DNA of 64,000 bases. Source: Candidatus Harrisonbacteria bacterium RIFCSPLOWO2_01_FULL_44_18. Its GTDB lineage: Bacteria > Patescibacteriota > Minisyncoccia > UBA6257 > WO2-44-18. Position numbers and translations under genes: made by a program. Location of the stretch: assembly GCA_001817915.1 (NCBI GenBank), contig MHJJ01000014.1, positions 3,695 to 67,694 of the forward strand. The letters are read 5' to 3'. Of this stretch, positions 1-64,000 are shown piece by piece; within the stretch, counting starts at the first letter, position 1; every line of letters starts with the position of its first letter. The notes under the pieces were generated by a model, which did no database searches, had not been told where the DNA came from, and worked only from the letters and a program-made list of their open reading frames with translations.

Positions 1-136
1 TGGCGTAGAAGGCGCTAATGATGACGAAAGCCGCCAATGACGACTGAAGAATAATTTTGGATTTGCCTTTTGTTATTTTTAATAATATTCGCGGCGCGGG
101 ATTGTCGTCAGGGACTTCTTTTTTTTGTAACTTCAA
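1..136 (-). CDS. partial CDS (N-terminus only, runs off window start): hypothetical membrane protein
   Basis: Minus-strand frame is open from a possible TTG (134-136) preceded by AAGGAA. It translates to KLQKKEVPDDNPAPRILLKITKGKSKIILQSSLAAFVIISAFYA, which has a hydrophobic stretch. Too short to appear in the ORF track. Confidence 0.3.
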   Translation of the reverse strand, partial: MKLQKKEVPDDNPAPRILLKITKGKSKIILQSSLAAFVIISAFYA

Positions 137-185
137 AAAATTTCCTTTATTCGAAGGGGCTTTGATGTCAACTATGAGCGGCTCG

Positions 186-1337
186 TTATTTTTTGATAAT
201 TTCATTGAATAGTTTTAGAGTTTGGCGCGCCGTGTTCGGCCAATTAAATTTTTGAACATTCCGCAAGCCGGCTTCCTGAAGTCTTTTTTTGAGAGCGGGG
301 TTATCTAAAATTTTTTTAACGGCTTCCGTTAATTCTTCAACCCGCCAGGGGTCTATTAAAATAGCCGATTGACCCAAGATTTCCGGAAGGGAAGCGCGAT
401 CGGCCGCGATTACCGGACAGCCACAGGCCTGAGCTTCAAGCGGCGGGAAGCCGAATCCTTCAAAAAAAGAAGGATAGATAAACACCTCAGCTAAATTATA
501 TAGCAAAACTCGATCTTCGCCGGAAACCGGACCAAAAAGCGCGATATCTTTACCGTAAGACGATTTGCCGATTTCGTTGGCGATGTTTTGATAAAGCCAA
601 CCCGGCCGGCCGGCCAAAATAAGTTTTAAATCTTTGAAACGCGGATTGCTTTTTAGGGCGTTAAAAGCGCGAATGATAGCCGGGATATTTTTTCTCGGTT
701 CCAATGTGCCTAAATATAAAATAAAAGGCGAATCTAGCTTGTGTTTGCCGCGAAAATCTTTTAGGCGCCGATCATCAGCCGACATTTTTTTAAATTGATC
801 ATCAACGCCCGAATAGATGACCGAAATTTTTTCTTCGGGTACGGCCAGCAAGTTTACGAGGTCTGATTTTGTAAATTCGGAAACAGCGATTATTTTTGCC
901 GCTTCCTGGGCTTGCTTTTTGTAATTCTGGAGCCAATGCCAAAATTTTTGTTTTTGGGAAAAGAAATACGGATGGCGCAAAAAAGAAAGATCGTGGAAGG
1001 TAATGACGCGGGGCGTTTCCGTCTTGGCCAATATGTTAAAATGCGGGCTAAAAATTAAATCGGCCTCGATAAAACGATCAAGTTTAGGCCAGGAAAGAAA
1101 GCGGCTTGAAACTTCAAAAATTTTATTCGGAATTTTCCAATCGATAATTTTTAGAGATTGGTAATTGGTAATTGGTAATTGGTAATTTAACGGTTGCTTA
1201 CGTAGGCCGCTGTAAAACAAAAAATAGCGATTAGCCGAATCAACGGCCAAAAGCGTTTTTAATAAATTACGGGCGTATTCTTCAATCCCAGAAAGACCCC
1301 CGCGCGTTAATACCCGCGCGTCAAAGATTATTTTCAT
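186..1337 (-). CDS. glycosyltransferase, GT4 (GT-B fold) family
   Basis: 383 aa. C-terminal PSFFEGFGFPPLEAQACGCPVIA is typical of GT1/GT4 enzymes. Carries a heptamer-repeat insert (ITNYQLPITNYQ). Confidence 0.85.
   Translation of the reverse strand: MKIIFDARVLTRGGLSGIEEYARNLLKTLLAVDSANRYFLFYSGLRKQPLNYQLPITNYQSLKIIDWKIPNKIFEVSSRFLSWPKLDRFIEADLIFSPHFNILAKTETPRVITFHDLSFLRHPYFFSQKQKFWHWLQNYKKQAQEAAKIIAVSEFTKSDLVNLLAVPEEKISVIYSGVDDQFKKMSADDRRLKDFRGKHKLDSPFILYLGTLEPRKNIPAIIRAFNALKSNPRFKDLKLILAGRPGWLYQNIANEIGKSSYGKDIALFGPVSGEDRVLLYNLAEVFIYPSFFEGFGFPPLEAQACGCPVIAADRASLPEILGQSAILIDPWRVEELTEAVKKILDNPALKKRLQEAGLRNVQKFNWPNTARQTLKLFNEIIKK
1160..1187. repeat. heptanucleotide tandem repeat GGTAATT x4 (AATTACC on the coding strand) inside the glycosyltransferase CDS
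   Basis: Read directly: ggtaattggtaattggtaattggtaatt. The same AATTACY heptamer family occurs in leuS at 17049-17076. Confidence 0.9.
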
Positions 1338-1411
1338 ACAATCAATTTTTACTGTATGCTATATTTAGCGATTTGACAAAATAAGTCAGAGACTTTTCAA
1401 GGAGAAAAAAG

Positions 1412-2218
1412 ATGGTCGTTGACGGACGGGCGATAGCGCGAAAGATAATCAAAAGACTGCGCGCTCAAAAAACTCCGGCTAAAACTTTGGTGGCTTTGAT
1501 AGTTGACGGCGCCAGTTCGGCGGAGAAGTTTCTTGTTCAAAAGGAAAAAATCGCGAAAAAGCTCGGAGTGAATTTCAAAATCTGCCGATTTTCCGCTTTG
1601 ACGGCAACCACAGAATCAATTTTGAAATCACTGCGGGATTATTGCGGATCGGAAAATGTCGGCGGCGTGATCATCGAACGGCCATTGCCCGTTTTCATTG
1701 ACGTCAGAATGCTATTGAAAGAAATTACGCCCGCCAAAAATGTGGAAGCAGTTAATGAATTGGCGTTGCTCGTTGAGCCGGCGACCAAAACTTTTTTTAC
1801 CATTTTGAGCGAAATTAAACGCGATCTTGCCGGGCAAAATATCGCGGCGATTGGGAGAAGCGAAACCGTCGCCCTTCCCATCGGCAGATTTTTGAATAAA
1901 GAGAGAGAAAGATTGAAGTACCAATCCTTTACAATTATTCCGGCCAGGGAACTTTATAAACGCGCCTGGACAGAATGCTTGAAAAGCGCGGATATCGTTG
2001 TCGCGGCCGCCCGCATCCCCAATTTGATTACCGAAGAAAAAATAAAAGAAGGAGTGGTAGTCATCGACTTCGGTAAAAATGTTGATTTTGAAAACTGTAA
2101 AAATAGGGCATCTTTCATCACTCCGCCTCACGGAGGCGTTGGCCCGATTCTCGTAGCGCACGTATTTTCTAACTTCTACGCTCTGAATGGATCAACCCCT
2201 TTTTCTCTAATTTGTTAG
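1412..2218 (+). CDS. folD: bifunctional methylenetetrahydrofolate dehydrogenase/cyclohydrolase FolD-like
   Basis: 268 aa. Has an N-terminal DGRAIARKI start, GRSETVALPIG (the GRSxxVGxP-like NADP site) and C-terminal PPHGGVGPILVA, all typical of FolD. Confidence 0.8.
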   Translation: MVVDGRAIARKIIKRLRAQKTPAKTLVALIVDGASSAEKFLVQKEKIAKKLGVNFKICRFSALTATTESILKSLRDYCGSENVGGVIIERPLPVFIDVRMLLKEITPAKNVEAVNELALLVEPATKTFFTILSEIKRDLAGQNIAAIGRSETVALPIGRFLNKERERLKYQSFTIIPARELYKRAWTECLKSADIVVAAARIPNLITEEKIKEGVVVIDFGKNVDFENCKNRASFITPPHGGVGPILVAHVFSNFYALNGSTPFSLIC

Positions 2219-2246
2219 CGCCCCGATTAATCGCCGGGGCGTTTTA
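2219..2246 (+). terminator. intrinsic terminator after folD
   Basis: Stem cgccccg / cggggcg followed by tttt. Confidence 0.7.
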
Positions 2247-2291
2247 TAATTTCTGCCAGAATAACAGCCCATTAGTATTTTATTGATCCCG

Positions 2292-2323
2292 TACTTCTAT
2301 TTCACAATCGGAATATAGAAGTA
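2292..2323. repeat. hairpin repeat family tacttctatttcacaatcgNNNNatagaagta (copy 1)
   Basis: 9-bp arms tacttctat / atagaagta. A near-identical copy lies at 54723-54754. Confidence 0.8.
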
Positions 2324-2456
2324 TTAACTTGAACGGTTATACGCCCCCTTGTAGCCAGTTTATTTTTATAGTAGGATATATCTATTGTTATATTGTATGG
2401 TTTGACGCGGCTCACCATAAAATGGCACGAATGGTAATCATCATGCGAAAAATCTT

Positions 2457-2846
2457 ATGATTGATTCTGAAACTAACAAAAAAATAAAGCCGGGCGCCGT
2501 GGTGCGTGTTTGGGAGAAAATACTCGCCGAGGGCGGGTCTTCGCCCGACGCCTCGTCAAAGGCAAGCGCGTCTCGGGAGCGCGCTTCTAGTGGAAAAGAA
2601 AGCGATAAATTCCGCTTTAGCAAGTTTGAAGGCCTTGTTTTGGCAAGAAAGCACGGCAATGAGTCCGGAGCCAGTTTTATTGTTCGCGCCACCGTTGCCG
2701 GCGTGGGCGTTGAAAAAGTTTATCCTATTCATTCGCCAATGATTGAAAAAGCGGAAATTATCAGTTCGCCTAAAAAAGTGCGCCGCGCCAAACTTTATTA
2801 CGTTCGCGGACTTTCTAAAAAAGAAACACGCCAGAAATTGGGATAA
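2457..2846 (+). CDS. rplS: 50S ribosomal protein L19
   Basis: The C-terminal part FEGLVLARKHGNESGASFIVRATVAGVGVEKVYPIHSPMIEKAEII..VRRAKLYYVR matches the L19 signature. Carries a Ser/Ala-rich insert of about 22 aa after EG. Confidence 0.9.
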   Translation: MIDSETNKKIKPGAVVRVWEKILAEGGSSPDASSKASASRERASSGKESDKFRFSKFEGLVLARKHGNESGASFIVRATVAGVGVEKVYPIHSPMIEKAEIISSPKKVRRAKLYYVRGLSKKETRQKLG

Positions 2847-2876
2847 TGATTGAAAAACGGGATATTTTTAAATCCT

Positions 2877-2958
2877 GCCCAGGTGGAGGAATCGGCAGAC
2901 TCACTACTTTGAGGTGGTAGCGCCGTAAGGCATGCGGGTTCGAATCCCGCCCTGGGCA
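2877..2958 (+). tRNA. tRNA-Leu(GAG)
   Basis: Manual cloverleaf: acceptor GCCCAGG/CCTGGGC, anticodon stem CTACT/GGTAG, loop TTGAGGT, long variable arm, T-arm GGGTTCGAATCCC. No encoded CCA. Confidence 0.85.
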
Positions 2959-2959
2959 C

Positions 2960-2987
2960 TTGACAAATTCTGTGGATATGCTATAAC
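2960..2987 (+). promoter_or_regulatory. sigma70-like promoter TTGACA-16-TATAAC (TGC-extended -10)
   Basis: cTTGACAaattctgtggatatgcTATAAC begins 2 nt after tRNA-Leu. It has the same architecture as the promoters at 13983 and 22190. Confidence 0.6.
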
Positions 2988-3079
2988 AGGGTTATACTTG
3001 AGTTGGGCGAGCTTATCGTGAGCTCGCTTGATAGCTCAAGGAATCAGTTCTTTGGCAAGGTTTTTGAGTAGGAGGCGCT

Positions 3080-3427
3080 ATGAGTGCTCTCACGATCGTT
3101 CTGGCGGCCAGCATTGTCATCATGGTTTTCGCGGCGGCCCTGATCTACAAGAGCAGGAAGTCCGGGAATCGCAGCGGCCTCGCGTCGGCGGATCAGCCCG
3201 CGCGTCCTCGCCCGAAGGTTCGGTTCGGCCAGTTCGAGACCGACCAACGGGTGGCCGTGCGTGGCATCGATCTCTTCGGGCGAGTCGAAGATCGCATGAT
3301 CGGCATGGGCAGGATCGTCGGCTTTGCCAATGGTGGCCGGGCGGTTCTTCAGATGGACAACCATCGGCCCGGCGTGTTCGTACGGCGAGTCATGCGCCGC
3401 CTCCGTTCGCTTGAGGTGCCTCGCTAG
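3080..3427 (+). CDS. hypothetical single-pass membrane protein encoded in a GC-rich island
   Basis: 115 aa. AGGAGG lies 6 nt upstream. N-terminal TM segment LTIVLAASIVIMVFAAALIY. Third codon positions are about 80% G/C in this frame, which favours it over the antisense ORF in the same register. Confidence 0.65.
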   Translation: MSALTIVLAASIVIMVFAAALIYKSRKSGNRSGLASADQPARPRPKVRFGQFETDQRVAVRGIDLFGRVEDRMIGMGRIVGFANGGRAVLQMDNHRPGVFVRRVMRRLRSLEVPR

Positions 3428-3543
3428 TATCTCGGTTCGACGGTAGAAGATCGTGGTTTCCGCTACGGTCGCAGTAACTTCCGTAGCGGACTCCTCGGCC
3501 TTCTGAAAAGGCCGACCACCACTCTCTCGGTTCGTCAGCGGAC

Positions 3544-3583
3544 GGCCGCCCAAGGTAACCCCTTGAGGCGGCCATTTTTTTTT
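3544..3583 (+). terminator. intrinsic terminator closing the GC-rich island
   Basis: Stem ggccgcc / ggcggcc followed by a T9 run. Two more hairpins lie upstream (ccgctacgg/ccgtagcgg at 3461-3491; tcggcc/ggccga). Confidence 0.75.
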
Positions 3584-3603
3584 GATAAAATCATATTACC
3601 GAT

Positions 3604-4119
3604 ATGTATGAATGTTGCACTGAAGCGATAGTTTTAGATAAAGAAGATTTAGGCGAGGCGGACGCCCGAGTTTTTTTATTTACAAAATCGTTAGGTAAAG
3701 TTGTGGCGAAAGTTAAAAGCGCGAAAAAAATAACTTCAAAACTATCTTCGCATTTGGAACCGCTGAATTTAATAACCGTCCGGCTGGTGGAAAAGAACGG
3801 TTTTCAAGTGGTAGATGTTTTATCGAATCGGAAACTCCCGCAATCAGAGCTTCATATTTTAAATATGGTTAATCAGCTAAGCGCCGAGAATCAGCAAGAT
3901 CTTGAACTTTGGTCGGTTTTGACCGGCAGCATTGATTTAAGGCCGGTTGATTTTCAGAAACAAATTTTGAGCGCCTTGGGCTTTGATCCGAAATTCGCGA
4001 GTTGTCAAAATTGCGACAGACCCAGACCAGATTATTTTTCTTTGCTTGATACGAGTTACTTATGCCAAATTTGCGCGTTAAAATCAGGGGTTAGACAAAA
4101 TTGTTTTAAATTAAATTAG
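3604..4119 (+). CDS. recO: DNA repair protein RecO (short form)
   Basis: 171 aa. N-terminal OB-like EAIVLDKEDLGEADARVFLFTK and C-terminal Cys pairs CQNC..CQIC are typical of RecO. Confidence 0.7.
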   Translation: MYECCTEAIVLDKEDLGEADARVFLFTKSLGKVVAKVKSAKKITSKLSSHLEPLNLITVRLVEKNGFQVVDVLSNRKLPQSELHILNMVNQLSAENQQDLELWSVLTGSIDLRPVDFQKQILSALGFDPKFASCQNCDRPRPDYFSLLDTSYLCQICALKSGVRQNCFKLN

Positions 4120-4121
4120 TT

Positions 4122-5840
4122 ATGCTAACGAAACTTTATTGGATTTTAGCAATTGTTTTAATTTTGCTTATCGGTTTAGCCGGATTTTTTTGGTTTCAAT
4201 CCCGTTCAAATCAAGGCTTGGATTTGCAAATTAACGCTCCCGACGAAGTTTTAATTGGAGTGCCTTTTGATTTGGAAATCAACGTAACCAACGATTCCGG
4301 CGGCATTTTAAAAGACAGCAAACTTTCATTGGCCATTCCCGAAGATGTCGTGTTTGTGGGAAGCGCCGTCGGTAAAACCGTGGAATATAAAACATTGGGC
4401 AATTTGGGCGTCGGCAATTTGACCAAAGAAAGTTTTAAACTGATGGCGTTGGGCGAGGAGAATAGCTTGAGGCAAATCGAAGCCACCCTTAGTTATTTGC
4501 CGACTTCTTTGGGATCGCGATTTGAAATCGTAAAAAAAATTGATTTGGAAGCGGGCCAATTCGGCTTAGTTGTTGATTTAACGGCGCCGGAAAAAGTTTT
4601 CAGCGGCGAAGATTTTGAGATCGCCGCTTCTTATAAAAATGTTTCCGGCATTGATCTTTCGGGCCTTATCCTTAAAATGGAATATCCGCCGACGTTTAAT
4701 TTTATAGAATCTTCCTTGGAGCCGGACGCCGGGAACAATGTTTGGAATTTGGGAGATTTGCGGCGAGGTTCGGAAATGGAATTTAAAATAAAAGGAAACC
4801 TTATCGGCCCGGACGATTCATTTTTTGATTTAAGAGCCAGCCTAGAGGCCAATTTTTTGGGTAAAACCTATGTCATCAGCGGTAAATCGGCCAACGTCTC
4901 TATTTCGCCGTCGCCGCTCTCTTTGCGAATTTTCCTAAACGAGGATCCTGATTATGTTGCCGGGCCGGGCGATGTTTTAAATTATTCTCTGGCCTACGCC
5001 AACAACACCGACGTCGCGCTGCGGGACGTTGTTATTGAAGCGAAATTAATCGGTGAAATGTTTGACCTAAAAACTTTAAATACTAACGGAATTACCCGTT
5101 CCGGTGAAAACGCGCTGGTTTGGAACGCGTCAAATTTGCCCGAGCTGGCAGTTTTACCGGTCGGCGCTTCCGGGACAGTGAATTTTCAGACAAAAGTCGC
5201 GAACAGCTACCCCATAAAAAGATTGAGCGATAAAAATTTTGTTCTAAAAGCGGAAGCTCAAATTGAGTCGCCGACTGTGCCGTATTTTGTGGGAGCGCGG
5301 AAAACAGTCGGTCTGGCAAAGCTGGAAACTAAAGTTGCCGGGCAAATAAAAGTTGATACCAAAGTGTATTTTCGAGACGCGGCTTCAGGAATTTTGAATA
5401 AAGGGCCGATGCCTCTTAAAGCGGGGCAACCGACTCAATTTACCGCGCATTGGTTTATTACTAATTTTGGAACAGACGTCAGCGGCGTGGAAGTCAGAGC
5501 ATTTTTGGAAGGAAATGTTAGAATGATAGCAGATAAAACAAAGAGCAATAGCGGCGCTCTTCCGGTTTATAACGAAAGAACGCAGGAAGTGGTTTGGCTG
5601 ATAGATCGGATTCCGGCTACTAAAGGAGTAATCGGCGACCCCCTTGAGGCGATTTTTCAAATTGAGGCAATGCCTTCCGCTAATTTGGCCGGGACTTATA
5701 TGCCGCTTATAAAAAATAGCTCAATAACCGCCACGGACGATTTTACCGGATTAAAATTAAGCGGTTCGGATTTAGCCGCGACCACCGCGCTGCCGGACGA
5801 TCCGACAGTCGGTCCGCAAGGCGGCATCGTTAAGAATTAG
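4122..5840 (+). CDS. hypothetical membrane-anchored surface protein with repeated beta-rich segments
   Basis: 572 aa with an N-terminal TM segment (LYWILAIVLILLIGLAGFFWF). Long ORF, no domain I can name confidently. Confidence 0.6.
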   Translation: MLTKLYWILAIVLILLIGLAGFFWFQSRSNQGLDLQINAPDEVLIGVPFDLEINVTNDSGGILKDSKLSLAIPEDVVFVGSAVGKTVEYKTLGNLGVGNLTKESFKLMALGEENSLRQIEATLSYLPTSLGSRFEIVKKIDLEAGQFGLVVDLTAPEKVFSGEDFEIAASYKNVSGIDLSGLILKMEYPPTFNFIESSLEPDAGNNVWNLGDLRRGSEMEFKIKGNLIGPDDSFFDLRASLEANFLGKTYVISGKSANVSISPSPLSLRIFLNEDPDYVAGPGDVLNYSLAYANNTDVALRDVVIEAKLIGEMFDLKTLNTNGITRSGENALVWNASNLPELAVLPVGASGTVNFQTKVANSYPIKRLSDKNFVLKAEAQIESPTVPYFVGARKTVGLAKLETKVAGQIKVDTKVYFRDAASGILNKGPMPLKAGQPTQFTAHWFITNFGTDVSGVEVRAFLEGNVRMIADKTKSNSGALPVYNERTQEVVWLIDRIPATKGVIGDPLEAIFQIEAMPSANLAGTYMPLIKNSSITATDDFTGLKLSGSDLAATTALPDDPTVGPQGGIVKN

Positions 5841-5971
5841 GATTTTCCGTCAGAGGCGGATTCGCCTTCGGCGGAGGAATACAGAATTTAGGATTTAGGT
5901 ATAGGATTGGATAAATTCTACTTCCCTAAATTCTAAATTCTATATCCTATATTCTATTTTCAAAATCAACT

Positions 5972-7420
5972 ATGGATTTAATGGAAAAAATAGTTAATTT
6001 GTGCAAGCGTCGGGGTTTTATTTTTCCCGGCTCGGAAATTTACGGCGGTCTTGCCAACTCTTGGGATTACGGCCCACTTGGAGTTGAATTAAAAAATAAT
6101 ATCAAAAATGAATGGTGGAAAAGATTTGTGCGTCAGCGGACCGATATTGTCGGCATTGACGCCGCTTTAATGATGAATCCGAAAGTATGGGAAGCAAGCG
6201 GCCATCTCAAAGAATTTTCTGATCCGTTGGTGGAGTGCAAGAGTTGCCATAAGAGATTTAGGGTTGATGAATATGGAGACGAAGGAATGAAGGCGAAAAA
6301 AGAAAACCTTCCTGGTTTTTCTAACAAATCTCACCTTCTTAGTGTTAGAAGCAAAAATGATATTGCTTGTAAAAATTGTGGTTTAAAAGGAACACTTACT
6401 GATTTTCGTATGTTTAATTTAATGTTTAAAACTTTCCTCGGTCCTTCGGAAGACAGCGCCAGCGTCGTATATCTGCGTCCGGAAACGGCGCAGGCGATGT
6501 TTGTGGATTTTAAGCAGGTTTTGGAAACTGTCCGCAAGCGCGTGCCTTTCGGCATAGCTCAAGTCGGCAAAGCGTTTCGCAATGAGATAACGCCCGGCAA
6601 TTTTATTTTCCGTACGCGGGAATTTGAGCAAATGGAAATAGAATATTTTATCCGTCCGCCAGCCGGCGAAGAGTGGAAAAAGTATTTTGATATGTGGCTG
6701 GAAGAGATGAAAAATTGGTTAGTAAATTTAGGTGTTGATTTGAAGAAAATCCATTTTCGGGAAATCCCCGAGGAAGAACGAGCCCATTATTCAAAGCGCA
6801 CCGTGGACATTGACTATGAATTTCCGTTTGGCCAAAGCGAACTTTATGGTTTGGCGTATCGCGGCGATTTTGATTTGAAGAATCATATGGAAAAAAGCGG
6901 TCAGGATTTGCGATATACCGACCCGGATACCGGCGAAAAATTTGTGCCGCATGTTATTGAGCCGACTTGGGGAGTAGATAGATCAGTTTTAGTCGCGATG
7001 CTTGAGGCGTATCGCGAAGAGATAGTCGCGGACTCACGCGGACTGGACGCAGACTCGCGCGGAAAGAGAAGTAATGAGGAAGAAACGCGGGTAGTTATGA
7101 AGTTTCCGAAATGGCTCGCGCCGATAAAAGTCGCGATACTTCCGTTGTCCAAAAAGGAAGAGTTAATAAAAATCGCCAAGCCGCTATACGAACAGTTGGC
7201 TAAAAAATTCGTTTGCGAATATGACGAAACGCAGAGTATCGGCAGACGTTATCGCCGCCAAGACGAAATCGGCACGCCCTATTGCGTTACCGTTGATTTT
7301 GAAACAATAAATGATAAAGCGGTAACTATTCGCGATCGCGATACCATGAAACAGGAAAGAGTCGAGATTTCCGCTCTATCTAAAGTCTTAGAACAATCTA
7401 TTGGTTTCGGGAATCAATAG
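5972..7420 (+). CDS. glyQS: glycine--tRNA ligase (dimeric class II type)
   Basis: 482 aa. KRRGFIFPGSEIYGG..WDYGPLG and FRNEITPGNFIFRTREFEQMEIEYF are GlyRS signatures. Contains the insert ADSRGLDADSRGK. Confidence 0.92.
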   Translation: MDLMEKIVNLCKRRGFIFPGSEIYGGLANSWDYGPLGVELKNNIKNEWWKRFVRQRTDIVGIDAALMMNPKVWEASGHLKEFSDPLVECKSCHKRFRVDEYGDEGMKAKKENLPGFSNKSHLLSVRSKNDIACKNCGLKGTLTDFRMFNLMFKTFLGPSEDSASVVYLRPETAQAMFVDFKQVLETVRKRVPFGIAQVGKAFRNEITPGNFIFRTREFEQMEIEYFIRPPAGEEWKKYFDMWLEEMKNWLVNLGVDLKKIHFREIPEEERAHYSKRTVDIDYEFPFGQSELYGLAYRGDFDLKNHMEKSGQDLRYTDPDTGEKFVPHVIEPTWGVDRSVLVAMLEAYREEIVADSRGLDADSRGKRSNEEETRVVMKFPKWLAPIKVAILPLSKKEELIKIAKPLYEQLAKKFVCEYDETQSIGRRYRRQDEIGTPYCVTVDFETINDKAVTIRDRDTMKQERVEISALSKVLEQSIGFGNQ

Positions 7421-7433
7421 ATTAGAATCCAAA

Positions 7434-8717
7434 ATGGCAAATTTTAAAAAAACAATTCTCAAAAATGGGCTTAGGATAGTTTTGGCGCCCCAGGCCGACA
7501 GTTTAACGGTTACGGTTTTAGTTTTGGTTGCCACCGGTTCAAAGTATGAAACCAAAGAGATCAACGGCATTTCTCATTTTTTAGAGCACCTTTGTTTTAA
7601 GGGCACGAAAAAGCGGCCAACGGCATTGGCCATCACTTCCGAACTTGACGGCATTGGCTCCGAGTACAACGCTTTTACCGGCGAAGAATACACCGGTTAT
7701 CACGCCAAAGTTGAAGCTCGGCATACCGATAAAATTCTGGACATCATTTCGGATCTTTACGTGAATCCGATTTTTGATCCGGCGGAAATTGAAAAAGAAA
7801 AAGGCGTTATCATTGAAGAACTTAATATGTATGAAGACCTGCCGATGCGCAAAGTTCAGGAAGTTTTTACAGAATTGCTTTACGGCGATCAGCCAGCCGG
7901 CTGGCCAATCGGCGGCCGCAAAGAAATTATTCAAAAGATCGCCCACGACGACATTATCAAATATCGTTCTCGGCACTATGTCGCTAATTCGACAGCCGTG
8001 ATAGTCAGCGGCGGCTTTTCCGCCAAAGGCGGAGAAAAATTGCTGGTTTCAAAAATCGAAAAATCTTTTAAAAACGTACTTATAGGAAAAAAGGGAACTA
8101 AAATAAAAACTCAAATTAACCAAACTAGGCCGGCTGTTTCAATTCAGTATAAGGAATCGGATCAAGCTCATTTAGTTTTGGGTTGCCACGCGTATGATAT
8201 TTTTGATAGGCGCCGTCATGCCTTGATGCTTTTGGCGGATATTTTAGGCGGCGGGATGAGTTCTCGTTTGTTTCAAAGAGTCAGAGAACAAATGGGCGCG
8301 GCTTATTATGTAAAAGCCGATCCGGAATTGCATACCGATCACGGGTATTTCGCGGTTTCCGCCGGAGTGGATAATCAAAAATTATTGCCGGTTATTAAAG
8401 CAATTTTGGAGGAACTGGCAAAGATCGGCCAAGGTTTAATTTCTGATAAAGAATTAAAACGAGCCAAAGACCATTTAAGCGGGGGATTGATAATCGGTTT
8501 GGAGACATCGGACGCGCTGGCGATGTTTTATGGCGGTCAGGAGATTTTTAAACGTGAGTTGATGACTCCGCGGGAATTGTTGAAAAAGATTGATTCCGTC
8601 GCGAAAAAAGAAGTAGTGGCCGCAGCCAAAGACATTTTCCAAAACTCAAAATTGAATTTGGCGCTTATCGGCCCTCACAAGAATTCTAAAGACATTGAAA
8701 AAATTTTGAGATTTTAA
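7434..8717 (+). CDS. M16 family zinc peptidase (insulinase-like)
   Basis: Inverted zinc motif HFLEHLCFKG (HxxEH). Start moved to MANFKK, because the longer ORF overlaps the end of glyQS. Confidence 0.85.
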   Translation: MANFKKTILKNGLRIVLAPQADSLTVTVLVLVATGSKYETKEINGISHFLEHLCFKGTKKRPTALAITSELDGIGSEYNAFTGEEYTGYHAKVEARHTDKILDIISDLYVNPIFDPAEIEKEKGVIIEELNMYEDLPMRKVQEVFTELLYGDQPAGWPIGGRKEIIQKIAHDDIIKYRSRHYVANSTAVIVSGGFSAKGGEKLLVSKIEKSFKNVLIGKKGTKIKTQINQTRPAVSIQYKESDQAHLVLGCHAYDIFDRRRHALMLLADILGGGMSSRLFQRVREQMGAAYYVKADPELHTDHGYFAVSAGVDNQKLLPVIKAILEELAKIGQGLISDKELKRAKDHLSGGLIIGLETSDALAMFYGGQEIFKRELMTPRELLKKIDSVAKKEVVAAAKDIFQNSKLNLALIGPHKNSKDIEKILRF

Positions 8718-8822
8718 GCCGTGAAATTCAATTTGACTTATTTGTCGTGGTAAGCTATTCTTTATCGTAACAATTGTCGCCTTTTCGCGGTTCTCTTAAG
8801 TAGAGGACGGTATAAAATAAAA

Positions 8823-9848
8823 ATGGATTTTAAAAATTTCGACATTACTTGGGGAGGCCTTTGGCGGGTCTTTTTTATGGTTCTTTTGGTTTGGGCTTTG
8901 TTTATGGCTCGCGACGTTGTCATAGTTTTATTGCTGGCCATAGTTATTTCTTCCGCCCTTGATCCAATCGTGACATTTTTGCAAAAAAAGAAGATCCCGA
9001 GAATTTTGGGAGCGCTGGCGATTTTTATTTTAGTAATTTTCATTCTGGCGTTAATTTTCTACACCATCATTCCAATCGCCCTTTTTGAATTCAATAATTT
9101 ATTGGGCAGTCTTAGCCAAAGAACGGATTCGGTTTTTGAATTCGTTAAAGCCCCCGAGATTTTAGCTACTATCAATACCAGCCTGGAGAGATTGACCGAT
9201 ATCTTGCTAAGCGGCAGCGCTTCCGTCGTTGATATCGCCAGTAAATTTTTGGGAGGATTGGTTTTGCTGATTTCTGTTTTTGTTCTTTCTTTTTATCTTA
9301 CGGTTGACAAAGACGGCGTAGAAAGATTTCTCATCGCGGTTTTGCCAACGGCCTCCGAGTCCAAATTTTTGGATATTTACGCGCAAACTAAAAAGAAAAT
9401 CGGCGATTGGCTGAAGGGGCAAATATTTTTGAGTCTAACTATGGGCGTCGTGGTATTCGCGGGCTTGAAATTGCTGGGCGTAAAGTACAGTTTAGTTTTG
9501 GCTATCTTGGCCGGCGTTTTAGAACTTATTCCGTACGTCGGCCCTATTTTTAGCGGCACGGTCGCGGTTTTGATCGGTTTGACCGATTCATTTGCTTTAG
9601 GTCTTTATGTTCTTTTATTATTCATTGTTATTCAGCAACTTGAAGGCCATGTTTTAGTGCCGGCGGTTACCCGTTTCACCACCAACCTTAATCCCGTCGT
9701 GGTGTTGGTTAGTTTGATGATCGGCGCGAAAATTTTCGGTTTTGTCGGAGTTATTTTAGCCGTGCCATTGGCAGTAATGGCGCAGGAATTTATTGAGGAG
9801 TTGTCTCAGTCAAAGCAGCGCCGCCGAGACTCAAAACTCATTAGATGA
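8823..9848 (+). CDS. AI-2E family transporter (PerM/UPF0118-like permease)
   Basis: 341 aa polytopic membrane protein. ELIPYVGPI and QQLEGHVLVP are motifs typical of the family. Confidence 0.75.
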   Translation: MDFKNFDITWGGLWRVFFMVLLVWALFMARDVVIVLLLAIVISSALDPIVTFLQKKKIPRILGALAIFILVIFILALIFYTIIPIALFEFNNLLGSLSQRTDSVFEFVKAPEILATINTSLERLTDILLSGSASVVDIASKFLGGLVLLISVFVLSFYLTVDKDGVERFLIAVLPTASESKFLDIYAQTKKKIGDWLKGQIFLSLTMGVVVFAGLKLLGVKYSLVLAILAGVLELIPYVGPIFSGTVAVLIGLTDSFALGLYVLLLFIVIQQLEGHVLVPAVTRFTTNLNPVVVLVSLMIGAKIFGFVGVILAVPLAVMAQEFIEELSQSKQRRRDSKLIR

Positions 9849-11344
9849 AAAAGTTTTATATTACCACTTCCATTGTTTATGTAAACGCGCCTCCGCATGT
9901 CGGTTTCGCGTTAGAATCCATTCAGGCGGATGTGTTAGCTCGGTATCATCGCCAAAAAGGCGATGAGGTTTTTTTTCTGACCGGCGCGGACGAGCATGGC
10001 GCTAAAATTGCGAGAGCCGCCGAGGCAGTCGGTAAAGATTTTCAGTTATTTGTTGACGAAATTGCCGCGAAAGTTAAAAAACTTAAAGACGTCCTGAATT
10101 TATCCTGGGACGATTTTATAAGGACCACTGATAAAAAACGCCATTGGCCCGGCGCTCAAAAATTATGGCGCGACATGGCCGCGGCCGGAGATCTTTATCG
10201 TAGAAAATATCGCGGCCTATATTGCGTTGGACACGAGGCGTTTGTTACCGAAAAAGATTTAATTGACGGCAAATGCCGAGATCATCAGAAGGAGCCGGAA
10301 GTTATTGAAGAGGAAAACTGGTTTTTTCGGTTATCAAAATATCAAAAGAAAATAGAATCAAGCATCAAGAAAAATAAATTAAGAATAATTCCGGAAGGGC
10401 GAAGAACGGAGGTTTTGTCTTTCATTAAAGAAGGCTTGGAGGATGTCAGCTTTTCTCGGCCGCGAAAAGATTTGTCTTGGGGTATCTCCGTGCCGGATGA
10501 CGAAACTAGCACGATGTATGTTTGGTGCGACGCTTTGGCGAATTATATTTCCGCCATCGGCTATGGCCAACAAAAAAGTTCTCCGCCGAAGGCGGATCCG
10601 CCTCAGGCGGAAAAGTTCACGAAATGGTGGCCTGCCGACATTCATTTAATTGGAAAAGATATTTTAAGATTTCACGCTTTGCTTTGGCCGGCGATGCTTC
10701 TTTCGGCAAAATTGCCGCTTCCTAAAAATATCTTTGTTCATGGGCATTTAACCGTTGATGGGCAAAAAATGTCCAAGAGCGTCGGCAATGTAGTAGATCC
10801 ATTTGAATTAGTCGCGAAGTATGGCATTGATCCGGCGCGCTATTATCTTTTGCGTGAGATTCCCAGCGGAGAAGACGGCGATTTTAGCTATAAAAAGCTT
10901 AAAGAAAGATACAACGGCGATTTAGCTAATGGCCTTGGGAATTTTGCCGCGCGCGTTTTAACTTTGGCGGAGAAATTGGGGGAGATAAAAGTTGATTTAA
11001 AAAGCGATGTTGATAAAGCAGTGGCTAAAAAAATCAAGGCGGTTCAAAAGAAAGTTGATGAAAAAATCACCGAATTCAAACTGCACGAGGCTTTAGCGGA
11101 AATTTGGGATTTGATCGCTTTTGGGGATAAATATGTTAATGAGAAAAAACCGTGGAACGCGTCGCTTAGCGTGAATGAAAAAGCGCGAACCATTTTTAAT
11201 TTAATCGCGATCTTGGATAATGTGGCGGCAATGCTATCGCCGTTTTTGCCGGAAACTTCTAAAAAAATTACCGAGAGCATTCATTGGTTATCAAAAAATA
11301 CTTTGAAAATTAAAAAATCCGCGATGCTTTTTCCGCGGATTTAA
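9845..11344 (+). CDS. metG: methionine--tRNA ligase
   Basis: 499 aa. The YVNAPPHVGFA (HIGH-like) and KMSKSVGN motifs are present. ATGA overlap with the upstream gene. Contains the palindrome-encoded insert SPPKADPPQAEK. Confidence 0.92.
   Translation: MKKFYITTSIVYVNAPPHVGFALESIQADVLARYHRQKGDEVFFLTGADEHGAKIARAAEAVGKDFQLFVDEIAAKVKKLKDVLNLSWDDFIRTTDKKRHWPGAQKLWRDMAAAGDLYRRKYRGLYCVGHEAFVTEKDLIDGKCRDHQKEPEVIEEENWFFRLSKYQKKIESSIKKNKLRIIPEGRRTEVLSFIKEGLEDVSFSRPRKDLSWGISVPDDETSTMYVWCDALANYISAIGYGQQKSSPPKADPPQAEKFTKWWPADIHLIGKDILRFHALLWPAMLLSAKLPLPKNIFVHGHLTVDGQKMSKSVGNVVDPFELVAKYGIDPARYYLLREIPSGEDGDFSYKKLKERYNGDLANGLGNFAARVLTLAEKLGEIKVDLKSDVDKAVAKKIKAVQKKVDEKITEFKLHEALAEIWDLIAFGDKYVNEKKPWNASLSVNEKARTIFNLIAILDNVAAMLSPFLPETSKKITESIHWLSKNTLKIKKSAMLFPRI
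10581..10614. repeat. small GC-rich palindromic element (ccgccgaaggcggatccgcctcaggcgg) in frame in metG
   Basis: Related copies occur at 5851-5877 (intergenic) and 25713-25744 (downstream of tRNA-Ser). Confidence 0.75.
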
Positions 11345-11374
11345 TCTATTGCTTCCGGGAAGCAATAGATGGAA

Positions 11375-12031
11375 TCATTCTTCGCCGTTTTTAATAATTT
11401 CAATCAATTCCTCCAGCGAATCAATGATAAAGTCCGGATTGGCGGACATGATGTGCTGTTTTGAATTATATCCCCACGTGCAGCCGACGGTTACAATGCC
11501 TACTTTTTTAGCCGCCAGCATTCCATCAAAGGTGTCATCGGCATAAAAAGAATTTCCAGCCTCAACTTTGAAAAATTCCAATGTTTCTCTTAGGGCGTTT
11601 TCTTTCGGCCAGGCTCCGCCGCGCACGCGGTCAATCAAAGGCAGTAATTTTAATTCAGTTAATCTGCTATTAAGAATCGCGGGCACTTCAGCGCTTACTA
11701 TCGCGGTCAGTATTCGAAGATTTTTGCATTCTAATAACACTTTTTCCGCCGCATCATTTAGAACTGCCCCCTGCCAATGTTGCAGGAAAAATCGTTTTCT
11801 GATTTCATTTAACTTATCATGCGTGATTTCGGGCGGGATGCCGTATTTTCTGTAAAATTCAATGAAATTAGCGCTGATCTCGTCTCTGTAAGTTTCTTCC
11901 GGAGGCGGCGGTAAACTAAACCTTCTAAAAATTTCAACTGCCGAGTTGTAGCTTAGAGTAAAGCTATCAAACAGCGTCCCGTCCCAATCAAACATCGCCA
12001 ATCGCAAGTCAGTTAGTCGCGGATGAGTCAC
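11375..12031 (-). CDS. HAD superfamily hydrolase (phosphatase-like)
   Basis: 218 aa with the motif I sequence MFDWDGTLFDS (DxDGT) and a C-terminal ADDTFDG. Confidence 0.8.
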   Translation of the reverse strand: MTHPRLTDLRLAMFDWDGTLFDSFTLSYNSAVEIFRRFSLPPPPEETYRDEISANFIEFYRKYGIPPEITHDKLNEIRKRFFLQHWQGAVLNDAAEKVLLECKNLRILTAIVSAEVPAILNSRLTELKLLPLIDRVRGGAWPKENALRETLEFFKVEAGNSFYADDTFDGMLAAKKVGIVTVGCTWGYNSKQHIMSANPDFIIDSLEELIEIIKNGEE

Positions 12032-12129
12032 CGGTTTTTCTCCTCGCAGTTTTTGAGTTAGTTCTCAAAGAGCTTTAACACATTATCAGTTAATGACTTA
12101 AGCGTCAATTTGCTATATTCTAAAATCTT

Positions 12130-13155
12130 ATGATACTTATTGATTCTCATACCCATATCCAATTTCCGGTTTATGATAATGATCGGGAGGCGGTTATTGA
12201 ACGCGCGAGAAACGCGGGGGTTTACCCCCACACCAAACGAGCATTGGCGTTAGAAGAAAATGATGCTCGTTATGGTGTGGGGGTAAAAATGATTTGCGTC
12301 GGCACTCAAGCATCAACTTCTGAATCGGCAATTAAGCTCGCGGAAAAATATCCAGAGGATGTTTGGGCGACAATCGGCTACCATCCCAATCATGTTGTGC
12401 CAGCGCAACATGCGCAGACTTTGCGGACTGGACGCAGACTTGCGCAGACAAATTGGTATCATGATCAGAAGGAGCAGAAATCGGCAAATCCGCCGCGATT
12501 TAATATTGAAGAACTGCGCAGGCTTGCTCAGCATCCGAAAGTCGTGGCGATCGGGGAGTGCGGTTTGGATTACTACCGACTAGCCGCTAGCGATTTGCCA
12601 CTAGCCACTAGGGTTAAAGAAAAACAGAAAGAAATTTTTTTGCAGCAAGTCGAACTTGCGCAGGAATTAAATAAAGCATTGATGATCCATTGCCGGCCAT
12701 CCAAAGGCACCAACGACGCCTACGAAGATTTGCTGAAGATTTTACAGGAGATTAAATTTTCTCAGAATGTAATTATTCATTTTTATGTTGGTTCTGTTGA
12801 AATGGCACGAAAATTTTTAGATGCCGGATTTTACCCCCACACCAAACGAGCATTATCGGGGGGCGTCAATGGCGCGAATGCTCGTTATGGTGCGGGGGTT
12901 TATTTTACCTTCGGTGGCGTGATTACATTTTCACGCGACTATGACGAAATTATAAAATACATTCCTCTGGATCGAATTCTTCTGGAAACCGACGCGCCCT
13001 ATGTCGCGCCGGAACCGTATCGCGGCCGCCGCAACGAACCGGCATACATCGTGGAAACCGCTAAAAAACTAGCGGAAGTTAAAAATGTAAGCTTTGAAAA
13101 AGTGGCTGAAATAACTACCAAAACTGCTGGACAGATTTTTAAGTTGCCATTATAA
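12130..13155 (+). CDS. tatD: TatD family metal-dependent hydrolase/DNase with three repeat-derived inserts
   Basis: Begins LIDSHTHIQF and contains GECGLDY, ALMIHCR and ETDAPY motifs. At 341 aa it is larger than a typical TatD, owing to inserts at 12221-12287, 12411-12449 and 12830-12902. Confidence 0.88.
   Translation: MILIDSHTHIQFPVYDNDREAVIERARNAGVYPHTKRALALEENDARYGVGVKMICVGTQASTSESAIKLAEKYPEDVWATIGYHPNHVVPAQHAQTLRTGRRLAQTNWYHDQKEQKSANPPRFNIEELRRLAQHPKVVAIGECGLDYYRLAASDLPLATRVKEKQKEIFLQQVELAQELNKALMIHCRPSKGTNDAYEDLLKILQEIKFSQNVIIHFYVGSVEMARKFLDAGFYPHTKRALSGGVNGANARYGAGVYFTFGGVITFSRDYDEIIKYIPLDRILLETDAPYVAPEPYRGRRNEPAYIVETAKKLAEVKNVSFEKVAEITTKTAGQIFKLPL
12221..12287. repeat. palindromic element family A, copy 1 (in frame in tatD)
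   Basis: Arms tttacccccacaccaaacgagcat / atgctcgttatggtgtgggggtaaa. Encodes YPHTKRALALEENDARYGVGV. Confidence 0.9.
12830..12902. repeat. palindromic element family A, copy 2 (in frame in tatD)
   Basis: Arms tttacccccacaccaaacgagcat / atgctcgttatggtgcgggggttta. Encodes YPHTKRALSGGVNGANARYGAGV. Confidence 0.9.
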
Positions 13156-13182
13156 TCATAATTGGCTTTTTGAGAGGAGAAT

Positions 13183-13575
13183 ATGCGAAAGTACGCCGCA
13201 TTGTTGATGATGGTATCAGCGTTGGGGTTTGGTATTTTGGCATTGTTATCTTTGGCTGGCATCGCGTTATGCGTCACTAAAGGATTGCCAAGAGAGAGTT
13301 TATGGTTCGCGTTGGCTGCATATTTCCCGATATCCGTAGGCGGATTCTTTGTCGTTTTGTTTTTTATATTTATCCTGGCTATGGAAAGCAATGATAATGT
13401 TCTTTTCGGCGCGGCGATTTTTTTAGGCTCTGTTTTTAGCATGTGCGTGACAGTAATTGCTACTGTCTCTGGCGTCCCGATGTTATTATTACCTGCCGCT
13501 ATTGGATGGGGATACGCCGTTGTAACTGTAATAACAGTCATGATACGGCGAAAACATAAAACAAAAGGGAATTAA
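13183..13575 (+). CDS. hypothetical polytopic membrane protein
   Basis: 130 aa with about 4 hydrophobic segments. GAGGAG lies upstream of the ATG. Confidence 0.55.
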   Translation: MRKYAALLMMVSALGFGILALLSLAGIALCVTKGLPRESLWFALAAYFPISVGGFFVVLFFIFILAMESNDNVLFGAAIFLGSVFSMCVTVIATVSGVPMLLLPAAIGWGYAVVTVITVMIRRKHKTKGN

Positions 13576-13619
13576 GCGACGCGCTGCGCTTCATTAAAAG
13601 AGAATTAAAAGAAGCCAAG

Positions 13620-13646
13620 GGCCGATAAAAATCGGCCTTTTGTTTT
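13620..13646 (+). terminator. intrinsic terminator
   Basis: Stem ggccgat / atcggcc with an aaaa loop, then ttttgtttt. A second palindrome (tacctttcaataat/attattgaaaggta) follows. Confidence 0.7.
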
Positions 13647-13798
13647 ACCTTTCAATAATGTAAATTATTGAAAGGTAAAACATTTTTAAAAGATCGTTGA
13701 AAAAAAGCTTGAGATTAATTACTGCGCAACAAATAACACAACAAACAACATCCTTACAAACTTGAGAATGTAAGGATGTTGTGTGGTAAGTGCGGTAA

Positions 13799-13954
13799 GC
13801 TCTGAATTACGAAACTCAGTTTTCCGTCATTGCGAGGAGGCTTTGCGACGCGGCAATCATACGTTGCTATCTGTATAAATGAATAAATAATAAAGTAAGA
13901 TTGCTTCGCGAATCCTCGCAATGACGATAGTTTGATAGTTTCGTAATTCAGAGC
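13799..13954. repeat. compound nested palindrome N1
   Basis: Outer perfect 18-bp arms gctctgaattacgaaact / agtttcgtaattcagagc. Inner perfect 14-bp arms cgtcattgcgagga / tcctcgcaatgacg. Confidence 0.85.
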
Positions 13955-13982
13955 GGTAAGCGTGTTGTGCCAAAAAATTTGC

Positions 13983-14010
13983 TTGACAAATTTTATAGGT
14001 TTGCTATTAT
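13983..14010 (+). promoter_or_regulatory. sigma70-like promoter TTGACA-16-TATTAT
   Basis: cTTGACAaattttataggtttgcTATTAT shares the cTTGACAAATT...TGCTAT pattern with 2960 and 22190. Confidence 0.55.
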
Positions 14011-14061
14011 ATGGGAAGTTCGTTGATTGCTTTTCGAGGGCCATTTTCAGAAGGAGGAGCG

Positions 14062-14652
14062 ATGGAAGCGATGAGTAAGAACCATTGCTGTCTTTGTCAT
14101 AGTAATCCCGCCGAGGGTTTTTGCGTCTGTGATTGCAAGGAGCTGGCGAAGAACGCGCAGGCTGCGCCGGTTGCTTCGCCTGCGAATGCCGTTGCGGTTA
14201 TGCCCGATTTTCGGTTCAGCGTTCTTGAGCAAGCGCTTTTCCCGGTAATTGGTCTTTGGAATATTTTGGTGGGTTTAGTGAGAGGGATTTCCATAGCCTT
14301 GGGGTGTGCGGTAGTTTTGGGTTTGTGTACTTGGGTAATGCCAACTGCCGCGCGTAAGGGTTGTGTCGTTGACCACGCTAGTGCCAGCACGGACTGGAGT
14401 GCCATTTTTTTGGTTGGTTTATTGTTTTATCCGCTCTTTATTGTACTGGTTGTGTTCTTGGTTTTGTCTATTGGCGCGGCAATCGTGAGCGGTGATTGGG
14501 CTGGTTCAACGAAATGGGAGCAAAGCTACGACTATCTATTTAGCTACATTCAGCCCTTTTTAATTCCTCTTGCCGTTACCAACGCCTTGAGTCTCCTCTA
14601 CGAAATCGGCCGCACTAAGAGGAAGTTCGCTCAAGCGCCGATCAAGGTCTAA
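14062..14652 (+). CDS. hypothetical membrane protein with a Cys-rich N-terminus
   Basis: Start chosen at MEAMSKNH, behind AAGGAGGAG. Contains CCLCHSNPAEGFCVCDC followed by about 4 TM segments. Confidence 0.55.
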   Translation: MEAMSKNHCCLCHSNPAEGFCVCDCKELAKNAQAAPVASPANAVAVMPDFRFSVLEQALFPVIGLWNILVGLVRGISIALGCAVVLGLCTWVMPTAARKGCVVDHASASTDWSAIFLVGLLFYPLFIVLVVFLVLSIGAAIVSGDWAGSTKWEQSYDYLFSYIQPFLIPLAVTNALSLLYEIGRTKRKFAQAPIKV

Positions 14653-14670
14653 AGCGCCTAAAGCAAATAC

Positions 14671-14695
14671 ACCCCGATGAGATGTCGGGGTTTTT
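14671..14695 (+). terminator. intrinsic terminator
   Basis: Stem accccgat / gtcggggt followed by ttttt. Confidence 0.75.
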
Positions 14696-14703
14696 GATTT
14701 CTT

Positions 14704-14745
14704 GATTTCGGGAATCGATAGATACTTCTATCGATTCCCGAAATC
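14704..14745. repeat. palindrome of the gatttcgggaatc family
   Basis: Sequence gatttcgggaatcgatagatacttctatcgattcccgaaatc. More arms lie at 14773-14811 and 37541-37598. Confidence 0.85.
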
Positions 14746-14832
14746 GCCAAGTTAATTCAAATCCAAAAAGCCGATTCCCGAAATCACGCCGAACTATTGA
14801 TTTCGGGAATCATAAAAGCCTATAATTTCTAT

Positions 14833-17385
14833 ATGCTGAAGTATAATTTTCGTAAAATAGAAAAAAAGTGGCAAGCCGTCTGGAAGCGCAATAAGTATAA
14901 GGTCTGGCGCGCCGCGGATTTTTCTAAAAATCAAAACCCAAAAGCTAAAAGCTATGTATTGGATATGTTTCCCTATCCCTCCGGCGAAGGACTGCATGTC
15001 GGCCATGTTGAGGGTTATACCGCTTCGGATATCTACGCGCGTTTTTTAAGAATGAACGGCCGTAATGTTTTGCATCCGATGGGATGGGACGCCTTTGGTT
15101 TACCTGCGGAAAATTACGCGATTAAGACAAAAACTCATCCCAGCTTGGTGGTAAAAAAGAATGTAAGGCGATTTAAAGCCCAATTAGACAGCTTGGGATT
15201 CAGCTACGATTGGCAAAGAGAAATTAATACCACCGACCCCGGATATTATAAATGGACGCAGTGGATTTTTCTGCAGATGTTCAAAAACGGCCTTGCTTAT
15301 GAAGCAGAGATGCCGGTTAATTGGTGTCCCTCTTGTAAAACCGTATTAGCCAATGAAGAGGTGATTGACGGCCATTGCGAACGTTGTGACAGCCTCGCAG
15401 AAAGAAAAAGTTTGAAACAATGGATTTTAAAAATTACCGATTACGCCGAGCGTCTGCTGAAGGATCTAGACGGGTTGGATTGGCCGGAGCGAGTAAAAGA
15501 AATGCAAAGAAATTGGATTGGCCGGTCAGAGGGGGTGATCATTAAGTTTCAAGTTTCAAGTTTAAAGTTTCCAATCGAAGTTTTTACGACTCGGCCGGAT
15601 ACTTTGGCCGGCGCCACTTATCTGGTTTTAGCGCCGGAACATCCGCTTATCAAAGACTTACAGCGCAAAATTAGGAATCCTAACGAGGTGACGCGTTATG
15701 TTGAGCAGGCGAGCCATAAATCAGAGCGCGAGCGACTGGCGGAAGTAAAAGAGAAAACCGGAGTCGAGCTTAAGGGCATTAAAGCCGTTAATCCTTTGAC
15801 CAACGAACAAATTCCGATTTGGGTCGCTGATTATGTTTTGGTCCATTATGGCACGGGCGCGATTATGGCAGTGCCGGCCCATGATCAAAGAGACTTTGAA
15901 TTTGCTCAGAAATTTGAGTTGCCGATAAAGATTGTTATTTGCCCGAATTATCCGGAACCCGTTTGCCCGATTTTAGAAAAAGCTTATGAAGGCGATGGAT
16001 ATTTGGTTGGTTCGGGCGAATTTGACGGCCTGCCTAATAACGAAGCTAAAAAAACGATTCTTGAATCGTTGATAAAAAAAGACTTGGCGAAAAAGACTGT
16101 TAATTACAAATTGCGGGATTGGGTTTTTTCCCGTCAGCGTTATTGGGGCGAGCCGATACCTTTGGTTTTTTGTAAAAATTGTAAAAAACAAGTGGAGAAT
16201 TTTAAATCTCAAAACCAAAATTATTCTTTTGATAAATTTAGTTTGGGAGAATTGTTAAATCCCGGTTGGACGGTCATTCCTGATTCAGAATTACCGGTCA
16301 AGTTGCCCAATGTTAAAAATTATCAGCCAACCGGCAAGGCCGAGTCGCCTTTGGCTGGCATTGAAAAATGGACCAAGACGAGTTGTCCCAGATGCGGCGG
16401 GTTAGCTACGCGAGAAACTAATACTATGCCGCAATGGGCGGGGTCTAATTGGTATTATTTGCGATATTTAGATCCCAAGAATAAAGAAGAATTAGTTGAT
16501 CACGACAAAGAAAAATACTGGATGGGAGTGGACTTATACATCGGTGGCGTAGAGCACGCGGTGTTGCATTTGTTGTACGCCCGCTTTTGGCATAAGTTTT
16601 TGTATGATATCGGCATAGTTTCCACCAAAGAACCTTTTGGCAAATTAATTAATCAAGGTTTAATTTTGGGGCCGGATGGCCAGAAAATGTCAAAATCGCG
16701 CGGCAATGTGGCAAATCCCGACGAAATAGTTTCTAAATTTGGCGCGGATTCTTTGCGGCTTTATGAAATGTTTATGGGGCCGTTGGAGGAGGCAAAACCG
16801 TGGGATTCCCGCGGGATCGTGGGAATGCACCGTTTTTTACAAAGAACGTGGAAGTTATTCACGAAACCGGGAATTGAAAAAAATCCGCGTAAATCTGCTT
16901 CTACCGACGCAGAATCCGCGTCAATCCGCGTAGCGAAGCTGTTACACAAAACTATCAAGAAAGTTACCGAAGATGTCAAAAATTTCCGGTTTAATACCGC
17001 TATCAGCGCGCTGATGATTTTAGTTAACGAAATGGAAAAGAATCCTCAATTACTAATTACTAATTACCAATTACTAATAAAATTGTTGTTTCCTTTCGCG
17101 CCGCATTTAGCTCAAGAACTTTGGCAAAAACTAGGAAATAAGAGTTTATTGGATTACGAGCCTTGGCCGGTCTGGGATGAAAAATTAATCCAAGAAGAAG
17201 AGTTTGAGTTAATTATTCAAATCAACGGCAAAATGCGGGGTAAAATTATGACTCAAAAGGGAATTGTCGAAGAAGACGCGAAAAAACTTGCATTCAGCCA
17301 AAATGTTATTAAGAAATGGATCGGCGGCAAAAAAATCAAAAAAACTATTTTCGTGAAAGATAGGTTGATAAATTTTATTGTTTGA
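14833..17385 (+). CDS. leuS: leucine--tRNA ligase
   Basis: FPYPSGEGLHVGH and KMSKSRGN motifs plus a CP1 editing region. Start moved to MLKYNFRKIEKKW. Inserts at 16884-16933 and 17049-17076. Confidence 0.93.
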   Translation: MLKYNFRKIEKKWQAVWKRNKYKVWRAADFSKNQNPKAKSYVLDMFPYPSGEGLHVGHVEGYTASDIYARFLRMNGRNVLHPMGWDAFGLPAENYAIKTKTHPSLVVKKNVRRFKAQLDSLGFSYDWQREINTTDPGYYKWTQWIFLQMFKNGLAYEAEMPVNWCPSCKTVLANEEVIDGHCERCDSLAERKSLKQWILKITDYAERLLKDLDGLDWPERVKEMQRNWIGRSEGVIIKFQVSSLKFPIEVFTTRPDTLAGATYLVLAPEHPLIKDLQRKIRNPNEVTRYVEQASHKSERERLAEVKEKTGVELKGIKAVNPLTNEQIPIWVADYVLVHYGTGAIMAVPAHDQRDFEFAQKFELPIKIVICPNYPEPVCPILEKAYEGDGYLVGSGEFDGLPNNEAKKTILESLIKKDLAKKTVNYKLRDWVFSRQRYWGEPIPLVFCKNCKKQVENFKSQNQNYSFDKFSLGELLNPGWTVIPDSELPVKLPNVKNYQPTGKAESPLAGIEKWTKTSCPRCGGLATRETNTMPQWAGSNWYYLRYLDPKNKEELVDHDKEKYWMGVDLYIGGVEHAVLHLLYARFWHKFLYDIGIVSTKEPFGKLINQGLILGPDGQKMSKSRGNVANPDEIVSKFGADSLRLYEMFMGPLEEAKPWDSRGIVGMHRFLQRTWKLFTKPGIEKNPRKSASTDAESASIRVAKLLHKTIKKVTEDVKNFRFNTAISALMILVNEMEKNPQLLITNYQLLIKLLFPFAPHLAQELWQKLGNKSLLDYEPWPVWDEKLIQEEEFELIIQINGKMRGKIMTQKGIVEEDAKKLAFSQNVIKKWIGGKKIKKTIFVKDRLINFIV
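17049..17076. repeat. heptanucleotide tandem repeat AATTACY x4 inside leuS
   Basis: aattactaattactaattaccaattact encodes LLITNYQLLI. Confidence 0.85.
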
Positions 17386-17400
17386 AGATAAGATGAGAGC

Positions 17401-19206
17401 ATGTGCGGAATTGCCGGTTATATAGGCAAAAAAGAGGGGTTGCCGATTGTATTCGGGACTTTGCGGAAATTAGAGTACAGGGGCTACGACTCGGCAGGCG
17501 TAGCTTATTTTGTTAAAAGACGAAAGTCTGGGGTCAAGGGCGTGAAGGTTGTAAAGACTGTTGGGAAATTAGATAATTTAGAGCAAGCTATTTTTGATAA
17601 AAAGTCTTCATTGGCCGCGGCCGCTATCGGACATACGAGATGGGCTACCCATGGGCCTCCCAATGAAATTAACGCTCATCCCCACTGGGACTGCAAAAAA
17701 GAAATTTTTCTCGTTCATAACGGCATCATTGAAAATTATAAAGAATTAAAAGAAGAATTATTAAAAGCGGGGCATCATTTCCGTTCACAAACCGATACTG
17801 AAGTGGCAGTTCATTTGATTGAAGAATATGGTTTTGAGAAAGCTCTTAAGAAAATAGTTGGAGCTTATGCGTTTGCCATAATTTATAGAAAAGAACCAAA
17901 CAAGATTTATTTTGCTCGCCTGGGAAGTCCATTGGTAGTGGGAGTGGGACAGGAAGAGTATTATTTAGCTTCAGATCCAACGGCATTAGCTGGCTTAGTA
18001 AAGCGAGTTATCTATTTAAAGGATGGGCAAAGAGGGGTTTTGAGTCTCGGCGGATTTAAAATCGGTCCGACTAGACCAAAAGTCGAGCCGCTCGATATTG
18101 ATCCGGAACAGGCCAGAAAAGGCGACTTTCCGCATTTTATGCTCAAGGAAATTTTCGAGGGTCCGGAGGTGGTTAGATCGGCTTTGCGCGGCAGGCTTTT
18201 CCCCGAAAGGAATTTAGTGAAACTCGGCGGCCTAGAAAGCGCGGCGGATAAATTAAAAAAGATTAGACGGTTGGAAATTATTTCATGCGGCACCTCTTAT
18301 TATTCGGGCCTAGCCGGCGAACTGCTGTTTGAAGAGCTGTCTGAATTGCCGGCTGAAATACACCTTGCTTCCGAGTATCGATATCGGAAAGATCCAACCC
18401 AAAAGAGAGCCGCCTGTGTATTTATTTCGCAATCCGGCGAAACCGCCGACACTTTAGCGGCCCTAAAAAAAGCCGGCAGTCGCGGATATTTAACATTGGG
18501 GGTAGTAAATGCCGTCGGCTCAAGCATTGCTCGCGCTACCGAGGCCGGCGTGTACAATCATGCCGGACCGGAAATCGGGGTTGCTTCCACCAAAGCTTTT
18601 TTATCGCAACTCAGCGTTTTGGCGCTTATGTCTTTGTTTTTGTCAAAAAATAAGAAAAGCAAAACGGCTAAAGAAGTAATGAGAGAACTTTCCGCGATTC
18701 CCGGTAAAATTAAATTAATTTTGGCGCAAAGCGATAAAATAAAAGAGCTGGCTAAAAAATATTTAAAATATAAAAACTTTCTATACTTGGGAAGAGGATA
18801 TAATTACCCGACAGCGTTGGAAGGCGCGTTGAAAATAAAAGAAATCGCTTATGTTCATGCCGAAGGATACGCCGGCGGCGAAATGAAACACGGCCCCATC
18901 GCGCTGGTAGATAAAAATTTCCCAATCGTTGCCATCGTCACTCAAAATGGCGTTTATGAAAAAATGATTTCTAACCTGGAAGAAATCAAAGCTCGCGGCG
19001 GCCCCATTTTGGCGATCGCCACCGTCGGGGATAAAAACATCGGCAAGCTGGCTGACGATGTTTTTTATGTTCCAAAAACCGTTAGGCAACTTGAGCCGAT
19101 GTTGAATGTCGTGCCGCTGCAGCTTTTCGCTTATTACTTTGGCGCGCTGAAAGGTTATGATGTAGATAAGCCAAGAAATTTAGCAAAAAGTGTTACAGTA
19201 GAATAA
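17401..19206 (+). CDS. glmS: glutamine--fructose-6-phosphate aminotransferase
   Basis: 601 aa. Begins MCGIAGYIG (N-terminal Cys nucleophile), has two SIS domains, and ends KSVTVE. Confidence 0.93.
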   Translation: MCGIAGYIGKKEGLPIVFGTLRKLEYRGYDSAGVAYFVKRRKSGVKGVKVVKTVGKLDNLEQAIFDKKSSLAAAAIGHTRWATHGPPNEINAHPHWDCKKEIFLVHNGIIENYKELKEELLKAGHHFRSQTDTEVAVHLIEEYGFEKALKKIVGAYAFAIIYRKEPNKIYFARLGSPLVVGVGQEEYYLASDPTALAGLVKRVIYLKDGQRGVLSLGGFKIGPTRPKVEPLDIDPEQARKGDFPHFMLKEIFEGPEVVRSALRGRLFPERNLVKLGGLESAADKLKKIRRLEIISCGTSYYSGLAGELLFEELSELPAEIHLASEYRYRKDPTQKRAACVFISQSGETADTLAALKKAGSRGYLTLGVVNAVGSSIARATEAGVYNHAGPEIGVASTKAFLSQLSVLALMSLFLSKNKKSKTAKEVMRELSAIPGKIKLILAQSDKIKELAKKYLKYKNFLYLGRGYNYPTALEGALKIKEIAYVHAEGYAGGEMKHGPIALVDKNFPIVAIVTQNGVYEKMISNLEEIKARGGPILAIATVGDKNIGKLADDVFYVPKTVRQLEPMLNVVPLQLFAYYFGALKGYDVDKPRNLAKSVTVE

Positions 19207-19212
19207 AGGGCT

Positions 19213-19433
19213 TTGTCTGAAATTTCGAGCCGCAAGCGATGAAATTTCAGGAACAAAACCTTTACCCCCTCACTCATTCTAGTAAAGATATGGCAATAGC
19301 GCCCAATCAGAGACGTAAGTCGGCTTCGCCTCTACTGATTCTGAAATACCGCAATCGTTGCTGGAATGAGTGAGGGGGTGCTCGATTTTGTGGCTAAATT
19401 TTCATCGCCACAAACGGGCTCGAAAATTTAGAC
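19213..19433. repeat. compound nested palindrome N2
   Basis: Outer arms tgtctgaaatttcgagcc / ggctcgaaaatttagaca. Perfect 15-bp inner arms ccccctcactcattc / gaatgagtgaggggg. Confidence 0.85.
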
Positions 19434-19442
19434 AAAATCGGC

Positions 19443-20303
19443 ATGCATAAATTCATCGGTCTAATTTTATTAGTTGTCATAATTGGCTTTGTTTTTTTCG
19501 CGTACAATAAATTGCCGCAGTATTTTGGACGGGATTCTGATAAGAGCGATACGCAAAAGCCGCCGGCTTTTCAGTCAAAGATTAAGCCGGCGCCGGTAAT
19601 TGTCCGTCAGGAAAAAAGCGCCATCTCTGCCGTCGGAACCGTTGTTTCTAATTTAGAAAAAGTGAAAATTTCAGGAATCAGGCCGGCTAGCAGCGGGAGG
19701 AATTACAGCGAAATATCGCTTTCGGCTAATCTTCAAGAAGGAGAAAAAATTAATATTACCGGCTGGCAGATTAAAAGCAATAAAGCATATTTTTTTGTTC
19801 CCAGGGGAGCGGAAATTTATGAACCCGGCGGCTTGTCCGCCCCGAGTGATATTTATTTGCGCCGCGGCGATAAAGCGCGATTATATTCCAACACTAGCCG
19901 AGTGGGTCTCAATTTCAAGTTGAATAAGTGTATTGGTTATTTGGAAACCGCGGGATCGTTTACGCCGTCGCTTCCAAAAAATTGTCCGCGCGCCAATCGT
20001 TCAGAGATTGTCGGTTTTTCCGGCGCTTGCCAGGATTATAGTTTAAGTTTGCGGACTTGCGCGCCGGCTAACGATAATCCGCCGGTTCCTTATAACGATC
20101 AGCCGTGCAGAGATTTCTTAAAAACATTTACTTATCTGGGATGCTTTGAACGATATCAAGATGACGCGGATTTTCTTTCTCGGGAATGGTGGATTTGGCT
20201 GGGCGATTCTTTCGGCAATCAAGCGGATATTTTAGATCCTCGCCACGATCAAGTGCGGCTTTATGATGATAAAGGAAATTTGGTAGACGAGTATACTTAT
20301 TAA
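19443..20303 (+). CDS. hypothetical membrane-anchored protein (possible lamin-tail-like domain)
   Basis: 286 aa with an N-terminal TM segment. The segment EISLSANLQEGEKINITGWQIKS loosely resembles LTD domains; this domain call is weak. Confidence 0.55.
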   Translation: MHKFIGLILLVVIIGFVFFAYNKLPQYFGRDSDKSDTQKPPAFQSKIKPAPVIVRQEKSAISAVGTVVSNLEKVKISGIRPASSGRNYSEISLSANLQEGEKINITGWQIKSNKAYFFVPRGAEIYEPGGLSAPSDIYLRRGDKARLYSNTSRVGLNFKLNKCIGYLETAGSFTPSLPKNCPRANRSEIVGFSGACQDYSLSLRTCAPANDNPPVPYNDQPCRDFLKTFTYLGCFERYQDDADFLSREWWIWLGDSFGNQADILDPRHDQVRLYDDKGNLVDEYTY

Positions 20304-20339
20304 TTTAGTGACATGTTTCATGTGACATGTGCCAGGGTT

Positions 20340-21392
20340 CTATTTTCTCTCGCTTAATATCGCTTTCGCTTCGAATTCTTTGCCTTGTCTCAAGACTTTT
20401 AGTTTTAATACATCGCCGACTTCAAGATTTTCCAGGAAATCCTGAATCGTCTTTTGAGTAGAGATTTTTTCGCCGTTGCATTCCAGAACAATATCTTTTT
20501 CTTTTATGCCTGATTTATCCGCCGGACTATTGTGGATAATGGCGGATGAATGAGGGCCGTGGCTGATAACCAAAGCGCCATAGCCAACCGGCAGATTTAA
20601 TTTTTCCTTAAGATCTTCATCAATGGTAATATAGCGAAGACCAAGAAGCGGCCGGCGGATTCGCCCATGTTCCTTTAGGTCATGAAGGTCTCTTTTTACG
20701 GTATTGATCGGAATAGCAAAGCCGAGATTTTGAGCGCCGAAGACGATAGCCGCGTTGATGCCGATTGCTTCGCCGTCCAGATTAACTAACGGACCGCCGG
20801 AATTCCCCGGATTGATGGCCGCGTCGGTTTGGATCAAGCCGCGCAATTCCTGAAGCGGCTGTTTTGGGCCGATTGCCGCTTGGATTGATCGGGAGAGTCC
20901 GGAAATGATGCCGGCTGAAACTGTATTTTTAAAAAGACCAAGGGCGTTGCCGATAGCCAAAACGGTTTCGCCTAACTCCACCTTCGAAGAATCGCCTAAT
21001 TTAACTATTGGAAGTTTATTGGCCGGCGGATTGATTTTGATGATTGCTACGTCATCGATTGGGTCGCGCGCCAGAATTTGCGCCTTATATTTTTTGTCGT
21101 CATTGGTGATTACGGCATACTCCGCCTCGCCGTCCGAGATGACATGTTTGTTAGTAACAATAATTCCATTGGCATCAACAATAAATCCCGAGCCGCCGCC
21201 GATTTTGACCATCCCGCGCGCGTCAATCATTTCCTCGGGAATTTGAAGATGAGGATCGCCGGAAGGAAATAGCGGCAACAATTCCGGAGGTATTTCTTTT
21301 TCTATCGCCTCAAGACTTTTTGAAATTACAATCGAAACTACCGACGGCATCACTTTTTTAATTGTTTTAGTAAGAGGGGATTTTTCAGCCAT
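20340..21392 (-). CDS. htrA: HtrA/DegP-family serine protease with PDZ domain
   Basis: 350 aa. TNKHV (His), DDVAIIK (Asp) and GNSGGPLVN (Ser) form the catalytic triad. A C-terminal PDZ-like region is present. Confidence 0.88.
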   Translation of the reverse strand: MAEKSPLTKTIKKVMPSVVSIVISKSLEAIEKEIPPELLPLFPSGDPHLQIPEEMIDARGMVKIGGGSGFIVDANGIIVTNKHVISDGEAEYAVITNDDKKYKAQILARDPIDDVAIIKINPPANKLPIVKLGDSSKVELGETVLAIGNALGLFKNTVSAGIISGLSRSIQAAIGPKQPLQELRGLIQTDAAINPGNSGGPLVNLDGEAIGINAAIVFGAQNLGFAIPINTVKRDLHDLKEHGRIRRPLLGLRYITIDEDLKEKLNLPVGYGALVISHGPHSSAIIHNSPADKSGIKEKDIVLECNGEKISTQKTIQDFLENLEVGDVLKLKVLRQGKEFEAKAILSERK

Positions 21393-21424
21393 GTAATAAA
21401 TTATACCATTTCTATATAAAAATT

Positions 21425-21667
21425 TGGACCTAGCCAGAATCCCCTGCCTGCCGGCAGGCAGGGAACTGGCGTTTCCTCATTGTCCCGACAGCAAAGGTGG
21501 ACCCAAGGAGATTCGAACTCCTGACCTCCACATTGCAAATGTGGCGCTCTAGCCAACTGAGCTATGGGCCCACCTTTACTGTCGTGGATCCTCGACTTCA
21601 TTTTATTATATTTTTTAAAAAAGTGCGTCGGGACAAATGAGGTGTTCTGCCACTGAACTATAGGCCC
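21425..21667 (-). pseudogene. interrupted Ala-type tRNA gene (host of the nested tRNA-Ala; also has a T-loop palindrome)
   Basis: Minus strand reads GGGCCTA-TA-GTTC-AGTGGCA-GAAC-A-CCTCA-TTTG, then a 151-nt insert, then CAA-TGAGG-AAAC-GCCAG-TTC, then a 21-22-nt palindrome, then GATT-CTGGC-TAGGTCC-A. G3:U70 is present. Confidence 0.6.
21498..21571 (-). tRNA. tRNA-Ala(UGC)
   Basis: GGGCCCA-TA-GCTC-AGTTGGCTA-GAGC-G-CCACA-TTTGCAA-TGTGG-AGGTC-AGGAG-TTCGAAT-CTCCT-TGGGTCC-A, with G3:U70. Confidence 0.9.
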
Positions 21668-21735
21668 GCCCACTTGATTTATATTATTCGATTGTTTGGA
21701 TTTTCGCCAGACTTTGTTTGCCAATAAAATCTAAC

Positions 21736-21766
21736 GGTTCAACGCGTTGAACCATTAGAGTTTTTT
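21736..21766. terminator. palindromic hairpin ggttcaacgcgttgaacc with a T-run (possible bidirectional terminator)
   Basis: Perfect 18-bp palindrome, followed by tttttt on the plus strand. Confidence 0.4.
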
Positions 21767-21890
21767 GATTCCTCAACATAATATTTATATTTCTAAACTA
21801 GTTATGCGCGGCATAAAGGAACCGGCGTCAAATACTTCGGGCTTCGGCGAGGCGAAGCTTGCTTACGCTAAAGCTTTGACGAAGCGAATG

Positions 21891-21977
21891 CGGAGACGGG
21901 AGGATTCGAACCTCCGATGCCCTTTCGGGCATACCGCATTTCGAGTGCGGCCCATTCAACCACTCTGGCACGTCTCC
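21891..21977 (-). tRNA. tRNA-Ser(CGA)
   Basis: GGAGACG...CCGCA-CTCGAAA-TGCGG, long variable arm TATGCCCGAAAGGGCATC, GGAGG-TTCGAAT-CCTCC-CGTCTCC-G. Confidence 0.9.
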
Positions 21978-21979
21978 AA

Positions 21980-22159
21980 TGCCCTCGGGAAGAATCGAAC
22001 CTCCATCCGCGCGTTAGGAGTGCGCTGTTCCCCGCCTGCCATCGCTTGTGCCCCCAGAAAGAATCGAACTCTCATCTTTCCCTTAGGACGGGATTGCTCG
22101 GTCCATTGAGCTATGGGGGCTCAGGCCATGGCGGGCAGTATCCATTGAACTACGAGGGC
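21980..22159 (-). pseudogene. interrupted tRNA-Arg(CCU)-like gene (host of the nested tRNA-Arg)
   Basis: GCCCTCG-TA-GTTC-AATGGATA, then a 108-nt insert (22031-22138), then GAAC-A-GCGCA-CTCCTAA-CGCGC-GGAT-GGAGG-TTCGATT-CTTCC-CGAGGGC-A. Confidence 0.6.
22049..22120 (-). tRNA. tRNA-Arg(CCU)
   Basis: GCCCCCA-TA-GCTC-AATGGACC-GAGC-A-ATCCC-GTCCTAA-GGGAA-AGAT-GAGAG-TTCGATT-CTTTC-TGGGGGC-A. Confidence 0.85.
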
Positions 22160-22167
22160 ACGCAATT

Positions 22168-22196
22168 ATTATATTCGATCTTCGGCAACTTGACAA
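22168..22196 (-). promoter_or_regulatory. sigma70-like promoter TTGTCA-17-TATAAT driving the minus-strand tRNA cluster
   Basis: Minus strand reads TTGTCAagttgccgaagatcgaaTATAAT and ends 8 nt before the first tRNA nucleotide (22159). Its -35 overlaps the plus-strand -35. Confidence 0.6.
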
Positions 22197-22217
22197 ATTA
22201 TGTAGACCTGCTATAAT
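22190..22217 (+). promoter_or_regulatory. sigma70-like promoter TTGACA-16-TATAAT for the 3D-domain gene
   Basis: cTTGACAaattatgtagacctgcTATAAT. Confidence 0.65.
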
Positions 22218-22258
22218 TTGGTTAAAGTGCGATAGTTCCCCGAAGGGGGATTTTTTTT

Positions 22259-22720
22259 ATGAATAAGAACATAGGCATCATATTCATTTTCGCCTTGACT
22301 CTGCCGACAACTTTCGCGGGGCAGCTTTATATTGTCGCCCCAGTCTTTGGTGAAGAAACTAACATTTTGGACATTCTTAGCAATCAAATAGCCGTTAGTT
22401 CTCTTTCGGGCGACATGCCGTTTTTTAATAATTCGGCGAGGATGAACGTTGTTGTCACCGGTTATTCTTCCACTCATGATCAAACAGACAGCACCCCGTT
22501 TATTACTGCTTCAGGGAAGCGGGTGCGGGACGGAATTATCGCCGCTAATTTTTTGAAGTTTGGCGCTCGGATTCAGATTCCGGAAATCTTCGGCGACAAG
22601 ATTTTTGTTGTTGAAGATCGGATGGCTCGCCGGTTTTCTGATCGGGTTGATATTTGGTTTCCGGACAGGGCGACGGCTTTAAAATTCGGGAAAAAAGAAG
22701 TGGAGATTGTTATACTCTAA
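22259..22720 (+). CDS. 3D domain-containing protein (RlpA/MltA-like DPBB fold), secreted
   Basis: 153 aa with a signal-like N-terminus. VVVTGYSSTHDQTDSTPFITASGKRVRDGIIAAN and VEDRMARRFSDRVDIWF are typical of 3D domains. Confidence 0.75.
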   Translation: MNKNIGIIFIFALTLPTTFAGQLYIVAPVFGEETNILDILSNQIAVSSLSGDMPFFNNSARMNVVVTGYSSTHDQTDSTPFITASGKRVRDGIIAANFLKFGARIQIPEIFGDKIFVVEDRMARRFSDRVDIWFPDRATALKFGKKEVEIVIL

Positions 22721-22735
22721 ATCAGAACCCATTAA

Positions 22736-22759
22736 AAATTCCTCCTAGGGGAGGAATTT
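22736..22759. terminator. bidirectional hairpin between convergent genes
   Basis: aaattcctcc tagg ggaggaattt. Confidence 0.6.
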
Positions 22760-22772
22760 AGAAATGGAGGAA

Positions 22773-23402
22773 TTAGAAATGGAAGGCGGCACCGGTTAAC
22801 AAGAAGAATAAGCCATTTATGGCAAAAGAAATAATCGGACTTAAAAACGGCAAAAGGATTATGACAATCAGCAGGCCGAACATGCCAAGACGGTCAAAGT
22901 TTTGTTGCTGGTGAGGCGAAAGGTTTAAAATTGTCCCCAATAGCTTGGATCCGTCCAAAGGGGGAATGGGTATCAAATTAAACAGGCCGAGGATTAAATT
23001 AATAAAGACCATTAAAGCTAGCAGGGATGTTGCAAGTTCGCCGACGGAAAATAAGAGTAAAAGTCGTAAAATCAATCCGAAGACAATTGCCAAAAGGAAA
23101 TTAGTAGCCACTCCGGCAAATGATACCCAGAACATTCCTTTGCGATAACTGAAAAATCTGCTCGGGTCTATTGGCACCGGTTTTGCTCCGCCGAGAATAA
23201 AAGGCGAGCCCATCAGTATTAGCGCGGCAGGAAGCAAAAGCGACATTAAAGGGTCAATGTGAGGAATCGGATTAAGCGTAAGCCGCCCGGCCAACTTTGC
23301 GGTAGGATCGCCAAATTTCAGCGCCATCCAGCCGTGAGCTATTTCATGTAGAATTGCCGAAAATATGAGGATTGCCAAGACCGTAATCCACCAGACCAGC
23401 AT
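22773..23402 (-). CDS. site-2 protease family (M50) membrane metalloprotease
   Basis: HEIAHGWMA (HExxH) sits in the first TM region; the protein is polytopic. Start moved to MLVWWITV behind AGGAGG; the longer ORF runs into palindrome N3. Confidence 0.8.
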   Translation of the reverse strand: MLVWWITVLAILIFSAILHEIAHGWMALKFGDPTAKLAGRLTLNPIPHIDPLMSLLLPAALILMGSPFILGGAKPVPIDPSRFFSYRKGMFWVSFAGVATNFLLAIVFGLILRLLLLFSVGELATSLLALMVFINLILGLFNLIPIPPLDGSKLLGTILNLSPHQQQNFDRLGMFGLLIVIILLPFLSPIISFAINGLFFLLTGAAFHF

Positions 23403-23404
23403 GA

Positions 23405-23631
23405 GCCACCTCCTTTCATATAAATCTCTGTCTGACTTCCGATGTCCCCAATATTGATAATTTTCCGAAGGGCAATCGGCTGGAAGCCGATCGGACATCG
23501 GAAGTCTCAATATTAGGACATCCGATATCCGTCCCGATGTTCATCGGGATCGCCTGCGGCGAGAATATAATATTTGGGATATCGGATGTCTGCCAGCAGC
23601 GCGACCGAGAGCTTATATGAAAGGAGGTGGC
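23405..23631. repeat. compound nested palindrome N3
   Basis: Perfect 18-bp outer arms gccacctcctttcatata / tatatgaaaggaggtggc. Inner pairs are gacttccgatgtcc/ggacatcggaagtc, catccgatatcc/ggatatcggatg and cccgatg/catcggg. Confidence 0.9.
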
Positions 23632-23761
23632 CGCGCCTCCTCAATTTTCAATGAACCGCAATGTAAGTTAAATTATTGTATAGAATGGTTTCGATGTCAA
23701 AATCAGATAGGTTGTCGCGATTATTGCATATCAGACTTGGATTTATTAAATTATATATTAC

Positions 23762-23835
23762 GGGCCTATAGTGAAGCGGTATCACGGATCCATGGCATGG
23801 ATCAAGTCGGGGTTCGACTCCCCGTAGGTCCACCA
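23762..23835 (+). tRNA. tRNA-Ala(GGC), CCA encoded
   Basis: GGGCCTA-TA-GTGA-AGCGGTA-TCAC-G-GATCC-ATGGCAT-GGATC-AAGT-CGGGG-TTCGACT-CCCCG-TAGGTCC-ACCA, with G3:U70. Confidence 0.9.
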
Positions 23836-23981
23836 GACAGGAAATTGCAAGCGAGGCGACTGCCCCTGTTTTAGGCAGGCACATTTGGCGGGTTTTTATA
23901 TACTAGAGAAACGGGCGCGTTGACTACGCGTCACGGCTTCATATATTATATTTCTGTACGTTGAAAGGGGGTAAGCCGGCT

Positions 23982-24464
23982 ATGATCAAAGTCGCGCTTT
24001 TTAATGAAATTTCCCATGAATTAGGCAATACTCTTCTTGTGGATGTCACAAGCAGGATCGTTGAAAGGATTAATAATCTTTTGAGGCAGTTGTCAGTCAA
24101 CGCTCCATATTGGACTATCGGATGTTTCGCGGAGTTTTTGCGGCAGTCCAATAATCATTTAGTTGTTGCTATTGATGGCAAAATTATTGCTGGTATGGGA
24201 ACGGTTATTTTGAGCTATTCTTTAATGGGCCGTCACGCGAGGATCGAGGATGTGATTGTAGATAAACCATATCTCGGTAAGGGTTTGGGTCGAAAAATTG
24301 TCGAGGAATTAATCAGAATCGCCAACAAGGAAGGAGCAAGATGGATTGATTTAACCAGCAATTCTTCGCGAGTCGGGGCACTGAAGCTTTATAGAAGCTT
24401 GGGATTTAAGGATGTGGCGACAAATTGTTTGCGGCTGGCTTTGGGAGAGCAGGATTCGAGCTAG
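23982..24464 (+). CDS. GNAT family N-acetyltransferase
   Basis: The segment IEDVIVDKPYLGKGLGRKIVEELI is the acetyl-CoA binding motif (Q/RxxGxG/A). Start chosen at MIKVALF. The last codons lie in an arm of N4. Confidence 0.8.
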   Translation: MIKVALFNEISHELGNTLLVDVTSRIVERINNLLRQLSVNAPYWTIGCFAEFLRQSNNHLVVAIDGKIIAGMGTVILSYSLMGRHARIEDVIVDKPYLGKGLGRKIVEELIRIANKEGARWIDLTSNSSRVGALKLYRSLGFKDVATNCLRLALGEQDSS

Positions 24465-24713
24465 CATCAATTTAGTGAGCCAATTCCCGCCCATCTTCTT
24501 TGTTACTCGTCGCTTATGTGCCTATTGGCACACTACGCTCCTCGCGCCTTGAATCTGGACAGGAATTGGCTCACCCGAAGGGAAGAGAGAATTTGAGCCA
24601 AGTTCGAGGAACGACGAGGAGGTTGTGCTGGTAAGCACATCGACGAGGAGTGACAAAGAAATTGGCTCAAATTCTCTCTTCTAAATTTGACGCCAGTTCG
24701 AATCCTGCTCTCC
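24444..24713. repeat. compound nested palindrome N4
   Basis: Outer arms ggagagcaggattcgagctagcatcaatttag / ctaaatttgacgccagttcgaatcctgctctcc. Inner arms tgagccaattcc/ggaattggctca and aagagagaatttgagccaa/ttggctcaaattctctctt. Shares about 60 nt with 48682-48751. Confidence 0.9.
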
Positions 24714-24737
24714 TAGAGAAATAACCGCGGTTTCAAA

Positions 24738-24761
24738 AAATTCCCTCGAATGAGGGAATTT
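24738..24761. terminator. hairpin aaattccctc gaat gagggaattt
   Basis: Lies just 3' of the minus-strand ORF 24760-25464, overlapping its stop codon. Its sequence is similar to the hairpin at 22736. Confidence 0.5.
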
Positions 24762-25464
24762 AAATTGGATTTTGAATAATGTCGGGGATCATTGATGGAA
24801 CCAGTCCCAAGCGGTTACGCGCGGAACGGGGATCGCAAAACATGATCATAATCTTGTTTGTTCTGAAATGAACGTATGCTTGATATTGAGATAGATCGCC
24901 GTCGCCATTATCGGCGCACCAAATCGCCTGTTCATTAAAAATAAGTTTTTTTCTAAGCAAGCGGCGGATCAGCCAAGTGTAGACGTAGACTACGGCCCTT
25001 TCCCGAATTTGCGTTTCTCCAGTGAAGCGTTCTTCTTGATCGAAAAAACTTTTCCGCAAACTGCCGCTTAGAATCGCCTTTCTTAGCAAATACCACTTGA
25101 GTTCGCAGGTCTCGCGCTTCACGAAATCCATTTTTGTAATATCTGCCGCCTCTTCGCTTAAAATCGAGTTTTTCGCCTGGACAAATTTTACCCCCGGAAT
25201 TTTACCGCATAGAAATATAATCCTATTTATTGTGAGCGGGCGATTGGCGCCGTCTTGAGTTAGGCCCGGGAAGAGCACATAGTCGTCTTTACATTCTATG
25301 AGTTTAGCCGGAGAAAAGGGGATGACATCCAGACGCGTTTTTTCTGGAATAGATAATTTTGTTTTCCAAATCTCGCAGACTTCCATATAATCCATAAAAT
25401 TGTTTCCCATTATTTTTCGAGCGCCCCAGCGGGAGGTTCCATCATCTGTCATTTCGCGCCTCAT
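24760..25464 (-). CDS. hypothetical protein, no recognisable family
   Basis: 234-aa ORF. The start may instead be the second ATG (25452), which sits behind GAGG. No motif recognised. Confidence 0.5.
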   Translation of the reverse strand: MRREMTDDGTSRWGARKIMGNNFMDYMEVCEIWKTKLSIPEKTRLDVIPFSPAKLIECKDDYVLFPGLTQDGANRPLTINRIIFLCGKIPGVKFVQAKNSILSEEAADITKMDFVKRETCELKWYLLRKAILSGSLRKSFFDQEERFTGETQIRERAVVYVYTWLIRRLLRKKLIFNEQAIWCADNGDGDLSQYQAYVHFRTNKIMIMFCDPRSARNRLGLVPSMIPDIIQNPI

Positions 25465-25559
25465 TGAATTTTTTGATGAACTGCTTAAACTATAAAGATT
25501 AGTGAAAAATTAGTCAATTAGGGGTAAAATATTTTTAAATTGCCCTAAGAAATAAATTT

Positions 25560-25595
25560 GGAAGCGTTGCAGAGTGGACGAATGCACCATTTGGC
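25560..25595 (+). pseudogene. orphan 5' half of a Ser-type tRNA
   Basis: GGAAGCG-TT-GCAGAGTGGACGAATGC-A-CCATT... has the acceptor 5' strand and a D-arm very like that of the neighbouring tRNA-Ser. I found no matching 3' half. Confidence 0.5.
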
Positions 25596-25607
25596 TCTAT
25601 TCAAAGC

Positions 25608-25694
25608 GGAGGGTTGGCAGAGTGGTCTAACGCGCCGCACTTGAAATGCGGTTTCCCGGAAACGGGATCACAGGTTCGAATCCTGTACCCTCCG
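25608..25694 (+). tRNA. tRNA-Ser(UGA)
   Basis: GGAGGGT-TG-GCAGAGTGGTCTAACGC-G-CCGCA-CTTGAAA-TGCGG, variable arm TTTCCCGGAAACGGGATC, ACAGG-TTCGAAT-CCTGT-ACCCTCC-G. Confidence 0.9.
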
Positions 25695-25765
25695 CTTTGA
25701 ATAGAAACTTGTCCTCCGAAGGAGGATCCGCCTCCGGTGGAAAATGCGGTATCGCAACCAAAAAG

Positions 25766-25790
25766 AAAAACTCCGCGTTGCGGAGTTTTT
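25766..25790. terminator. bidirectional intrinsic terminator
   Basis: aaaaactccgc gtt gcggagttttt, between tRNA-Ser (+) and tdk (-). Confidence 0.8.
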
Positions 25791-26400
25791 ATAATGAGGG
25801 TTTTCCGGGCAATTCATGGCATTTGTAACAACGGACTTCGTAAGTTTCTTTGCCGCCGACCCGGATCAAAGGAGCATGGTAAGCCGCCGGTTTTCCTCTG
25901 ATTAGCCGTTGTGGTAATCTTGCCGGTTTTTTACAGCGGCCGCAGTGGGCGGCATCGCGCCTATCAATGCCGTCAGCCAAGGCCATCAAAAGAGGAGTTG
26001 AACCAAAGGGTTCGCCACGAAAATCCAGATCAAGGCCGGCCGCGATGACATCGTATCCCGCGGCGCAAATTTCACTTACCACCAGGTGTAAATTCGATGC
26101 CGCTGAAAAAAATTGAACTTCGTCCATGGCCGCCACATTAAAATGGCGCGTTCGTCCTAAAATTCGCAGCATTTTTTCCGGCTTATCAGTCTCAATTTCA
26201 TGAGCCGCCATTTTATTGCCATCGGCGCTTTCGATAAAACCTCGTTGACTGCGGGTGTCAATGCTGGGCTTAAACACAATCACTTTTCGCCCGCCATATT
26301 CCCTAAGCCGTTTAATTCGGCGAATAAGCTCATCGGTTTTTCCCGAAAACATTGTGCCGGTGATCACTGTCAACTTTCCTCTTGTGATTTTTTTGTTCAT
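25789..26400 (-). CDS. tdk: thymidine kinase
   Basis: P-loop GTMFSGKTDELIRR and C-terminal zinc ligands CGRC...CYKCH. Start moved to MNKKITRG behind GGGGAG; the 94-codon upstream extension lies in palindrome N5. Confidence 0.88.
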   Translation of the reverse strand: MNKKITRGKLTVITGTMFSGKTDELIRRIKRLREYGGRKVIVFKPSIDTRSQRGFIESADGNKMAAHEIETDKPEKMLRILGRTRHFNVAAMDEVQFFSAASNLHLVVSEICAAGYDVIAAGLDLDFRGEPFGSTPLLMALADGIDRRDAAHCGRCKKPARLPQRLIRGKPAAYHAPLIRVGGKETYEVRCYKCHELPGKPSL

Positions 26401-26440
26401 CGTCTCCCCTCGGAATTTTTCTATCAAGCAGCTGATGTCC

Positions 26441-26715
26441 AGAACCCATCTCAATAATAATCCCCAAACGCGTTCTTGGCTAGGGCCTGTCTGAGTGCGA
26501 GGCTTTCCGACGCAGGCGTACCTGAAAGGTACGTCGAGGAGGAATAACGAAGCAATCGGACAGGATAGCCAGAACCCGAAGGGATATGGCTCTTTTTGTC
26601 CATCGCGGCGTTGTCTCCTTTTCATCGTATTCTTTGAGTACGACTTCGTCGTCGCGCCTTGCGCTGAATGAAAAGAGTTCACATCGCGTTAGGAATTATT
26701 ATTGAGATGGGTTCT
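26441..26715. repeat. compound nested palindrome N5
   Basis: Perfect 21-bp outer arms agaacccatctcaataataat / attattattgagatgggttct, with several inner hairpins (cgtacctgaaaggtacg and others). Confidence 0.9.
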
Positions 26716-26754
26716 CGTATATAATAAAGGTAAAATAATACGCAATTTTAATAA

Positions 26755-29373
26755 ATGATTACCAAAGAAACTTTGCGAAAATCTTTTTGGGCTTTGCCGG
26801 TTCACGAGGCGCTTGACGCGCTTGAAACTACTGCCAGCGGGTTGATGCGGGATGAAGCAGAAGAGCGTCTTAGGGTTTTCGGGAAAAACGTTTTAGCCAA
26901 AAGGATAAGAATAACTAAATTAAAAATTCTTGTCAGGCAGTTCGGAAGCCCGCTGATTTTTCTTTTGTTAATTGCCGGCGGCGTTACTTTGTTTTTGAAG
27001 GATTTTAAGGATGCCGGATTTATTCTTGCCGCCGCTTTAATAAACGCGATTTTGGGATTTTATCAAGAAAGCAAAGCCGAGACGGCGTTGGCGCATTTAA
27101 GAACTTACATCAGAGAACGCAATCGCGTATTTAGAGATAATCACGAGATAGAAGTTGATTCCAGCGAATTAGCGCCGGGAGACGTCATCCATTTATCTCA
27201 AGGGGATCGGATACCCGCGGACTGCCGATTAATTTATGTCAACGATTTTGCCGTTGATCAAGCGATTTTAACCGGCGAATCCCTGCCGGTTTCTAAAGAT
27301 ATCAAGCCCGCCAGTTTTCAGGCAGTCCTCGCGGATCAGAATTCAATGGTCTTTAGCGGCACGGTGGCGGTACAGGGGTTTGCCAATGCCGTTGTTTCCG
27401 CTACCGGCAAATACACCGAATTGGGGAAAATCGCCGCTCTAGTCGCGAGGCCGGAAAAGGAACGCACTCCTCTTCGCGAGGCAATAAATAAATTCAGTAT
27501 TAAGGCCAGCATTATTTTGATCGGATTAACGGCCCTGATTTTTTCGCTCGGCGTTTTGACGGGAAGTTCATTGCTGGATATGTTTTTGATTTCGGTGGCG
27601 ATCGTAGTTTCGGCGATACCGGAAGGATTGCCAATCGCGATGACCGTCATTTTGGCGGTAGGCGTGCAAAGATTGGCGTGGAAAAAAGGAATTGTCCGCA
27701 AATTGCTCGCGGCGGAAACAATGGGCAGCACCTCGGTAATTTTGACTGATAAGACCGGCACCTTGACTGAAGCCAAGATGGAACTTTCGGAAATAAAAGT
27801 TTATAAGGAGGACCGCGCGGAAGAGCGGAAAGAAACGATATTAAAACTCGCCATCCTTAATAGCGACGTGGTGATAGAAAATCCCGGCGATTCGCCTTTT
27901 GACTGGGAAATTATTGGCCGGCCGCTGGAGGTGGCGATTGTCAGATCGGCGGCCAAATTTGATATTTTGGCGCCGGATGTTCGTAAGAAAATGAAAGCCG
28001 TCGATTATCTTCCATTTAGTTCCGTAAATAAATTTTCGGCAAACGTTATTCAGCAAGGTTCGAAATATTTACTTAGCGTGTTCGGCGCGCCGGAAATTTT
28101 ATTAAAATTTTCTAATTTGCCCGATAATTCGCGCCGCCAAATTCATAGAGATGTCGACAAGGTCGCCTATGGCGGCGCGAGAGTTTTAGCAGTCGCGACA
28201 AAAGAATTATCGGGCATTGAAGGAGTTTCGCTTCGCCAGAAAGAAATTTTTAAAGATTTGGATTTTTTGGGAACAATGTCTTTTAGGGACCCGATTCGCA
28301 AAGAAGTCAGAGACGCGGTTAATCGGGTCGCTCAAGCCGGTGTCCGCACTTTAATTGTCACGGGAGATCATCGCGGCACCGCGGAGTTTGTAGCTAAAGA
28401 AGTCGGCATTTCTATTGATGGCGATAGTGTCATTGACGGCGCTGAACTTGACGCGCTGAACGATGAAGATCTTAAAAATAGACTTCCGAATTTAAGGATT
28501 GTTTCGCGGGTAAGTCCGGAAGGAAAATTGAGGATAGTTAAAGCGCTTCAGGGGATAGGGGAGATTGTGGCAATGACCGGCGACGGCGTGAATGACGCCC
28601 CAAGTTTAAAGGAAGCTGATATCGGCGTTAGCATGGGTTCGGGCACCGATGTTGCTAAAGATGTATCGGATTTAGTTTTGCTTGACGATAATTTTGAAAC
28701 CATCGTGGAAGCCGTGGCTGAGGGCCGAAGGATTATACAAAATATCAGAAAAGTAATCGTTTATCTGCTTTCAAATGCTTTGGACGGATTGATTTTAATT
28801 GGCGGGTCCTTGCTTATCGGCTTGAGCTTGCCGTTGAACGCGCTGCAGATTCTTTGGGTTAATTTTTTTACCGATAGTTTTCCGGCAATCGCCTTGGCTT
28901 TTGAAAAAAAGATTGACCATTGGGTTGATCGTCCCGCGCCAATCCATAAAGGATTGCTTGACTCGGAAATGAGATTTTTGATTCAAGTGATCGGAGCGCT
29001 CACGAGTGTTTTGCTTTTGGTTTTATACGTTGGCTTGCTTTATTTGGGTATTGAAGAAAAATTGGTTCACACTTTTATCTTTGCCGCCTTTGGGACATAC
29101 AGTTTGTTTTTGGTTTTCGCGGTTCGAAGTTTGAGACGGAGTATTTTCACTTATAATCCTTTTTCAAACCCCGCGCTTTTGGGAAGCGTGATTTTAGGAT
29201 TGGGATTAATGGCGATCGCGATTTACGTTCCTTTTCTCCAAAAATTATTCGGCACCATGCCCTTGCCGTTAAACTGGCTCTGGGGCATCGTGGGTTTGGG
29301 AATTTTGAATGTCTTCGCGATTGAGTTTGGAAAGTGGGTTTTTAGAAAAAAACAACTAACAACTAACAACTAA
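26755..29373 (+). CDS. cation-transporting P-type ATPase (type II, Ca2+/Mg2+-like)
   Basis: 872 aa. The DKTGTLT phosphorylation site, TGES, TGDGVNDAPSLK and about 10 TM segments are present. Confidence 0.9.
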   Translation: MITKETLRKSFWALPVHEALDALETTASGLMRDEAEERLRVFGKNVLAKRIRITKLKILVRQFGSPLIFLLLIAGGVTLFLKDFKDAGFILAAALINAILGFYQESKAETALAHLRTYIRERNRVFRDNHEIEVDSSELAPGDVIHLSQGDRIPADCRLIYVNDFAVDQAILTGESLPVSKDIKPASFQAVLADQNSMVFSGTVAVQGFANAVVSATGKYTELGKIAALVARPEKERTPLREAINKFSIKASIILIGLTALIFSLGVLTGSSLLDMFLISVAIVVSAIPEGLPIAMTVILAVGVQRLAWKKGIVRKLLAAETMGSTSVILTDKTGTLTEAKMELSEIKVYKEDRAEERKETILKLAILNSDVVIENPGDSPFDWEIIGRPLEVAIVRSAAKFDILAPDVRKKMKAVDYLPFSSVNKFSANVIQQGSKYLLSVFGAPEILLKFSNLPDNSRRQIHRDVDKVAYGGARVLAVATKELSGIEGVSLRQKEIFKDLDFLGTMSFRDPIRKEVRDAVNRVAQAGVRTLIVTGDHRGTAEFVAKEVGISIDGDSVIDGAELDALNDEDLKNRLPNLRIVSRVSPEGKLRIVKALQGIGEIVAMTGDGVNDAPSLKEADIGVSMGSGTDVAKDVSDLVLLDDNFETIVEAVAEGRRIIQNIRKVIVYLLSNALDGLILIGGSLLIGLSLPLNALQILWVNFFTDSFPAIALAFEKKIDHWVDRPAPIHKGLLDSEMRFLIQVIGALTSVLLLVLYVGLLYLGIEEKLVHTFIFAAFGTYSLFLVFAVRSLRRSIFTYNPFSNPALLGSVILGLGLMAIAIYVPFLQKLFGTMPLPLNWLWGIVGLGILNVFAIEFGKWVFRKKQLTTNN

Positions 29374-29457
29374 CAACTAACAACTAACAACTAACAACTA
29401 ACAACTAACAACTAACAACTAACAACTAACAACTAACAACTAACAACTAACAACTAA
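29353..29457. repeat. heptanucleotide tandem repeat (CAACTAA)x15
   Basis: 105 bp of perfect repeat. It overlaps the last 21 nt of the ATPase CDS and abuts the stop codon of comF. Confidence 0.95.
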
Positions 29458-30167
29458 ACCTTGGCTATTACCAGTCCGATGACTCTTGCCGCGCCGGCTT
29501 TTCGTAAAATTTTTACTGCTTCGTTCATAGTACTGCCGGAAGTAAATACGTCATCGATCGGGATTATCTTTTTGCCCTTAATCAACTCCGGATTTTTTAC
29601 CGCGAAGCATCCGGCAATGTTCTCTTGCCTTTTTTCTAATCCTTTTATTTCCGGCTGGGGCTTAGTATTTTTTATTCTGATTAAATTGCCGGTCATCAAT
29701 TTCACGCCAAGGGTTTTGCTGATTTCTTCGGCAATGGCTTCAGATTGATTAAACCCGCGCCCCCTTTCTCGAGAAGGATGAAGCGGGATCGGGATAATCA
29801 AACTTGCGGGACTTATTGGCCTTATAGGCCCTATGTAGGCCAGCAGGATTTTCGCCAGCGGTTTGGCGGCGCATTTTTGTTTTTTGTACTTGAGCCGCCA
29901 AATCAGTTTTTTTACTTTTTCATCGTCATAGGACGTTGCCGCGCCCAATAAGTAGGAGTCTTTTTTGTGGCAGACTTTTTTATTGTCGGCTAATCTTGCC
30001 CGACAGATCGAGCAATACAACGCGGTATTTATAGGAATAGAATTAAAACAAGAAGCGCAGATATATTCTTCCTTTTCGGTTTTTTGAAGAGCTTTTTCGC
30101 AAATCAAACAAATCGGCGGGGAGAGAATATCCAAAACAGCGCCTTTTAATCTTATTAAGTAATTCAT
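29454..30167 (-). CDS. comF: ComF family protein (phosphoribosyltransferase domain, ComFC-like)
   Basis: 237 aa. N-terminal Cys pairs (CLIC..CASC, CSIC) and the PRTase motif IIPIDDVFTSGSTMNEA. Confidence 0.8.
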   Translation of the reverse strand: MNYLIRLKGAVLDILSPPICLICEKALQKTEKEEYICASCFNSIPINTALYCSICRARLADNKKVCHKKDSYLLGAATSYDDEKVKKLIWRLKYKKQKCAAKPLAKILLAYIGPIRPISPASLIIPIPLHPSRERGRGFNQSEAIAEEISKTLGVKLMTGNLIRIKNTKPQPEIKGLEKRQENIAGCFAVKNPELIKGKKIIPIDDVFTSGSTMNEAVKILRKAGAARVIGLVIAKV

Positions 30168-30169
30168 AA

Positions 30170-30329
30170 GACCTCTTGCTTAATAATTTTTCGTTACGAA
30201 ATGGATAAATTTGAGGCGAAACAAAGCGAAAATTTCGAGGCATATACAAGAGTATCTGTCGAGAAATTTTCGCAAAGTTGTAGCCCAAATTTATACATTG
30301 CAGTAGAAAAGGTTATTACGCAAGAGGTC
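30170..30329. repeat. compound nested palindrome N6
   Basis: Outer arms gacctcttgc / gcaagaggtc. Inner arms gcgaaaatttcgag / tcgagaaattttcgc. Confidence 0.75.
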
Positions 30330-30390
30330 TATATTCTGGTATACTAAAGCTAGATTGTCGTTAAGGCAAATTCACTGAACTAAGAACTAA

Positions 30391-31470
30391 ATGGCTTTCG
30401 ATTTTTTTAAATCTTTACTCGGCGCCCAAAATTATTTGGCGGTTGATATCGGCACTACTTCGATAAAGGTTTTAGAATTTTCAAAAAAATCCAACGGCCG
30501 GCCGGCTCTTCGCAATTACGGATTTTTGGAAACCTACGGCTATCTGGAAAGATTTAATGAAGCCCTTCAAACCAGTAGTTTGAAAATGCTTGATGTGGAG
30601 GCGGCGAAGTATTTAAAAATAGTTTTGGATCGCGCCGGAATCAAGTCGCGGTCGGCGGTCGCGTCCATACCCGCCTTTATGGCCTTTACCACTTTAATCG
30701 AACTGCCAATGATGAGCGAAGCTGAAACTTCGCAGACAATGGATTTTCAGGCAAAACAGTATATTCCCATCCCGGTAAAAGCGGCCGCGATTGATTGGAT
30801 AAAGATAGGCGAACGCGAGGACGAAGAGGGGCGAAAGAGACAGCAAGTTTTTTTGATTTCCGTTCCAAAGGAACAAATTGAAAAATATCAAAAGATTTTC
30901 CGGCTAGCCGGTTTGAAATTAGCCGCTTTGGAAATCGAGGGTTTGAGTCTTGCTCGAGCGCTTAGCCGAGGCATTAAAGAGCCGGTTTTGATTGTTGATA
31001 TCGGCGCTCGTTCAACCAGCCTGACCGTCGGAGTAGACGGGCTTTTGAGATTCGCCGGTCAAACCGATTTTGCCGGCGGCTCCTTGACTCAAGCAGTGGC
31101 TTCGGGTTTGGGCATCGCCGCCCGACGAGCTGAAGAATTGAAGTGGCGGAAGGGCTTAATCGCCACCGGCGGCGAGCAAGAGTTATCCACACTGATGCTA
31201 CCGTTTTTAGATGTTATAATTAATGAGGCGAAAAGAGTCAAGCAGAATTACGAAACCAGTTATCAGAATAAGATAGCCGCGGTTATTTTGGCGGGAGGCG
31301 GGGCAAATTTGTTGGGTATAGAGAAATATTTTGGTCAACAGATAGAACTGCCGGCATCTTTAGCCGCTCCCTTCAAAGAGATTGACTATCCGCCGGAGAT
31401 TGCCTCGTTAATCAAAGATTTGGGACCGGCATTTTCAGCCGCGATAGGACTAGGGATGAAAGGGCTATAA
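30391..31470 (+). CDS. pilM: type IV pilus assembly protein PilM (actin-like ATPase fold)
   Basis: 359 aa. Has the YLAVDIGTTSIKVLEF start, and sits first in a pilMNO-pilB-pilT-pilC context. Confidence 0.85.
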   Translation: MAFDFFKSLLGAQNYLAVDIGTTSIKVLEFSKKSNGRPALRNYGFLETYGYLERFNEALQTSSLKMLDVEAAKYLKIVLDRAGIKSRSAVASIPAFMAFTTLIELPMMSEAETSQTMDFQAKQYIPIPVKAAAIDWIKIGEREDEEGRKRQQVFLISVPKEQIEKYQKIFRLAGLKLAALEIEGLSLARALSRGIKEPVLIVDIGARSTSLTVGVDGLLRFAGQTDFAGGSLTQAVASGLGIAARRAEELKWRKGLIATGGEQELSTLMLPFLDVIINEAKRVKQNYETSYQNKIAAVILAGGGANLLGIEKYFGQQIELPASLAAPFKEIDYPPEIASLIKDLGPAFSAAIGLGMKGL

Positions 31471-31612
31471 CGAAGTAATCGCGAACAACGCGAATCTATG
31501 CAAAATAATGCTAATAATTTATTCGCGTTATTTCGAATCAGATTAGCATTATTCGCGATTACTCCGATTCGTGTTATTTTGAAACAAATTAGCATTATTC
31601 GCGATTACTCCG
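31471..31612. repeat. pilus-operon junction repeat, copy 1 (stop of pilM to start of pilN)
   Basis: Starts cgaagtaatcgcgaacaacgcgaa immediately after the TAA and ends attagcattattcgcgattactccg immediately before the ATG. Confidence 0.9.
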
Positions 31613-32146
31613 ATGAATCAAAATCTTGTTGATAAATTTGAAACGGAAAGATTGCCGACCGGGTGGCCATGGCGGTTATTTTTGTTCAGTTTTTTGCTTT
31701 TCGCGGCGACGGTCGTCAGTTATTTTGGTTTGTCATTGGGCTATAAGCCGTTTTTAAACAGGCAAATTGCCGGAAAGGAAGCGGAAGTTAATCAATTGGC
31801 GGCGGCCGTTCCCGAAGCCGAGCAGGAAAATTTTATTAGATTTTATTCTCAATTGGCGAATTTGGAGAAAGTCTTAAACAACCATGTTGTTTCTTCCGCC
31901 CTCTTTCCATTTTTAGAAAGAAATACCAACGTCCAGATATATTACAATATCTTGGATTTCAGCGCTTCGGAGAAGAGATTGACTTTGGATGGCGTTGCTC
32001 AAAACTACGATATTTTAGCGCAGCAGCTCGAGGCTTTCACTCAAGCTAAAGAGGTTGAGCGGTTTTTAATCAATGAATCGCAATTAAGCGAAGGAAAAAT
32101 AAGATTTCGGGTATCGCTATTTTTAGCGCCGCAAGTATTGAGATAA
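31613..32146 (+). CDS. pilN: PilN-like type IV pilus assembly protein
   Basis: 177 aa with a single N-terminal TM segment, located after pilM. Confidence 0.6.
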   Translation: MNQNLVDKFETERLPTGWPWRLFLFSFLLFAATVVSYFGLSLGYKPFLNRQIAGKEAEVNQLAAAVPEAEQENFIRFYSQLANLEKVLNNHVVSSALFPFLERNTNVQIYYNILDFSASEKRLTLDGVAQNYDILAQQLEAFTQAKEVERFLINESQLSEGKIRFRVSLFLAPQVLR

Positions 32147-32147
32147 A

Positions 32148-32717
32148 ATGAAGGCTTCAACTAAAAGAATTTTCAGTTTGTTGGGAATCGCCGCTTTGTT
32201 GGTGGCGACATTGGCGGTTTACGCGAGTTTAATCAGGCCTGAATATGAAATTGTGGCCCAGCTTCGCGGCGTTCTTTCGGCAAAGACCAAATTGCTTGAA
32301 GAACAGGGGCGGGTAATCGCTCAAGTTCAGGATTTGATCGCGCAGTATCAAGGCGCGGCTCAGCTTCAGGAAACTATTTCTCTGGCATTGCCAACGGATG
32401 AAGCAACGGCCTCTATTTTCCAGCAAGTTAACGCCATTGCCAGAGCGAACGGCCAGTCCACTCAGGCTTTTGGTTTAACGGCTTTGGCCATTAAGCCGGC
32501 GTCCAGCGACGCGCCCGGATCCAAAGGATTGGGGACGCTGCGGCTGAACTTCCGCCTTTTGGGTAATTACGGAGGATTTAAGGGATTCTTAAAAGCTCTT
32601 GAGACCAATGTCCGAGTTATGGATTTAGCCGGTTTGAAAATGGAACAGGCCGGTCGCCCCAATCAAGATTTATATTTTTATAATTTAGTGGTCGATACAT
32701 ACTATCAATCACATTAG
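32148..32717 (+). CDS. pilO: PilO-like type IV pilus assembly protein
   Basis: 189 aa with an N-terminal TM segment and a coiled-coil-like segment. The call rests on position. Confidence 0.6.
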   Translation: MKASTKRIFSLLGIAALLVATLAVYASLIRPEYEIVAQLRGVLSAKTKLLEEQGRVIAQVQDLIAQYQGAAQLQETISLALPTDEATASIFQQVNAIARANGQSTQAFGLTALAIKPASSDAPGSKGLGTLRLNFRLLGNYGGFKGFLKALETNVRVMDLAGLKMEQAGRPNQDLYFYNLVVDTYYQSH

Positions 32718-32832
32718 TCTGTTATCGCGAGGCATTTATGCCGAGCTAGTTACCAGTTACCAATTACTTCGTGGAATCGCCGTGTAATCAGTAACTTGCT
32801 CAACATAAAGGTTTCGCGACACAGTTCAAAGT

Positions 32833-33123
32833 ATGGCCATACTTGTCAGCGAGCAAAAAAAACCGATTAACTGGTTCGCCATAATTTTTGTGGTGATTTT
32901 AATCGCGCTAGTCGCGGGCGGCGCCTACTATTTGTTTTTTGCTCCGACGCCGGGTATTGAAATAATCGTGCCTCCATCGCTTCAATCCGTTACTAAAATT
33001 TCCCAGGTTGAATTCGACCCGGCCGCCGTAGTTAACAGCCGGGCATTCAAAGTTTTGCGTTCTTATACCGGCTTGCCAAGTGTCGGAACGTTGGGAAGAG
33101 GTAATCCGTTTATTGGTTTTTAA
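32833..33123 (+). CDS. hypothetical single-pass membrane protein in the pilus operon
   Basis: 96 aa with TM segment WFAIIFVVILIALVAGGAYYLFF. Confidence 0.5.
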   Translation: MAILVSEQKKPINWFAIIFVVILIALVAGGAYYLFFAPTPGIEIIVPPSLQSVTKISQVEFDPAAVVNSRAFKVLRSYTGLPSVGTLGRGNPFIGF

Positions 33124-33223
33124 TAATTGTATAGACCGATGCTAAAAATGCGAAATAAATGCGAATTATGCGAAGTATAAAGTTTTTTCGCAACATTCGC
33201 ATCATCAATTTCGCATCGGTAAC

Positions 33224-34957
33224 ATGAAAGATCAAGACCTCTTAAAATCTTTAATCGAAGCCGGTTTTTTAACTTCCGATCAGGAAGATAAGATTTCCAA
33301 AGAATCAGCCGTTCTTCATAAAAGCGCCGAAGATATTATTTACGGCCGGCATTTGGTTGATGAAGCCGAGGTGGCGAAAATAAAAAGCCGGCTGTTGGGC
33401 GTTCCTTATAAAAAAGTTGATGTTGATGAGCTAGGCGACGAGCTTTTGGGTTTAATCCCGGAAGAAACCGCCCGGACTTATAAAGTTTTTCCGATTTCTC
33501 GGACAAAAGATTTGCTGGTGGTAGGGATGCTTCATCCGGACGATCCGAAGGCCCAAGAAGCCCTTCGTTTTATCGCTAAACAATCGCGCGTCAGTCTCGG
33601 GATTTATTTGGTGACGCCCTCCGACGTGGAATTAGTTTCGCGAAAATACGCTCCTTATAAAAGCGAGGTTCAGGCCGCGCTGCAGTCTTTAAATATAAAA
33701 CCCGGCCAAGGCGTTTCTTCTTTTCAGAGAGTGATAAAACTGGAAGAAGCGGCCGCCGCCGCCGAAGAGGCGCCGGTTATTAGAATTGTAGCTTCGACTC
33801 TGCGCGAAGCGGTTAACGCCAACGCTTCCGACATTCACATTGAGCCGCAGCGCGCTCGGTTAAGAATCAGATTTCGGCTCGATGGCGATCTGCAGGAGGT
33901 TTCTTCTTTGCCCATAGAACTTCATCAGCCCATAATTTCCCGAATTAAAATTTTATCCAGTTTGAAAATTGATGAAACGCGCGTTCCTCAAGACGGGCGT
34001 TTTAGGACTGTTATTTATGACCGCGAGATAGATTTTCGCGTTTCCACTTTTCCGACGCCGGCCGGCGAAAAAGCGGCTCTGCGGGTTCTTGACCCGACTA
34101 TCGGTTTGCGAAGTCTTGATGATTTGGGTTTGATCGGAAGAAATTTAGACATCGCTAAGGAAGCAATTGAAAAACCTTACGGCATGGTCTTGATTACCGG
34201 TCCGACCGGATCCGGCAAAACAACAACGCTTTACGCTTTGATGCAGGTTCTTAATAAAGAAAGCGTCAATGTCGTGAGCCTTGAAGACCCGGTGGAATAT
34301 ACGATTGACGGCGTCAATCAATCGCAGGTTCGTCCGGAGATCGGCTATGATTTTGCCTCGGGCCTGCGCCAGATTTTGCGCCAAGATCCGGACATTATGA
34401 TGGTCGGCGAGATTCGCGACAGCGAAACCGCCGCTTTGGCGATTCACGCGGCTCTGACGGGGCACATCGTGCTTTCAACTTTGCATACCAATAATGCCGT
34501 CGCCGTTATTCCGCGCTTAACAGATATGAAAGTCGAGCCGTTTTTATTGCCGAGTTCTTTAAATTTAATGATATCTCAACGTTTGGTTTCTCGGCTTTGC
34601 CAGCGCTGTAAAAAAGCCGAGGATCCCTCGCCGAAAATTCTGGAAGAAATTAAAAAAGAAATTGAGAAACTTCCGGCCGTTGTCAGGGTCAAGTACCGGG
34701 AACCGTATAAAATTCATCATTCGCCGGGATGCAAGTTCTGCAATAACAAGGGGTTTGTCGGCCGAATAGCCCTGTTTGAAGTTCTTCAGATGACTCCGGA
34801 ATTGGCGGAGATAATAGCCGCCGGGATCAATGAGGCAAAAATTTTAGCCGAAGCCAAGCGGCAAGGGATGATTAGTTTGCGCCAGGACGGCGTGGTAAAA
34901 GCGCTAGACGGTTTGGTGAGCGTGGAAGAAGTATTAAGAGAAACAGAAGAACTGTGA
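33224..34957 (+). CDS. pilB: type IV pilus assembly ATPase PilB (GspE family)
   Basis: 577 aa. Walker A GPTGSGKTTT, the Asp box, a His box and a tetracysteine motif (CQRC..CKFC) are present. Confidence 0.92.
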   Translation: MKDQDLLKSLIEAGFLTSDQEDKISKESAVLHKSAEDIIYGRHLVDEAEVAKIKSRLLGVPYKKVDVDELGDELLGLIPEETARTYKVFPISRTKDLLVVGMLHPDDPKAQEALRFIAKQSRVSLGIYLVTPSDVELVSRKYAPYKSEVQAALQSLNIKPGQGVSSFQRVIKLEEAAAAAEEAPVIRIVASTLREAVNANASDIHIEPQRARLRIRFRLDGDLQEVSSLPIELHQPIISRIKILSSLKIDETRVPQDGRFRTVIYDREIDFRVSTFPTPAGEKAALRVLDPTIGLRSLDDLGLIGRNLDIAKEAIEKPYGMVLITGPTGSGKTTTLYALMQVLNKESVNVVSLEDPVEYTIDGVNQSQVRPEIGYDFASGLRQILRQDPDIMMVGEIRDSETAALAIHAALTGHIVLSTLHTNNAVAVIPRLTDMKVEPFLLPSSLNLMISQRLVSRLCQRCKKAEDPSPKILEEIKKEIEKLPAVVRVKYREPYKIHHSPGCKFCNNKGFVGRIALFEVLQMTPELAEIIAAGINEAKILAEAKRQGMISLRQDGVVKALDGLVSVEEVLRETEEL

Positions 34958-34966
34958 TATAATTAA

Positions 34967-35108
34967 CGAAGTAATCGCGAACAACGCGAACCTATGCAAA
35001 ATAATGCTAATAATTTATTCGCGTTATTTCGAATCAAATTAGCATTATTCACGATTACTCCGATTCGTGTTATTTTGAAACAAATTAGCATTATTCGCGA
35101 TTACTCCG
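34967..35108. repeat. pilus-operon junction repeat, copy 2 (pilB to pilT)
   Basis: More than 90% identical to copy 1 by eye and ends directly at the pilT ATG. Confidence 0.9.
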
Positions 35109-36182
35109 ATGGACGATTACAAACAAAAACTAGATGAATTACTGTTGACTACGGCGAAACAGAACGCTTCGGATCTTCATTTGGCCGTCGGTCGCCGTCC
35201 GACTTTAAGGATTGACGGCGCTTTAGTGCCTTTGCAAAAAGAGACGATATTAACTCCCGAGTCAGCCGAGGGTTTGATCAGCGCCTTTTTAACGCCGGAG
35301 CAAAAGGAAGAATTTCTAAAAAATAAGGAGCACGATCTTTCCTATTCTTTTGAAGACAAAGCCCGGTTTCGCGTCAATGTTTTTTATCAGCGGGGATTTA
35401 TGGCCGCCGCTTTGCGCTTGATACCGGCTCAAATAAGGACAGTCGAAGAACTTAATTTGCCGCCAGTCTTGCACGATTTTACCCGTCTTTCTCAAGGTTT
35501 TGTTTTACTTGTCGGTCCGGCCGGCCACGGCAAATCTACAACGATGGCCGCGCTGGCGGATGAAATCAATCATCAGCGCACCGCTCATATCATTAGCATT
35601 GAAGATCCCATTGAGTATTTATTTTCTCAAGATCGGAGCATTATTTCTCAAAGAGAGGTGAGAAATGATACGCCGGATTTTCACAAAGCGCTCCGTTCTG
35701 TTTTAAGACAAGACCCGGATGTGGTGATAATCGGCGAAATGCGCGACCCGGAGTCAATCTCAACGGCGCTGACGGCCGCCGAAACCGGCCACTTGGTTTT
35801 TTCAACGCTTCATACCAATTCCGCCTCCCAAACGATAGATAGAATTATTGATAGTTTTCCGCCCGCCCAACAGAGCCAGATTACATCTCAATTATCCGCC
35901 ACATTAGTCGGCATTGTTTCTCAACGTTTAATTCCGCGGGTTGACGGCGGCCGTATGCCGGCTTGCGAAGTAATGCTCGTTAATTCGGCGATCAGAAATT
36001 TGATCCGCGAGAGAAAGGCGTATCAAATTGATTTGGTGATTGAAACCAGCATGCAGGAAGGAATGTTAACTCTTAACCGTTCTTTAATCGGTTTGGTGAA
36101 AAAGAGGCAGATTTCAATTGAAAACGCGGAGCTTTATTCATTGAACCCGAGCGAGTTGAGGATATTATTGGAGAGAACATAA
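35109..36182 (+). CDS. pilT: twitching-motility / retraction ATPase PilT
   Basis: 357 aa. Walker A GPAGHGKST and ASDLHL motifs are present. PilT-size hexameric ATPase. Confidence 0.9.
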   Translation: MDDYKQKLDELLLTTAKQNASDLHLAVGRRPTLRIDGALVPLQKETILTPESAEGLISAFLTPEQKEEFLKNKEHDLSYSFEDKARFRVNVFYQRGFMAAALRLIPAQIRTVEELNLPPVLHDFTRLSQGFVLLVGPAGHGKSTTMAALADEINHQRTAHIISIEDPIEYLFSQDRSIISQREVRNDTPDFHKALRSVLRQDPDVVIIGEMRDPESISTALTAAETGHLVFSTLHTNSASQTIDRIIDSFPPAQQSQITSQLSATLVGIVSQRLIPRVDGGRMPACEVMLVNSAIRNLIRERKAYQIDLVIETSMQEGMLTLNRSLIGLVKKRQISIENAELYSLNPSELRILLERT

Positions 36183-36331
36183 CGAAGTAATCGCGAACAA
36201 CGCGAACCTATGCAAAATAATGCGAATACTGTTAACGGAGCAATCGCTAATAATGCGAATTTTGGCAAAATAATGCTAATAATTTATTCGCGTTATTTTG
36301 AATCAGATTAGCATTATTAGCGATTACTTCG
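36183..36331. repeat. pilus-operon junction repeat, copy 3 (pilT to pilC)
   Basis: Has the same termini as copies 1 and 2, with a different internal segment. Confidence 0.9.
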
Positions 36332-37540
36332 ATGAAATATAGATACAGCGCCAGAACTAAAGTTGGGGATTTGCAGGTGGGATTTGTCGAGGCCGTTAAT
36401 CGCGACGCCGCGGCCAATATTTTAATTAGCCACGATCTTTTTGTTTTGAGTTTGGAATCGGCGGAGGCGTCAAGGTGGTTTGGCTGGATTTTGGGTTTTT
36501 TCCGACGAGTAAAAAAGATTGACCTGATGATTTTTACCCGCCAATTCGCCACCATGCTTGAAGCAAAAATTCCCTTAGGCGATTCCCTGAAAAGTCTTTA
36601 CGCTCAAACTAAGAATGTCGCTTTGAAAGAAACAATTTTTGAAATTTCTTCGGATATTGACGCCGGCCTTTCGCTTTCTCAATCTTTAAGCCGCCACGCC
36701 AATATCTTTTCGGAATTTTACATTAATTTGGTGCAGGCTTCGGAAGTGACCGGCCGCATTGAAGAGGCGGTTGGTTTTTTGGCAGACTATCTAGACAAGG
36801 AAATCTCTTTATTGGGACGCGTCCGCAGCGCCCTTATCTATCCGGTTTTTGTTATCGGCTTATTCATAGTCGTGGTTGGCGTTATGGTCGGCACGGTCTT
36901 CCCTCAGCTTTTGCCGATTTTTGAGGAGTCGGCGGCGGAGCTGCCTTTAATCACCAGCCTGCTTTTAAATTCCGGAAATTTCATCGCTGATTGGTGGTTG
37001 GCGATTCTGGTTATTCTGGCAATTCTTATCACTGTTTTGGTTGATTATTTCCGCACCGAAGAGGGCAGAATTATTCAGGATCAGTTGCTTATTAACACAC
37101 CGGTTGTGGGAGGCTTATTTAGAAAAATGTATGTCGCGAGATTCGCGGAGGCGGTCAGCGTTTTAATAAAAGGAGGAATTCCGATTGCTCAAGCAATGGA
37201 AATAAGCAGTCATACTGTTGGAAGTTTTGTTTATCGCGAGGCATTGCATGAGGTGGCGGAAGCTATCCGCGGGGGCGAGTTGCTGTCGCAAGCCTTGTCG
37301 CGCGACACGAATTATTTTCCGCCGATCGTCAGCCAAATGGTGGCGGTAGGCGAACGCACCGGCAAGCTGGACGAGATGTTTGGACGCGTAGCCAAATTTT
37401 ATACGCGCGAGGTTGATGCCACAGTGGGTAATTTAGTAGAATTAGTTCAGCCGACTCTTATGGTGGTTATCGGCTTAGGAGTGGGATTGCTTTTTGCGGC
37501 TGTATTGTTACCGATTTACAATTTGGCAGCAACATTTTAG
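36332..37540 (+). CDS. pilC: type IV pilus platform protein PilC (GspF family)
   Basis: 402 aa with two GspF-type repeats and 3-4 TM segments. Confidence 0.9.
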   Translation: MKYRYSARTKVGDLQVGFVEAVNRDAAANILISHDLFVLSLESAEASRWFGWILGFFRRVKKIDLMIFTRQFATMLEAKIPLGDSLKSLYAQTKNVALKETIFEISSDIDAGLSLSQSLSRHANIFSEFYINLVQASEVTGRIEEAVGFLADYLDKEISLLGRVRSALIYPVFVIGLFIVVVGVMVGTVFPQLLPIFEESAAELPLITSLLLNSGNFIADWWLAILVILAILITVLVDYFRTEEGRIIQDQLLINTPVVGGLFRKMYVARFAEAVSVLIKGGIPIAQAMEISSHTVGSFVYREALHEVAEAIRGGELLSQALSRDTNYFPPIVSQMVAVGERTGKLDEMFGRVAKFYTREVDATVGNLVELVQPTLMVVIGLGVGLLFAAVLLPIYNLAATF

Positions 37541-37640
37541 GATTTCGATTCCCGAAACCGATAGTGGATTTCGGGAATCCAGCGGATTCCCGAAATCCCA
37601 AATTTAGGACTTATTATTGAAATATGCTATACTTAAATAT

Positions 37641-38111
37641 ATGAAAAAGGGTTTTACTTTAATTGAAGTTTTAATCGTTGTTTCCATCATTGGACTTTTG
37701 GCTTCGGTGATTTTGGTCGGCTTAGGCGGCTTTCGAGCGCGCGGCCGAGACGCTCGCCGAGTGGCGGATTTAAGACAAGCCCAGAATGGTTTGGAACTTT
37801 ATTACACTAAATTTGGCGTTTACCCTGATTCAACTACTTGGCAGACATTGGGCGGCGCCTTAATTAGCGCGGGAATCGGAGTTAATGCCGTTCCTAACGA
37901 TCCTACTGCCAACTGGAATTATGGGTATTGCCGCTTCAATACCGACAGTTATGTGGTGGCGGCTTATTCGGAAGACATCGGCAATCCAAATTTGAAGCAA
38001 TATCCGCAAGCCACGACTTTTCCTTGCGATCCCGTTCTTTCCGGAACTCCGGGAAATCCCAGCTGCAGCAAAGAAGGCACAGTCACCAATAAATTTTGCT
38101 TAATATTTTAA
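37641..38111 (+). CDS. type IV pilin (major pilin candidate)
   Basis: Prepilin signal MKKG/FTLIEVLIVVSIIGLLA with Glu5. Start moved to MKKGFTLIE. Confidence 0.85.
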   Translation: MKKGFTLIEVLIVVSIIGLLASVILVGLGGFRARGRDARRVADLRQAQNGLELYYTKFGVYPDSTTWQTLGGALISAGIGVNAVPNDPTANWNYGYCRFNTDSYVVAAYSEDIGNPNLKQYPQATTFPCDPVLSGTPGNPSCSKEGTVTNKFCLIF

Positions 38112-39010
38112 TAATTCAATCCGTTTTGCCATCTGTTTTTTTATTTGTTTTTGGCCTTGGCATCGGTAGTTTTTTGAATGTTGTGGTTTTGCGTTACCAA
38201 GTTAACCAGCGGCTTTTTGATTTTAAAATCATTGGCGGCCGCTCTTACTGCCCGTTTTGTCAAAAAAAATTATCTTGGTATGAGTTAATCCCGCTGGCGA
38301 GTTTTTTGATTCAAAAAGGCCGCTGCCGGAGTTGCGGTCAGAAGATCTCTTGGCAATATCCGCTGGTTGAATTAGCAACCGGTTTGGCTTTCGCGTTTAT
38401 TCCAAATTATCTATACAAATTCTACGGCGTAGCAACAACGCTTTTAGCCAATCAAACAATAGCTTGGTATTATCTCTTGTTGGTAATCTGGATTTTAGCG
38501 GCCTTGGCTTTAATTTTGCTTTCGGTAATTGATTTCCGGCTTTCGATAATTCCCGATCAGATAAATTTATTCTTGGGTCTTTTGGGAATCGCGTCCATTT
38601 TTATAAAAGATCTTTTTGATAAATTCGGCCTGTTGGAAGGGTCGTTTCTAAAAAATTACGCTTTATTTTTCGGATTACGGGATAATATCTGGCTCAATCA
38701 TTTGTTTGCCGCGTTTTTGGCGGCGGCGATTTTTGGCGCGATAATTTTTTTGAGCCGCGGACGAGGAATGGGGATGGGGGATTTAAAATTAGGAACGGCG
38801 CTTGGCTTGTTGTTGGGCTGGCCGGATATTTTATTGGCGTTGATTCTGGCGTTTGTTATCGGCGGAATTTTTGGCGCGGCTCTGATTTTGACTCGCAAAA
38901 AAACTATGAAAAGCAGTATTCCATTCGGCCCATTTATAGTTGCGGGCGTTTTTTTGGCAATCTTTTTCGGCCATCAAATTCTGGAATGGTACCTACATTT
39001 ATTGAATTGA
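38096..39010 (+). CDS. pilD: prepilin peptidase (A24 family) PilD
   Basis: 304 aa polytopic protein with Cys pairs CPFC..CRSC and a GMGMGDLKL aspartyl motif. Confidence 0.88.
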   Translation: MLNILIIQSVLPSVFLFVFGLGIGSFLNVVVLRYQVNQRLFDFKIIGGRSYCPFCQKKLSWYELIPLASFLIQKGRCRSCGQKISWQYPLVELATGLAFAFIPNYLYKFYGVATTLLANQTIAWYYLLLVIWILAALALILLSVIDFRLSIIPDQINLFLGLLGIASIFIKDLFDKFGLLEGSFLKNYALFFGLRDNIWLNHLFAAFLAAAIFGAIIFLSRGRGMGMGDLKLGTALGLLLGWPDILLALILAFVIGGIFGAALILTRKKTMKSSIPFGPFIVAGVFLAIFFGHQILEWYLHLLN

Positions 39011-39331
39011 TTTTGGGTTTGATTTTTGATGATTGAATGCGGGGTGTTTATTTCTGTTCACTACTATCTCATAAGATAGTGATAAGATAGCGATGCTTAG
39101 AGTATTTGTTTATGCTTACCACTATCTCGCGAGATAGTGGTGGGTGTGAAATACCATGATTTCACGTAATGGTCATATACGATTACCGCGAAAAATCCAC
39201 AGCCAACATTAGGTAAATTCGGTTTCGGCTATGACTGCGATGTCAAATCTTGTCGACAAAATCGCCAAGAGCAATATGGTTCCGAGCGACCCCGCGCAAT
39301 AATAGGCGGCGATGCGGAATCTAACGCCAAT

Positions 39332-39361
39332 CAAGCGCTTGTGGAAACACAAGCGCTTTTT
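39332..39361 (+). terminator. intrinsic terminator in the pilD to minor-pilin gap
   Basis: Stem aagcgcttgtg / cacaagcgctt followed by ttttt. Confidence 0.7.
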
Positions 39362-39399
39362 ATTTGTTTAGTCGCGTGAATTCAGTTAAAATTATAGTA

Positions 39400-39915
39400 A
39401 TGTCTCAAAAAACTTCCGCAGGCTTCACAATTCTTGAAATGCTGGTGATTGTCAGCGTGATGGCTTTGCTTTCGGCGATGCTTTTGGTTTATAACCGCTC
39501 CGGCGAAAAACAGATTTCTTTATTTAAAGAACAAGCCAAAGTGATAAGCGTGATTTTGCGAAGCAAAGCTCTTGCGATTCAGACATTTCAGCAAGCAACG
39601 CCGGGCTGCGGATACGGCGTTCATTTTGAAGCCGGAAAGTATTGGATTTTCCGCGATCTGCCCGATCCGACAACCGGATGCAGCGGCAGTGACAGAAAAT
39701 ATTCCGGTTCGGCCGAGAATTTTGAAGTATTTACGCTGGAGTCCGGACTTTATTTTTCCGAACTGACGCTTTCCGATATTCTTTTTGTGCCGCCAGACCC
39801 GCGAGTATTTTTAAATCCGGATCAAGCCGAAGCAACTATAACCCTTTCCACATCAGATAACGCTTCCCAAGTGAATATAAAAATCAATGACGCCGGACAA
39901 GTTACAACGCAATAA
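39400..39915 (+). CDS. minor pilin / pseudopilin
   Basis: MSQKTSAG/FTILEMLVIVSVMALL prepilin motif. Confidence 0.75.
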   Translation: MSQKTSAGFTILEMLVIVSVMALLSAMLLVYNRSGEKQISLFKEQAKVISVILRSKALAIQTFQQATPGCGYGVHFEAGKYWIFRDLPDPTTGCSGSDRKYSGSAENFEVFTLESGLYFSELTLSDILFVPPDPRVFLNPDQAEATITLSTSDNASQVNIKINDAGQVTTQ

Positions 39916-40387
39916 CGGCCAGGTGATGGTTGAGGCGATGTTGGCGATTACCATCGCGGTTATCGGGCTTTTGGGGATTTTTTCTTTGGTGTCCAGATCG
40001 TTGAGTCTCAACAGGGTAGTGTTAGACAGATACATCGGAACTTATTTGGCGGCGGAAGGAATTGAAATCGTGAAAAATATGATTGACGCCAATGTTATTC
40101 AGGCCAAGCCCTGGAATGTTGATCTCGCGTCCGGCAGTTACGAAGTTGATTATAATGATTCAACATTACAGCCGGGCAGCAATCGATTTATTTCGCACGA
40201 TTCGGCTAGCGGTTTTTATAGCTATGATTCCGGCGAGCCAACCCGCTTTAAGCGGTCTGTGACCATTGAATATCCGGGCGCGGGCGCGGGCGAGAAAATG
40301 AAAGTTAATTCAGTCGTCAAATGGACCACTCGCGGCGGCGGCAATTTCGAAGTTAATCTTGAAGATCATTTTTTTAACTGGCGATAG
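39887..40387 (+). CDS. minor pilin-like protein
   Basis: Leader ..QRNNG/QVMVEAMLAITIAVIG with Glu5. Overlaps the upstream gene by 29 nt. Confidence 0.6.
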   Translation: MTPDKLQRNNGQVMVEAMLAITIAVIGLLGIFSLVSRSLSLNRVVLDRYIGTYLAAEGIEIVKNMIDANVIQAKPWNVDLASGSYEVDYNDSTLQPGSNRFISHDSASGFYSYDSGEPTRFKRSVTIEYPGAGAGEKMKVNSVVKWTTRGGGNFEVNLEDHFFNWR

Positions 40388-40444
40388 TATAAGCAGAAAT
40401 ACGCGGATTTATGCAAAAATTAGAAGCGGATACACGCAGAAAAT

Positions 40445-40945
40445 ATGGCAACTAAAAGAAGCGGTTTTACGGTGGTTGAGCTACTCGTGGCAATGACGGT
40501 GTTTGCCGTTGTCATTACGATTGCCACCGGCAGTTTTATTCGGGCTTTAAGAACCCAGCAAGGAACGGCGGCTTTAATCGCGGTTAATGACAATGCCAAT
40601 TTGACTTTAGAACAAATGGCCCGAGAAATTAGAACCGGGCAGAATTTTACTTCGCCAAATCCGCAGCAGCTTGATTTTACCAGCGCCTTAGCGCATCAAA
40701 TTACCTACCGACTGGATTTGATCAATCAAGCGATTGAACGGACAGACAACGGCGTAGCGCGTCCGATTACCGCCAGCAATGTCAAAGTTAAAAAACTATC
40801 TTTTGTTTTGATCGGCGATCAACTTACCGATGGCCGGCCGCCGCGAGTGACGATTACGCTCACGGTCGGAACTGACGCGCGCAATCTTCAAGATGTTACT
40901 GCCACGCTTCAAACAACCGTTAGTTCCAGAATACTCGATGGATAA
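40445..40945 (+). CDS. minor pilin / pseudopilin
   Basis: MATKRSG/FTVVELLVAMTVFAVV prepilin motif. Confidence 0.75.
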   Translation: MATKRSGFTVVELLVAMTVFAVVITIATGSFIRALRTQQGTAALIAVNDNANLTLEQMAREIRTGQNFTSPNPQQLDFTSALAHQITYRLDLINQAIERTDNGVARPITASNVKVKKLSFVLIGDQLTDGRPPRVTITLTVGTDARNLQDVTATLQTTVSSRILDG

Positions 40946-40972
40946 ATCGAATGTGTTATAATAAAAATAACG

Positions 40973-43489
40973 ATGGATAAATGGCTTAAATTATTATCTA
41001 TAGTTTTAATTATTGCCGTTTCGGTTTATTTGATTTCGGCTAAAACCGCGCAAGCGGCTTCTTTCCTGCAAATCATTGCCGGAGTATTCGCGGTTGTTTT
41101 TTCCGTGGCTCTTATCGCGCTTACCGGCGGCCTTGGGGCCGCGGCGGTATGCACTGTTACTTGTGGCGTTGTCGGAGGTTTCGCGTCCGGCGCGGTAGGC
41201 ACCGGCATTGTTGGCGCGGTTAACGCCGGCGCTATCGCTTGCGCCACCGGTTTGATTTGTTCAAGCGGAACAGCCGGGCCGGTCGCGGTTTATGCGCCGC
41301 AAACCGACGAAACCTGCGCTTATCAAGTTAATGTTGCTTTTTATAATACCGATCCTAAACTGCCGGATGATGAATCAGCTCAAGTGGCCATTTACCGTAT
41401 AGATGGGATAAGCACGGAAACATATATTCATGAGTATCATAAAGTTGCTTGGTTGTTAGGCGCTCCGGAAAAAACAGGACCGGGTTTATACAGCTATAGA
41501 TGGGGTGATGGATATTATTCTTACGCCGAATCCGGCCAACTTGGGCTTAATGCCGTAAGCGATTTTTACGGATCTCTTGGCAAAGACTATTACGATCATC
41601 CATGGACTTATAGTCCTTCAGCCAGCCCTCTGGCTATAGTCCCTTATAATAATATCTGTGACGATCAAGGAATGTGCCGATTTATAGACGCCAATCCTCC
41701 GTCCAATCAGTACGTGATTTATATGGCGAAATTGATGAGGAATTATACTCAAGGTGTCGTTAAGGAGTCGGGCGGATTAAAATTTTATAATCCGGATTCG
41801 TCTCTTGCAGATGCAATCGCGGCTGTGCCCGCTAACGCTCAACATAAGACCGCCACCTCTGAAGTTTTTTCCAAGCCGAGCGGTGTTGGAGGAGGGCCTG
41901 GATTTGGAGGAGCAGGGCAGCAGCCGATGCTTCTTTATAAACTATCAGACCCAGCCGGCAAAATAACAAGTAAATTCTTATCGGCAAAACCCGGGGAGCA
42001 AGCGACATTAACAACCGTAACTTATGACAGCGACGATCGTCCGACAAATGTAAATCTCGGCTCGGCGCTTTACTTTTTCGCGATTAAGGGGACGCCTGAT
42101 CCGACATTGTGCGCCATTACGATTACGGGGACGCCGCCTACGACGCCAACCTCCGCGCCGTTTTCCGTTGATTGTTCGGTTTCGCCTTCCAGCGCGGTTG
42201 TTAATCAAAATGTAAATTGGTCAGCTTCGGCTTCCGGAGGAAGCGCTCCTTATGCTTATTCATGGTCAGGCACGGATGGACTTTCCAGTAATTATTCTTC
42301 ATTTAATGTTTCTTATGCCGGTGAAGGCAGTAAAACCGCTTCCGTTACTGCTAATTCGTCAGATGGACAAACGGCGACAGCGAATTGCGGCAGTGTGGCG
42401 ATAGTCCCGGCGCTTTCGGCGAGTTGTTCGGTTTCTCCGACAACGGCAGTGGTTAATCAGTCGGTAACTTGGGACGCGACCGCGTCCGGCGGCGCCGGGT
42501 CTTATGTTTATAGTTGGTCAGGCACCGACGGATTAACCGGCAATAATTCTTTGGTTACGACATCGTATTCAACCTCCGGATTAAAAACCGGAAGCGTGAC
42601 CGTGGGTTCTGGCGGGCAAACCGTAACTGTTAATTGCGCCGGCGGGCCGGGAGGCGGAGTACAGGTGTTTCCGGCGCAGTTGATTGTGGCGCCGCCATCG
42701 GCCACTGTGGATATCAATGAAACGTTACAATTTAACGCGATATACGAACTGGGATCATTTGATTCTCAAGTGGTGACTGCGTCGGCGAATTGGTCTTCAG
42801 ATAATTCGGGCATCGCGGCAGTCAATAATTCCGGTCAAAGGGGCTTAGCTACTGGCGTTTCCGGCGGTTCGGCAAACATCACCGCGAATTATACCGACGC
42901 TTTTGGCAATACTTTTTCAGCCGCTTCCAACATTACCGTGCCTCCCGCGCCTACGGTCAACGTAACTCCGGTGCCTACGGGAGGAGGCGGAGCCGGCGGG
43001 GGAGCAGGCGAATATTGCGGTTCGGTAACGCTTTCTATTGATGTTTCAAATGCGGCTACTTATGACATTCTCCGAAACGGCGTACAAATCGCGTCTGATC
43101 TTTCTCCGTCGCAAACATCTTATACTGATACCAATGTCGCGTTGCACTCCAGTTATCAATATCAAGTCATTGCCGAAAGACCGACAGTTTCCACCGTTTC
43201 CGCGCCGGTTAACGTGTATACCAATTGCCTTCCTCAATGTAGTTTCAGCGCCCAGCCGGCCAGTATTGTAAAATTTGACGATACGGATCTTATTTGGGAT
43301 TGTCAGTACGCGAGCGCTTGTTCGATTTCGCCGACAGTAGGGCCGGTTTCTCCGACCAGCGGCACCAGTAAAGTTTTTCCGGAGAGCGCGATAACTTATA
43401 CGCTGTCCTGCAGCAATGCTGACGGCGCGCGAAATTGGCCAGCCACGGTTAATGTCACCGAACCGGCGATTATTGAAGTAATCCCATAG
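40973..43489 (+). CDS. large secreted repeat protein in the pilus operon (putative pilus-associated adhesin)
   Basis: 838 aa. Signal-like N-terminus ending AQA, then a Gly/Ala/Cys-rich hydrophobic stretch. Two paralogous ~80-aa repeats (CSVSP..VVNQ.V.W.A.ASGG...Y.YSWSGTDGL) and a Big_2-like segment. The function is inferred from context only. Confidence 0.6.
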   Translation: MDKWLKLLSIVLIIAVSVYLISAKTAQAASFLQIIAGVFAVVFSVALIALTGGLGAAAVCTVTCGVVGGFASGAVGTGIVGAVNAGAIACATGLICSSGTAGPVAVYAPQTDETCAYQVNVAFYNTDPKLPDDESAQVAIYRIDGISTETYIHEYHKVAWLLGAPEKTGPGLYSYRWGDGYYSYAESGQLGLNAVSDFYGSLGKDYYDHPWTYSPSASPLAIVPYNNICDDQGMCRFIDANPPSNQYVIYMAKLMRNYTQGVVKESGGLKFYNPDSSLADAIAAVPANAQHKTATSEVFSKPSGVGGGPGFGGAGQQPMLLYKLSDPAGKITSKFLSAKPGEQATLTTVTYDSDDRPTNVNLGSALYFFAIKGTPDPTLCAITITGTPPTTPTSAPFSVDCSVSPSSAVVNQNVNWSASASGGSAPYAYSWSGTDGLSSNYSSFNVSYAGEGSKTASVTANSSDGQTATANCGSVAIVPALSASCSVSPTTAVVNQSVTWDATASGGAGSYVYSWSGTDGLTGNNSLVTTSYSTSGLKTGSVTVGSGGQTVTVNCAGGPGGGVQVFPAQLIVAPPSATVDINETLQFNAIYELGSFDSQVVTASANWSSDNSGIAAVNNSGQRGLATGVSGGSANITANYTDAFGNTFSAASNITVPPAPTVNVTPVPTGGGGAGGGAGEYCGSVTLSIDVSNAATYDILRNGVQIASDLSPSQTSYTDTNVALHSSYQYQVIAERPTVSTVSAPVNVYTNCLPQCSFSAQPASIVKFDDTDLIWDCQYASACSISPTVGPVSPTSGTSKVFPESAITYTLSCSNADGARNWPATVNVTEPAIIEVIP

Positions 43490-43543
43490 GCGGAAGCGCG
43501 CTATTCGGATGCATAAGGTCGAAAAAATGTTATAATTTTAATT

Positions 43544-43843
43544 ATGGAAGATAAATTTCAGCTTTATAGAAAATGGTTTTGGGTCGGGATTGCTGTCGGG
43601 GCCTTGAATATGCTGTTGGGGATAATATACGGGATAGCCGTTTGGACGGAGCCGCCCGGGCATCGCAAGGAAGGAGTAATAATTATTTTTTGGTCAGTTC
43701 TGGCGTTTCTATTCCTGTATTATGTTGTCGGTCCTTGGTTGGCTGAATTGGGAGTTTTGCCGAATTTAGTTCTTGTCCCGGAACAAGTCGGTCAGCAACC
43801 CGGAGTCGTGCCGACATTGCCTACTTTGCCAGCCGCGCAATAG
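43544..43843 (+). CDS. hypothetical membrane protein
   Basis: 99 aa with 2 TM segments. Confidence 0.5.
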   Translation: MEDKFQLYRKWFWVGIAVGALNMLLGIIYGIAVWTEPPGHRKEGVIIIFWSVLAFLFLYYVVGPWLAELGVLPNLVLVPEQVGQQPGVVPTLPTLPAAQ

Positions 43844-43847
43844 AGTT

Positions 43848-44225
43848 ATGAATAGGGGGCAAGTTATGTTAATGACGGTGCTGGTTTTGAGCGGCACTAT
43901 TTTAGTAGCCACCACAATCGCGGGGCTTCTAATGCTTTATCAAATCAGGCAATCGGTTAATGTCAGCCAATCGGCGCAGGCGATTTTTGCCGCCGATGCC
44001 GGTTTGGAATGGGAATTGTACCGACATTACAGGGATCCCGTCTATCAGAGGCCCAGCTTGACTAACGGAGCTGATTTTACAACGACTTTAATTCCTGACG
44101 GCATTCCTTCATTAGCCAATGTTTCGGTAAAATCTGTCGGAAAGGCGGGCGCGACTGGTCAAACAGCCAGAGCTTTTCAGCTTTTATTTTCGGCATTTCC
44201 GGCTACTACGCCGCCGACGCCTTAG
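43848..44225 (+). CDS. PilX-like minor pilin candidate
   Basis: MNRG/QVMLMTVLVLSGTILVATTIAG has a hydrophobic N-terminus but no Glu5. Start chosen inside the longer ORF. Confidence 0.5.
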   Translation: MNRGQVMLMTVLVLSGTILVATTIAGLLMLYQIRQSVNVSQSAQAIFAADAGLEWELYRHYRDPVYQRPSLTNGADFTTTLIPDGIPSLANVSVKSVGKAGATGQTARAFQLLFSAFPATTPPTP

Positions 44226-44263
44226 TCGCCGAGCTATCGCATTATCTAGATTCATAATTTTCC

Positions 44264-44433
44264 GTTCTCACCAGATATTTTTCTCTTGCCCTCGCGACCT
44301 GCTTCGCGCGTTTAACGCCGCTATTTCCGGCCCTCCCGACGCGTATCGGGAGAAGGACGTTTCGCTCCCGAAAATAGCGGCTACGCGCTCGCGGTATCCC
44401 GCTCGGGTCGCGTTCAGAAAATCTGGTGGGAAC
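44264..44433. repeat. compound nested palindrome N7
   Basis: Arms gttctcaccagat../..atctggtgggaac, gccgctattt/aaatagcggc and ctcccga/tcgggag. Confidence 0.75.
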
Positions 44434-44467
44434 TAACCACTCCACGTTTTATCCATAAACCTGCTAA

Positions 44468-46531
<2,064 letters not shown>

Positions 46532-46581
46532 TTACAACCGGGTATATTTATTTAGTTCATTGAAATCTTTTAGGAGCTACC

Positions 46582-46932
46582 GTGCGCATTGTAGGTCTAG
46601 GCAGACGGGCTTTGTTTCTTATCCCTTCAGTAAAAGTTTATAATCCGAAACATTCTAAGACTCGTCAAAGTATTGCCAAGACAATTCATAATTTCTTATT
46701 GGCGACATTCGGGGGTTATACTTGCGCCTCCGGAAATATTTACGGCTATTATAGTTCAGAGGCCGCGGAGTATGACGAATTGCGGGAGTTTCGAGTAGGA
46801 TTTAAAGAAGACGAAAAGAAAACAAAAGTTCCGCTTCTTCAAGAGTTTCTTGCAAAAATTTGTGAAGATATTGGCGAAGAGTGTATTTATTTGGAGTGCG
46901 GCGAAGACGCGATGTTGGTTTATCCGAGGTGA
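46582..46932 (+). CDS. hypothetical protein (first gene of an orphan pair)
   Basis: 116 aa with a GTG start behind AGGAG. No recognisable family. Confidence 0.45.
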   Translation: MRIVGLGRRALFLIPSVKVYNPKHSKTRQSIAKTIHNFLLATFGGYTCASGNIYGYYSSEAAEYDELREFRVGFKEDEKKTKVPLLQEFLAKICEDIGEECIYLECGEDAMLVYPR

Positions 46933-46934
46933 CT

Positions 46935-47378
46935 ATGGCTTTCTTGATTCAGTTTCAGCGTCGGGCGATTGAAAGCTTGAAATCGCATCTTTTTCGGCCG
47001 CGGCACGCGATTGAAGATATTCATCACTTGCGGTCAGTTATTTCGGGCAATTTCACCTGTGACGGAGTATCGCTTGACATACTGGGCGTGAGCAAGGGAG
47101 TCGGTACCTGCTCGGATATTCACGGAATGGATGTTTTGGTTTTGGGATGGAGTAAAAGTCATAGATGCCGCGCGGCCAACGAGATATCGCTTGAGAAGAT
47201 CAAGCGTTGCGCTTACGCGGTTCTATTGCGCCAAGCAACCGAAGAGGAAGCGAAAAGCCAGCATTTTGCTCCCGATGTCGCTGTTTTATGCGTTGAATTA
47301 TTGAGAATAACAGATATCGCGTCCGACTATACCAATTTTCAATCAACCGGCCTTTACGCTTGCTATGCCGCGATATAG
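46935..47378 (+). CDS. hypothetical protein (second gene of an orphan pair)
   Basis: 147 aa. The ATG lies 2 nt after the upstream stop and behind GAGGTG. No recognisable family. Confidence 0.45.
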   Translation: MAFLIQFQRRAIESLKSHLFRPRHAIEDIHHLRSVISGNFTCDGVSLDILGVSKGVGTCSDIHGMDVLVLGWSKSHRCRAANEISLEKIKRCAYAVLLRQATEEEAKSQHFAPDVAVLCVELLRITDIASDYTNFQSTGLYACYAAI

Positions 47379-47385
47379 TTTTTGC

Positions 47386-47447
47386 TAAACCCCCACACCA
47401 AATGAGTTTCAAGATTCTATAAAAACTCGTTATGGTGTGGGGGTAAA
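47386..47447. repeat. palindromic element family A, copy 3 (intergenic)
   Basis: taaacccccacaccaaatgagttt...aaactcgttatggtgtgggggtaaa has the same arms as the two tatD inserts. Confidence 0.9.
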
Positions 47448-47468
47448 CCCGCCTTCGAGCGGGTTTTA
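47446..47468 (+). terminator. intrinsic terminator
   Basis: Stem aacccgc / gcgggtt followed by tttt. Confidence 0.65.
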
Positions 47469-47509
47469 TTATTATTGACTAGTATCGCGGCTGGGAGTAT
47501 TTTTAAGAC

Positions 47510-48664
47510 ATGTTTATCACTTCGGAATCAGTTACCGAAGGCCATCCCGACAAGATGGCCGATCAGATTTCCGATGCCATTTTAGACGAAGTTTTAAGGC
47601 GCGACCCTTATGGCCGCGTGGCTGTTGAAACTCTTCTTACTAAAAATTTAGCGGTTATTGCCGGCGAGGTGACCACGCGCCATCGTTTTGACGCTGAAAA
47701 AATCGCGCGCAAAGTTATCAAAGAAATTGGCTATATCGATTCTGCCTATGGTTTTGATTCCAAGACTTCAAAAGTCCAAGTATTTTTAAATCAGCAATCG
47801 CCGGATATTGCTCAAGGAGTAAGTCAATATCGCGAGGAAAAACCGGAAAGCGTGGGCGCCGGCGATCAGGGCATTATGTATGGCTATGCCACGAATGAGA
47901 CGCCGGCTCTAATGCCGCTGCCGATTTTTTTAGCCCATAATTTAACTCGCCGTTTAGCCGAGGTTAGAAAAAAGGGAATTTTGAAATATTTAAGGCCAGA
48001 TGGTAAGGCGCAGGTAACAATTGAATATCAAAACGGCCGGCCCCGGCGAGCGCATACGATCTTGATCTCAACTCAGCACGCGCCGGAAGTGAAGCACGAG
48101 CAGATTAAAAAAGATGTTATCAATAAAGTAGTGGGCGCGGTTTTGTCAAAGAAATTAGTTGATAAAAATACGCGATTTTTGGTTAATCCGACCGGCCGTT
48201 TCGTAATCGGCGGGCCGGAAGGGGACACCGGTCTTACGGGGCGAAAAATAATCGTTGATACTTATGGTGGAGTTGCTTCTCATGGCGGCGGCGCTTTTTC
48301 CGGCAAGGATCCGACAAAAGTTGATCGCTCCGCCGCTTACGCCGCGCGATGGGTGGCTAAAAATATCATTGCCGCCGGTTTAGCCGATAAAGTCCAAACG
48401 CAAGTGGCTTATGCCATTGGCATTCCAGAGCCGTTGGCGGTGAATATTGATACTTTTGGCACGGGTAAAATACCAGACGAGAAATTGTCCGGAGTTGTCG
48501 CCGAAGTTTTTGATTTGCGCCCCGGAATGATTATTAAAAACCTGCGGCTCCGCCGGCCAATTTATCGCCAAGTGGCCGCTTATGGACATTTTGGAAGAAT
48601 TGATCTTGATTTACCCTGGGAAAAAACCGATAAAGTAGGGGAGCTGAAAAGACGGTTAAAGTAG
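47510..48664 (+). CDS. metK: S-adenosylmethionine synthetase
   Basis: 384 aa with the [30 protein letters not shown] and GGGAFSGKD motifs. Confidence 0.95.
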
Positions 48665-48681
48665 CGTCAATCCCGCGCCTA

Positions 48682-48751
48682 GGAGAGCAGGATTCGAACT
48701 AGCGTCAAATTTAGAAGAGAGAATTTGAGCCAAGTTCGAATCCTGCTCTCC
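48682..48751. repeat. 19-bp-stem hairpin related to N4 (probable metK terminator)
   Basis: Stem ggagagcaggattcgaact / agttcgaatcctgctctcc. The loop shares sequence with 24444-24713. Confidence 0.85.
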
Positions 48752-48810
48752 TATTATCCGCCTAAATGGCGGATTTTTGTTTTTGAATAAACAAGTTATA
48801 ATTAAACTTA

Positions 48811-49110
48811 ATGGCTGAAATTAACAAAAAATCCTTGGAGCATTTGGCCGATTTGGCGCGGTTGGAGCTTTCCGGAAAAGAAAGCGAGAGTTTTTTAGTT
48901 GATCTGCAAAAAATTCTTGATCATTTTAATGAATTGCAAGAACTAAACACCGAAGAGGTTCAGCCGATGACTGGAGGGACAATGTCTAAAAATGTTATGC
49001 GCGAAGACGAAATTTTTAAAGAAGACCATTACACTGATGCCGGAAAGTTGGCCGAGCAATTTCCTGAACGCCAAGACGGGTTTTTGAAAATACCCCCGGT
49101 GTTTGAATAA
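48811..49110 (+). CDS. gatC: Asp/Glu-tRNA(Asn/Gln) amidotransferase subunit C
   Basis: 99 aa. Contains LADLARLELSGKE...LQKILDHFNEL, typical of GatC, and sits upstream of gatA. Confidence 0.85.
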   Translation: MAEINKKSLEHLADLARLELSGKESESFLVDLQKILDHFNELQELNTEEVQPMTGGTMSKNVMREDEIFKEDHYTDAGKLAEQFPERQDGFLKIPPVFE

Positions 49111-49196
49111 ACTCCACCAATATGACTAATCAAGCACCAATATGCCAATATGCGAATTCGTATATTCGCGCTATATTCGTATATTAGTGAAGTTTT
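49111..49196. repeat. stop-to-start junction repeat (actccaccaatat family), copy 1
   Basis: Shares actccaccaatat..ctaatcaagcaccaatat...attcgtatattcgcgctatattcg with 63817-63893. Confidence 0.85.
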
Positions 49197-50672
49197 ATGC
49201 ACTTACACGATTTAACAATCAAAAAGTTCCACGAAGGTTTACTAAAAAAAGATTTTTCCGCGCTGGAAATAACGAAGGAATTTTTTGATTACATTGAAGT
49301 TAAGGATAAAGAAATTGGGGCTTATCTTTCCTTGGCCAAAGACGAAGCATTTTTGCGGGCCGAAAAAGCAGATTTAAAAATTGCCAAAGACGAACCGATG
49401 GACGCGCTGAGCGGGGTGCCGCTCGCGATCAAAGACAATATTTTGATTGATGGCCAGCCGGCTACTGCCGCATCTAAAATTTTGGAAAATTATAAGGCGG
49501 TTTATGACGCAACGGTAATTAAGAAATTAAAAGCCGTTGGAGCGGTTTTCCTTGGCAAAACTAATATGGACGAGTTTGCCATGGGTTCTTCGACAGAAAA
49601 TTCCGGATTTAAATTAACTAAGAATCCTTATGATTTGGAACGAGTTCCGGGAGGGTCTTCCGGCGGTTCGGCAGCCGCGGTTGCCGCCCATATGGCAGTG
49701 GCCGCCTTTGGTTCTGATACCGGCGGTTCAATTCGACAGCCAGCCAGTTTCTGCGGTGTTGTCGGATTAAAGCCGACTTATGGAGCGGTTTCTCGACATG
49801 GATTGATCGCGATGGCTTCAAGCTTGGATCAGATCGGCCCTTTTACGAAAACCGTTGAAGACGCGGCGATTTTATTTAAAACTATTGCCGGAAAAGATCA
49901 GTTTGATTCTACCAGCGTTGAAACAAATTATAATGATGAATTATTAAATCCAAAGCTTGAAGATGTTAAAAAACTGACCGTCGGTCTGCCGGAAGAATAT
50001 TTTATAAGCGGCGTTGAGCCAGGCGTCATTAAAGCAGTTGAATCGGCAATCAATCAATTCAAAAGTTTGGGGATTAATTTTAAAAAAATCAGTTTGCCGC
50101 ACACCAAATACGCCTTATCTTGCTACTATATCATTATGCCCGCGGAAGTTAGCGCCAATTTAGCTCGTTTTGATGGTATAAGATATTCCAAAATCCAAAA
50201 TCCAAAATCCAAAATCCAAAACTTGCTGGAATTGTATAAAAGACAGCGCAGCGAAGGATTCGGGCCGGAAGTGAAGCGAAGAATTATTCTGGGAACTTTT
50301 GTTTTATCATCCGGATATTACGATGCTTACTATGCCAAAGCGCAGAAGGCGCGCGCGCTGATCAAAAAAGATTTTGATGAAGCATTCAAAGAAGTAGATG
50401 TTATTCTTACTCCGGTCGCGCCAACGCCGGCATTCAAATTCGGAGAAAAAACCAGCGACCCATTGGCGATGTACCTTTCTGACATATTTACCATTCCAGT
50501 CAATCTTGCTGGCTTACCCGCTATTTCGATACCAGTGAAACAAGCGACAAGCGACATGTCGCGCGTCACAAGTCATAAGCCACTGCCTATCGGTTTTCAA
50601 TTGATTGGCAAACATTGGCGAGAGGCCGATATTTTGGGGATGGGGATGTTTTATGAAAGATTACAAATTTAA
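49197..50672 (+). CDS. gatA: Asp/Glu-tRNA(Asn/Gln) amidotransferase subunit A
   Basis: 491 aa with the amidase signature GGSSGGSAAAVAA..GSDTGGSIRQPA. Inserts at 50187-50221 and 50544-50570. Confidence 0.93.
   Translation: MHLHDLTIKKFHEGLLKKDFSALEITKEFFDYIEVKDKEIGAYLSLAKDEAFLRAEKADLKIAKDEPMDALSGVPLAIKDNILIDGQPATAASKILENYKAVYDATVIKKLKAVGAVFLGKTNMDEFAMGSSTENSGFKLTKNPYDLERVPGGSSGGSAAAVAAHMAVAAFGSDTGGSIRQPASFCGVVGLKPTYGAVSRHGLIAMASSLDQIGPFTKTVEDAAILFKTIAGKDQFDSTSVETNYNDELLNPKLEDVKKLTVGLPEEYFISGVEPGVIKAVESAINQFKSLGINFKKISLPHTKYALSCYYIIMPAEVSANLARFDGIRYSKIQNPKSKIQNLLELYKRQRSEGFGPEVKRRIILGTFVLSSGYYDAYYAKAQKARALIKKDFDEAFKEVDVILTPVAPTPAFKFGEKTSDPLAMYLSDIFTIPVNLAGLPAISIPVKQATSDMSRVTSHKPLPIGFQLIGKHWREADILGMGMFYERLQI
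50187..50221. repeat. heptanucleotide tandem repeat TCCAAAA x5 inside gatA
   Basis: Read directly; encodes SKIQNPKSKIQN. The same heptamer occurs x4 in pheT. Confidence 0.95.
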
Positions 50673-50688
50673 TTAAATTTGTAAAAAT

Positions 50689-51219
50689 ATGACAAACAAA
50701 GTTATTCAATTTTCAATTCAAGCCAGCGGGATTATTGGGAATTTTTTAGATGAAAATCTTCTCTGGCTGCGGATCGTTTCGTTTATTATTTCCGGCCTGC
50801 TTTTGTGGGGAATTATTTATTGTATTTTAGGCAGCAGTTATCTTAAAACTAAAACCGATCAGTGGATGGATTTTTTGGGAGTGGGAGACGTAGGCCGCCG
50901 CAGGCAGTTGCGCGGATGGAGACAAATTAAAAAGCGATTGAAAACCGACGAAATGACAAATTGGAAATTAGCGATAGCAGAAGCGGATAAAATTCTAGAC
51001 GAGATTTTTAAAATGAGCGGTCTGCGCGGGGAAACGACGGAAGATCGTTTTAAGCAAGTCGCGCCAACCCAACTTTCTAACATTGAAGAGATTATGCAAG
51101 CTCATAAATTGCGCGATCGGGTTATGCGCGAGCCGGATTTTGTTATTAGTCAGGAGGAAGCTGGAGCCGCCATTGCTATTTATCAAAAAGCTTTCAAGAA
51201 ACTTGGTTTGCTTGACTAA
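50689..51219 (+). CDS. hypothetical membrane protein
   Basis: 176 aa with one TM segment (WLRIVSFIISGLLLWGIIYCIL). Confidence 0.55.
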   Translation: MTNKVIQFSIQASGIIGNFLDENLLWLRIVSFIISGLLLWGIIYCILGSSYLKTKTDQWMDFLGVGDVGRRRQLRGWRQIKKRLKTDEMTNWKLAIAEADKILDEIFKMSGLRGETTEDRFKQVAPTQLSNIEEIMQAHKLRDRVMREPDFVISQEEAGAAIAIYQKAFKKLGLLD

Positions 51220-51296
51220 TATATAATAATTCCGCTAAAATTTCTAAAGTTCCTTAGTTCCTTGCGTCAAAGATTTATATAAAGGGAGGTGGCAGG

Positions 51297-51557
51297 ATGG
51301 CCGAGGACAGACCAGTGAATGTTGGTGTTACTATTATGGTTTTTTGTCAATTTAAGGGAAAACTTGCTCGCGCCTTTGTGTCCGAGGAAACGCATACGAG
51401 ATTAAGAAAGATAATTAATTATGGCCGGTTTGACGGCCGGAAAGAATGGAGTTTGGTAGGGATTTTGCGAAGGGCATTTACGTTATATGGCATTTCTGAA
51501 AACGCGATCAAAAAATATCTTGATGAGCTTGAAAGGAAGATAAGAGACGATAAATGA
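51297..51557 (+). CDS. hypothetical small protein
   Basis: 86 aa with a strong RBS, AAGGGAGGTGGCAGG-ATG. A terminator hairpin (cacccTAACgggtg + T-run) follows at about 51588-51610. Confidence 0.5.
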   Translation: MAEDRPVNVGVTIMVFCQFKGKLARAFVSEETHTRLRKIINYGRFDGRKEWSLVGILRRAFTLYGISENAIKKYLDELERKIRDDK

Positions 51558-51623
51558 GCGATGAACAGGGCCCAGCCGTAATTTCAAAACACCCTAACGG
51601 GTGCTTTTTGTTTCAGCAGTCTG

Positions 51624-51698
51624 CGCGGGCGGCCGGATTTGAACCGGTGACCTTCCGCGTGACAGGCGGACGCTCTAACCAGACTGAGCTACGCCCGC
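51624..51698 (-). tRNA. tRNA-Asp(GUC)
   Basis: GCGGGCG-TA-GCTC-AGTCTGGTTA-GAGC-G-TCCGC-CTGTCAC-GCGGA-AGGTC-ACCGG-TTCAAAT-CCGGC-CGCCCGC-G. Flanked by an 11-bp inverted repeat. Confidence 0.88.
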
Positions 51699-51728
51699 GC
51701 AGATTGCTGGAATACCTTTGTTAATATA

Positions 51729-53078
51729 CTATTTTTTAATTTGTTTTACAATTTTTTTGAATTTTCTTCCGCGATCTTTATAATCTTTGAACATGTCAAA
51801 ACTGGCGGCGCCGGGAGAAAAGACGATAGTAACTGGCAATCGGTAATCGGCAATTAGAGACTTCGCAGTTTTATATGCAATTTTAATAGCAGATTCTAAA
51901 TTGCCGCCTTTTCTAATTACTATTTTCTGGTTACTAATTACTGAGGCTATTTTATTTTTATTTTCGCCAAAAAGCATAACAGCTTTGACATTGCAGGCTT
52001 TTTTAATGGCATCGGCAAGAGGTTTATAATTGAGATTTTTATCTTTTCCGCCGGCAATCAAAATGGTTAATTGGTTTGTTGATTGGCTGGTTATTTGGTT
52101 ATTAGAAAAGGAAAGAACGGCGGCGGCGGAAGTTTGCGGATTGGTGCTCGCGGAATCATTGTAAAAATCTATTCTAGAATTCATTCCAACGTTCTTAAGA
52201 ACGTTGGAATGAATTTTTATACCGCGGACGAATTCCAGCCGATGCTCTATTCCTTTAAATTCCGCGATTGTTTTATCAATGATATGGTCGGGACAGTCCA
52301 GATTTTGGGCGATTGCTTTTGCCATCGCGGCGTTTTTTTGATTATGATCGCCCGGGATTTGCAGACCGGGTAGGCCAATGTTTTCCGGAGAAACGGGGAT
52401 TTTTCGAGCAGGCGATTGATCGGCAATCCATTTTGAAAACTTGTTATCAGAGGAATAAAATATCTTATCTTGTTTTGAATTCTGAAAACGGCCGATGTTA
52501 GCTTTGGCATTAATATATTCTTTGAAATTTTTGTGACTATCTAGGTGATCGGGGAAAATATCTAAAATCGCCGCCAATCGCGGAGATTTCGCGAGGTCTT
52601 GGAGTTGAAAACTAGAGAGTTCCAGAATAACCATTGTTCGAGAATCAATTTTTGGCAATATTTCCAGCGCCGACTTGCCGATATTTCCAGCCAAGGCCGC
52701 CTTAAATCCGGAGTTTTTGAGAATTTGATAAAGCAATGTGGCAGTTGTGCCCTTCCCCTTGGTGCCCGTTATTCCGATGACGATTTGTCCGTGATGTCCG
52801 TGTTCAGTCCGCGTGGTTCCGTGAAGTTGTTCAAAGAACAACTTAGTGGCGCTGGAGAAACGAATCCCTTTTTTGATGGCGCGCTGAATCTGCGGTAAAT
52901 TGTACGGCACTCCCGGCGAGCGAAAAACAACATCAAACTTGTCGAGATTTTTTAAATAATTTTTGTCCCGTTTTTGATCCAGAATTTCAATTTTTGCTCC
53001 GCCATAAATCGGCGAGCGTTTCAAGAATTTGAGCGTTGATTTTCCTTCTATTCCAAAGCCCAGAATCGCGATCTTCAT
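51729..53078 (-). CDS. murD: UDP-N-acetylmuramoylalanine--D-glutamate ligase
   Basis: 449 aa with the Mur ligase P-loop GITGTKGKGTTATLL. Contains a 36-bp perfect palindrome in frame. Confidence 0.88.
   Translation of the reverse strand: MKIAILGFGIEGKSTLKFLKRSPIYGGAKIEILDQKRDKNYLKNLDKFDVVFRSPGVPYNLPQIQRAIKKGIRFSSATKLFFEQLHGTTRTEHGHHGQIVIGITGTKGKGTTATLLYQILKNSGFKAALAGNIGKSALEILPKIDSRTMVILELSSFQLQDLAKSPRLAAILDIFPDHLDSHKNFKEYINAKANIGRFQNSKQDKIFYSSDNKFSKWIADQSPARKIPVSPENIGLPGLQIPGDHNQKNAAMAKAIAQNLDCPDHIIDKTIAEFKGIEHRLEFVRGIKIHSNVLKNVGMNSRIDFYNDSASTNPQTSAAAVLSFSNNQITSQSTNQLTILIAGGKDKNLNYKPLADAIKKACNVKAVMLFGENKNKIASVISNQKIVIRKGGNLESAIKIAYKTAKSLIADYRLPVTIVFSPGAASFDMFKDYKDRGRKFKKIVKQIKK
52179..52214. 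repeat. 36-bp perfect palindrome inside murD
   Basis: attcattccaacgttctt|aagaacgttggaatgaat is 12 codons and encodes IHSNVLKNVGMN. A diverged copy lies at about 54665-54700. Confidence 0.95.
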
Positions 53079-53131
53079 ATTTACACAATATACAAAAAAC
53101 TCGCCCGTGGCGAGTTAGAGATAGCTAGAAT

Positions 53132-53566
53132 CTAGATAATTCTTTTTACTAAAACCACCGGATGTTTTGTTCCGGGAACGGGTTTTATTTCTACGCCTCT
53201 TTTGCTTGAACAATGAGTCATGTGCCTGTTTCCGATATATATTGCCACGTGGCCAATCAGCAATTCCCGATTGTCTAGAATAACTGTCCGAGGTCTGTGT
53301 CCTTTGAAAAACAATAAATCGCCGATTTCCCAAAGTTCGGGATTGCCAACCGCGACTTCTTTTCCGCAAAGTGCCTGAAGATTGGAACTGCGCGCCAGAT
53401 TGATTCCGAATTTTCCAAATATATATTTTACGAACAAGGAGCAATCGAAATAATTTGGCGTATCCTCGTTTTTCGCGCCGTATTTATAAGGCCTACCTAA
53501 CAGCTTAACTGATTCCAGGATTATTTTTTTCTGGATATTTCGTTTCGGCTTTTCGCTGGGCGTCAC
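53132..53566 (-). CDS. NlpC/P60 (C40) family peptidoglycan peptidase
   Basis: 144 aa. The nucleophile context is YFDCSLFVKYIF, followed by IGHVAIYIG..H. Confidence 0.8.
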   Translation of the reverse strand: MTPSEKPKRNIQKKIILESVKLLGRPYKYGAKNEDTPNYFDCSLFVKYIFGKFGINLARSSNLQALCGKEVAVGNPELWEIGDLLFFKGHRPRTVILDNRELLIGHVAIYIGNRHMTHCSSKRGVEIKPVPGTKHPVVLVKRII

Positions 53567-53616
53567 CGGTGCCTCTTTAAAGGGCTAATTATCATTTTAT
53601 CGAGACCCCATAAGGC

Positions 53617-53646
53617 TTGTCAATCGCAAGGATAGTTTGATATAAT
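53617..53646 (+). promoter_or_regulatory. sigma70-like promoter TTGTCA-18-TATAAT for the tRNA-fMet/Met cluster
   Basis: TTGTCAatcgcaaggatagtttgaTATAAT ends 5 nt before the tRNA 5' end. Confidence 0.6.
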
Positions 53647-53651
53647 ATTCT

Positions 53652-53723
53652 CGCGGGGTAGAGAAGTAGTATCTCGCAAGGCCCATAACCTTGAGATCGT
53701 TGGTGCAATTCCAACCCCCGCAA
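53652..53723 (+). tRNA. initiator tRNA-fMet(CAU)
   Basis: CGCGGGG...CCCCGCA-A with the C1:A72 mismatch and loop CCCATAA. The D-loop (AGTAGTA) and T-loop (TGCAATT) are atypical. Confidence 0.8.
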
Positions 53724-53742
53724 CAAAATTTTTACTTTAATT

Positions 53743-53809
53743 GCCGGCGTAGCTCAGCGGCACCCCGCACTAAAACAAGTTTAGTACGGGGCAAGGAGCG
53801 AGCCAAGAT
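53743..53809 (+). pseudogene. orphan tRNA 5' half with a hairpin inserted in the D-loop
   Basis: GCCGGCG-TA-GCTC-AGCGGCA, then hairpin ccccgcactaaa/tttagtacgggg, then CAAG-GAGC-G-AGCCA... No 3' half was found downstream. Confidence 0.45.
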
Positions 53810-53884
53810 GGCTGGGTAGCTCAGTGGTAGAGCAGGCGTTTCATAAGCGCCAGGTCGCGAGTTCGATCCTCGCCCCAGCCACCA
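53810..53884 (+). tRNA. tRNA-Met(CAU) elongator type (or Ile2, if the anticodon is modified), CCA encoded
   Basis: GGCTGGG-TA-GCTC-AGTGGTA-GAGC-A-GGCGT-TTCATAA-GCGCC-AGGTC-GCGAG-TTCGATC-CTCGC-CCCAGCC-ACCA. Confidence 0.88.
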
Positions 53885-53966
53885 AAATTTGTGATGCCCC
53901 CTTGTTTTATTGCTGTCAGTCTACTAATCTAAGTCCGTACTTTGAAAAGTCATTTTTGGAGGGAAC

Positions 53967-54317
53967 GTGGCGGAGCAATTGGTGTGGGTAGGATTTACGG
54001 CCATCCTTTTTCTTGTCGGACTTTGTGTATTGGGCGCCATTTTGTCAATTGAGAAAAAGTCAAAGCGATACGCATCTTTGGCCGCCCTTTATTTTTTTGT
54101 TTGCGGTATGGTATGCGTTTTCGCGGGATTAGTAACTGCGATGCCCTGGTTTAAATTTTTTATGATGTTGGCGGCCGGGTGTAATCTTATTTGGGGGATA
54201 GAATATGTGCGGCAATATCATAAGGAAAGTAAAAAGGCTTCGCTACCATGTCCCGAGGAAAACCGCGAAAAGCAAAAGACGAATCAGGGCGCGGAGCATT
54301 TTGATAGATACGCGTAA
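53967..54317 (+). CDS. hypothetical membrane protein
   Basis: 116 aa with a GTG start behind GGAGGG and 3 TM segments. Confidence 0.5.
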   Translation: MAEQLVWVGFTAILFLVGLCVLGAILSIEKKSKRYASLAALYFFVCGMVCVFAGLVTAMPWFKFFMMLAAGCNLIWGIEYVRQYHKESKKASLPCPEENREKQKTNQGAEHFDRYA

Positions 54318-54356
54318 GCTTGGAAAGGAGGTGGGATCATAACAGCCACGACTGCT

Positions 54357-54542
54357 ATGGCCGTTTCAGTTGCAGTGATTCTCGTTATATCTATCGCGGC
54401 AACCTTACTTTTCAGACATAGTCGCAGATTACACCTTTTTTGCGGTGTTCGGGATTTGATGTTTGCCGGTTTGTCTTTTCTGTCATTCGCGATTCATAAT
54501 TTTCACTGGCTTTGGTCTTGGGTCCCTTTATATTTTTTTTGA
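54357..54542 (+). CDS. hypothetical small membrane protein
   Basis: 61 aa with 2 TM segments. AAAGGAGGTGGG lies upstream, with a spacing of about 20 nt. Confidence 0.4.
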   Translation: MAVSVAVILVISIAATLLFRHSRRLHLFCGVRDLMFAGLSFLSFAIHNFHWLWSWVPLYFF

Positions 54543-54625
54543 TATCAGGCTTACTGCAGTTGCGTAAAGGAATGGAATCTCCACCAGTATGCGCAGTATG
54601 CAAAGAGTGCACCGACGGTAAAATT

Positions 54626-54649
54626 AATCCCCCTAATTAGGGGGATTTT
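54626..54649 (+). terminator. intrinsic terminator
   Basis: Perfect palindrome aatccccctaattagggggatt followed by a T-run. Confidence 0.75.
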
Positions 54650-54831
54650 ATAATTTTGGAAAATGACTTCGGTGTTTATTCCAATGTTCTTAAGAACTTG
54701 AGAATAACCTTTAATTTCTATATACTTCTATTTCACAATCGAGACATAGAAGTACAGCTTATAATATAAAGAAAAATAATTTATCATCAGAAGAATTCGT
54801 ATTTTCCTCCAAAAATGTTAAAATAATAAGC

Positions 54832-55977
54832 ATGGATATTCAAGATTTACGACATTCTTTTCATCACGAGATCAAAGGCGTTAAAGACGCAAAAACCCTT
54901 GAGGGGTTTAGAATAAAGTATTTAGGGCGCAAAGACGGCGAGCTTACTAAAATTTTGCGTTCACTGAAAGATTTGCCGTTGGCAAAAAAGAGAAAAATTG
55001 GTCCTGCCGCCAATAATTTGCGAAAGGAAATCGAAGTCGCTTTAGAAGCAAAACTTAAGGAGCTACAAACTACAAACTACAAACTACAAACTAGAATTGA
55101 TGTTACTATGCCCGGCAAAAAGATTCCGGTCGGGCATCTTCACCCGCTGACTTTGATGGAAAATAGAATTCGGGAAATTTTCCGCGGTTTGAATTTTTCC
55201 GTTGTTGAAGGCCCGGAGATAGAAACCGAACATTATAATTTTGACGCTTTAAATATTCCGGCTAATCATCCAGCTAGGGATATGTGGGACACCTTTTGGT
55301 TAAAACTTTCTGCCAACGGCGGAAAGTTCGCCCAACCAGATTTGCGAAGCAAATCTGGTTTAGGGCTAAAAACGCAGACTAACGCAGAAAAAATTCCGCG
55401 TGAGTCCGCGTCAAGTCCGCGTGTGTCTGCGCTGTTAAGAACTCACACCAGTCCGATGCAGATTCGTTATATGGAAACGCATCGGCCGCCGTTTCAGATA
55501 ATTGTGCCCGGACGAGTATTTCGTTATGAGGCTACTGACGCTTCCCACGAAATCAATTTTCATCAAGTTGAGGGTTTGATGGTCGGAGAAAATATCAATC
55601 TGGCTAATTTTAAATATATTATTGAGGAATTTTTCCGCCAGCTTTTCGGCGCCGGCACGCATATCCGTTTTCGCCCAAGTTATTTTCCGTTTGTCGAACC
55701 CGGTTTGGAAATAGACATTCTCCTTGACAGGAGCGCAGAAGAACGCGGACTATACGCAGACCAACGTGGAAAAAGTCTGCGTGAATCCGCGTGGTTGGAG
55801 GTGATGGGCGCGGGAATGGTGCATCCCAATGTTTTTCGAGCCGTTGGTTATGATTCCAGAAAGGTCCAGGGTTTTGCTTTCGGTTTGGGCATAGAAAGGC
55901 TGGCGATGATTAAATATAAGATCCCCGATATACGATTGTTCTACTCGGGAGACCTGCGTTTCATTAACCAGTTTTGA
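54832..55977 (+). CDS. pheS: phenylalanine--tRNA ligase alpha subunit
   Basis: 381 aa. Class II motifs include HPARDMWDTF, LLRTHTSPMQIR and FPFVEPGLEID..GAGMVHPNV. Three repeat-derived inserts. Confidence 0.93.
   Translation: MDIQDLRHSFHHEIKGVKDAKTLEGFRIKYLGRKDGELTKILRSLKDLPLAKKRKIGPAANNLRKEIEVALEAKLKELQTTNYKLQTRIDVTMPGKKIPVGHLHPLTLMENRIREIFRGLNFSVVEGPEIETEHYNFDALNIPANHPARDMWDTFWLKLSANGGKFAQPDLRSKSGLGLKTQTNAEKIPRESASSPRVSALLRTHTSPMQIRYMETHRPPFQIIVPGRVFRYEATDASHEINFHQVEGLMVGENINLANFKYIIEEFFRQLFGAGTHIRFRPSYFPFVEPGLEIDILLDRSAEERGLYADQRGKSLRESAWLEVMGAGMVHPNVFRAVGYDSRKVQGFAFGLGIERLAMIKYKIPDIRLFYSGDLRFINQF
55063..55090. repeat. heptanucleotide tandem repeat CTACAAA x4 inside pheS
   Basis: ctacaaactacaaactacaaactacaaa encodes LQTTNYKLQT. 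Confidence 0.9.
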
Positions 55978-56084
55978 TGAATGCCACGATGAATTATGAG
56001 GCACGAATTATGAATTATGCAGCATGAATTTTAGCCGAAGGCCATCCTTGATTCATAATTCCTAATTCATAATTCAACAAAACA

Positions 56085-58055
56085 ATGAAATTTTCCTACA
56101 CATTATTAAAAAAACTGGCGCCCGTTATAAAAAGCTCCGAGCAACTGATGGAAGCCTTAGCTTTTCATGCTTTTGAAGTTGAAAAAGTTGATGGCGATGT
56201 TATAGACATCGTCATTCCTGCTAATCGTTATTCTGATGCCGCCTCGCATTATGGGATGGCCGTGGTAGTGTCGGCAATTTTAGGCAAAAAAACGCCAGAA
56301 TTAAAACTGCCGGCGCTAAAGTCTAAAGCGCAAAGTTTAAACTTCAAAGTTGGCATTGATTCCAAAAAGCTTTGTCCGCGTTACAGCGGACTTTATGCCG
56401 AGATTAACAAGATTGGTAAATCTCCCGAGTGGATGCAAAAAATTTTAATTTCCTGCGGTTTGCGTCCAATTAACAACATCGTTGACGTGATGAATTATGT
56501 GATGCTGGAAATAGGACAACCATTACACGCTTTCGATTTTGACGAAATAGAAAGCGTGAAATCCAAAATCCAAAATCCAAAATCCAAAAATATTGTCGTT
56601 AGATTAGCAAAAGAAGGCGAAAAAATTGAAACAATTGATGGTGGCAAATATGACCTCGATGTAAATGATTTAGTAATAGCGGATGAAAAAGGGGCATTAG
56701 CGATTGCCGGGGTAAAAGGCGGAAAGCGCGCCGAGGTTTCTTTAAAAACTAAACGTATTATTGTTGAGGCGGCGAATTTCGATTCGGTTAGCGTTTACAA
56801 AACTTCTCGGCGGCTCAATTTATTCACTGATGCTTCGGCGCGCTTTTCTCATGGACTAGCACCCGTGTTAGTTGAAAAGGGGATTAAGAGAGCGGCTCAG
56901 CTTTTGAAAGAAGTTTGCGGCGCCAGATTGGGCGATTGGCTCGATGTGAACTATGTGAAGCCGAGTAAAACGATTATCAAGTTTGACGTGGAAAGATTTA
57001 ATAAGTTGACCGGACTTAGTTTAAGCGAAAAAGCGTGTTTGGAATATCTTAAAAAATTAGGATTTCAAGCAAGGGGCAAATTTATTGAGCCGCCGGCTGA
57101 ACGGACCGACATTTTGATTTTCGAGGATTTAGCCGAGGAAATTGTTAATCTTTATGGGTATGACCGGTTGCTTTCGGTTGTCCCGCGCGCGCTCTTGAGC
57201 CCTTCTGGAGCGGAAGATCAAATAGTTCTTAAAGATAAAATCAGAAGCATTCTAACCGGCTTTGGCTTGAGTGAAGTTTATAATTATTCTTTCATCGGAG
57301 AGCCTGATCCGAATCTACAAAATAAATTTTCATTGGTGGAGCTGGTAAATCCAATTGCCGATGATAAGAAATACCTGCGGCCCAGTTTATTTCCTCACTT
57401 GACTAGAAATATCGAAGAGAATTTTCGGTTTTACGATGAAGTAAGGATTTTTGAAATCGGTCGCGTTTTTGCGAAGGCAAGCGGCAAGAACGGTATAGCA
57501 AGCGGCATTAATGAGCAATTGAGTTTGGGGATCGCATTGGGGCTTAAAAAAGGCGCGCCATTTTTGGAGTTGAAAGGAATTGTTGAACAAATGCTCGGAC
57601 AAGCGGGCTTAGTTGATTATTTTACAAAAGAAGACGGCGAAGGTCGTTTACGGCTTGAATCCGATCATCGCACGCTCGGGTATTTAATTGCCAAAGACAA
57701 TAAAGCCCTTGCGGAAATTAATCTTGATGAATTGCTTCAATTGGTGGTCGGCGAAAAAGAATATAGGCCATTGCCGAAATATCCATCGGCGACGCGCGAT
57801 CTTTCATTTATGGTTGACGCTGAAGCGAGAGTAGCCGCGATTCAAAATATTATTGAAAATACCAGCCATTTACTCGATGACGCCGACTTATTGGATTGGT
57901 ACGAAGACCCGAAACTTGGCCCGAATAGAAAAAGTCTTACTTTTCGATTAGTTTTCCAAGCCGAAGATCGAACTTTAACCGATGAGGAAGTCGATCAAGA
58001 GTTAGGCAAAATTGTAGCCAGTTTGAAGGAGAAGTTTGATGTAGAATTAAGATAA
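56085..58055 (+). CDS. pheT: phenylalanine--tRNA ligase beta subunit (short form)
   Basis: 656 aa with B3/4, B5, core and C-terminal FDX-ACB-like regions. Directly follows pheS. Confidence 0.9.
   Translation: MKFSYTLLKKLAPVIKSSEQLMEALAFHAFEVEKVDGDVIDIVIPANRYSDAASHYGMAVVVSAILGKKTPELKLPALKSKAQSLNFKVGIDSKKLCPRYSGLYAEINKIGKSPEWMQKILISCGLRPINNIVDVMNYVMLEIGQPLHAFDFDEIESVKSKIQNPKSKNIVVRLAKEGEKIETIDGGKYDLDVNDLVIADEKGALAIAGVKGGKRAEVSLKTKRIIVEAANFDSVSVYKTSRRLNLFTDASARFSHGLAPVLVEKGIKRAAQLLKEVCGARLGDWLDVNYVKPSKTIIKFDVERFNKLTGLSLSEKACLEYLKKLGFQARGKFIEPPAERTDILIFEDLAEEIVNLYGYDRLLSVVPRALLSPSGAEDQIVLKDKIRSILTGFGLSEVYNYSFIGEPDPNLQNKFSLVELVNPIADDKKYLRPSLFPHLTRNIEENFRFYDEVRIFEIGRVFAKASGKNGIASGINEQLSLGIALGLKKGAPFLELKGIVEQMLGQAGLVDYFTKEDGEGRLRLESDHRTLGYLIAKDNKALAEINLDELLQLVVGEKEYRPLPKYPSATRDLSFMVDAEARVAAIQNIIENTSHLLDDADLLDWYEDPKLGPNRKSLTFRLVFQAEDRTLTDEEVDQELGKIVASLKEKFDVELR
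56562..56589. repeat. heptanucleotide tandem repeat TCCAAAA x4 inside pheT
   Basis: tccaaaatccaaaatccaaaatccaaaa encodes SKIQNPKSK. Confidence 0.95.
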
Positions 58056-59104
58056 TGAAAACATTACGACTAGTTTTACTTCTGGTGTCAGTTGGCATAC
58101 TGGCTTTGGCTGGGGGAGTGTTCGCGCGGTATGGCTATGAAAAGGTTTCGGTGGCGCGCGCGCAAAAGATAGTTCAAAAATCAACCGAGCGTTTGTCGGA
58201 AATTAAGTCTTTTGAATACTCGGCTAAAGCAAAAATTGAGCAAGCTGGGCCCCCGCTTCCTGGGACTTCGGCAGTAATCGCGATAGACGGCGTTTCGGAT
58301 TTTAGTAGCGCGCAGAATCCAAAAAGCCGTTCTCTCTTGACTGTAATGCCCGAAAGTTTTCAGACGACCCTTTTGCCAAAAGACGCAGTTATAAGTTTAG
58401 AAACTAGACATTTGGGGAAAATTTATTATTTGAGACTAGCAATATCACCAGAGCTACTTCCCTTCTTACCACTCCAACTTCCCAAAGATTGGATTAAAAT
58501 TGATTTCGAAGAAGCGCGAAAATCACTTTTACCAAGTTTACCGGGCGTCCCGAAGGGCGCGGAGCAGGTGCGATTGTCCGAAGAGCAAAAAGCTAAACTT
58601 AAAGAGATTATTATCAAAGCCAAGCTTTTAAAGATAACGGCGGTTTTGCCCGGCGAAAAATTGGACGACATAGACACCTACCGCTATGGATTTGTAATAG
58701 ACAAAAACGCCCTTATAGATTTTGCCTGGCAGTTAATAGCATTACAGTTAGAGCTTATGCAGCAAATACAACCAGATCAGCCGGTTGATAAAGAAGCCCT
58801 GGGAAAAGCCAATGCCGATTTTAGAAAAAAGCTGGAAGAGCAGTTAGCGCTAATTGTAATGCCTAAAGGTGAAATATGGATAAGCAAAGCTGATCTTTTG
58901 CCCCGCAAAATATCTTTAGTTTGGGAGCCGACATTTCTTGGACAGACTACACCGACCGGTAAACTGGGCATAGAATTTATCTTTAAAAGTTTTAACCAAC
59001 CCGTAGAAGTACAAATTCCTTTTCCGACGAAATCACTTGAAGAAGTTATGGGGGCGCTTTTTGGCGATTTCTTTGGAGGTATTCCAGCCCCATTAGTAAA
59101 ATAG
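58055..59104 (+). CDS. hypothetical membrane-anchored protein
   Basis: 349 aa with an N-terminal TM segment. ATGA overlap with the pheT stop. Confidence 0.6.
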   Translation: MKTLRLVLLLVSVGILALAGGVFARYGYEKVSVARAQKIVQKSTERLSEIKSFEYSAKAKIEQAGPPLPGTSAVIAIDGVSDFSSAQNPKSRSLLTVMPESFQTTLLPKDAVISLETRHLGKIYYLRLAISPELLPFLPLQLPKDWIKIDFEEARKSLLPSLPGVPKGAEQVRLSEEQKAKLKEIIIKAKLLKITAVLPGEKLDDIDTYRYGFVIDKNALIDFAWQLIALQLELMQQIQPDQPVDKEALGKANADFRKKLEEQLALIVMPKGEIWISKADLLPRKISLVWEPTFLGQTTPTGKLGIEFIFKSFNQPVEVQIPFPTKSLEEVMGALFGDFFGGIPAPLVK

Positions 59105-59157
59105 TCCATAGTTTGTAAACTAATTTTGACATAGAATTGCGACAGAGAGTTGTCGTT

Positions 59158-59216
59158 TCCCAATATCCTTGAGTTGTCATCGAGTTGCCATCTCCCAATA
59201 TCCTTGAGTTGTCATC
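59158..59216. repeat. 24-bp direct repeat x2 (tcccaatatccttgagttgtcatc), 11-bp spacer
   Basis: Copies at 59158-59181 and 59193-59216. The spacer gagttgccatc resembles the end of the repeat. Confidence 0.9.
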
Positions 59217-59251
59217 TCCCGTTATGCGCGCTATAGCGCGCATAACGGGAG
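59214..59251 (+). terminator. 38-bp perfect palindrome plus T-run (terminator-like)
   Basis: tctcccgttatgcgcgcta|tagcgcgcataacgggaga followed by tttt. A second hairpin (gccgcca/tggcggc + tttt) lies at about 59271-59294. Confidence 0.65.
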
Positions 59252-59303
59252 ATTTTAAGTAAATTAATTTAGCCGCCAATTCTGGCGGCTTTTGCGTTAA
59301 TCA

Positions 59304-59549
59304 TCATTCGCGTTCATCATCGGATTTTTCTTGTTCTTCGGGATCAATTCCAATTAGTTCAAACTTCCTTTTTTCAAGCTTTTCCAGCGCCTCAATCAAC
59401 GGCATATCCATTTGTAAAAATCCTTTTTCAATGTGCCCTGCGCAGATTTTAAGAAATCTATCAATCCATAAGGCTTCATGGAGGGCGTCTACCGCTTTTT
59501 CTTCTTCTTGCTTAAAAAATTCATCCGCTTCGCGATCTATGTTGCCCAT
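59304..59549 (-). CDS. hypothetical acidic small protein
   Basis: 81 aa. RBS GGAGGTGGCAG sits before the ATG. Confidence 0.5.
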   Translation of the reverse strand: MGNIDREADEFFKQEEEKAVDALHEALWIDRFLKICAGHIEKGFLQMDMPLIEALEKLEKRKFELIGIDPEEQEKSDDERE

Positions 59550-59688
59550 CTGCCACCTCCTTTCTATACCTATAGTCTAGTTTAATCCATTATAACTCAT
59601 AAAATCAAACGGAATTAAAATCTTGCATTATTGCGTTAATTATGTAAAATTATCACAGTTCTTTACAACCACAATTTAGAGGTCAACG

Positions 59689-59949
59689 ATGCATTTCAAA
59701 ACCGCGTGTCTGCTGGCAGTCGGCCTTATGGACGTTGTTACTTTTAGCTGGGCGATACATATTCATAGAACCGAACTCCATTCTTTCAAAGAAGATTTGT
59801 TATTCGGCGCCGCCGCGTTTTTTGCCCTGTTATTTTTCGCGATTATGTCCAGCCATAGATGTTGTAGGTCAAGGTGGAGGTCAAGCAAGAATACAGAGAA
59901 TACAATCGGCCGCGACGAGTTTTGCCGCGTGGAGAGTAAATATGGCTAA
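59689..59949 (+). CDS. hypothetical small membrane protein
   Basis: 86 aa with 2 TM segments. Confidence 0.4.
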   Translation: MHFKTACLLAVGLMDVVTFSWAIHIHRTELHSFKEDLLFGAAAFFALLFFAIMSSHRCCRSRWRSSKNTENTIGRDEFCRVESKYG

Positions 59950-60232
59950 GAGATCAGGTGGTCAAAGGCTTTGTTTGCGTTGCGGCAAAGCAAAAGTCGC
60001 TTCTTGCAGAATTACTCGTGACCTCTGTTTGGAAATTGAATTGATTTTAAGGCGAGATCCTCAGTTGCCGCAGAGAGTCAAGAGATCATTGAACGAGATA
60101 GATAAAAGATTTTATTGGACTCTTAAAAATGGTGTTTTATACCCCTCCGAGAAGCTGGCAAAAAGAGGCGAAAAACCTCACAAATTGCTTAGCGGCGGCC
60201 GCGCTTCCAAGAAAAGATCGCCAAAACACTAG
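59942..60232 (+). CDS. hypothetical basic protein with a CxxC pair
   Basis: 96 aa beginning MAKRSGGQRLCLRCGKAKVASC. Start chosen inside the longer ORF 59735-60232. Confidence 0.4.
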   Translation: MAKRSGGQRLCLRCGKAKVASCRITRDLCLEIELILRRDPQLPQRVKRSLNEIDKRFYWTLKNGVLYPSEKLAKRGEKPHKLLSGGRASKKRSPKH

Positions 60233-60319
60233 CCAGCCAAATCAGGTTGGTTTTTTATTTGTTTTTGACGATGAAATTTGCTATAATTAAATAGTCTTAA
60301 AAGAGGTCTATTTATTAAA

Positions 60320-63300
60320 ATGGCTAAAACAAAAGCAAAAAAAGCGAGTAAAAATGAGGAGAAACAGCCTTCTTATACTGCCAAAGACATTTATGTTTTG
60401 GAAGGATTGGAGCCGGTTCGAAAGCGGCCGGGGATGTATATTGGCACAACTGATGTTGCTGGCCTACACCACCTAATTTATGAAGTCGTTGATAATTCAA
60501 TTGACGAGGCGATGGCCGGATACGCGAAAAATATTCAAGTTGAGTTTTTGCCGGGCAATCGGATAGCGGTAACCGATGATGGCCGCGGCATTCCGGTAGA
60601 GATTCATAAACAAACCAAAAAATCCGCGCTTGAAACCGTGATGACAACTTTGCATGCCGGAGGGAAATTTGGCGGCGAATCTTATAAAGTCTCCGGCGGC
60701 TTGCATGGCGTCGGCGTTTCGGTAGTTTGCGCCCTCTCAAAGTGGATGAAAGCGGAGGTTTGCCGCGATAAAGGACTTTATGTTCAAGAATATGAGCGCG
60801 GTAAACCGCAATATAAAGTTAAAAAAATAGCAAAGTGCGATAGTACCGGCACTAAAGTAACTTTTGAGCCGGATCCGGAAATTTTTAAAACGATTGAATT
60901 CGACCGCAAGCGCGTCTTGGATCATTTGCGCCAGCAAGCTTTTCTTACTAAAGGCGCAAGAATCGAAGTCATCGATATTCGCGAAAAAACGCCTTTTTAC
61001 CACGCCTTCTATTTTGACGGCGGACTTTTATCATTTATCAAATTTCTTAACCGCAGCGAAAAACCGCTGCAAGAGACGCCTTTTTACATTAATAAAACCT
61101 CGGAGGGCGTGGAGGTTGAGGCGGTTTTTACTTATAATAACGAATTGGAAATTCAGGAATTGAGCTTTGCCAATAATATTTATACTCCTGATGGCGGGAT
61201 GCATTTGACCGGTTTTCGTTCGGCCTTAACCCGCACTTTAAATGATTATGCTCGCGGCAACGATTATGTTAAAAAAGATGAAGATAATTTGACTGGTGAT
61301 GATGTGAGGGAGGGTCTTGTTGCCATTGTTTCGGTGAAAATTCGCGAGCCGCAATTTGAAGGCCAGACTAAGGCAAGGTTAGGAAATTCTGAAGCCAGGA
61401 CGGCGGTTGAGGGCGTTATCGGTGAAGCGCTTAAGGAATTTTTGGAAAGAAATTCTGTCGATGCCAGGCGTATCATGGAAAAATGCCTGTTGGCCGCTAA
61501 GGCCAGGAAAGCGGCTAAAGCGGCGAAAGAAACCGTGCTACGCAAGGGGATTTTAGAAGGATTAACTCTGCCCGGAAAATTAGCCGATTGTAGTTCAAGA
61601 AACCCCGAAGAATCGGAGTTGTTTATCGTGGAAGGAGATAGCGCCGGTGGGTGTTTTTTCGGTGAAACAAAAGTAGCTTTATTAGATGGAAGGAATATCT
61701 CGTTTAAAGATTTAGTTGAGGAAGAAAAAAAAGGAAAGAAAAATTTTTGTTATACCATAAAAAAAGATGGCCATATTGGCGTTGCTCCTATTTTAAATCC
61801 AAGAATAACCAGGCAGAATGCTAAAGTGGCTAAGGTTATTTTGGATAATGGTCAAGAAATTATATGTACGCCAGGTCATAAGTTTATGCTTAGAGATGGC
61901 ACTTTTAGAGAGGCCAAAGATTTAAATTGCAGAGATTCTTTAATGCCTTTATATCGAAAAAAATCGGAGATTGGAGGGCGAATAACAATTGATGGGTATG
62001 AAATGGTCTACAATCCTAAAGAAAATTTTTGGAGGTTTACTCATGTTTTATCAGATGGGCTTAATTTAGAAAATAAAACGTATTTTGAAACTAATGGACC
62101 ACAAAGGCACCATAAAGATTTTAATAAATTAAATAATAATCCGAATAATATTACCCGACTATCCAAAGAAGATCATTTTAGAATCCATCAAGAAATTGCC
62201 CTGACCGTATTGAGAAGCCCAGAGGTTTTAGAAAAATTAAGGAAAATAAGGCAATCCCCCGAATATAGAAATAGGATAAGCAAAAAAATGCGCGAGCCCA
62301 GAATGAGAGCCATACTTAGCGAAAGAGCCAAAAAACAATGGGAAAACGAGAATTATAAAAAATTTATGGCTCAGAAGTTTTTAGGATTTTATAAAAATAA
62401 TGAGGAATACAGAAATAAAAATAAAAAATTACTGTACAAAAGCCAGATGGAGTATTGGAACAACGAAGACAACAGAAAGAAACAAGCCGAAAGGGTTAGA
62501 AATTATTTCCATAAAAATTTAGTCATAAGGTCTTGGCTTTCTCAAATCGCGAAACAGCAGTGGGATGATTCAGCTCTAATAAAATGGAGGGCGAACAAAA
62601 CCAAAGAACAATGGACTCAAGCATTTAGAATTAAAAGGAGCATGGCTTATAGCAAGACATATAAAGAGAAGGCCCTGAAATTGCTAAAAGAACTTTTTGA
62701 TGGAAATGGGAAAATTGAAAAAGGAGAATATACACGGGAAAGACTTATTAGAAAAGACAAATCTATCCTTAGATATGAAACCATTTGTGAAAGATTTTTT
62801 GATAGTGATGAAAATAAATTGAAAGAAGCCGTAATAAATTACAATCATAAAATTAAAGCAGTGATTCCATTAGAAGAAAAGATGGACGTATACGATATAG
62901 AGGTTCCCAATACTCACAATTTTGCTCTTGCTTCTGGAGTTTTTGTTCATAATAGTAGTAAGCAAGGACGTGACCGGCGAACTCAAGCAATTCTTCCGCT
63001 TAAGGGCAAGATTTTGAATGTGGAAAAATCAAGGATTGATAAAATGCTTTTGAACAAAGAGATTAAAGCGTTAGTGGTTGCCATAGGAACGGCGATAGCC
63101 GAGTCGTTCGATATCAATAAATTGCGCTACCATAAAGTGATTTTAATGACTGACGCCGATGTTGACGGATCGCATATCCGGACTTTGCTTTTGACTCTTT
63201 TTTATCGCTACTTTCCCCAAATTATTGACGAAGGCCATCTTTACATCGCCCAACCCCCGCTTTATCGCGTTCAAAAAGGCAAAGAAATAAGCTATATTTA

Positions 63301-63553
63301 CAGAGAAGAAGAAAGAGAAAAATTACCGAAAGAGGGGATTAATTTACAGCGCTATAAAGGTCTTGGCGAAATGAATCCGGAACAGCTTTGGGAAACGACC
63401 ATGGATCCGGCCAAAAGAGCATTGAGGATAGTGAAGGTGGATGATGTCGAAGAGGCTGATAGAATGTTTGATGTTTTGATGGGTGAAGACGTTGAGCCGA
63501 GGAAAAATTTTATACAAGCCCACGCTCTTTCAGTTAAAAACTTCGATATATAA
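60320..63553 (+). CDS. gyrB: DNA gyrase subunit B, interrupted by an intein
   Basis: 1077 aa. The exteins total 643 aa and carry the GLHHLIYEVVDNSIDEA, EGDSAGG / S-KQGRDR, PLKGKILNVEK and LMTDADVDGSHI motifs. Confidence 0.95.
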   Translation: MAKTKAKKASKNEEKQPSYTAKDIYVLEGLEPVRKRPGMYIGTTDVAGLHHLIYEVVDNSIDEAMAGYAKNIQVEFLPGNRIAVTDDGRGIPVEIHKQTKKSALETVMTTLHAGGKFGGESYKVSGGLHGVGVSVVCALSKWMKAEVCRDKGLYVQEYERGKPQYKVKKIAKCDSTGTKVTFEPDPEIFKTIEFDRKRVLDHLRQQAFLTKGARIEVIDIREKTPFYHAFYFDGGLLSFIKFLNRSEKPLQETPFYINKTSEGVEVEAVFTYNNELEIQELSFANNIYTPDGGMHLTGFRSALTRTLNDYARGNDYVKKDEDNLTGDDVREGLVAIVSVKIREPQFEGQTKARLGNSEARTAVEGVIGEALKEFLERNSVDARRIMEKCLLAAKARKAAKAAKETVLRKGILEGLTLPGKLADCSSRNPEESELFIVEGDSAGGCFFGETKVALLDGRNISFKDLVEEEKKGKKNFCYTIKKDGHIGVAPILNPRITRQNAKVAKVILDNGQEIICTPGHKFMLRDGTFREAKDLNCRDSLMPLYRKKSEIGGRITIDGYEMVYNPKENFWRFTHVLSDGLNLENKTYFETNGPQRHHKDFNKLNNNPNNITRLSKEDHFRIHQEIALTVLRSPEVLEKLRKIRQSPEYRNRISKKMREPRMRAILSERAKKQWENENYKKFMAQKFLGFYKNNEEYRNKNKKLLYKSQMEYWNNEDNRKKQAERVRNYFHKNLVIRSWLSQIAKQQWDDSALIKWRANKTKEQWTQAFRIKRSMAYSKTYKEKALKLLKELFDGNGKIEKGEYTRERLIRKDKSILRYETICERFFDSDENKLKEAVINYNHKIKAVIPLEEKMDVYDIEVPNTHNFALASGVFVHNSSKQGRDRRTQAILPLKGKILNVEKSRIDKMLLNKEIKALVVAIGTAIAESFDINKLRYHKVILMTDADVDGSHIRTLLLTLFYRYFPQIIDEGHLYIAQPPLYRVQKGKEISYIYREEEREKLPKEGINLQRYKGLGEMNPEQLWETTMDPAKRALRIVKVDDVEEADRMFDVLMGEDVEPRKNFIQAHALSVKNFDI
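61652..62953 (+). mobile_element. GyrB intein (434 aa) with an HNH-type endonuclease motif
   Basis: Starts at Cys (CFFGETKVALLDG), has block B TPGHKF, and ends VFVHN followed by Ser. Inserted within EGDSAGG|SxKQGRDR. The internal segment HHKDFNKLNNNPNNITRLSKEDHFRIH looks HNH-like. Confidence 0.88.
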
Positions 63554-63630
63554 GAACGGAGAGGTTAGATGCGACAGATGGGGGTTGGGGGTTGACAATT
63601 CATCAAAAATTTACTAAAATATAAAATAAT

Positions 63631-63816
63631 ATGTTAGCTAAATTTCAGGCGTTCCTACAAGAATCGAAACAAGAATTTAAGAGAATCAACTGGCCGGATT
63701 TTCAGGAAACCAGGCGTTTAACTTTAATCGTTATAGGGTTGTCGCTCGGGGTAGCAATTTTTCTGGGCTTGCTGGATTTTATATTCAGCAGTTTATTGCA
63801 GAAATTGATTTTATAA
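63631..63816 (+). CDS. secE: preprotein translocase subunit SecE
   Basis: 61 aa. Contains EFKRINWPDFQETRRLTLIVIGLSLGVAIFLGLLD, a single TM segment, and sits upstream of nusG. Confidence 0.85.
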   Translation: MLAKFQAFLQESKQEFKRINWPDFQETRRLTLIVIGLSLGVAIFLGLLDFIFSSLLQKLIL

Positions 63817-63893
63817 CTCCACCAATATACTAATCAAGCACCAATATACAAATTCGTATATTCGCGCTATATTCGCCATATTGGCGAAGTAAC
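63817..63893. repeat. stop-to-start junction repeat (actccaccaatat family), copy 2
   Basis: Begins right after the secE TAA and ends right before the nusG ATG. Shares long blocks with 49111-49196. Confidence 0.85.
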
Positions 63894-64000
63894 ATGAAGA
63901 CTGAAGAAAAAAAATTAACTAGACATTGGTATGCCATTCATACTTATTCCGGATATGAAGACGCAGTGTCTCGTTATTTAAAACAAAGGGTTGAGTCGTT
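63894..64000 (+). CDS. nusG: transcription antitermination factor NusG (5' partial, runs off window end)
   Basis: MKTEEKKLTRHWYAIHTYSGYEDAVSRYLKQRVE is a typical NusG NGN start. Conserved secE-nusG synteny. Confidence 0.85.
   Translation, partial: MKTEEKKLTRHWYAIHTYSGYEDAVSRYLKQRVES

Follow-up and report, generated by a model that had tools for sequence, protein, structure and literature searches.

Why does a perfect palindrome lie within the reading frame of murD, and what kind of element is it? The question arises from a 64,000-nucleotide (64-kb) stretch of contig MHJJ01000014.1 from Candidatus Harrisonbacteria bacterium RIFCSPLOWO2_01_FULL_44_18, to which we refer as the window. An initial annotation of this DNA drew attention to a 36-bp perfect inverted repeat, attcattccaacgttcttaagaacgttggaatgaat, which is indeed present at 52179-52214, with a dyad that continues for one more base on each side. 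The twelve codons that it was said to contribute to MurD are likewise there, encoding IHSNVLKNVGMN (I289-N300 of the minus-strand ORF 51729-53078). Coordinates are collected in Table 1.

A perfect palindrome within murD

The palindrome comprises the core of a family of related elements and a variable outer stem of 4 bp (AATT/AATT). The core has only one stop-free frame, in which it encodes HSNVLKNVGM. As single-stranded DNA, the palindrome has a predicted folding energy of -17.7 kcal/mol, compared with -2.7 +/- 1.5 kcal/mol for shuffled sequences (z = -9.9). When up to three mismatches are permitted, a 26-nt core is found at a single site in the window and in none of 100 shuffles. Because the identical palindrome occurs in an independent ENA scaffold (L128), an assembly artefact is ruled out. 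Another ORF (52083-52373) also overlaps the palindrome, which reads the same on both strands.

Table 1. Features of the murD locus and of the second palindrome in the window
Feature	Position	Strand	Basis
murD, 449 aa, host gene	51729..53078	-	Best database matches, PDB match
Perfect palindrome, 38 bp, 19-nt arms, no spacer	52178..52215		Self-complementarity, folding
Conserved family core, 30 nt, CATTCCAACGTTCTTAAGAACGTTGGAATG	52182..52211		Profile of 136 copies, E = 9e-11; family alignment; pair counts
Codons S301-D304 (TCT AGA ATA GAT)	52167..52178	-	Comparison with sister P0002
Diverged second copy, intergenic, ~125 nt upstream of pheS	54676..54707		85% self-complementary, profile match

The palindrome is an in-frame insert in a loop of MurD

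The best database matches of the host ORF are UDP-N-acetylmuramoyl-L-alanine--D-glutamate ligases, and MurD proteins in the PDB are also matched. Relative to these proteins the palindrome is an in-frame insert, as had been proposed. It falls between the conserved motifs H279-R280-x-E282 and N307-D308-S309, where the solved structures 3lk7 and 7sir show an 11-residue gap exactly at the insert and where 30 of 119 close orthologues carry a bare 11-residue loop. The expectation that MurD orthologues of distant taxa would prove to have no equivalent segment holds for the solved proteins, but related Patescibacteria do possess the segment, and there it is the same element. In an AlphaFold (AF2) model, the strands E281-288 and E302-308 flank the insert and place it, with low confidence, at the tip of a beta-hairpin; the mean pLDDT is 56 at residues 291-300 versus 78 and 82 in the neighbouring ten-residue blocks.

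Comparison of a filled with an empty neighbouring orthologue reveals a clean 24-nt difference, inserted before a host GGAATA, and no target-site duplication was found in this pair. Related palindrome copies occupy the same loop in approximately 40 other orthologues among the 119, and a crude NJ tree mixes close relatives that have filled, empty and differently filled alleles. Furthermore, at least five unrelated insert families are present in this loop among the same orthologues, which argues for a permissive loop rather than a regulatory need.

The insert is conserved at the level of DNA, beyond what its peptide would require. Among eight MurD orthologue DNAs picked by protein similarity, the insert uses TCY for Ser (8/8), CTN for Leu (8/8), GGA/AGA for Gly/Arg (8/8) and AAG for Lys (5/5), whereas the corresponding window-wide frequencies are 37%, 42%, 24% and 23%.

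The palindrome belongs to a dispersed family

That the murD palindrome represents a family of elements was suggested by the initial annotation and is borne out by a DNA-pattern scan of species-representative genomes, which yielded at least 137 sites in at least 119 stretches with the 30-nt core YATTCYAAYRTTCTYRAGAAYRTTRGAATR. The hosts among the matches listed are mostly Patescibacteria, with Phycisphaerae and others, including some PVC-group metagenome-assembled genomes (MAGs), also represented; this sample was picked by DNA pattern, and the taxonomic labels of MAGs are unreliable. Beyond the search pattern itself, the core ends as CAT..ATG at 62 of the matches listed and as TAT..ATA at 38.

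The arms of family members covary. All three degenerate pairs are complementary at 108 of 134 listed sites, versus about 8% expected, compensatory changes are seen at alignment pairs 11:40, 16:35, 19:32 and 20:31, and none of 500 shuffles reached the observed covariation. The perfect dyad continues at least 3 nt past the core at 53 listed sites, versus about six expected. These outer stems are complementary yet specific to each copy, such that the whole perfect dyad is typically 34-42 bp in length and encodes 10-13 residues.

The genomic locations of the family are REP-like, with 21 convergent and seven divergent spacers among the 137 listed sites. Another 28 of these sites lie within genes, in frame, and the hosts include MnmA (four times), TsaD (three), YchF (three), TrmD, QueA, ArgS and PurL; the same genes and loops are hit again in different genomes. 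Among the neighbours there are small recurrences, namely of Mur ligases (in three to four loci) and Obg (in three). Up to five matching contigs per MAG are found among the matches listed.

Two copies reside in the window. The initial annotation had noted an intergenic relative at approximately 54665-54700; this relative is real, although its position was wrong (Table 1). A profile of 136 family members detects it with E = 4e-5 and nothing else of significance in the 64 kb besides the murD copy. On the minus strand, the second copy reads VILKFLRTLE*, which is the palindrome-encoded C-terminal tail of the ArsR-type protein family described below. It is thus a gene-end variant without an attached ArsR-type gene, comparable to gene-end copies at four other loci (L007, L035, L040 and L111).

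An ArsR-type gene is bracketed by palindromes

The palindrome family is associated with a gene for a small winged-helix protein, of which 33 strong ORFs are present in the 119 listed stretches (each at most 8 kb). The protein has about 90 amino acids and matches winged-helix families only (HTH_5, HTH_24 and MarR), with scores of 31.2, 25.9 and 29.7 bits for PF01022 HTH_5 versus a cut-off of 22; source annotations read ArsR family or winged helix-turn-helix. Nearly every such gene is bracketed by one palindrome upstream and one at its 3′ end, usually of similar type. For nearly all of 35 genes examined, the upstream palindrome coincides with the beginning of the stop-to-stop frame or precedes it by no more than about 60 nt. 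The downstream palindrome forms or abuts the stop codon, and 117 of the 120 closest homologues terminate in FLR[TIM]LE*, the frame +2 translation of the palindrome.

The ~90-aa ArsR/SmtB-type protein most probably recognises the palindrome as its cognate site. A recognition-helix residue and a half-site base covary (0/12 versus 10/21, Fisher p = 0.005, uncorrected for phylogeny), which lends indirect support to specific binding; the FLRTLE subfamily varies too little for helix/half-site covariation to be informative. The metal-binding ELCVCDL motif appears as ELSVVDI in one representative (from locus L112), and metal sensing is therefore unlikely. No ArsR-type gene was found in any of the six frames of the 64-kb window, even with relaxed HMM settings. 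Likewise, no conserved transposase, recombinase, toxin or transporter was found beside the sites or the ArsR-type gene, and no target-site duplication was found for the family.

Age and probable renewal of the murD copy

The insertion had been taken to be recent, and this idea survives in part. The closest full-length orthologue (P0002, 63% identity) has a decayed copy in the same loop with the same left junction, from which it follows that the palindrome site in MurD is old. Given also the approximately 40 orthologues with related copies, the loop seems to have been occupied either long ago or repeatedly, and it is the perfect state of the window copy that looks recent. Relative to P0002, the window gene has 12 extra nucleotides ahead of the old right end (...GTG AGA ATA AAC TTT in P0002 versus ...GTT GGA ATG AAT TCT AGA ATA GAT TTT in the window). 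The codons for S301-D304 probably represent what is left of the right end (AGAATA) of an older copy, pushed aside when the palindrome was renewed 12 nt out of register. The 38-bp perfection would best be explained either by a recent renewal on a hairpin template (template switching) or by a re-insertion, with this single pairwise comparison as the basis of the template-switch scenario.

A proposed explanation

On balance, we favor the view that the murD palindrome is a REP/RPE-like element, probably a site of the ArsR-type protein, that has spread to gene ends and spacers and is tolerated in a MurD loop. The insertion, the family membership, the covariation of the arms, the association with the ArsR-type gene and the conservation of DNA are shown by the data, whereas we infer protein binding, mobility and template switching. 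The element would consist of the 30-nt dyad core and a short outer stem, a few base pairs long, that differs from copy to copy. The ArsR-type protein would bind both palindromes that bracket its own gene, one in the promoter region and one at the stop codon, and copies would spread to gene ends and intergenic spacers. Those that happened to land in their sole stop-free frame might persist in the surface loops of housekeeping proteins. The MurD copy would lengthen, by about 12-13 residues, the tip of the beta-hairpin with which the C-terminal domain begins, where it would be tolerated and dispensable for the enzyme. The loop would already have been filled in the ancestor common to the MurD of the window and its nearest full-length orthologue, and renewal by a hairpin-templated template switch, or re-insertion, would have made the present 38-bp copy perfect. 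Renewal by template switching would also explain why dyads extend into unrelated flanking sequence. As a counterpoint, copy number looks low and several lineages conserve the DNA of the same loops, a combination that would also fit a conserved set of functional binding sites as opposed to selfish spread.

A more speculative and, in our opinion, doubtful proposal is that palindrome, ArsR-type gene and palindrome constitute a minimal selfish element of a new kind, horizontally mobile, self-seeding and hairpin-repaired, that has neither nuclease nor transposase. Such a unit would move among ultra-small and associated lineages (classes of Patescibacteria, Omnitrophota, Phycisphaerae and a Nanoarchaeota MAG), and its 30-bp site might be seeded, through microhomology or template switching, at gene ends and, in frame, in the loops of essential proteins.

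Alternative explanations

Perhaps the palindrome is instead a functional intragenic operator, a vertically inherited regulon site for the ArsR-type or another dimeric DNA-binding protein, which in murD, mnmA, tsaD and ychF would act as a roadblock or chromosome-organising site. Synonymous sites are conserved between MurD orthologues whose proteins are only 55-63% identical, copies in different genomes repeatedly fall in the same genes and loops, and the copies in one genome share one subtype, all of which is consistent with an operator. So are the low copy number (two in 64 kb), the retention of AT-rich copies in Phycisphaeraceae contigs of 65-68% GC, and the promoter-like -35 element (TTGAGA, 54698) upstream of pheS that overlaps the right arm of the intergenic copy in the window. 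We nevertheless consider an operator rather unlikely. Only the ArsR-type gene itself is consistently beside the sites, without any other gene family, and the excess of convergent over divergent spacers is the reverse of what operators would lead one to expect. Moreover, interleaved filled, empty and differently filled alleles in close MurD relatives, the unrelated insert families in the MurD loop, an MnmA loop that holds two copies in tandem and palindromes with further inserts nested at their centres all speak against a maintained regulatory site.

It is improbable that the element acts at the level of RNA, with the 19-bp hairpin of the murD mRNA serving as a target for RNase III or other processing, as a stabiliser, or to make ribosomes pause at the C-terminal domain boundary. 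The predicted fold is strong, base pairing would account for the covariation of the arms as readily as a protein dyad would, many intergenic copies lie just past stop codons, and a run of T (TTTT within 10 nt) follows 34 of 134 listed sites. However, the elements are true DNA palindromes, the same on both strands, with centre TG at 43 sites and centre CA at 43, and hence without strand preference relative to transcription. An upstream copy before the start of the ArsR-type gene also makes little sense as an RNA 3′ element. Rfam searches of the whole window and of six family loci returned only tRNAs and noise. An intrinsic terminator, with a G+C-rich stem followed by a T-run, was rejected as an identity for the element: the terminator scan flagged the murD copy on neither strand, and most of the listed sites have no TTTT within 10 nt.

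An SOS (LexA) box, or a site for another general repressor, is highly unlikely. The LexA motif defined experimentally for Verrucomicrobia is TGTTC-N4-GAACA, found in the lexA, recA and imuA promoters, and single changes in its TGTTC/GAACA repeats abolish LexA binding (PMC4951493). Cores of type B, such as ATGTTCTTAAGAACAT, do contain this motif, and some matches derive from PVC-group MAGs. Yet conservation spans 30 nt, far past a 14-bp LexA box, and the corresponding sequence is CGTTC-N4-GAACG in the window copy and CATTC-N4-GAATG in type A. The consistently associated gene is of ArsR type, with no lexA or recA among the recurrent neighbour families, and a passage of one paper cites three studies jointly, including one on Patescibacteria LexA, for direct-repeat LexA motifs (PMC7739468).

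Finally, although the peptide is common to many related MurDs, an ordinary lineage-specific segment, a chance palindrome or an assembly artefact can be dismissed given the empty shuffles, the identical independent assembly, the same 30-nt core in unrelated genes and spacers of more than 100 genomes, and its absence from nearly a third of close orthologues (30/119) and from the PDB MurDs.

Relation to known systems

The family resembles several known systems without coinciding with any of them. Rickettsia palindromic elements (RPEs), which Ogata et al. (Science, 2000) are said to have described, reportedly lie in frame inside conserved genes. As here, RPEs add a peptide at permissive surface places with function kept, and are also found between genes. 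Unlike the present elements (30-nt core, 34-42 bp with the outer stem), they span ~100-150 bp and 30-50 residues, are restricted to Rickettsia rather than spread across Patescibacteria classes and other phyla, and are not known to be tied to a specific small winged-helix gene. The likeness noted here is one of features. RPEs are counted in the literature on prokaryotic MITEs (PMC10969869). A MITE as such was rejected as an identity, because the whole element is one dyad, its flanks are inverted rather than direct repeats, and the filled/empty pair shows no target-site duplication.

REP/REPIN elements, reportedly coupled to a RAYT gene (work attributed to Nunvar, 2010, and to Bertels and Rainey, 2011), are also similar: palindromes of 20-40 bp, mostly downstream of genes or in convergent spacers, with a dedicated single-copy gene flanked by two of them. 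One end of REP palindromes carries a conserved tetranucleotide, GTAG or CGTC (PMC3733652). No such head is present here, where the ends are CAT..ATG or TAT..ATA, and the flanked gene encodes an ArsR-type DNA binder rather than a Y1 HUH transposase. REPs are extragenic and number tens to hundreds per genome, whereas about one fifth of the present copies are in genes, in frame, and copy number seems low.

ArsR/SmtB autorepressors such as SmtB, CzrA and CadC bind 12-2-12-type dyad operators. The present protein is likewise a small winged-helix, dimer-type (HTH_5) protein with a dyad site before its own gene and half-sites of about 12-14 bp, but a second site is fused to the stop codon of that gene, and others are dispersed, some of them as in-frame insertions in housekeeping genes. 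In Bacillus subtilis, a palindromic parS site lies inside spo0J/parB. It offers an analogy for a site within the coding sequence of its binder's gene with further sites in other genes; however, parS is 16 bp long and arises by point substitution in existing codons rather than by 30-nt insertion, and the present protein is unrelated to ParB.

Correction of quasi-palindromes by intramolecular template switching, reportedly described by Ripley (1982) and the Lovett laboratory, is known as a mutational mechanism from E. coli and phage T4 reporters. It would perfect decayed dyads and extend them into their flanks, and perfect copies of 38-42 bp at old sites, with complementary but copy-specific outer stems, are seen here. 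This process is not known to maintain a repeat family, a role that we infer here.

Several other identities were set aside. A DNA uptake sequence would occur about once per kb, genome-wide, as opposed to twice in 64 kb. A dif/Xer site, a CRISPR repeat and an integron attC were considered and set aside on account of the length of conservation, the copy number, and a lack of arrays and of the neighbours to be expected. Viral contigs gave one weak, non-palindromic, chance-like match, and cultured plasmids and phages gave nothing meaningful. A full-text literature search found no description of the element or of the ArsR-type protein's site, an absence that is not proof of novelty; the element is apparently undescribed.

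Implications

Palindrome inserts disturb gene calling, since both strands read alike (as in ORF 52083-52373), as well as the alignment of marker proteins and phylogeny, and one could use them to mark strains or lineages. If the explanation that we favor is correct, such inserts would account for part of the puzzling lineage-specific segments in Patescibacteria housekeeping proteins. They would also make it possible to study in a natural setting how palindromes stay perfect and how coding loops absorb foreign DNA. A 90-aa protein and its 30-bp site would constitute a testable protein-DNA pair in organisms whose regulation is almost entirely uncharacterised. Most broadly, ultra-small bacteria would have a counterpart of the selfish DNA in Rickettsia protein-coding genes and, unlike the Rickettsia case, one with an identifiable protein partner and a span across phyla.

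An in-frame insert in a hairpin turn of MurD

The 36 bases that the initial annotation described as a perfect palindrome at 52179-52214 are present as reported. Their symmetry is indeed perfect, and only the length needs correction: an inverted-repeat scan extends the dyad by one base per side, giving 19-nt arms and no spacer. A 26-nt core search allowing three or fewer mismatches found a match in none of 100 dinucleotide-preserving shuffles, and the ssDNA folding energy is -17.7 kcal/mol versus -2.7 ± 1.5 for shuffles. Because the gene segment is identical in an independent 9-kb ENA scaffold (L128), the palindrome is not an assembly artefact. The dyad is perfect and in phase, so both strands encode the same twelve residues. 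The window holds three further long perfect inverted repeats, all intergenic and each unique in sequence, and the source genome seems to be generally rich in long perfect dyads.

The host ORF is MurD. Its best matches are Patescibacteria UDP-N-acetylmuramoyl-L-alanine--D-glutamate ligases (55-63% identity), and it can be aligned end to end with solved MurDs. In this alignment, PDB entries 3lk7 and 7sir have an 11-residue gap facing SNVLKNVGMNS, between the conserved HR.E and NDS.(S/A)TN motifs. An AlphaFold2 model (mean pLDDT 83.9) places the insert at the tip of a hairpin of strands E281-288 and E302-308, with a mean pLDDT of 56 at residues 291-300 and of 78 and 82 in the adjacent ten-residue blocks. 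We also measured the HR.E-to-NDS interval in the 119 closest MurD orthologues. Thirty have a bare 11-residue loop (e.g., LVKKIKGISFY), and in 14 the loop is replaced by the palindrome peptide (LV-HSNILKNVGMN-FY). About 25 more carry an HSNILKNVGM-like core with a variable left offset and an almost invariant right junction (core-x-FY). In the remaining orthologues, this interval is filled by unrelated inserts of at least five other kinds (RINQLNQHKSAS.., MVRQAHHKNKS.., RVNPCERSASNPCKS.., RIHSGHSDGFADSDR.., KIANQSLIKFVNIRES..). Thus, the turn of this hairpin is a hot spot at which short segments are inserted. The gap in solved MurDs and the bare loops bear out the proposal that the palindrome is an in-frame insertion, here in a permissive turn, and the distant, solved MurDs lack the equivalent segment that would have refuted it.

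Two more lineage-specific in-frame inserts in murD are likewise gapped in PDB MurDs and of low AlphaFold2 confidence, and their positions are occupied by other repeat-like inserts in orthologues. Another in-frame repeat family, an (AATCCAA)n heptamer tandem, occurs in the unrelated essential genes gatA and pheT, and two segments of pheS look like additional repeat-derived inserts.

Coordinates of features in the window and in other stretches (L numbers) that carry family sites
Feature	Coordinates	Strand	Description
murD	51729-53078	minus	MurD ORF
murD palindrome	52178-52215	minus	includes codons I289-N300 (52179-52214), IHSNVLKNVGMN
Overlapping ORF	52083-52373	plus	encodes the same residues across the palindrome
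murD insert	52785-52823		HGTTRTEHGHHGQ, CACGGA-repeat-based
murD insert	52065-52103		NNQITSQSTNQLT, CCAA/AACC-rich
tRNA gene	51624-51698	minus	directly downstream of murD
tRNA genes	53652-53723; 53810-53881	plus	upstream of murD
Intergenic copy	54676-54707	minus	reads VILKFLRTLE*
Terminator-like hairpin	54626-54647		AATCCCCCTAATTAGGGGGATT and T-run, ~30 nt ahead of the intergenic copy
gatA repeat	50193-50222		IQNPKSKIQN
pheT repeat	56553-56591		SVKSKIQNPKSKN
pheS segments	55369-55431; 55735-55791		in-frame ACGCAGA/TCTGCG and GTCCGCGT repeats; read ..TQTNAEKIPRESASSPRVSA.. and ..AEERGLYADQRGKSLRESA..
Other perfect inverted repeats	59214-59253; 14704-14745; 13641-13682		one 40-bp palindrome without spacer; two with 19-nt arms and 4-nt loop
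ArsR-type paralogues	L088:75-374, 1447-1737; L095:3708-3893, 4416-4697		one per subfamily, ~0.5-1.1 kb apart
Mur-ligase neighbours	L112:6666-7961; L110:578-1195; L042:5939-7327; L090:6418-7731; L057		MurD/MurC-like
S014_18 repeat	L039:4600-4830; L072:2100-2240; L098:2265-2511; L107:2705-2943		~120-250 bp, four short contigs

A dispersed family of symmetric elements

The suggestion that the palindrome belongs to an element family is supported by a scan of one genome per species with the pattern TCYAABRTTCTYRAGAAYVTTRGA, which found at least 137 sites in at least 119 stretches (about 2.5 chance matches are expected by estimate, and the site in stretch L032 looks like one). Only two copies lie in the window. 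Hosts among the matches listed, a set selected by this pattern, are mostly Patescibacteria of many classes but also Verrucomicrobia, Omnitrophota, and others, with MAG labels that may be wrong. Three Phycisphaerae MAGs each have sites on at least 4-5 contigs, some of them 150-415 kb long with 65-68% GC. The palindrome of the Phycisphaerae MAG S014_18 lies within a repeat that also holds a second copy split by a ~20-nt insert, forming a composite, MITE-like element. When metagenomes were scanned for the ACGT subtype found in the window, 15 sites were added; among them are copies lying in frame within TsaD- and QueA-like ORFs, and one site is on a contig with 71% GC.

Bases beyond the search pattern are conserved and complementary among the matches listed (CAT..ATG at 62 sites, TAT..ATA at 38), which defines a 30-nt core. 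All three degenerate pairs are complementary at 108 of the 134 listed sites, versus about 8% expected. In A2, the ungapped alignment of sites, C-G/U-A or A-U/G-C alternate at pairs 11:40, 16:35, 19:32, and 20:31, and the arms covary more strongly than in any of 500 shuffles or in any slid control. The dyad usually runs on into copy-specific flanks, reaching at least 3 nt past the core at 53 listed sites (about 6 expected); outer pairs 10:41 and 9:42 of A2 are 88% and 74% paired, with every pair type present. Among the matches listed, the centre dinucleotide is TA (48), TG (43), or CA (43), and CG occurs at none of 134 sites (A2 columns 25-26) although the pattern permitted CTCGAG. Its absence could reflect C-to-T decay at a methylated CTCGAG centre.

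A crude gene caller placed 28 of the 137 listed sites inside genes, 63 in tandem spacers (median 27 nt past a stop), 21 in convergent spacers, and 7 in divergent spacers; 18 were unclassifiable. Nearly all intragenic copies are read in the only stop-free frame, as HSNILKNVGM or YSNVLKNIRI. The host genes, assigned by eye from conserved motifs among the matches listed, include MnmA (4 genomes), TsaD (3), YchF (3), TrmD, QueA, ArgS, PurL, a class II aldolase, an M24 peptidase, a glycosyltransferase, and a reverse transcriptase. A single MnmA loop (L049) holds two tandem copies (HSNILKNVRM ... HANILQNVSM).

Filled, decayed, and empty MurD sites

DNA from nine further MurD orthologues reveals a 42-bp perfect dyad (P0006, AAAAGTCATTCTCACGTTCTTAAGAACGTGAGAATGACTTTT), perfect 20-nt arms with a 2-nt centre (P0015), a dyad with one mismatch (P0009), decayed copies (P0002, P0004), a different repeat (P0010), and empty sites (P0007, P0113). 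In P0044 (stretch L123), as in P0051, a second, unrelated insert is nested exactly at the palindrome centre. Variants keep symmetry by paired changes, such as TCC AAC..GTT GGA to TCT CAC..GTG AGA. The filled P0066 and empty P0113 are adjacent in a rough NJ tree. The filled allele has exactly 24 additional nt, inserted just 5' of a host GGA ATA; this hexamer matches the element's right end, which suggests microhomology at the junction. No target duplication was found in this pair.

Codons in eight independent MurD copies are those of the element rather than those preferred by the genome: TCY for Ser, CTN for Leu, and GGA/AGA for Gly/Arg in 8/8 copies, and AAG for Lys in 5/5, versus window-wide usage of 37%, 42%, 24%, and 23%, respectively. 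The element is therefore conserved at the nucleic-acid level.

The initial annotation also suggested that the insertion is recent. The nearest full-length orthologue, P0002 (63% identity), has a decayed copy (10/15 pairs Watson-Crick, by our count) with the identical left junction, so the site was filled before the two lineages diverged; recency holds at most for the perfection of the window copy. Where P0002 reads ...GTG AGA ATA AAC TTT, the window reads ...GTT GGA ATG AAT TCT AGA ATA GAT TTT. The 12 additional bases (GGAATGAATTCT) complete the perfect left-arm complement and are followed by AGAATA, which looks like the old right end. From this one comparison, the window copy appears to be a recent renewal of an old one, which could have arisen by hairpin-templated template switching with out-of-register re-annealing or by re-insertion of the element.

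A partner gene bracketed by the element

Site pairs about 290-350 bp apart bracket a ~90-aa ORF that scores above threshold for Pfam HTH_5 (ArsR). An HMM built from eight such ORFs identified 33 strong members within the 119 listed stretches; the 64-kb window has none. Nearly all have one palindrome just 5' and another at the 3' end, usually of similar subtype. Bracketing is thus near-obligate. The 3' palindrome provides the stop codon; one subfamily also takes its nine C-terminal residues (IL[KMT]FLRTLE*) from it. Database searching retrieved 1,129 homologues; the best 120 of these (67-96% identity) come, by source names, from several Patescibacteria classes, one Omnitrophica MAG, and one Nanoarchaeota MAG, and 117 of the 120 end in FLR[TIM]LE. 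Two stretches carry paralogues ending in ..FLRILE*/..FLRMLE* versus ..FQHS*; a palindrome was found at three of these four genes and none was detected at L095:3708-3893.

The window's intergenic copy corresponds to the asymmetric form found at gene ends in L007, L035, L040, and L111, here without an attached gene; it could be what remains of a lost palindrome/ArsR-type unit. A promoter-like -35 (consensus match only) overlaps it about 105 nt upstream of pheS.

The dyad geometry of the element is typical for ArsR/SmtB operators. Because of this geometry, because a site precedes the protein's own gene, and because residue and base covary, the ArsR-type protein is predicted to bind the dyad. The covariation links a half-site base to the residue following the conserved recognition-helix His (G in 0/12 with Thr and 10/21 with non-Thr; Fisher p = 0.005, kinship ignored).

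Spread or regulation

The main rival is that intragenic copies are selected, putative binding sites of a small conserved regulon, which is favoured by the low copy number and by the recurrence of conserved copies in the same loops. However, no target gene is conserved, and many unrelated inserts occupy the same MurD loop; both argue against this rival. In the stretches examined, no further gene family lies regularly beside ArsR-type genes or sites. Mur-ligase genes adjoin the ArsR-type gene or directly follow a palindrome in several genomes; no other neighbour recurs even mildly, and this may be coincidence. A LexA box is unlikely, although type B cores contain the Verrucomicrobia LexA motif TGTTC-N4-GAACA (PMC4951493). 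An RNA-level function, an uptake sequence, and an artefact are also unlikely.

Like Rickettsia palindromic elements (RPEs), the family has in-frame copies in conserved genes, but it fails their defining length. Like REP/RAYT systems, it is a short palindrome, mostly at gene ends, that brackets a dedicated gene; it differs in lacking an exclusively extragenic location, a GTAG/CGTC head, and a Y1 transposase. We found no earlier description in full-text literature searches, Rfam, or phage and plasmid collections.

Given that convergent spacers outnumber divergent ones 3:1, and given the tandem and nested copies, the interleaved filled and empty alleles, the AT-rich copies in GC-rich genomes, and a small ArsR-type protein that is highly identical across phyla, we infer that the element spreads as REP/RPE-like DNA. 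Template switching at hairpins is a known mutational mechanism, and it would probably account for both the perfection of the dyads and their outward growth.

Follow-up and report, generated by a model that had tools for sequence, protein, structure and literature searches.

What is the tRNA-like sequence that separates two complete tRNA genes in Candidatus Harrisonbacteria bacterium RIFCSPLOWO2_01_FULL_44_18, and how did it come to lie there? The window (i.e., the whole 64,000-nucleotide stretch of contig MHJJ01000014.1 that was analysed) contains an initiator tRNA, a spacer, a 5' tRNA piece with a hairpin, a linker and an intact tRNA(CAU), in that order. The first-pass annotation described the piece as an orphan tRNA 5' half that begins 19 nt after the initiator tRNA and reads GCCGGCG-TA-GCTC-AGCGGCA, with a D-loop split by a hairpin. 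The sequence is as claimed and the hairpin was borne out. The parts of the locus are as follows.

53617-53646, + strand: promoter-like site (TTGTCA, 18 nt, TATAAT; 11/12 consensus matches), upstream of the initiator tRNA
53652-53723, + strand: initiator tRNA(CAU) with C1/A72 mismatch (ARAGORN call; Rfam tRNA 55.1 bits)
53724-53742: spacer of 19 nt between the initiator tRNA and the 5' piece
53743-53762, + strand: nt 1-21 of the putative outer (old) tRNA(CAU), i.e., acceptor 5' strand GCCGGCG, TA, D-stem 5' strand GCTC and D-loop AGCGGCA
53763-53795, + strand: 33-nt insert at outer-gene nt 21/22, i.e., 12-bp GC-clamped hairpin (53763-53791), then CAAG (53792-53795)
53796-53802, + strand: outer tRNA nt 22-28, i.e., D-stem 3' strand GAGC, G26 and AG, where homology to the old gene stops
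53803-53809, + strand: 7-nt linker CCAAGAT, not conserved (4/10 aligned columns the same as in the distant relative L114)
53810-53884, + strand: intact inner tRNA(CAU) with acceptor GGCTGGG/CCCAGCC and encoded CCA (ARAGORN, Met; Rfam tRNA 69.5 bits)

The promoter-like site probably drives a single transcript of initiator tRNA, fragment and intact tRNA, since it precedes the initiator tRNA and no terminator-like site follows up to 53884. Judged from its sequence, the inner tRNA(CAU) is probably the elongator tRNA-Met; the sequence alone is also compatible with tRNA-Ile2, the lysidine-modified CAU tRNA. BLAST against annotated E. coli genomes was uninformative on this choice, and single-position rules do not decide it (PMC1635315). 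The acceptor type of the inner gene is also present in L019, L114 and L148. None of the contigs analysed has both tRNA(CAU) body types, and mosaic genes (L014, L091 and the inner gene of L114) link the two, so they were treated as alleles of one gene.

Homology and structure of the 5' piece

With 53763-53795 cut out, a profile HMM built from the tRNA(CAU) genes of six relatives (nhmmer) matches 53744-53802 along model nt 2-27, with 16.3 bits and E=4.5e-4 computed over the whole window and both strands. The fragment scores higher on this profile than the genuine initiator and Asp tRNAs do, which argues that the resemblance reflects homology and not chance. The tRNA origin claimed at first pass is thus significant once the hairpin is removed. 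The AGCCA read there as the start of an anticodon stem fared less well: its AG (nt 27-28) is homologous to the relatives' gene, and the rest is not.

The piece does not qualify as a functional canonical tRNA gene, having no complete cloverleaf with both acceptor strands, anticodon arm and T arm. ARAGORN and Rfam called only the two complete tRNAs at the locus, and the fragment had no Rfam match even at E<=10. A partner 3' part was sought with the pattern TTCGATCCCTGCCGYCGGCA, which has zero matches in the window with up to 3 mismatches, and excising and rescanning around 53810-53884 recovered no outer tRNA. These results agree with the earlier statement that no T-arm or acceptor 3' strand follows the fragment.

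The hairpin consists of CCCCGCACTAAA, the loop ACAAG and TTTAGTACGGGG, with 11 of 12 pairs Watson-Crick and one C.A mismatch. The insert lies at the exact boundary of D-loop nt 21 and D-stem nt 22, and it is missing from the genes of all relatives in which the two tRNAs are un-nested. The spacer folds as a D-stem plus hairpin at -25.2 kcal/mol (z=-2.3; 6 of 200 shuffles fold equally well), a predicted fold that is not convincing by itself. An intrinsic terminator was rejected for the hairpin, which is followed by CAAGGAGCGAG and not by a T-run; a terminator scan of 53652-53884 reported nothing.

Un-nested, nested and decayed forms in relatives

The first-pass annotation proposed a comparison with relatives, which places the piece where they hold a complete tRNA(CAU) beginning GCCGGCGTAGCTCAGTGGCAGAGCGA. 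In L012, L015, L017 and L021, an intact tRNA(CAU) of the GCCGGCG type lies 6-24 nt past the initiator tRNA and starts G(C/T)CGGC(G/T)TAGCTCAGTGG(C/T)AGAGCGA; L151 has the same gene pair with a spacer of 100 nt. The window has 85 nt at this place (about 85-86 nt from the initiator tRNA to the inner tRNA), and the relic occupies the genomic position of the intact gene in these five relatives. Its first part, 53743-53762, is identical at 19 of 20 positions to the L015 gene at the same place, and likewise to the outer gene of L114.

In L114 both outer parts flank an inner tRNA. The outer 5' side reads GCCGGCGTAGCTCAGTGGCA, followed by a 34-nt hairpin insert, which is homologous to that of the window and occupies the equivalent site, and by GAGCGA. 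An intact tRNA(CAU) with a 10-nt linker on either side stands in place of the outer anticodon arm, which is entirely missing. The outer 3' side, GTC GCAGG, a 38-nt hairpin and TTCGATC CCTGC CGTCGGC A, supplies the T arm and the acceptor 3' strand. The 238-nt sequence is predicted to fold into an outer acceptor stem, a D-arm with hairpin, an inner cloverleaf and a T-arm with hairpin (z=-4.3), and the nested unit measures ~240 nt in total. The description of the window fragment as an orphan thus holds in this genome, where only the 5' part flanks the inner tRNA, and not in L114, where the old gene retains the matching 3' part and encloses the intact tRNA.

The closest relative, L148 (GatA 75% identical to that of the window), has the opposite remainder. 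Its initiator tRNA is followed by a 91-nt spacer with no recognisable copy of the 5' piece, then by the inner tRNA and, ~140 nt on, by the outer 3' end GATCCCTGCCGCCGGTACCA, which is near-consensus (20/21). The outer gene has therefore decayed differentially: the window keeps the 5' part, L148 only the 3' end, and L114 both. In L019, a tRNA of the inner type lies 16 nt past the initiator tRNA with no relic. L107 has an insert at 21/22, and its homology ends after GAGCGA as in the window; its acceptor and its hairpin differ. Beyond tRNA(CAU), a decayed Thr(UGU)-like outer gene surrounds an intact tRNA-Thr(UGU) in L126 and L129, with the flanks CCCCCACACCTT/AAGGTGTGGGGG.

Wider searches added few cases. 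A metagenome scan for GTAGCTCAGTGGCA, 12-42 nt and GAGCGA gave 44 matches, none of them an otherwise intact tRNA with a D-loop insert; the hairpin-bearing ones are L114 and L107, both without tRNA homology past GAGCGA. Excising and rescanning for nested and hairpin-interrupted tRNAs in ~150 fetched loci yielded artefacts only, apart from the Arg locus of the window described below. Scans of viral contigs found no match to the D-loop/hairpin junction and eight chance matches to ACGGGGCAAGGAGCGA. Across the tRNA loci, all contigs that have proteins in common with the window show 99.9-100% identity, and no empty-site or intermediate alleles turned up among them. The MurD-relative contigs P0003, P0007 and P0010 are without the tRNA pair; among the PheS relatives, L146, L147 and L149 are not syntenic and have zero tRNAs, and L150 has one tRNA(CAU) at the contig edge with no context. 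L119, considered as a tRNA relic, was rejected as a 53-nt tandem repeat array.

Other disrupted tRNA loci in the window

The first-pass annotation counted this locus as the fourth in the window with remnants of another tRNA, and remnants of a second tRNA were indeed found at three further loci.

21980-22159, - strand: outer tRNA-Arg(CCU) split at D-loop nt 21/22 by a 108-nt insert; complete tRNA-Arg(CCU) called by ARAGORN after in-silico excision
21425-21667, - strand: outer tRNA-Ala(UGC) with two inserts; complete tRNA-Ala(UGC), with G3.U70, called by ARAGORN only after both are removed
25560-25760, + strand: Ser-type 5' relic (25560-25590) and intact tRNA-Ser(UGA) (25608-25695), recognised by eye and with BLAST

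At the Arg and Ala loci both outer parts flank an inner tRNA, as in L114, and the inner and outer genes have the same anticodon. The Arg insert consists of 18 nt, an intact inner tRNA-Arg(CCU) (22048-22120) and another 18 nt, and its flanks CCCGCC/GGCGGG pair. The first Ala insert, 151 nt at anticodon nt 35/36, carries an intact tRNA-Ala(UGC) (21496-21571); the T-loop contains the second, a palindrome of 21 nt (21442-21462). The flanks and acceptor stem of the intact tRNA-Ser(UGA) make up an 18-bp helix that encloses it, and a short anticodon/variable arm remnant lies 3' of this tRNA at ~25742-25757; the Ser-type outer gene is too decayed for a tRNA call. In contrast to the Arg and Ala loci, the inner gene of the Met locus lies outside any loop and between flanks that do not pair, so the hairpin and the inner gene may have been two separate events.

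Rfam detected no ribozyme or known RNA in the larger inserts (window 21380-22220 and L148). No integrase, transposase, phage or insertion-capable enzyme was found among the 40 window ORFs (at least 110 aa) scanned against Pfam. The hairpin at 53763-53791 has no second copy in the window, and a window scan for hairpins clamped by CCCG/CCCT...GGG found only ten, all unrelated. Hairpins resembling it, with GC clamps, are present in further disrupted tRNA loops, namely the Ala T-loop of the window, the T-arm of L114 and the D-loop of L107. Those of different tRNA loops share just the CCC(C)G...CGGG(G) clamp, and the D-loop and T-arm hairpins of L114 also share CCCCGTA. The window contains many other short repeats inside genes. 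A 24-kb segment between tRNA-3'-like repeats (24.7-48.7 kb) was rejected as a mobile element because it carries core genes.

Probable nested replacement of a tRNA gene

We consider it probable, with appreciable room for doubt, that 53743-53802 is the relic of an older methionine-type tRNA(CAU) gene that was split by a second, complete tRNA gene, and that the spacer is not a working tRNA. This reading builds on the homology to the relatives' gene, the shared genomic position, the position of the insert, the nesting in L114 and the nesting of the Arg and Ala genes in the window. The old gene would have been the elongator-Met-type tRNA(CAU) that comes immediately after the initiator tRNA in relatives. 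Another complete tRNA(CAU), whose acceptor stem differs, would have entered it at the foot of its anticodon arm, after nt 27/28, and a GC-clamped palindromic insert would also have entered the old D-loop between nt 21 and 22. Function would then have passed to the inner gene, the outer gene being no longer able to make a tRNA. In the window the outer gene would have lost its whole 3' part, leaving the acceptor 5' strand, the D-arm with its hairpin and nt 26-28.

Several parts of this account go beyond the alignments. We infer that the insertion took place at the DNA level and that the relic has no tRNA function. Nesting would be seen with the same anticodon because only an insert that brings its own replacement would be tolerated in a single-copy tRNA gene. 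The relic would be transcribed from the 53617-53646 promoter as the spacer between the two tRNAs; it would probably fold as a hairpin-extended D-stem and be cut away in the processing of both. We found no description of tRNA-inside-tRNA genes in bacteria in the literature.

Conservation of the 5' piece

Divergence of the neutral kind is not what was found for this relic. The proteins of the window and L114 are distant (GatA 59% and PheS 50% identical), and so are the sequences around the relic (leader 39%, linker 40%); even the functional inner tRNA is 75% identical. The tRNA-derived parts of the relic are nevertheless 95-100% identical, at 19/20 positions in nt 1-21 and 6/6 in nt 22-27 (GAGCGA). 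The insert is identical in 26 of 34 aligned columns (76%) with one base-pair indel matched on both arms, and the non-tRNA CAAG after the hairpin is identical in the two. A neutral relic should not be as conserved as 53743-53802 appears to be in this comparison, which counts against the explanation preferred here; yet the 5' piece is unrecognisable in L148. Furthermore, L012 is nearer to the window (GatA 70%) than L114 is, yet its gene is intact and un-nested. With the closer relative un-nested and the distant one nested, simple vertical inheritance of one ancient event does not fit. As far as these alignments go, the conservation of the relic and the un-nested gene of L012 suggest that either the relic is under selection or a cassette has spread horizontally.

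The first possibility is that the 5' part of the old gene is now under its own selection as a tRNA-derived structured leader or spacer element, kept as a processing signal, an insulating fold or a binding site. This would account for the contrast between the conserved tRNA parts and the diverged flanks. It would also fit L107, where equal module boundaries go with another acceptor and another hairpin, and the leader-trailer helix around tRNA-Asp, in which two compensatory pair changes separate the window from L014; that helix suggests that pre-tRNA flanks are under structural selection in this lineage. Against it, the closest relative has no recognisable 5' piece before the same inner tRNA, and L019 has its inner-type tRNA without the relic. 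The piece is found in two genomes only, so that any covariation would come from a single pair. The fold is not exceptional, as its z-score indicates, and the outer GGC/GCC pairing predicted for the window is missing in L114. The context differs as well, being a spacer in the window and a transcript 5' end in L114. We therefore regard a functional element as unlikely, while giving it real weight.

Horizontal spread leads to a bolder extension of nested replacement, which we put forward tentatively and with less than even confidence: these Patescibacteria may host an undescribed mobile or exchanged unit. Such a unit would be a complete tRNA gene, often with pairing GC-clamped flanks, that inserts in loops and junctions of resident tRNA genes (21/22, 27/28, 35/36) and spreads between distant lineages. 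It would survive only with the same anticodon, as it replaces the gene that it destroys. In this proposal the disabled outer genes would also receive related GC-clamped palindromes in their D- and T-loops. The unit would perhaps spread when DNA that has been taken up recombines via the ultra-conserved arms of tRNAs; genes for a type IV pilus system lie in the window. Conflict over nucleases that target tRNAs may also drive the spread. The window fragment would then be one arm of a unit, well conserved because the unit invaded recently or because the fragment serves as a recombination arm, and not because it is old.

Other origins of the fragment

Tandem duplication of tRNA genes is well known in bacteria, and an ordinary duplication followed by internal deletion and unrelated hairpin insertion, with no nesting, would place a fragment immediately 5' to a complete tRNA of the same anticodon, as observed here; the two also have GTAGCTCAG-GG-AGAGC in common. 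Their acceptor 5' strands, GCCGGCG in the relic and GGCTGGG in the intact gene, differ at 4 of 7 positions, which indicates that they are not recent duplicates. Moreover, the 3' part of the old gene lies downstream of the intact gene in L114 and L148, which amounts to nesting, and the Arg and Ala loci of the window are unambiguously nested. A plain duplication is hence very improbable.

We find it hard to believe that the piece is half of a working split or intron-bearing tRNA, with its hairpin removed or tolerated, that is joined to or paired in trans with a distant 3' half. In its favour, stems are intact in the outer Arg and Ala genes and in the outer gene of L114 (acceptor, D and T stems), and the loop positions of the inserts (21/22, 35/36, 53/54 and 56/57) resemble archaeal non-canonical intron sites. 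Against it stand the lack of an anticodon arm in the L114 outer gene, the lack of a 3' half in the window, and the metagenome scan, which gave no intact tRNA with such an insert. By inspection, the insert borders have no bulge-helix-bulge; the predicted structure has an uninterrupted stem of 12 bp and an asymmetric internal loop (AGCGGCA / CAAG), where the motif would require a 3-nt bulge, a 4-bp helix and a 3-nt bulge. The host is also bacterial, as MurD, NlpC/P60 and the C1/A72 initiator tRNA indicate. A group I intron was rejected for the insert, which is 33 nt long and has no RF00028 match at E<=10; the initiator tRNA of L114, which holds a true group I intron with an RF00028 match, served as positive control.

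An attachment-site duplicate left by an integrase-driven element that had integrated in a tRNA gene and was later lost has next to no standing: integrated elements typically leave tRNA fragments beside intact tRNA genes as their footprint (PMC9897764), and a 116-aa orphan gene whose homologues are confined to its own species lies downstream of the locus (53967-54317), but such a duplicate should repeat the adjoining tRNA, whose acceptor strand differs here, no integrase, transposase or phage gene was among the ORFs scanned, and the L114 unit is just ~240 nt in all.

Comparison with known systems

Integration-derived tRNA fragments (PMC9897764) share with this locus a partial, non-functional tRNA beside a complete gene, which standard finders miss or mislabel. 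They are direct repeats of the adjoining gene, usually of its 3' part, that bracket an integrase-bearing element, whereas the piece here is a 5' part with another acceptor stem, the "element" is a complete tRNA gene of the same anticodon, and palindromes lie in the old loops. Integration sub-sites within tRNA genes were reportedly described by Williams in 2002.

Archaea have split, multi-intron and permuted tRNA genes, e.g., the split tRNAs of Nanoarchaeum and the non-canonical D-/T-loop introns of Thermoproteales. Breaks in the D-loop, anticodon loop and T-loop and GC-rich complementary flanks are common to those genes and the present loci. The archaeal genes are functional, and the archaeal splicing endonuclease processes their transcripts at bulge-helix-bulge motifs; here the motif is absent, the host is a bacterium, the interrupter is a complete tRNA gene, and the outer Met gene is without its anticodon arm (L114) or its 3' part (window). 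tRNA genes with group I introns occur in the same phylum, and they share the 35/36 site with the nested Ala gene of the window and the Thr gene of L126. The inserts here (21-151 nt) are instead a hairpin or a whole tRNA gene, with no ribozyme and no Rfam group I match.

Rickettsia palindromic elements, REP and MITE-like repeats are small palindromic insertion elements that land inside genes, and the short GC-clamped palindromes in the loops of structured RNA genes are reminiscent of them; unlike these elements, the hairpin here occurs once in the window, and no transposase was found among the ORFs scanned. The t-elements of plant mitochondria, which are degenerate tRNA-like structures that act as RNase P/Z processing signals, likewise represent a non-decoding tRNA-derived structure kept in the transcript beside a functional gene. 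They keep the acceptor/T-arm module recognised by the RNases, whereas the window piece, known from its sequence, has the acceptor 5' strand and the D-arm only.

Implications for tRNA gene turnover

tRNA fragments are usually interpreted as the scars of integrated elements, and the scars described here point to another history. In a bacterium with a tiny genome, several single-copy tRNA genes would have been replaced from inside by a complete gene of the same anticodon, while the loops of the old genes gathered palindromes. In annotation pipelines the outer genes would go undetected, and the relics might be wrongly assigned. If the locus reflects plain decay after a one-off event, it is a curiosity. 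If the process is general, it would constitute a way for tRNA genes to turn over and be replaced horizontally, one that standard tRNA finders conceal, and it would account for odd tRNA-like leaders in these genomes. Its cause would then be testable, whether it lies in a structure-specific insertion activity, in recombination via conserved tRNA arms, or in tRNA-cleaving toxins that act as selective agents.

The tRNA(CAU) locus and its 5' fragment

The locus lies among genes for GatA, MurD, an NlpC/P60 protein, PheS and PheT, and the nearest relatives in the databases are genomes of Patescibacteria (Parcubacteria-like). Groundwater metagenomes, some named ANAN16, are the source of contigs identical to the window. 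The tRNA loci are 99.9–100% identical across all contigs of this strain, and there is no population-level variation to use. Two complete tRNA(CAU) genes were identified by both ARAGORN and Rfam.

Features of the tRNA(CAU) locus (window positions)
53617-53646: strong promoter-like site TTGTCA-18-TATAAT, upstream of the initiator tRNA
53652-53723: initiator-type tRNA(CAU), C1/A72 mismatch (ARAGORN, Rfam)
19 nt directly 3' of the initiator tRNA: AT-rich spacer
53743-53762: GCCGGCG TA GCTC AGCGGCA, read from the sequence
53763-53791: hairpin CCCCGCACTAAA-ACAAG-TTTAGTACGGGG, 11 of 12 pairs Watson-Crick
Between the hairpin and GAGC G AG: CAAG
53796-53802: GAGC G AG, then CCAAGAT
53810-53884: intact tRNA(CAU), CCA encoded (ARAGORN, Rfam)

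The first-pass annotation had read the stretch upstream of the intact gene as the 5' piece of a tRNA whose D-loop is split by a hairpin, and comparison with relatives located via MurD bears out both points. In L012, L015, L017 and L021, a tRNA(CAU) gene follows the initiator tRNA by only 6–24 nt and begins G(C/T)CGGC(G/T)TAGCTCAGTGG(C/T)AGAGCGA(G/A)G; in L151 the two genes of this pair stand 100 nt apart. The window fragment is nt 1-28 of this gene, being 19/20 identical before the insert and 7/7 (L012) or 6/7 (L015) after it, with its extra 33 nt (53763-53795) inserted precisely where D-loop nt 21 meets D-stem nt 22. Homology to the old gene ends after AG (nt 27-28). Rfam gives no tRNA match in the fragment interval, even at E ≤ 10. 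Scoring without the hairpin, as originally proposed, was performed with a profile HMM from six relatives' tRNA(CAU) genes against the whole window after 53763-53795 had been cut out. The fragment matches model nt 2-27 (E = 4.5e-4, 16.3 bits) and outscores the genuine initiator and Asp tRNAs of the window, a result that confirms homology and speaks against a complete tRNA. Chance resemblance to a tRNA is excluded by this match and the comparison with relatives' genes. The claimed lack of a 3' part also holds: no copy of the expected outer 3' end occurs in the window at ≤3 mismatches, and no outer tRNA is restored when the intact tRNA and 0–89 nt of flank on either side are deleted and the tRNA finder is rerun.

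The predicted fold of the spacer between the two tRNAs is a D-stem extended by the hairpin (−25.2 kcal/mol), with a z-score of only −2.3, so that structure alone proves nothing. Given the promoter-like site before the initiator tRNA, and no terminator-like site between it and 53884 or T-run after the hairpin, the interval most likely forms the transcribed spacer in a common precursor of both tRNAs.

Nested and partly decayed genes in relatives

One metagenome pattern scan (GTAGCTCAGTGGCA, 12–42 nt, GAGCGA; the window's own AGCGGCA excluded by design) returned 44 stretches, most of them ordinary tRNAs with a chance GAGCGA and none a tRNA that was intact apart from an insert in its D-loop. The key match is contig L114, syntenic with the window (GatA, tRNA-Asp, tRNA(CAU) locus, PheS, PheT) with the nested unit inverted. 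Its outer 5' side consists of GCCGGCGTAGCTCAGTGGCA, CCCCGTATAAAAGCAAAGCTTTATACGGGGCAAG, GAGCGA and a 10-nt linker, followed by an intact inner tRNA(CAU) with acceptor GGCTGGG, a further 10-nt linker, and an outer 3' side of GTC GCAGG, a 38-nt hairpin and TTCGATC CCTGC CGTCGGC A. The window's 5' piece is present with a homologous hairpin at the equal position, the inner tRNA occupies the place of the outer gene's anticodon arm, and the 3' side comprises the variable loop, a T arm interrupted at 53/54 by a hairpin of its own, and the acceptor 3' strand. In the predicted fold of the 238-nt RNA, the outer acceptor stem is closed, both decorated arms form and the inner cloverleaf is intact (z = −4.3). 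Patescibacteria tRNAs are known to carry group I introns at 35/36 (PMC13011429). A true group I intron interrupts the initiator tRNA of L114 (6014-6268; no ARAGORN call); it is ~245 nt long and lies in the anticodon loop, immediately 3' of the anticodon (Rfam RF00028, 62.7 bits, E = 1.9e-15).

In L148, the closest relative found (GatA 75%, PheS 66% identical to the window), the initiator tRNA is followed by a 91-nt structured spacer, in which no 5' relic is recognisable, and by the inner tRNA; about 140 nt on lies the outer gene's 3' end, GATCCCTGCCGCCGGTACCA. Both halves of the outer gene remain in L114, the 3' end only in L148 and the 5' part only in the window; the three genomes therefore retain different remains. 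On an unrelated contig, L107, tRNA-Leu is directly followed by GCGCGCG TA GCTC AGTGGCA, a 38-nt GC-clamped hairpin, GAGCGA and non-tRNA sequence, with the same two boundaries as the window fragment and different sequences. In L126 and L129 an intact tRNA-Thr(UGU) is enclosed by the decayed remains of a Thr(UGU)-like outer gene, with a helix CCCCC.../...GGGGG. On L151, an intact tRNA-Asp precedes the 3' two-thirds of another, different tRNA-Asp (860-1027, minus strand), whose acceptor strand CGCCCGC is of a type also in the window and L011-L013; this is another same-anticodon replacement leaving a remnant.

Other interrupted tRNA genes in the window

The fragment had been counted as the fourth locus with tRNA remnants, correctly, as the Arg, Ala and Ser(UGA) loci are also in the window.

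Interrupted outer genes
21980-22159, minus: outer tRNA-Arg(CCU), split at 21/22 (D-loop) by 108 nt
21425-21667, minus: outer tRNA-Ala(UGC), split between anticodon nt 35 and 36 by 151 nt

The Arg insert is an intact tRNA-Arg(CCU) (22048-22120) with 18 nt on each side, the flanks CCCGCC and GGCGGG pairing, and every stem of the outer gene is intact. The Ala insert carries an intact tRNA-Ala(UGC) (21496-21571), whose flanks lengthen its acceptor stem to ~20 bp, and the outer T-loop holds a 21-nt perfect palindrome (21442-21462). After in-silico excision both outer genes are complete tRNAs according to ARAGORN, that of Ala with a G3.U70 pair; the latter was not recovered by removing the first insert alone. 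Around tRNA-Ser(UGA) lie a 5' relic of Ser type and a short 3' remnant; the tRNA itself is held in an 18-bp helix of its own flanks and acceptor stem. These loci share one pattern, in which a complete tRNA gene lies within, or directly abuts, an older gene with the same anticodon.

Palindromic or double-hairpin repeats of two small families occur in the window (5839-5878, 10575-10614, 25705-25744; 7396-7422, 11344-11370, 14697-14723, 14792-14818), with one copy lying immediately 3' of tRNA-Ser(UGA) and ahead of the Ser remnant. The window and L148 also share TCCCGACGCAC, an AT-rich stretch with a TATAAT-like hexamer, and GAAGTCG...GAGGATCC, located upstream of the inner tRNA-Ala within the insert (21574-21633, minus strand) and between the inner tRNA(CAU) and outer 3' relic of L148 (about 3597-3700). 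This common motif may be a portable promoter-like module.

Identity of the intact tRNA(CAU)

ARAGORN reads the intact tRNA(CAU) as Met; its anticodon arm, GAGCAGGCGTTTCATAAGCGCC, presumably resembles those of tRNA-Ile2 genes. Met versus Ile2 was left undecided by BLAST against annotated E. coli genomes and by the single-position rules of PMC1635315. None of the contigs compared carries both body types plus the initiator tRNA, and mosaic genes link the types: L091 joins a GCCGGCG acceptor and GCAGG T-arm to the other anticodon arm, L014 a GCCGGCG acceptor to the other body, and the L114 inner gene a GGCTGGG acceptor to a type-1-like anticodon arm. The two types are therefore treated as alleles of one gene, which would probably be elongator tRNA-Met, with Ile2 a possibility for the intact gene.

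Further features of the window

The tRNA-Asp (51612-51709, minus) has an 11-bp leader-trailer helix continuing the acceptor stem through the discriminator base. The same helix occurs with different sequence in L014 (6332-6428), two pairs being changed on both sides (C-G to T-A), which suggests that this sub-lineage conserves a helix for pre-tRNA processing; it is absent from other relatives. Heptanucleotide microsatellites lie in the essential genes pheS (55061-55091), gatA (50177-50221) and pheT (56545-56589), and also at 29337-29471; AAATCCA repeats encode KSKIQNPKSK in GatA and PheT. Between the window and L001 (same species), the length of the pheS repeat changes by exactly one 7-nt unit, and this difference splits PheS into two reading frames in L001. 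Inverted repeats of 53 bp (24663-24716 and 48680-48753), 24 kb apart, end in the tRNA-3'-end-like AGTTCGAATCCTGCTCTCCTA, with an extra direct copy of this 21-mer at 48733-48753, and could permit inversion of the enclosed 24-kb segment. That segment (24.7–48.7 kb) was rejected as a mobile element, as its content is core genes, among them those for a type IV pilus system, LigA, MetK and a P-type ATPase. GyrB (60320-63553) has a ~425-aa insertion (residues 454-878) with an intein splicing-domain match, a further case in this genome of a selfish insertion into a core gene.

Origin of the fragment

The fragment itself is a pseudogene piece. It is probably the 5' remainder of an old gene in a nested replacement, transcribed as spacer and not a tRNA. 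Where a genome has a single gene for each anticodon, disruption of a tRNA gene by an insert would be survivable only if the insert brought a replacement, and such selection would most simply account for inner and outer genes of the same anticodon. Palindromic inserts are seen only in disrupted outer genes, where, and nowhere else, they would be tolerated.

Between the window and L114, identity is 19/20 in relic nt 1-21, 6/6 in nt 22-27, 26/34 in the D-loop insert, 75% in the inner tRNA, 39% in the leader and 40% in the linker, with proteins only 50–59% identical; the insert stem differs by the gain or loss of one base pair, matched on its two arms. L012 has a plain intact tRNA(CAU) gene despite standing closer to the window (GatA 70%), and the L148 3' relic is near-consensus (20/21). 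These observations do not fit a simple relic. One possible reading, of low probability, is selection on the relic as a tRNA-derived leader element; it is also possible that nested units entered lineages recently and repeatedly, or that alleles are exchanged by recombination through conserved tRNA arms. Tandem duplication plus deletion is argued against by the differing acceptor stems of fragment and intact gene, and by the old 3' parts downstream of the inner gene in L114 and L148. A working split or intron-bearing tRNA is likewise argued against, since the L114 outer gene lacks an anticodon arm, bulge-helix-bulge geometry is absent, the window has no 3' half and the host is a bacterium. Fragments beside intact tRNA genes are known integration scars (PMC9897764), but the sequence of the adjoining gene is not repeated in the fragment, which thus lacks what defines an integrase attachment-site duplicate. 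A Pfam scan of 40 window ORFs turned up no integrase, transposase or free-standing homing endonuclease.

In the part of the literature covered, we found no description of a bacterial tRNA gene nested in one of the same anticodon, nor of hairpin inserts in bacterial tRNA loops, which is absence of evidence only. The interest of the locus lies in the nested replacement pattern together with the unexplained conservation.

Follow-up and report, generated by a model that had tools for sequence, protein, structure and literature searches.

Six sites in the 64-kb window analysed here, a continuous stretch of DNA from Candidatus Harrisonbacteria, a small groundwater bacterium, carry arrays of one short periodic unit, and we consider it somewhat probable (about 0.55) that these sites hold copies of a dispersed DNA repeat that is non-autonomous, forms hairpins and has a modular build; it would be comparable with the "selfish" REP and Rickettsia palindromic elements (RPE). 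The six copies lie in four genes and one spacer. The host genes are the following:

5972..7420, + strand, glyQS-type GlyRS gene
12130..13155, + strand, tatD-family hydrolase gene
14833..17385, + strand, leuS (850 aa according to public records)
54832..55977, + strand, pheS (381 aa; orthologs typically have about 328 aa)

The copies themselves are arranged as follows:

7025..7066, + strand, glyQS array of four direct units (spacing 10, 11, 10; ∼42 bp), without an inverted arm
12411..12452, + strand, tatD array of three and a half direct units, AQTLRTGRRLAQT
16882..16933, + strand, leuS mixed-orientation array (order -,-,+,-,-) in the linker preceding the anticodon-binding domain
40391..40440, + strand, intergenic array of four degenerate direct units, occupying the gap between ORFs 39887-40387 and 40445-40945
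55372..55432, + strand, decamer-array hairpin in loop 1 of pheS (unit spacing 10, 13, 10, 11, 10)
55732..55793, + strand, decamer-array hairpin in loop 2 of pheS (four direct units, centre AAAAA, two inverted units)

Anatomy and enrichment of the repeat unit

The unit consists of the 8-mer ACGCRGAY and a spacer of 2-4 nt, and its period alternates between 10 and 11 bp; therefore, two units span 21 bp, or 7 codons. Units are usually combined into modules of four direct units (∼42 bp) or of four direct units, an A-rich centre and four inverted units (a hairpin of ∼84 bp), the latter folding into stacked 7-bp helices with small internal loops between them. The bare core CGCRGA/TCYGCG was not enriched in the window (96 observed versus 99 in second-order Markov simulations). 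Clusters of at least three cores within 30 bp, however, numbered 6 versus 0.37 expected, and chains of relaxed units (ACGCRGA with at most one mismatch, units 9-13 bp apart) numbered 7 versus 0.73 expected, an about 10-fold excess (maximum of 4 in 100 simulations). All six sites proposed in the sequence-only reading were located where it had placed them and are among these seven chains, the extra one (9892-9930) probably being due to chance. The intergenic array, whose last base lies 4 nt upstream of an ATG, was recovered only when up to one mismatch per unit was allowed. One of the six core clusters, at 11318-11339, is a different small palindrome.

The hairpin in loop 1 of pheS is built from two direct units, ACGCAGAC and ACGCAGAA, followed by an A-rich centre and four inverted units (TCCGCGT three times and GTCTGCG); it encodes the peptide TQTNAEKIPRESASSPRVSA and its RNA folds at -24.8 kcal/mol (z -3.6). 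In the loop 2 hairpin, which encodes SAEERGLYADQRGKSLRESA, the fourth direct unit is degenerate (ACGTGGA), and the fold has z scores of -3.4 as RNA and -4.25 as DNA. Complete elements, compared with shuffles, gave z scores from -3.4 to -7.0. The leuS array (peptide NPRKSASTDAESASIRV) reached -2.2, and the glyQS array (peptide ADSRGLDADSRGK) gave -0.04. Thus, the palindromic character that had been ascribed to the whole family stands for the pheS copies and partly for leuS but not for glyQS and tatD, which are direct arrays; these two form one subfamily, with the middle spacer GAC-TGGA-CGC common to both. The inserts encode stretches such as ADSRGLDADSR and SASSPRVSALLR.

Further evidence on the hairpins came from locus L126, in which the unit ACTCTGAT is perfectly complementary to ATCAGAGT, so that both arms have departed from the consensus together. 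The arms of the hairpins co-vary, complementarity being maintained despite drift from the consensus.

It appears improbable to us that each array was born in place from a chance seed, independently of the others, through replication slippage and template switching and with no movement between loci, as the many 7-bp tandem repeats of this genome would have been. Perfect short-period tandem repeats are indeed abundant inside the window ORFs, two of them vary in copy number among near-identical assemblies, heptamer-unit hairpins with other unit sequences lie at 5879-5961 and 55989-56076, and several four-unit arrays (L036, L100 and L102) are a doubled two-unit superunit of 21-22 bp. However, a local origin leaves unexplained why one 8-mer, the 10-11-10 spacing and common spacers are found at unrelated loci and in different genomes and phyla. 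Also against it, nearly all period-10 arrays of the window belong to the ACGCRGAY decamer family.

In-frame placement of the genic copies

Each of the five genic copies adds to a variable loop of its host enzyme without shifting the frame; two lie in PheS and one each in GlyRS, TatD and LeuRS. Consistent with the earlier claim of in-frame insertion, the ORFs are intact and the inserts correspond to gaps or unaligned loops relative to orthologs and PDB homologs. In the alignment of PheS with T. thermophilus PheS (1b70_A), residues 159-199 (41 residues) stand opposite 17 residues and the second site is a 17-residue gap; both sites coincide with the two hypervariable blocks of an alignment with 119 orthologs. 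Similarly, GlyRS shows an 11-residue gap at LDADSRGKRSN relative to 8u2q_A, and TatD residues 91-124 are unaligned, opposite ∼5 residues in TatD/YcfH structures. LeuRS gains only about 5 residues relative to 3ziu_A, within a variable linker. Overall, a GC-rich family in direct and inverted order, lying in frame amid conserved motifs of essential enzymes, is supported. The pheS gene call is split in one public assembly.

We regard as very improbable the proposal that the inserts are adaptive protein features, namely charged, disordered loop extensions rich in S, R, K, A and D that might, for example, aid tRNA or nucleic-acid binding in aminoacyl-tRNA synthetases and repair enzymes, with the nucleotide repeat arising secondarily from peptide repetition. 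In its favour, the inserts are hydrophilic and in many cases basic, their hosts are nucleic-acid enzymes, antisense units avoid the codon phase that would give Cys and hydrophobic residues, about half of the PheS orthologs bear some insert in loops 1 and 2 (in loop 2 of some orthologs including a CxxC...CxxC knuckle), and the site 2 insert shared by the window and L002 has 76% amino acid identity versus 70.5% for the enzyme core. Yet identity at third codon positions rises rather than falls within that shared insert (0.67 versus 0.48 elsewhere; n = 21 codons), AF2 models the inserts with low confidence and no fold (pLDDT <50 at PheS residues 168-196), and the nearest relatives function without inserts. 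Also against it are the intergenic copies and the reading of the DNA unit in three phases and both orientations, which yields unrelated peptides.

Among PheS orthologs, the loop 2 element is carried by the window, L002, L125 and L126 and the loop 1 element by the window, L125 (6+6 units), L128 and L129. These carriers are scattered on a neighbour-joining tree (321 conserved columns; a crude tree), and the nearest relatives of the window (P0002, P0003, P0027 and P0010) have neither element; PheS identity to the closest relative is only 73%. The loop 2 element of L002 (4+4 units) is positionally equivalent to that of the window and has spacers in common with it, and the distribution leaves room for an ancient loop 2 insertion with many losses.

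Distribution of the family and its possible roles

The nucleotide-level repeat extends well beyond this genome. The same unit with 10-11-10 spacing occurs in long ORFs of Saccharibacteria, Paceibacterota, Lipton-, Giovannoni- and other Patescibacteria, in hosts identified by Pfam as an ATP synthase alpha/beta-family subunit, LeuRS, TopA, RecG, TsaD, an RNase J-like nuclease, UvrA, UvrB (two genomes), PolX, MiaA, PPDK, Mfd and a Mur ligase. Sense units occupy all three codon phases (21/24/31), and antisense units are distributed 18/3/19, the only phase that they avoid being the one that would encode hydrophobic residues together with Cys/Arg; depending on the frame, the unit is read as ADxRG, TRTNADKTQ or NPRKSAS. 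Because the family is present in many Patescibacteria ORFs, in all codon phases and in both orientations, it is a DNA-level repeat and not a protein motif. Segments recur at unrelated loci: GAC-TGGA-CGC is common to glyQS, tatD and the UvrB gene of L090, and CGCGGAAGAACGCRGA is common to site 2 of the window, site 2 of L002, site 1 of L129 and L052. Conversely, the same site in UvrB holds different subfamilies in L089 and L090, and the LeuRS arrays of two genomes lie at three different positions. Pre-adaptation to coding DNA, by which the arrays would be open in all six frames, was ruled out, as the unused frames were 42% and 57% open versus 53% in shuffles and thus show no sign of it.

If the sites are copies of a dispersed repeat, multi-unit segments would be copied and pasted through a trans-acting activity or recombination, arrays would grow and shrink by slippage of 21 bp (two units), and intra-strand template switching would both make the arms and maintain their complementarity. 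In gene-dense Patescibacteria, selection would then purge copies unless they are in frame, stop-free and hydrophilic, and those that survive would sit at the surface of large housekeeping enzymes, in loops that tolerate them. The inserted peptides themselves would probably be near-neutral passengers.

Searches for a mobilising partner and for traces of movement gave negative results within their scope. No transposase, RAYT or other mobilising candidate is present among the genes with Pfam annotation in the window region, and an all-versus-all BLASTP comparison of ORFs lying up to 3.5 kb from the arrays at 55 loci revealed no recurrent neighbour gene. No target-site duplication was visible at 10 inspected junctions, nor was a clean empty site seen. 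The presence/absence polymorphism suggested as a check in the sequence-only reading was found for the decamer arrays neither among near-identical assemblies nor in 90% protein clusters. L032, in which direct and inverted arrays lie 800 bp apart, was rejected as an autonomous copy because no gene lies between them.

Outside Patescibacteria, strict 10-bp intergenic arrays of the 8-mer were found in cyanobacteria, Chloroflexota, Bacteroidota, Spirochaetota, Omnitrophota and tailed phages, with strict 10-bp arrays of the form ACGCRGAT in Nostocales, Chloroflexota, Acidobacteriota, Treponema, Omnitrophota, Betaproteobacteria, Xanthomonadales and Bacteroidota plasmids. Such conservation of the 8-mer over many phyla is unusual for a lineage-bound selfish element; it speaks against the dispersed-repeat explanation and may point to a partner or function that is itself conserved. 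The phased 8-mers might thus be a functional cis element, either bound by some conserved DNA- or RNA-binding factor or serving as a punctuation or stability signal in RNA, with the genic copies of Patescibacteria acting as functional sites in coding sequence (e.g. to pause transcription, pace translation or affect mRNA stability), a possibility that we hold to be real but rather unlikely.

Several results favour a cis element. AA and GA spacers recur with the strict 10-bp ACGCRGAT arrays across many bacterial groups, even though they lay outside the search pattern, and the unit spacing equals one helical turn. The real core gave 15 matches in viral contigs, compared with 0, 0 and 1 for permuted-core controls, and a tailed-phage structural operon (L172) has seven direct-only arrays in 11.6 kb, each just 5' of a Shine-Dalgarno sequence. 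About 23 intergenic arrays begin 0-30 nt past the stop codon of a co-oriented gene, a count that, like the rest of the positional analysis, is built on crude ORF calls. Read in the orientation of the preceding gene, 12 of 25 arrays have stops in all three sense frames, while the antisense frames of these intergenic arrays are open in 69 of 75 cases; direct-only genic arrays are biased to the sense orientation (11:3).

On the other side, the neighbouring gene is not conserved, and gene-specific regulation is made less likely by the heterogeneity of host genes and positions. Since the co-varying arms of L126 depart from the motif, it is not strictly conserved; its middle R/Y position is often mismatched, and direct-only arrays are structureless. 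At the Rfam gathering threshold, the window yielded tRNAs only, and the matches in 14 array-bearing loci were to tRNA, tmRNA and one cyanobacterial sRNA, all away from the arrays; likewise, searching the literature for array strings and for in-frame repeats in the Candidate Phyla Radiation (CPR) brought up nothing relevant and no paper printing the arrays. BLAST of the consensus hairpin returned two similar, unannotated intergenic hairpins from plasmids and no match from phages. Complementarity of the ACGCRGAY unit to 16S rRNA was considered and then dropped.

In its broadest form, which we likewise put forward only tentatively, this idea makes the ACGCRGAY arrays a cis element that is pan-bacterial, hitherto undescribed and tied to a conserved partner or role, and that Patescibacteria, because they have almost no intergenic space, would have absorbed into coding sequence as a frame-neutral variant with a period of 21 bp. 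One candidate role, in chromosomes, plasmids and phages, would be that of an oriented punctuation mark following stop codons and separating cistrons. The same machinery may lie behind the heptamer repeats that keep frame and the pheS hairpins whose structure is conserved.

Comparison with known repeats and a separate pheS hairpin element

The RPE are among the known systems closest to these arrays. They are described as units of ∼100-150 bp with a family consensus peptide, inserted in frame in genes (Ogata et al. 2000, 2002; PMC10969869). By that description, the arrays resemble them as palindromic repeats dispersed in frame over many mutually unrelated housekeeping genes, in a genome that is small and gene-dense, with intergenic copies too, peptides tolerated in folded proteins and no transposase of their own. 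Like RPE, the copies are multiple at unrelated loci and their insertion is non-disruptive; hairpins are formed by the pheS copies and by full elements elsewhere, glyQS and tatD being direct-only. Unlike the RPE so described, the arrays are stacks of 10/11-bp units, 42-130 bp long and read in every frame, their host belongs to Patescibacteria, and their unit is common to intergenic arrays of many phyla.

REP, REPIN and BIME are short hairpin repeats located mostly just 3' of genes, often as inverted dimers (PMC3733652, PMC3116915), and intragenic REPs are found in uvrA, uvrB, recBCD and polA (PMC3733652). The genic arrays resemble this intragenic minority of REPs, whose hosts (notably uvrA, uvrB, recBCD and polymerases) match the UvrA, UvrB, RecG, Mfd, PolX and TopA seen here. 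Assignment to REP/REPIN, using the family definitions of PMC3733652, was nevertheless rejected: there is no single palindrome of 20-40 bp with a terminal GTAG/CGTC tag, GTAG being absent and CGTC incidental at spacers starting with C. No RAYT gene was seen among the Pfam-annotated genes across the window region. Unlike the single REP stem of 8-13 bp with a 4-5 nt loop, the arrays form a periodic series of 7-bp helices.

A heptamer excess in bacteria has been reported (PMC4692102). The arrays share with the cyanobacterial short tandemly repeated repetitive (STRR) heptamers very short tandem units, a few unit sequences reused genome-wide and nested arrays; the window has heptamer families too, and Nostocales also carry decamer arrays. 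The STRR heptamers and small dispersed repeats (SDR), reportedly described by Mazel in 1990 and Elhai in 2008, are said to be mainly intergenic and cyanobacterial. Unlike these, the arrays here lie in frame in essential genes and have a unit of 10/11 bp. Mycobacteriophage stoperators are single 13-bp repressor sites of one phage cluster. The L172 arrays are like them in being short asymmetric sites in one orientation to transcription, in short gaps near operon stop codons, but arrays of this family are tandem and spread over phyla, and no repressor is known for them.

Two further classes were rejected. MITEs have terminal inverted repeats, are flanked by a duplicated target site and are related to an autonomous IS; the arms here are inverted arrays, but without a target-site duplication (10 junctions) or a transposase family recurring nearby. 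Integron attC sites are imperfect palindromes after each cassette ORF; the cores RYYYAAC and GTTRRRY are absent here, and the L172 arrays are direct-only.

The occurrence of "selfish DNA inside essential genes", so far a curiosity of Rickettsia and REP, would hereby be extended to the CPR, and the repeat could account for some of the length variation and low-complexity loops of CPR housekeeping proteins, whose alignments, gene calls and structure predictions such inserts distort. The signature ACGCRGAY at 10/11-bp spacing, usable over thousands of metagenome-assembled genomes, opens recurrent insertion, permissive loops and hairpin upkeep by template switching to study. If the conservation of the 8-mer across phyla does reflect a shared partner, the arrays would represent a widespread new piece of bacterial or phage nucleic-acid biology.

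Finally, the palindrome at 55336-55358, which the sequence-only reading had grouped with the decamer family, belongs to a separate element that occurs once in the window:

55304..55366, + strand, double-hairpin element in loop 1 of pheS, containing the palindrome 55336-55358

It runs CTTTCTGCC-AAC-GGCGGAAAG and then GCCCAACCAGATTTGC-GAA-GCAAATCTGGTTTAGGGC, encodes the peptide SANGGKFAQPDLRSKSGLG and has a DNA fold z score of -7.6. In the pheS hairpin, mimicry of the tRNA-Phe anticodon by the GAA/AAA loop was considered and dropped as unsupported, the loop being a triloop on a 16-bp stem; GAA/AAA loops are generic in stable mini-hairpins. The element is also present at the same pheS site in L259 and L260, with compensatory double changes in 6 of 27 pairs.

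Architecture of the decamer arrays

The sequence-only reading had proposed a GC-rich repeat family lying in frame between conserved motifs of essential enzymes, and overall both the observation and its interpretation are supported. The words that it listed were found at 55200-55900 and at five other sites, and all six sites were recovered as unit chains when one mismatch was allowed:

7025-7066: glyQS, four direct units
12411-12452: tatD, ~3.5 units
16882-16933: leuS, mixed arrangement
40391-40440: intergenic, degenerate array
55372-55432: pheS loop 1, 2+4 units
55732-55793: pheS loop 2, 4+2 units

Exact protein look-up identified the four host proteins as GlyRS (OGY63073.1), TatD (OGY63078.1), LeuRS (OGY63081.1) and PheS (OGY63115.1) of Candidatus Harrisonbacteria bacterium RIFCSPLOWO2_01_FULL_44_18 (Patescibacteria/CPR). 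The core CGCRGA / TCYGCG is not enriched overall in the window (GC ~44%), with 96 occurrences compared with 99 in Markov simulations; its clusters (at least three cores within 30 bp) numbered 6 against 0.37 expected, and unit chains (ACGCRGA, one mismatch, 9-13 bp spacing) numbered 7 against 0.73 expected, with a simulation maximum of 4. Independently, TRF reported period-10/11 arrays at 7027, 12426, 16913 and 55395. The extra chain at 9892-9930 is probably due to chance, and 11318-11339 was set apart from the family as a different small palindrome. Because independent public assemblies match the window closely (100% over 1-21344 and 29396-44957, and 99.96% over 45101-64000), the array features are not assembly artefacts.

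Each unit is the 8-mer ACGCRGAY with 2-4 variable bases after it. From one unit to the next the spacing is 10, 11(12) and 10 bp, so that a pair spans 21 bp (seven codons) and a set of four ~42 bp. Two modules recur: four direct units alone, and four direct units followed by an A-rich centre (ACGCGGA-AAAA-GTCYGCGT) and four inverted units. Full elements fold far better than shuffles, as stacked 7-bp helices with small internal loops between them (z of -3.6 and -3.4 for the pheS copies in the window, -4.6 in public locus L002, -7.0 and -6.1 in L125, and -6.1 in L102); the direct-only glyQS array gave no folding signal (z 0). Complementarity of the arms is maintained: in locus L126, drift has turned one unit into ACTCTGAT and its partner into the exact complement, ATCAGAGT. 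Unlike these co-drifted arms, the R/Y position midway along each helix is often mismatched.

Arrays within coding sequence

A three-unit scan of one genome per species, whose output included many chance or GC-rich coding matches, extended the family beyond the window, with arrays of 10-11-10 spacing within long ORFs of Saccharibacteria, Paceibacterota, Liptonbacteria, Giovannonibacteria and unclassified Patescibacteria. By Pfam, the hosts were an ATP synthase alpha/beta-family subunit, LeuRS (two arrays), topoisomerase I, RecG, TsaD, an RNase J-like nuclease, UvrA, UvrB (two genomes, same site), PolX, MiaA, PPDK, Mfd, a Mur ligase, a methyltransferase and CheD. This list echoes the bias of intragenic REPs to uvrA, uvrB, recBCD and polymerase genes (PMC3733652). 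The two UvrB arrays (L089, 547-602; L090, 3527-3563) both lie directly after LLSYF[LP]xK and differ by subfamily, one being a 4+4 GAT-type hairpin and the other four direct GAC-type units.

The encoded peptides vary with frame and orientation (ADSRGLD, TRTNADKTQINAE, NAEQRGTYAEPRG and NPRSSASNPRKSA), and the arrays are a DNA-level family and not a peptide motif. In 25 coding arrays, sense units fell in codon phases 1/2/3 in 21/24/31 cases and antisense units in 18/3/19; the phase that antisense units avoid would give hydrophobic and Cys/Arg residues. This avoidance marks the action of a protein-level filter on a DNA-level repeat. The unused frames showed no excess of open ones. That the inserts are adaptive peptides is, in our estimate, very improbable.

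Ortholog alignment and gaps against structural homologs bear out the in-frame placement in loops of essential enzymes. Compared with Thermus thermophilus PheS (1b70_A), residues 159-199 of loop 1 stand opposite 17 residues and loop 2 corresponds to a 17-residue gap; GlyRS has an 11-residue gap against 8u2q_A, TatD has 34 unaligned residues opposite ~5 in TatD/YcfH structures, and LeuRS has ~5 additional residues in a variable linker against 3ziu_A. In an alignment of 119 PheS orthologs, the two hypervariable blocks are the two array sites. PheS modelled with AlphaFold2 from 71 aligned sequences (mean pLDDT 71.5) gave pLDDT <50 at residues 168-196 and ~56 at residues 300-320, although this monomer, lacking PheT, was poorly modelled elsewhere too. 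PheS orthologs of other genomes (P0009, P0100, P0109 and P0116; P0050, P0064, P0069, P0097 and P0105) carry other repeat-like peptides in the same two loops, such as TTNDSRQSSVVSR, which one genome has in both loops, and the NEIKNQKSKIKN / NSKFEIRNSKF types; in many orthologs, loop 2 holds a CxxC...CxxC knuckle instead. The repeat-like peptides suggest that genome-specific repeat families hit the same permissive PheS loops.

Spread and origin of the arrays

Stretches of several units are common to unrelated sites. The middle spacer GAC-TGGA-CGC occurs in glyQS, tatD and UvrB of L090, and CGCGGAAGAACGCRGA occurs in loop 2 of the window and of L002, in loop 1 of L129 and in an Elusimicrobia CheD. 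A purely local origin of the arrays by slippage is, in our view, unlikely. PheS ortholog DNA, fetched by exact look-up and then inspected, showed that the window and L125 (6+6 units, 43 residues at loop 1) have the element at both loops, L002 and L126 at loop 2, and L128 and L129 (four direct units) at loop 1. Because carriers are scattered on a neighbour-joining PheS tree (321 well-occupied columns) and the nearest relatives of the window have plain short loops, the distribution favours recurrent gain of the element at permissive loops. The loop 2 element may instead reflect an ancient gain followed by many losses, as the spacers common to the window and L002 would allow. Third-codon-position identity between these two elements is 0.67 (21 codons) compared with 0.48 in the rest of pheS, which is suggestive only. 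The presence/absence polymorphism that the earlier reading proposed to look for was not seen for decamer arrays among near-identical assemblies. No target-site duplication was found at the arrays, no transposase or RAYT among the annotated genes across the window region, and no recurrent neighbour gene at arrays in other genomes. Membership in the GTAG/CGTC REP family and in MITEs (TIR + TSD definition) was rejected, no Rfam family matched the arrays, and no description of them was found in the papers searched.

Outside Patescibacteria, the 8-mer ACGCRGAT forms strict 10-bp arrays with the consensus RAACGCRGAT, in which neither the flanking T nor the AA/GA spacers belonged to the query pattern. 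These occur in Nostocales and other cyanobacteria, Anaerolineae, Caldilineae, Thermoflexales, Acidobacteriota, Nitrospirota, Planctomycetota, Treponema, Omnitrophota, Betaproteobacteria, Xanthomonadales and Alicyclobacillus, and on Bacteroidota plasmids as perfect 28-bp-stem hairpins 3' of genes. The tailed-phage contig L172 (IMG/VR 3300031999_000479) has seven arrays in 11.6 kb, at 2113-8383, in intercistronic gaps of structural genes (capsid, head completion, tail completion, tail tube); each is directly upstream of the next Shine-Dalgarno, and all are sense-oriented and followed by GGAAGGA and a start codon. Arrays also occur in contigs L152, L183, L153 and L253-L257. Three permuted cores in the same three-unit period-10 pattern gave 0, 0 and 1 viral match, compared with 15 in 7 contigs for the real core. 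In a crude ORF-based survey, ~23 intergenic arrays started 0-30 nt past the stop codon of a co-oriented gene; 12 of 25 arrays had stops in all three co-oriented frames, and 69 of 75 antisense frames were open.

Cross-phylum conservation of the 8-mer, the orientation bias of the arrays and the helical phasing of their units argue for a functional cis element with a conserved partner, a reading that we regard as possible but doubtful. The best-supported reading (probability about 0.55) takes the arrays to be copies of an RPE/REP-like non-autonomous hairpin repeat, likened to RPEs by description. Such a repeat would be copied between loci and its arrays remodelled by 21-bp slippage; template switching, documented for hairpins generally (bioRxiv 10.1101/2023.04.19.537475), would keep the arms complementary, and copies would be retained only where frame-neutral in permissive loops. 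In-frame selfish palindromes are a known kind of element, and the variant described here stands out by its unusual modular decamer architecture and its cross-phylum unit.

Other repeats in the window

Perfect or near-perfect 7-bp-period tandem repeats, often of 31 bp (4.4 copies) and encoding 7-residue repeats, lie within ORFs at 1157-1187, 12579-12611, 15544-15571, 17048-17078, 46074-46100, 46277-46306, 50187-50221, 51835-51854, 55063-55093 and 56559-56589. Their hosts are a glycosyltransferase, TatD, LeuRS (twice), LigA (twice), GatA, a MurD-like protein, PheS and PheT, and they resemble cyanobacterial STRR heptamers. AAATCCA is common to gatA and pheT, both reading SKIQNPKSK, and AATTACY to 1157, 17048 and 32748. 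The pheS heptamer CAAACTA has 4.4 copies in the window (55063-55093) and 3.4 in L001 (ENA contig k141_4135116, 9960-9990), the sole difference over 18.9 kb; there the change puts pheS out of frame, and the gene is called as two pieces, of 103 aa and 289 aa. A perfect AACAACT array (x15.3, 29351-29457) covers the final codons of ORF 26755-29373 and extends into the adjoining spacer; in contig L252, which is otherwise identical, the stretch between the two flanking BLAST segments is ~58 nt longer, with ambiguous alignment. L252 also differs by a 19-bp indel at 24521, lacking the CCTATTGGCACACTACGCT of the window.

Intergenic heptamer hairpins upstream of glyQS (AGGATTT / AAATCCT, 5879-5961) and between pheS and pheT (ATGAATT / AATTCAT, 55989-56076) share the layout of the decamer elements, with direct units, loop and inverted units. 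A double hairpin in pheS loop 1 (55304-55366, centre GCGAAGC, peptide SANGGKFAQPDLRSKSGLG) recurs at this position in at least two further genomes (L259 and L260), with compensatory changes at 6 of 27 pairs among three sequences; its nucleotide similarity to L259 is far above expectation, the PheS proteins being only 62% identical. The mini-hairpin TCCGCC-NNN-GGCGGA has 12 sites (≤2 mismatches) compared with 2.9 expected, commonly in tandem pairs, some intergenic and others within the reading frames of MetRS, an M16 peptidase and PheS (5846-5875, 8019-8033, 10582-10611, 25712-25741 and 55309-55323).

A 59-bp tRNA-like fragment with GGATTCGAAC has inverted copies 24 kb apart at 97% identity (48679-48753 and 24658-24716), the copy downstream of metK being part of a 32-nt-arm hairpin. 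Two 148-bp copies (31468-31615 and 34964-35111; 98% identical) each contain two occurrences of a 46-bp unit and immediately precede ORFs 31613-32146 and 35109-36182 in the type IV pilus gene cluster. The gyrB gene (60320-63553, 1077 aa) contains an intein, by the Intein_splicing Pfam match on record; a 35-bp tandem repeat followed by a perfect 40-bp palindrome (ATCTCCCGTTATGCGCGCTA / TAGCGCGCATAACGGGAGAT) lies at 59147-59253, and a long imperfect inverted repeat with 79-nt arms lies upstream of pilM (30169-30330).
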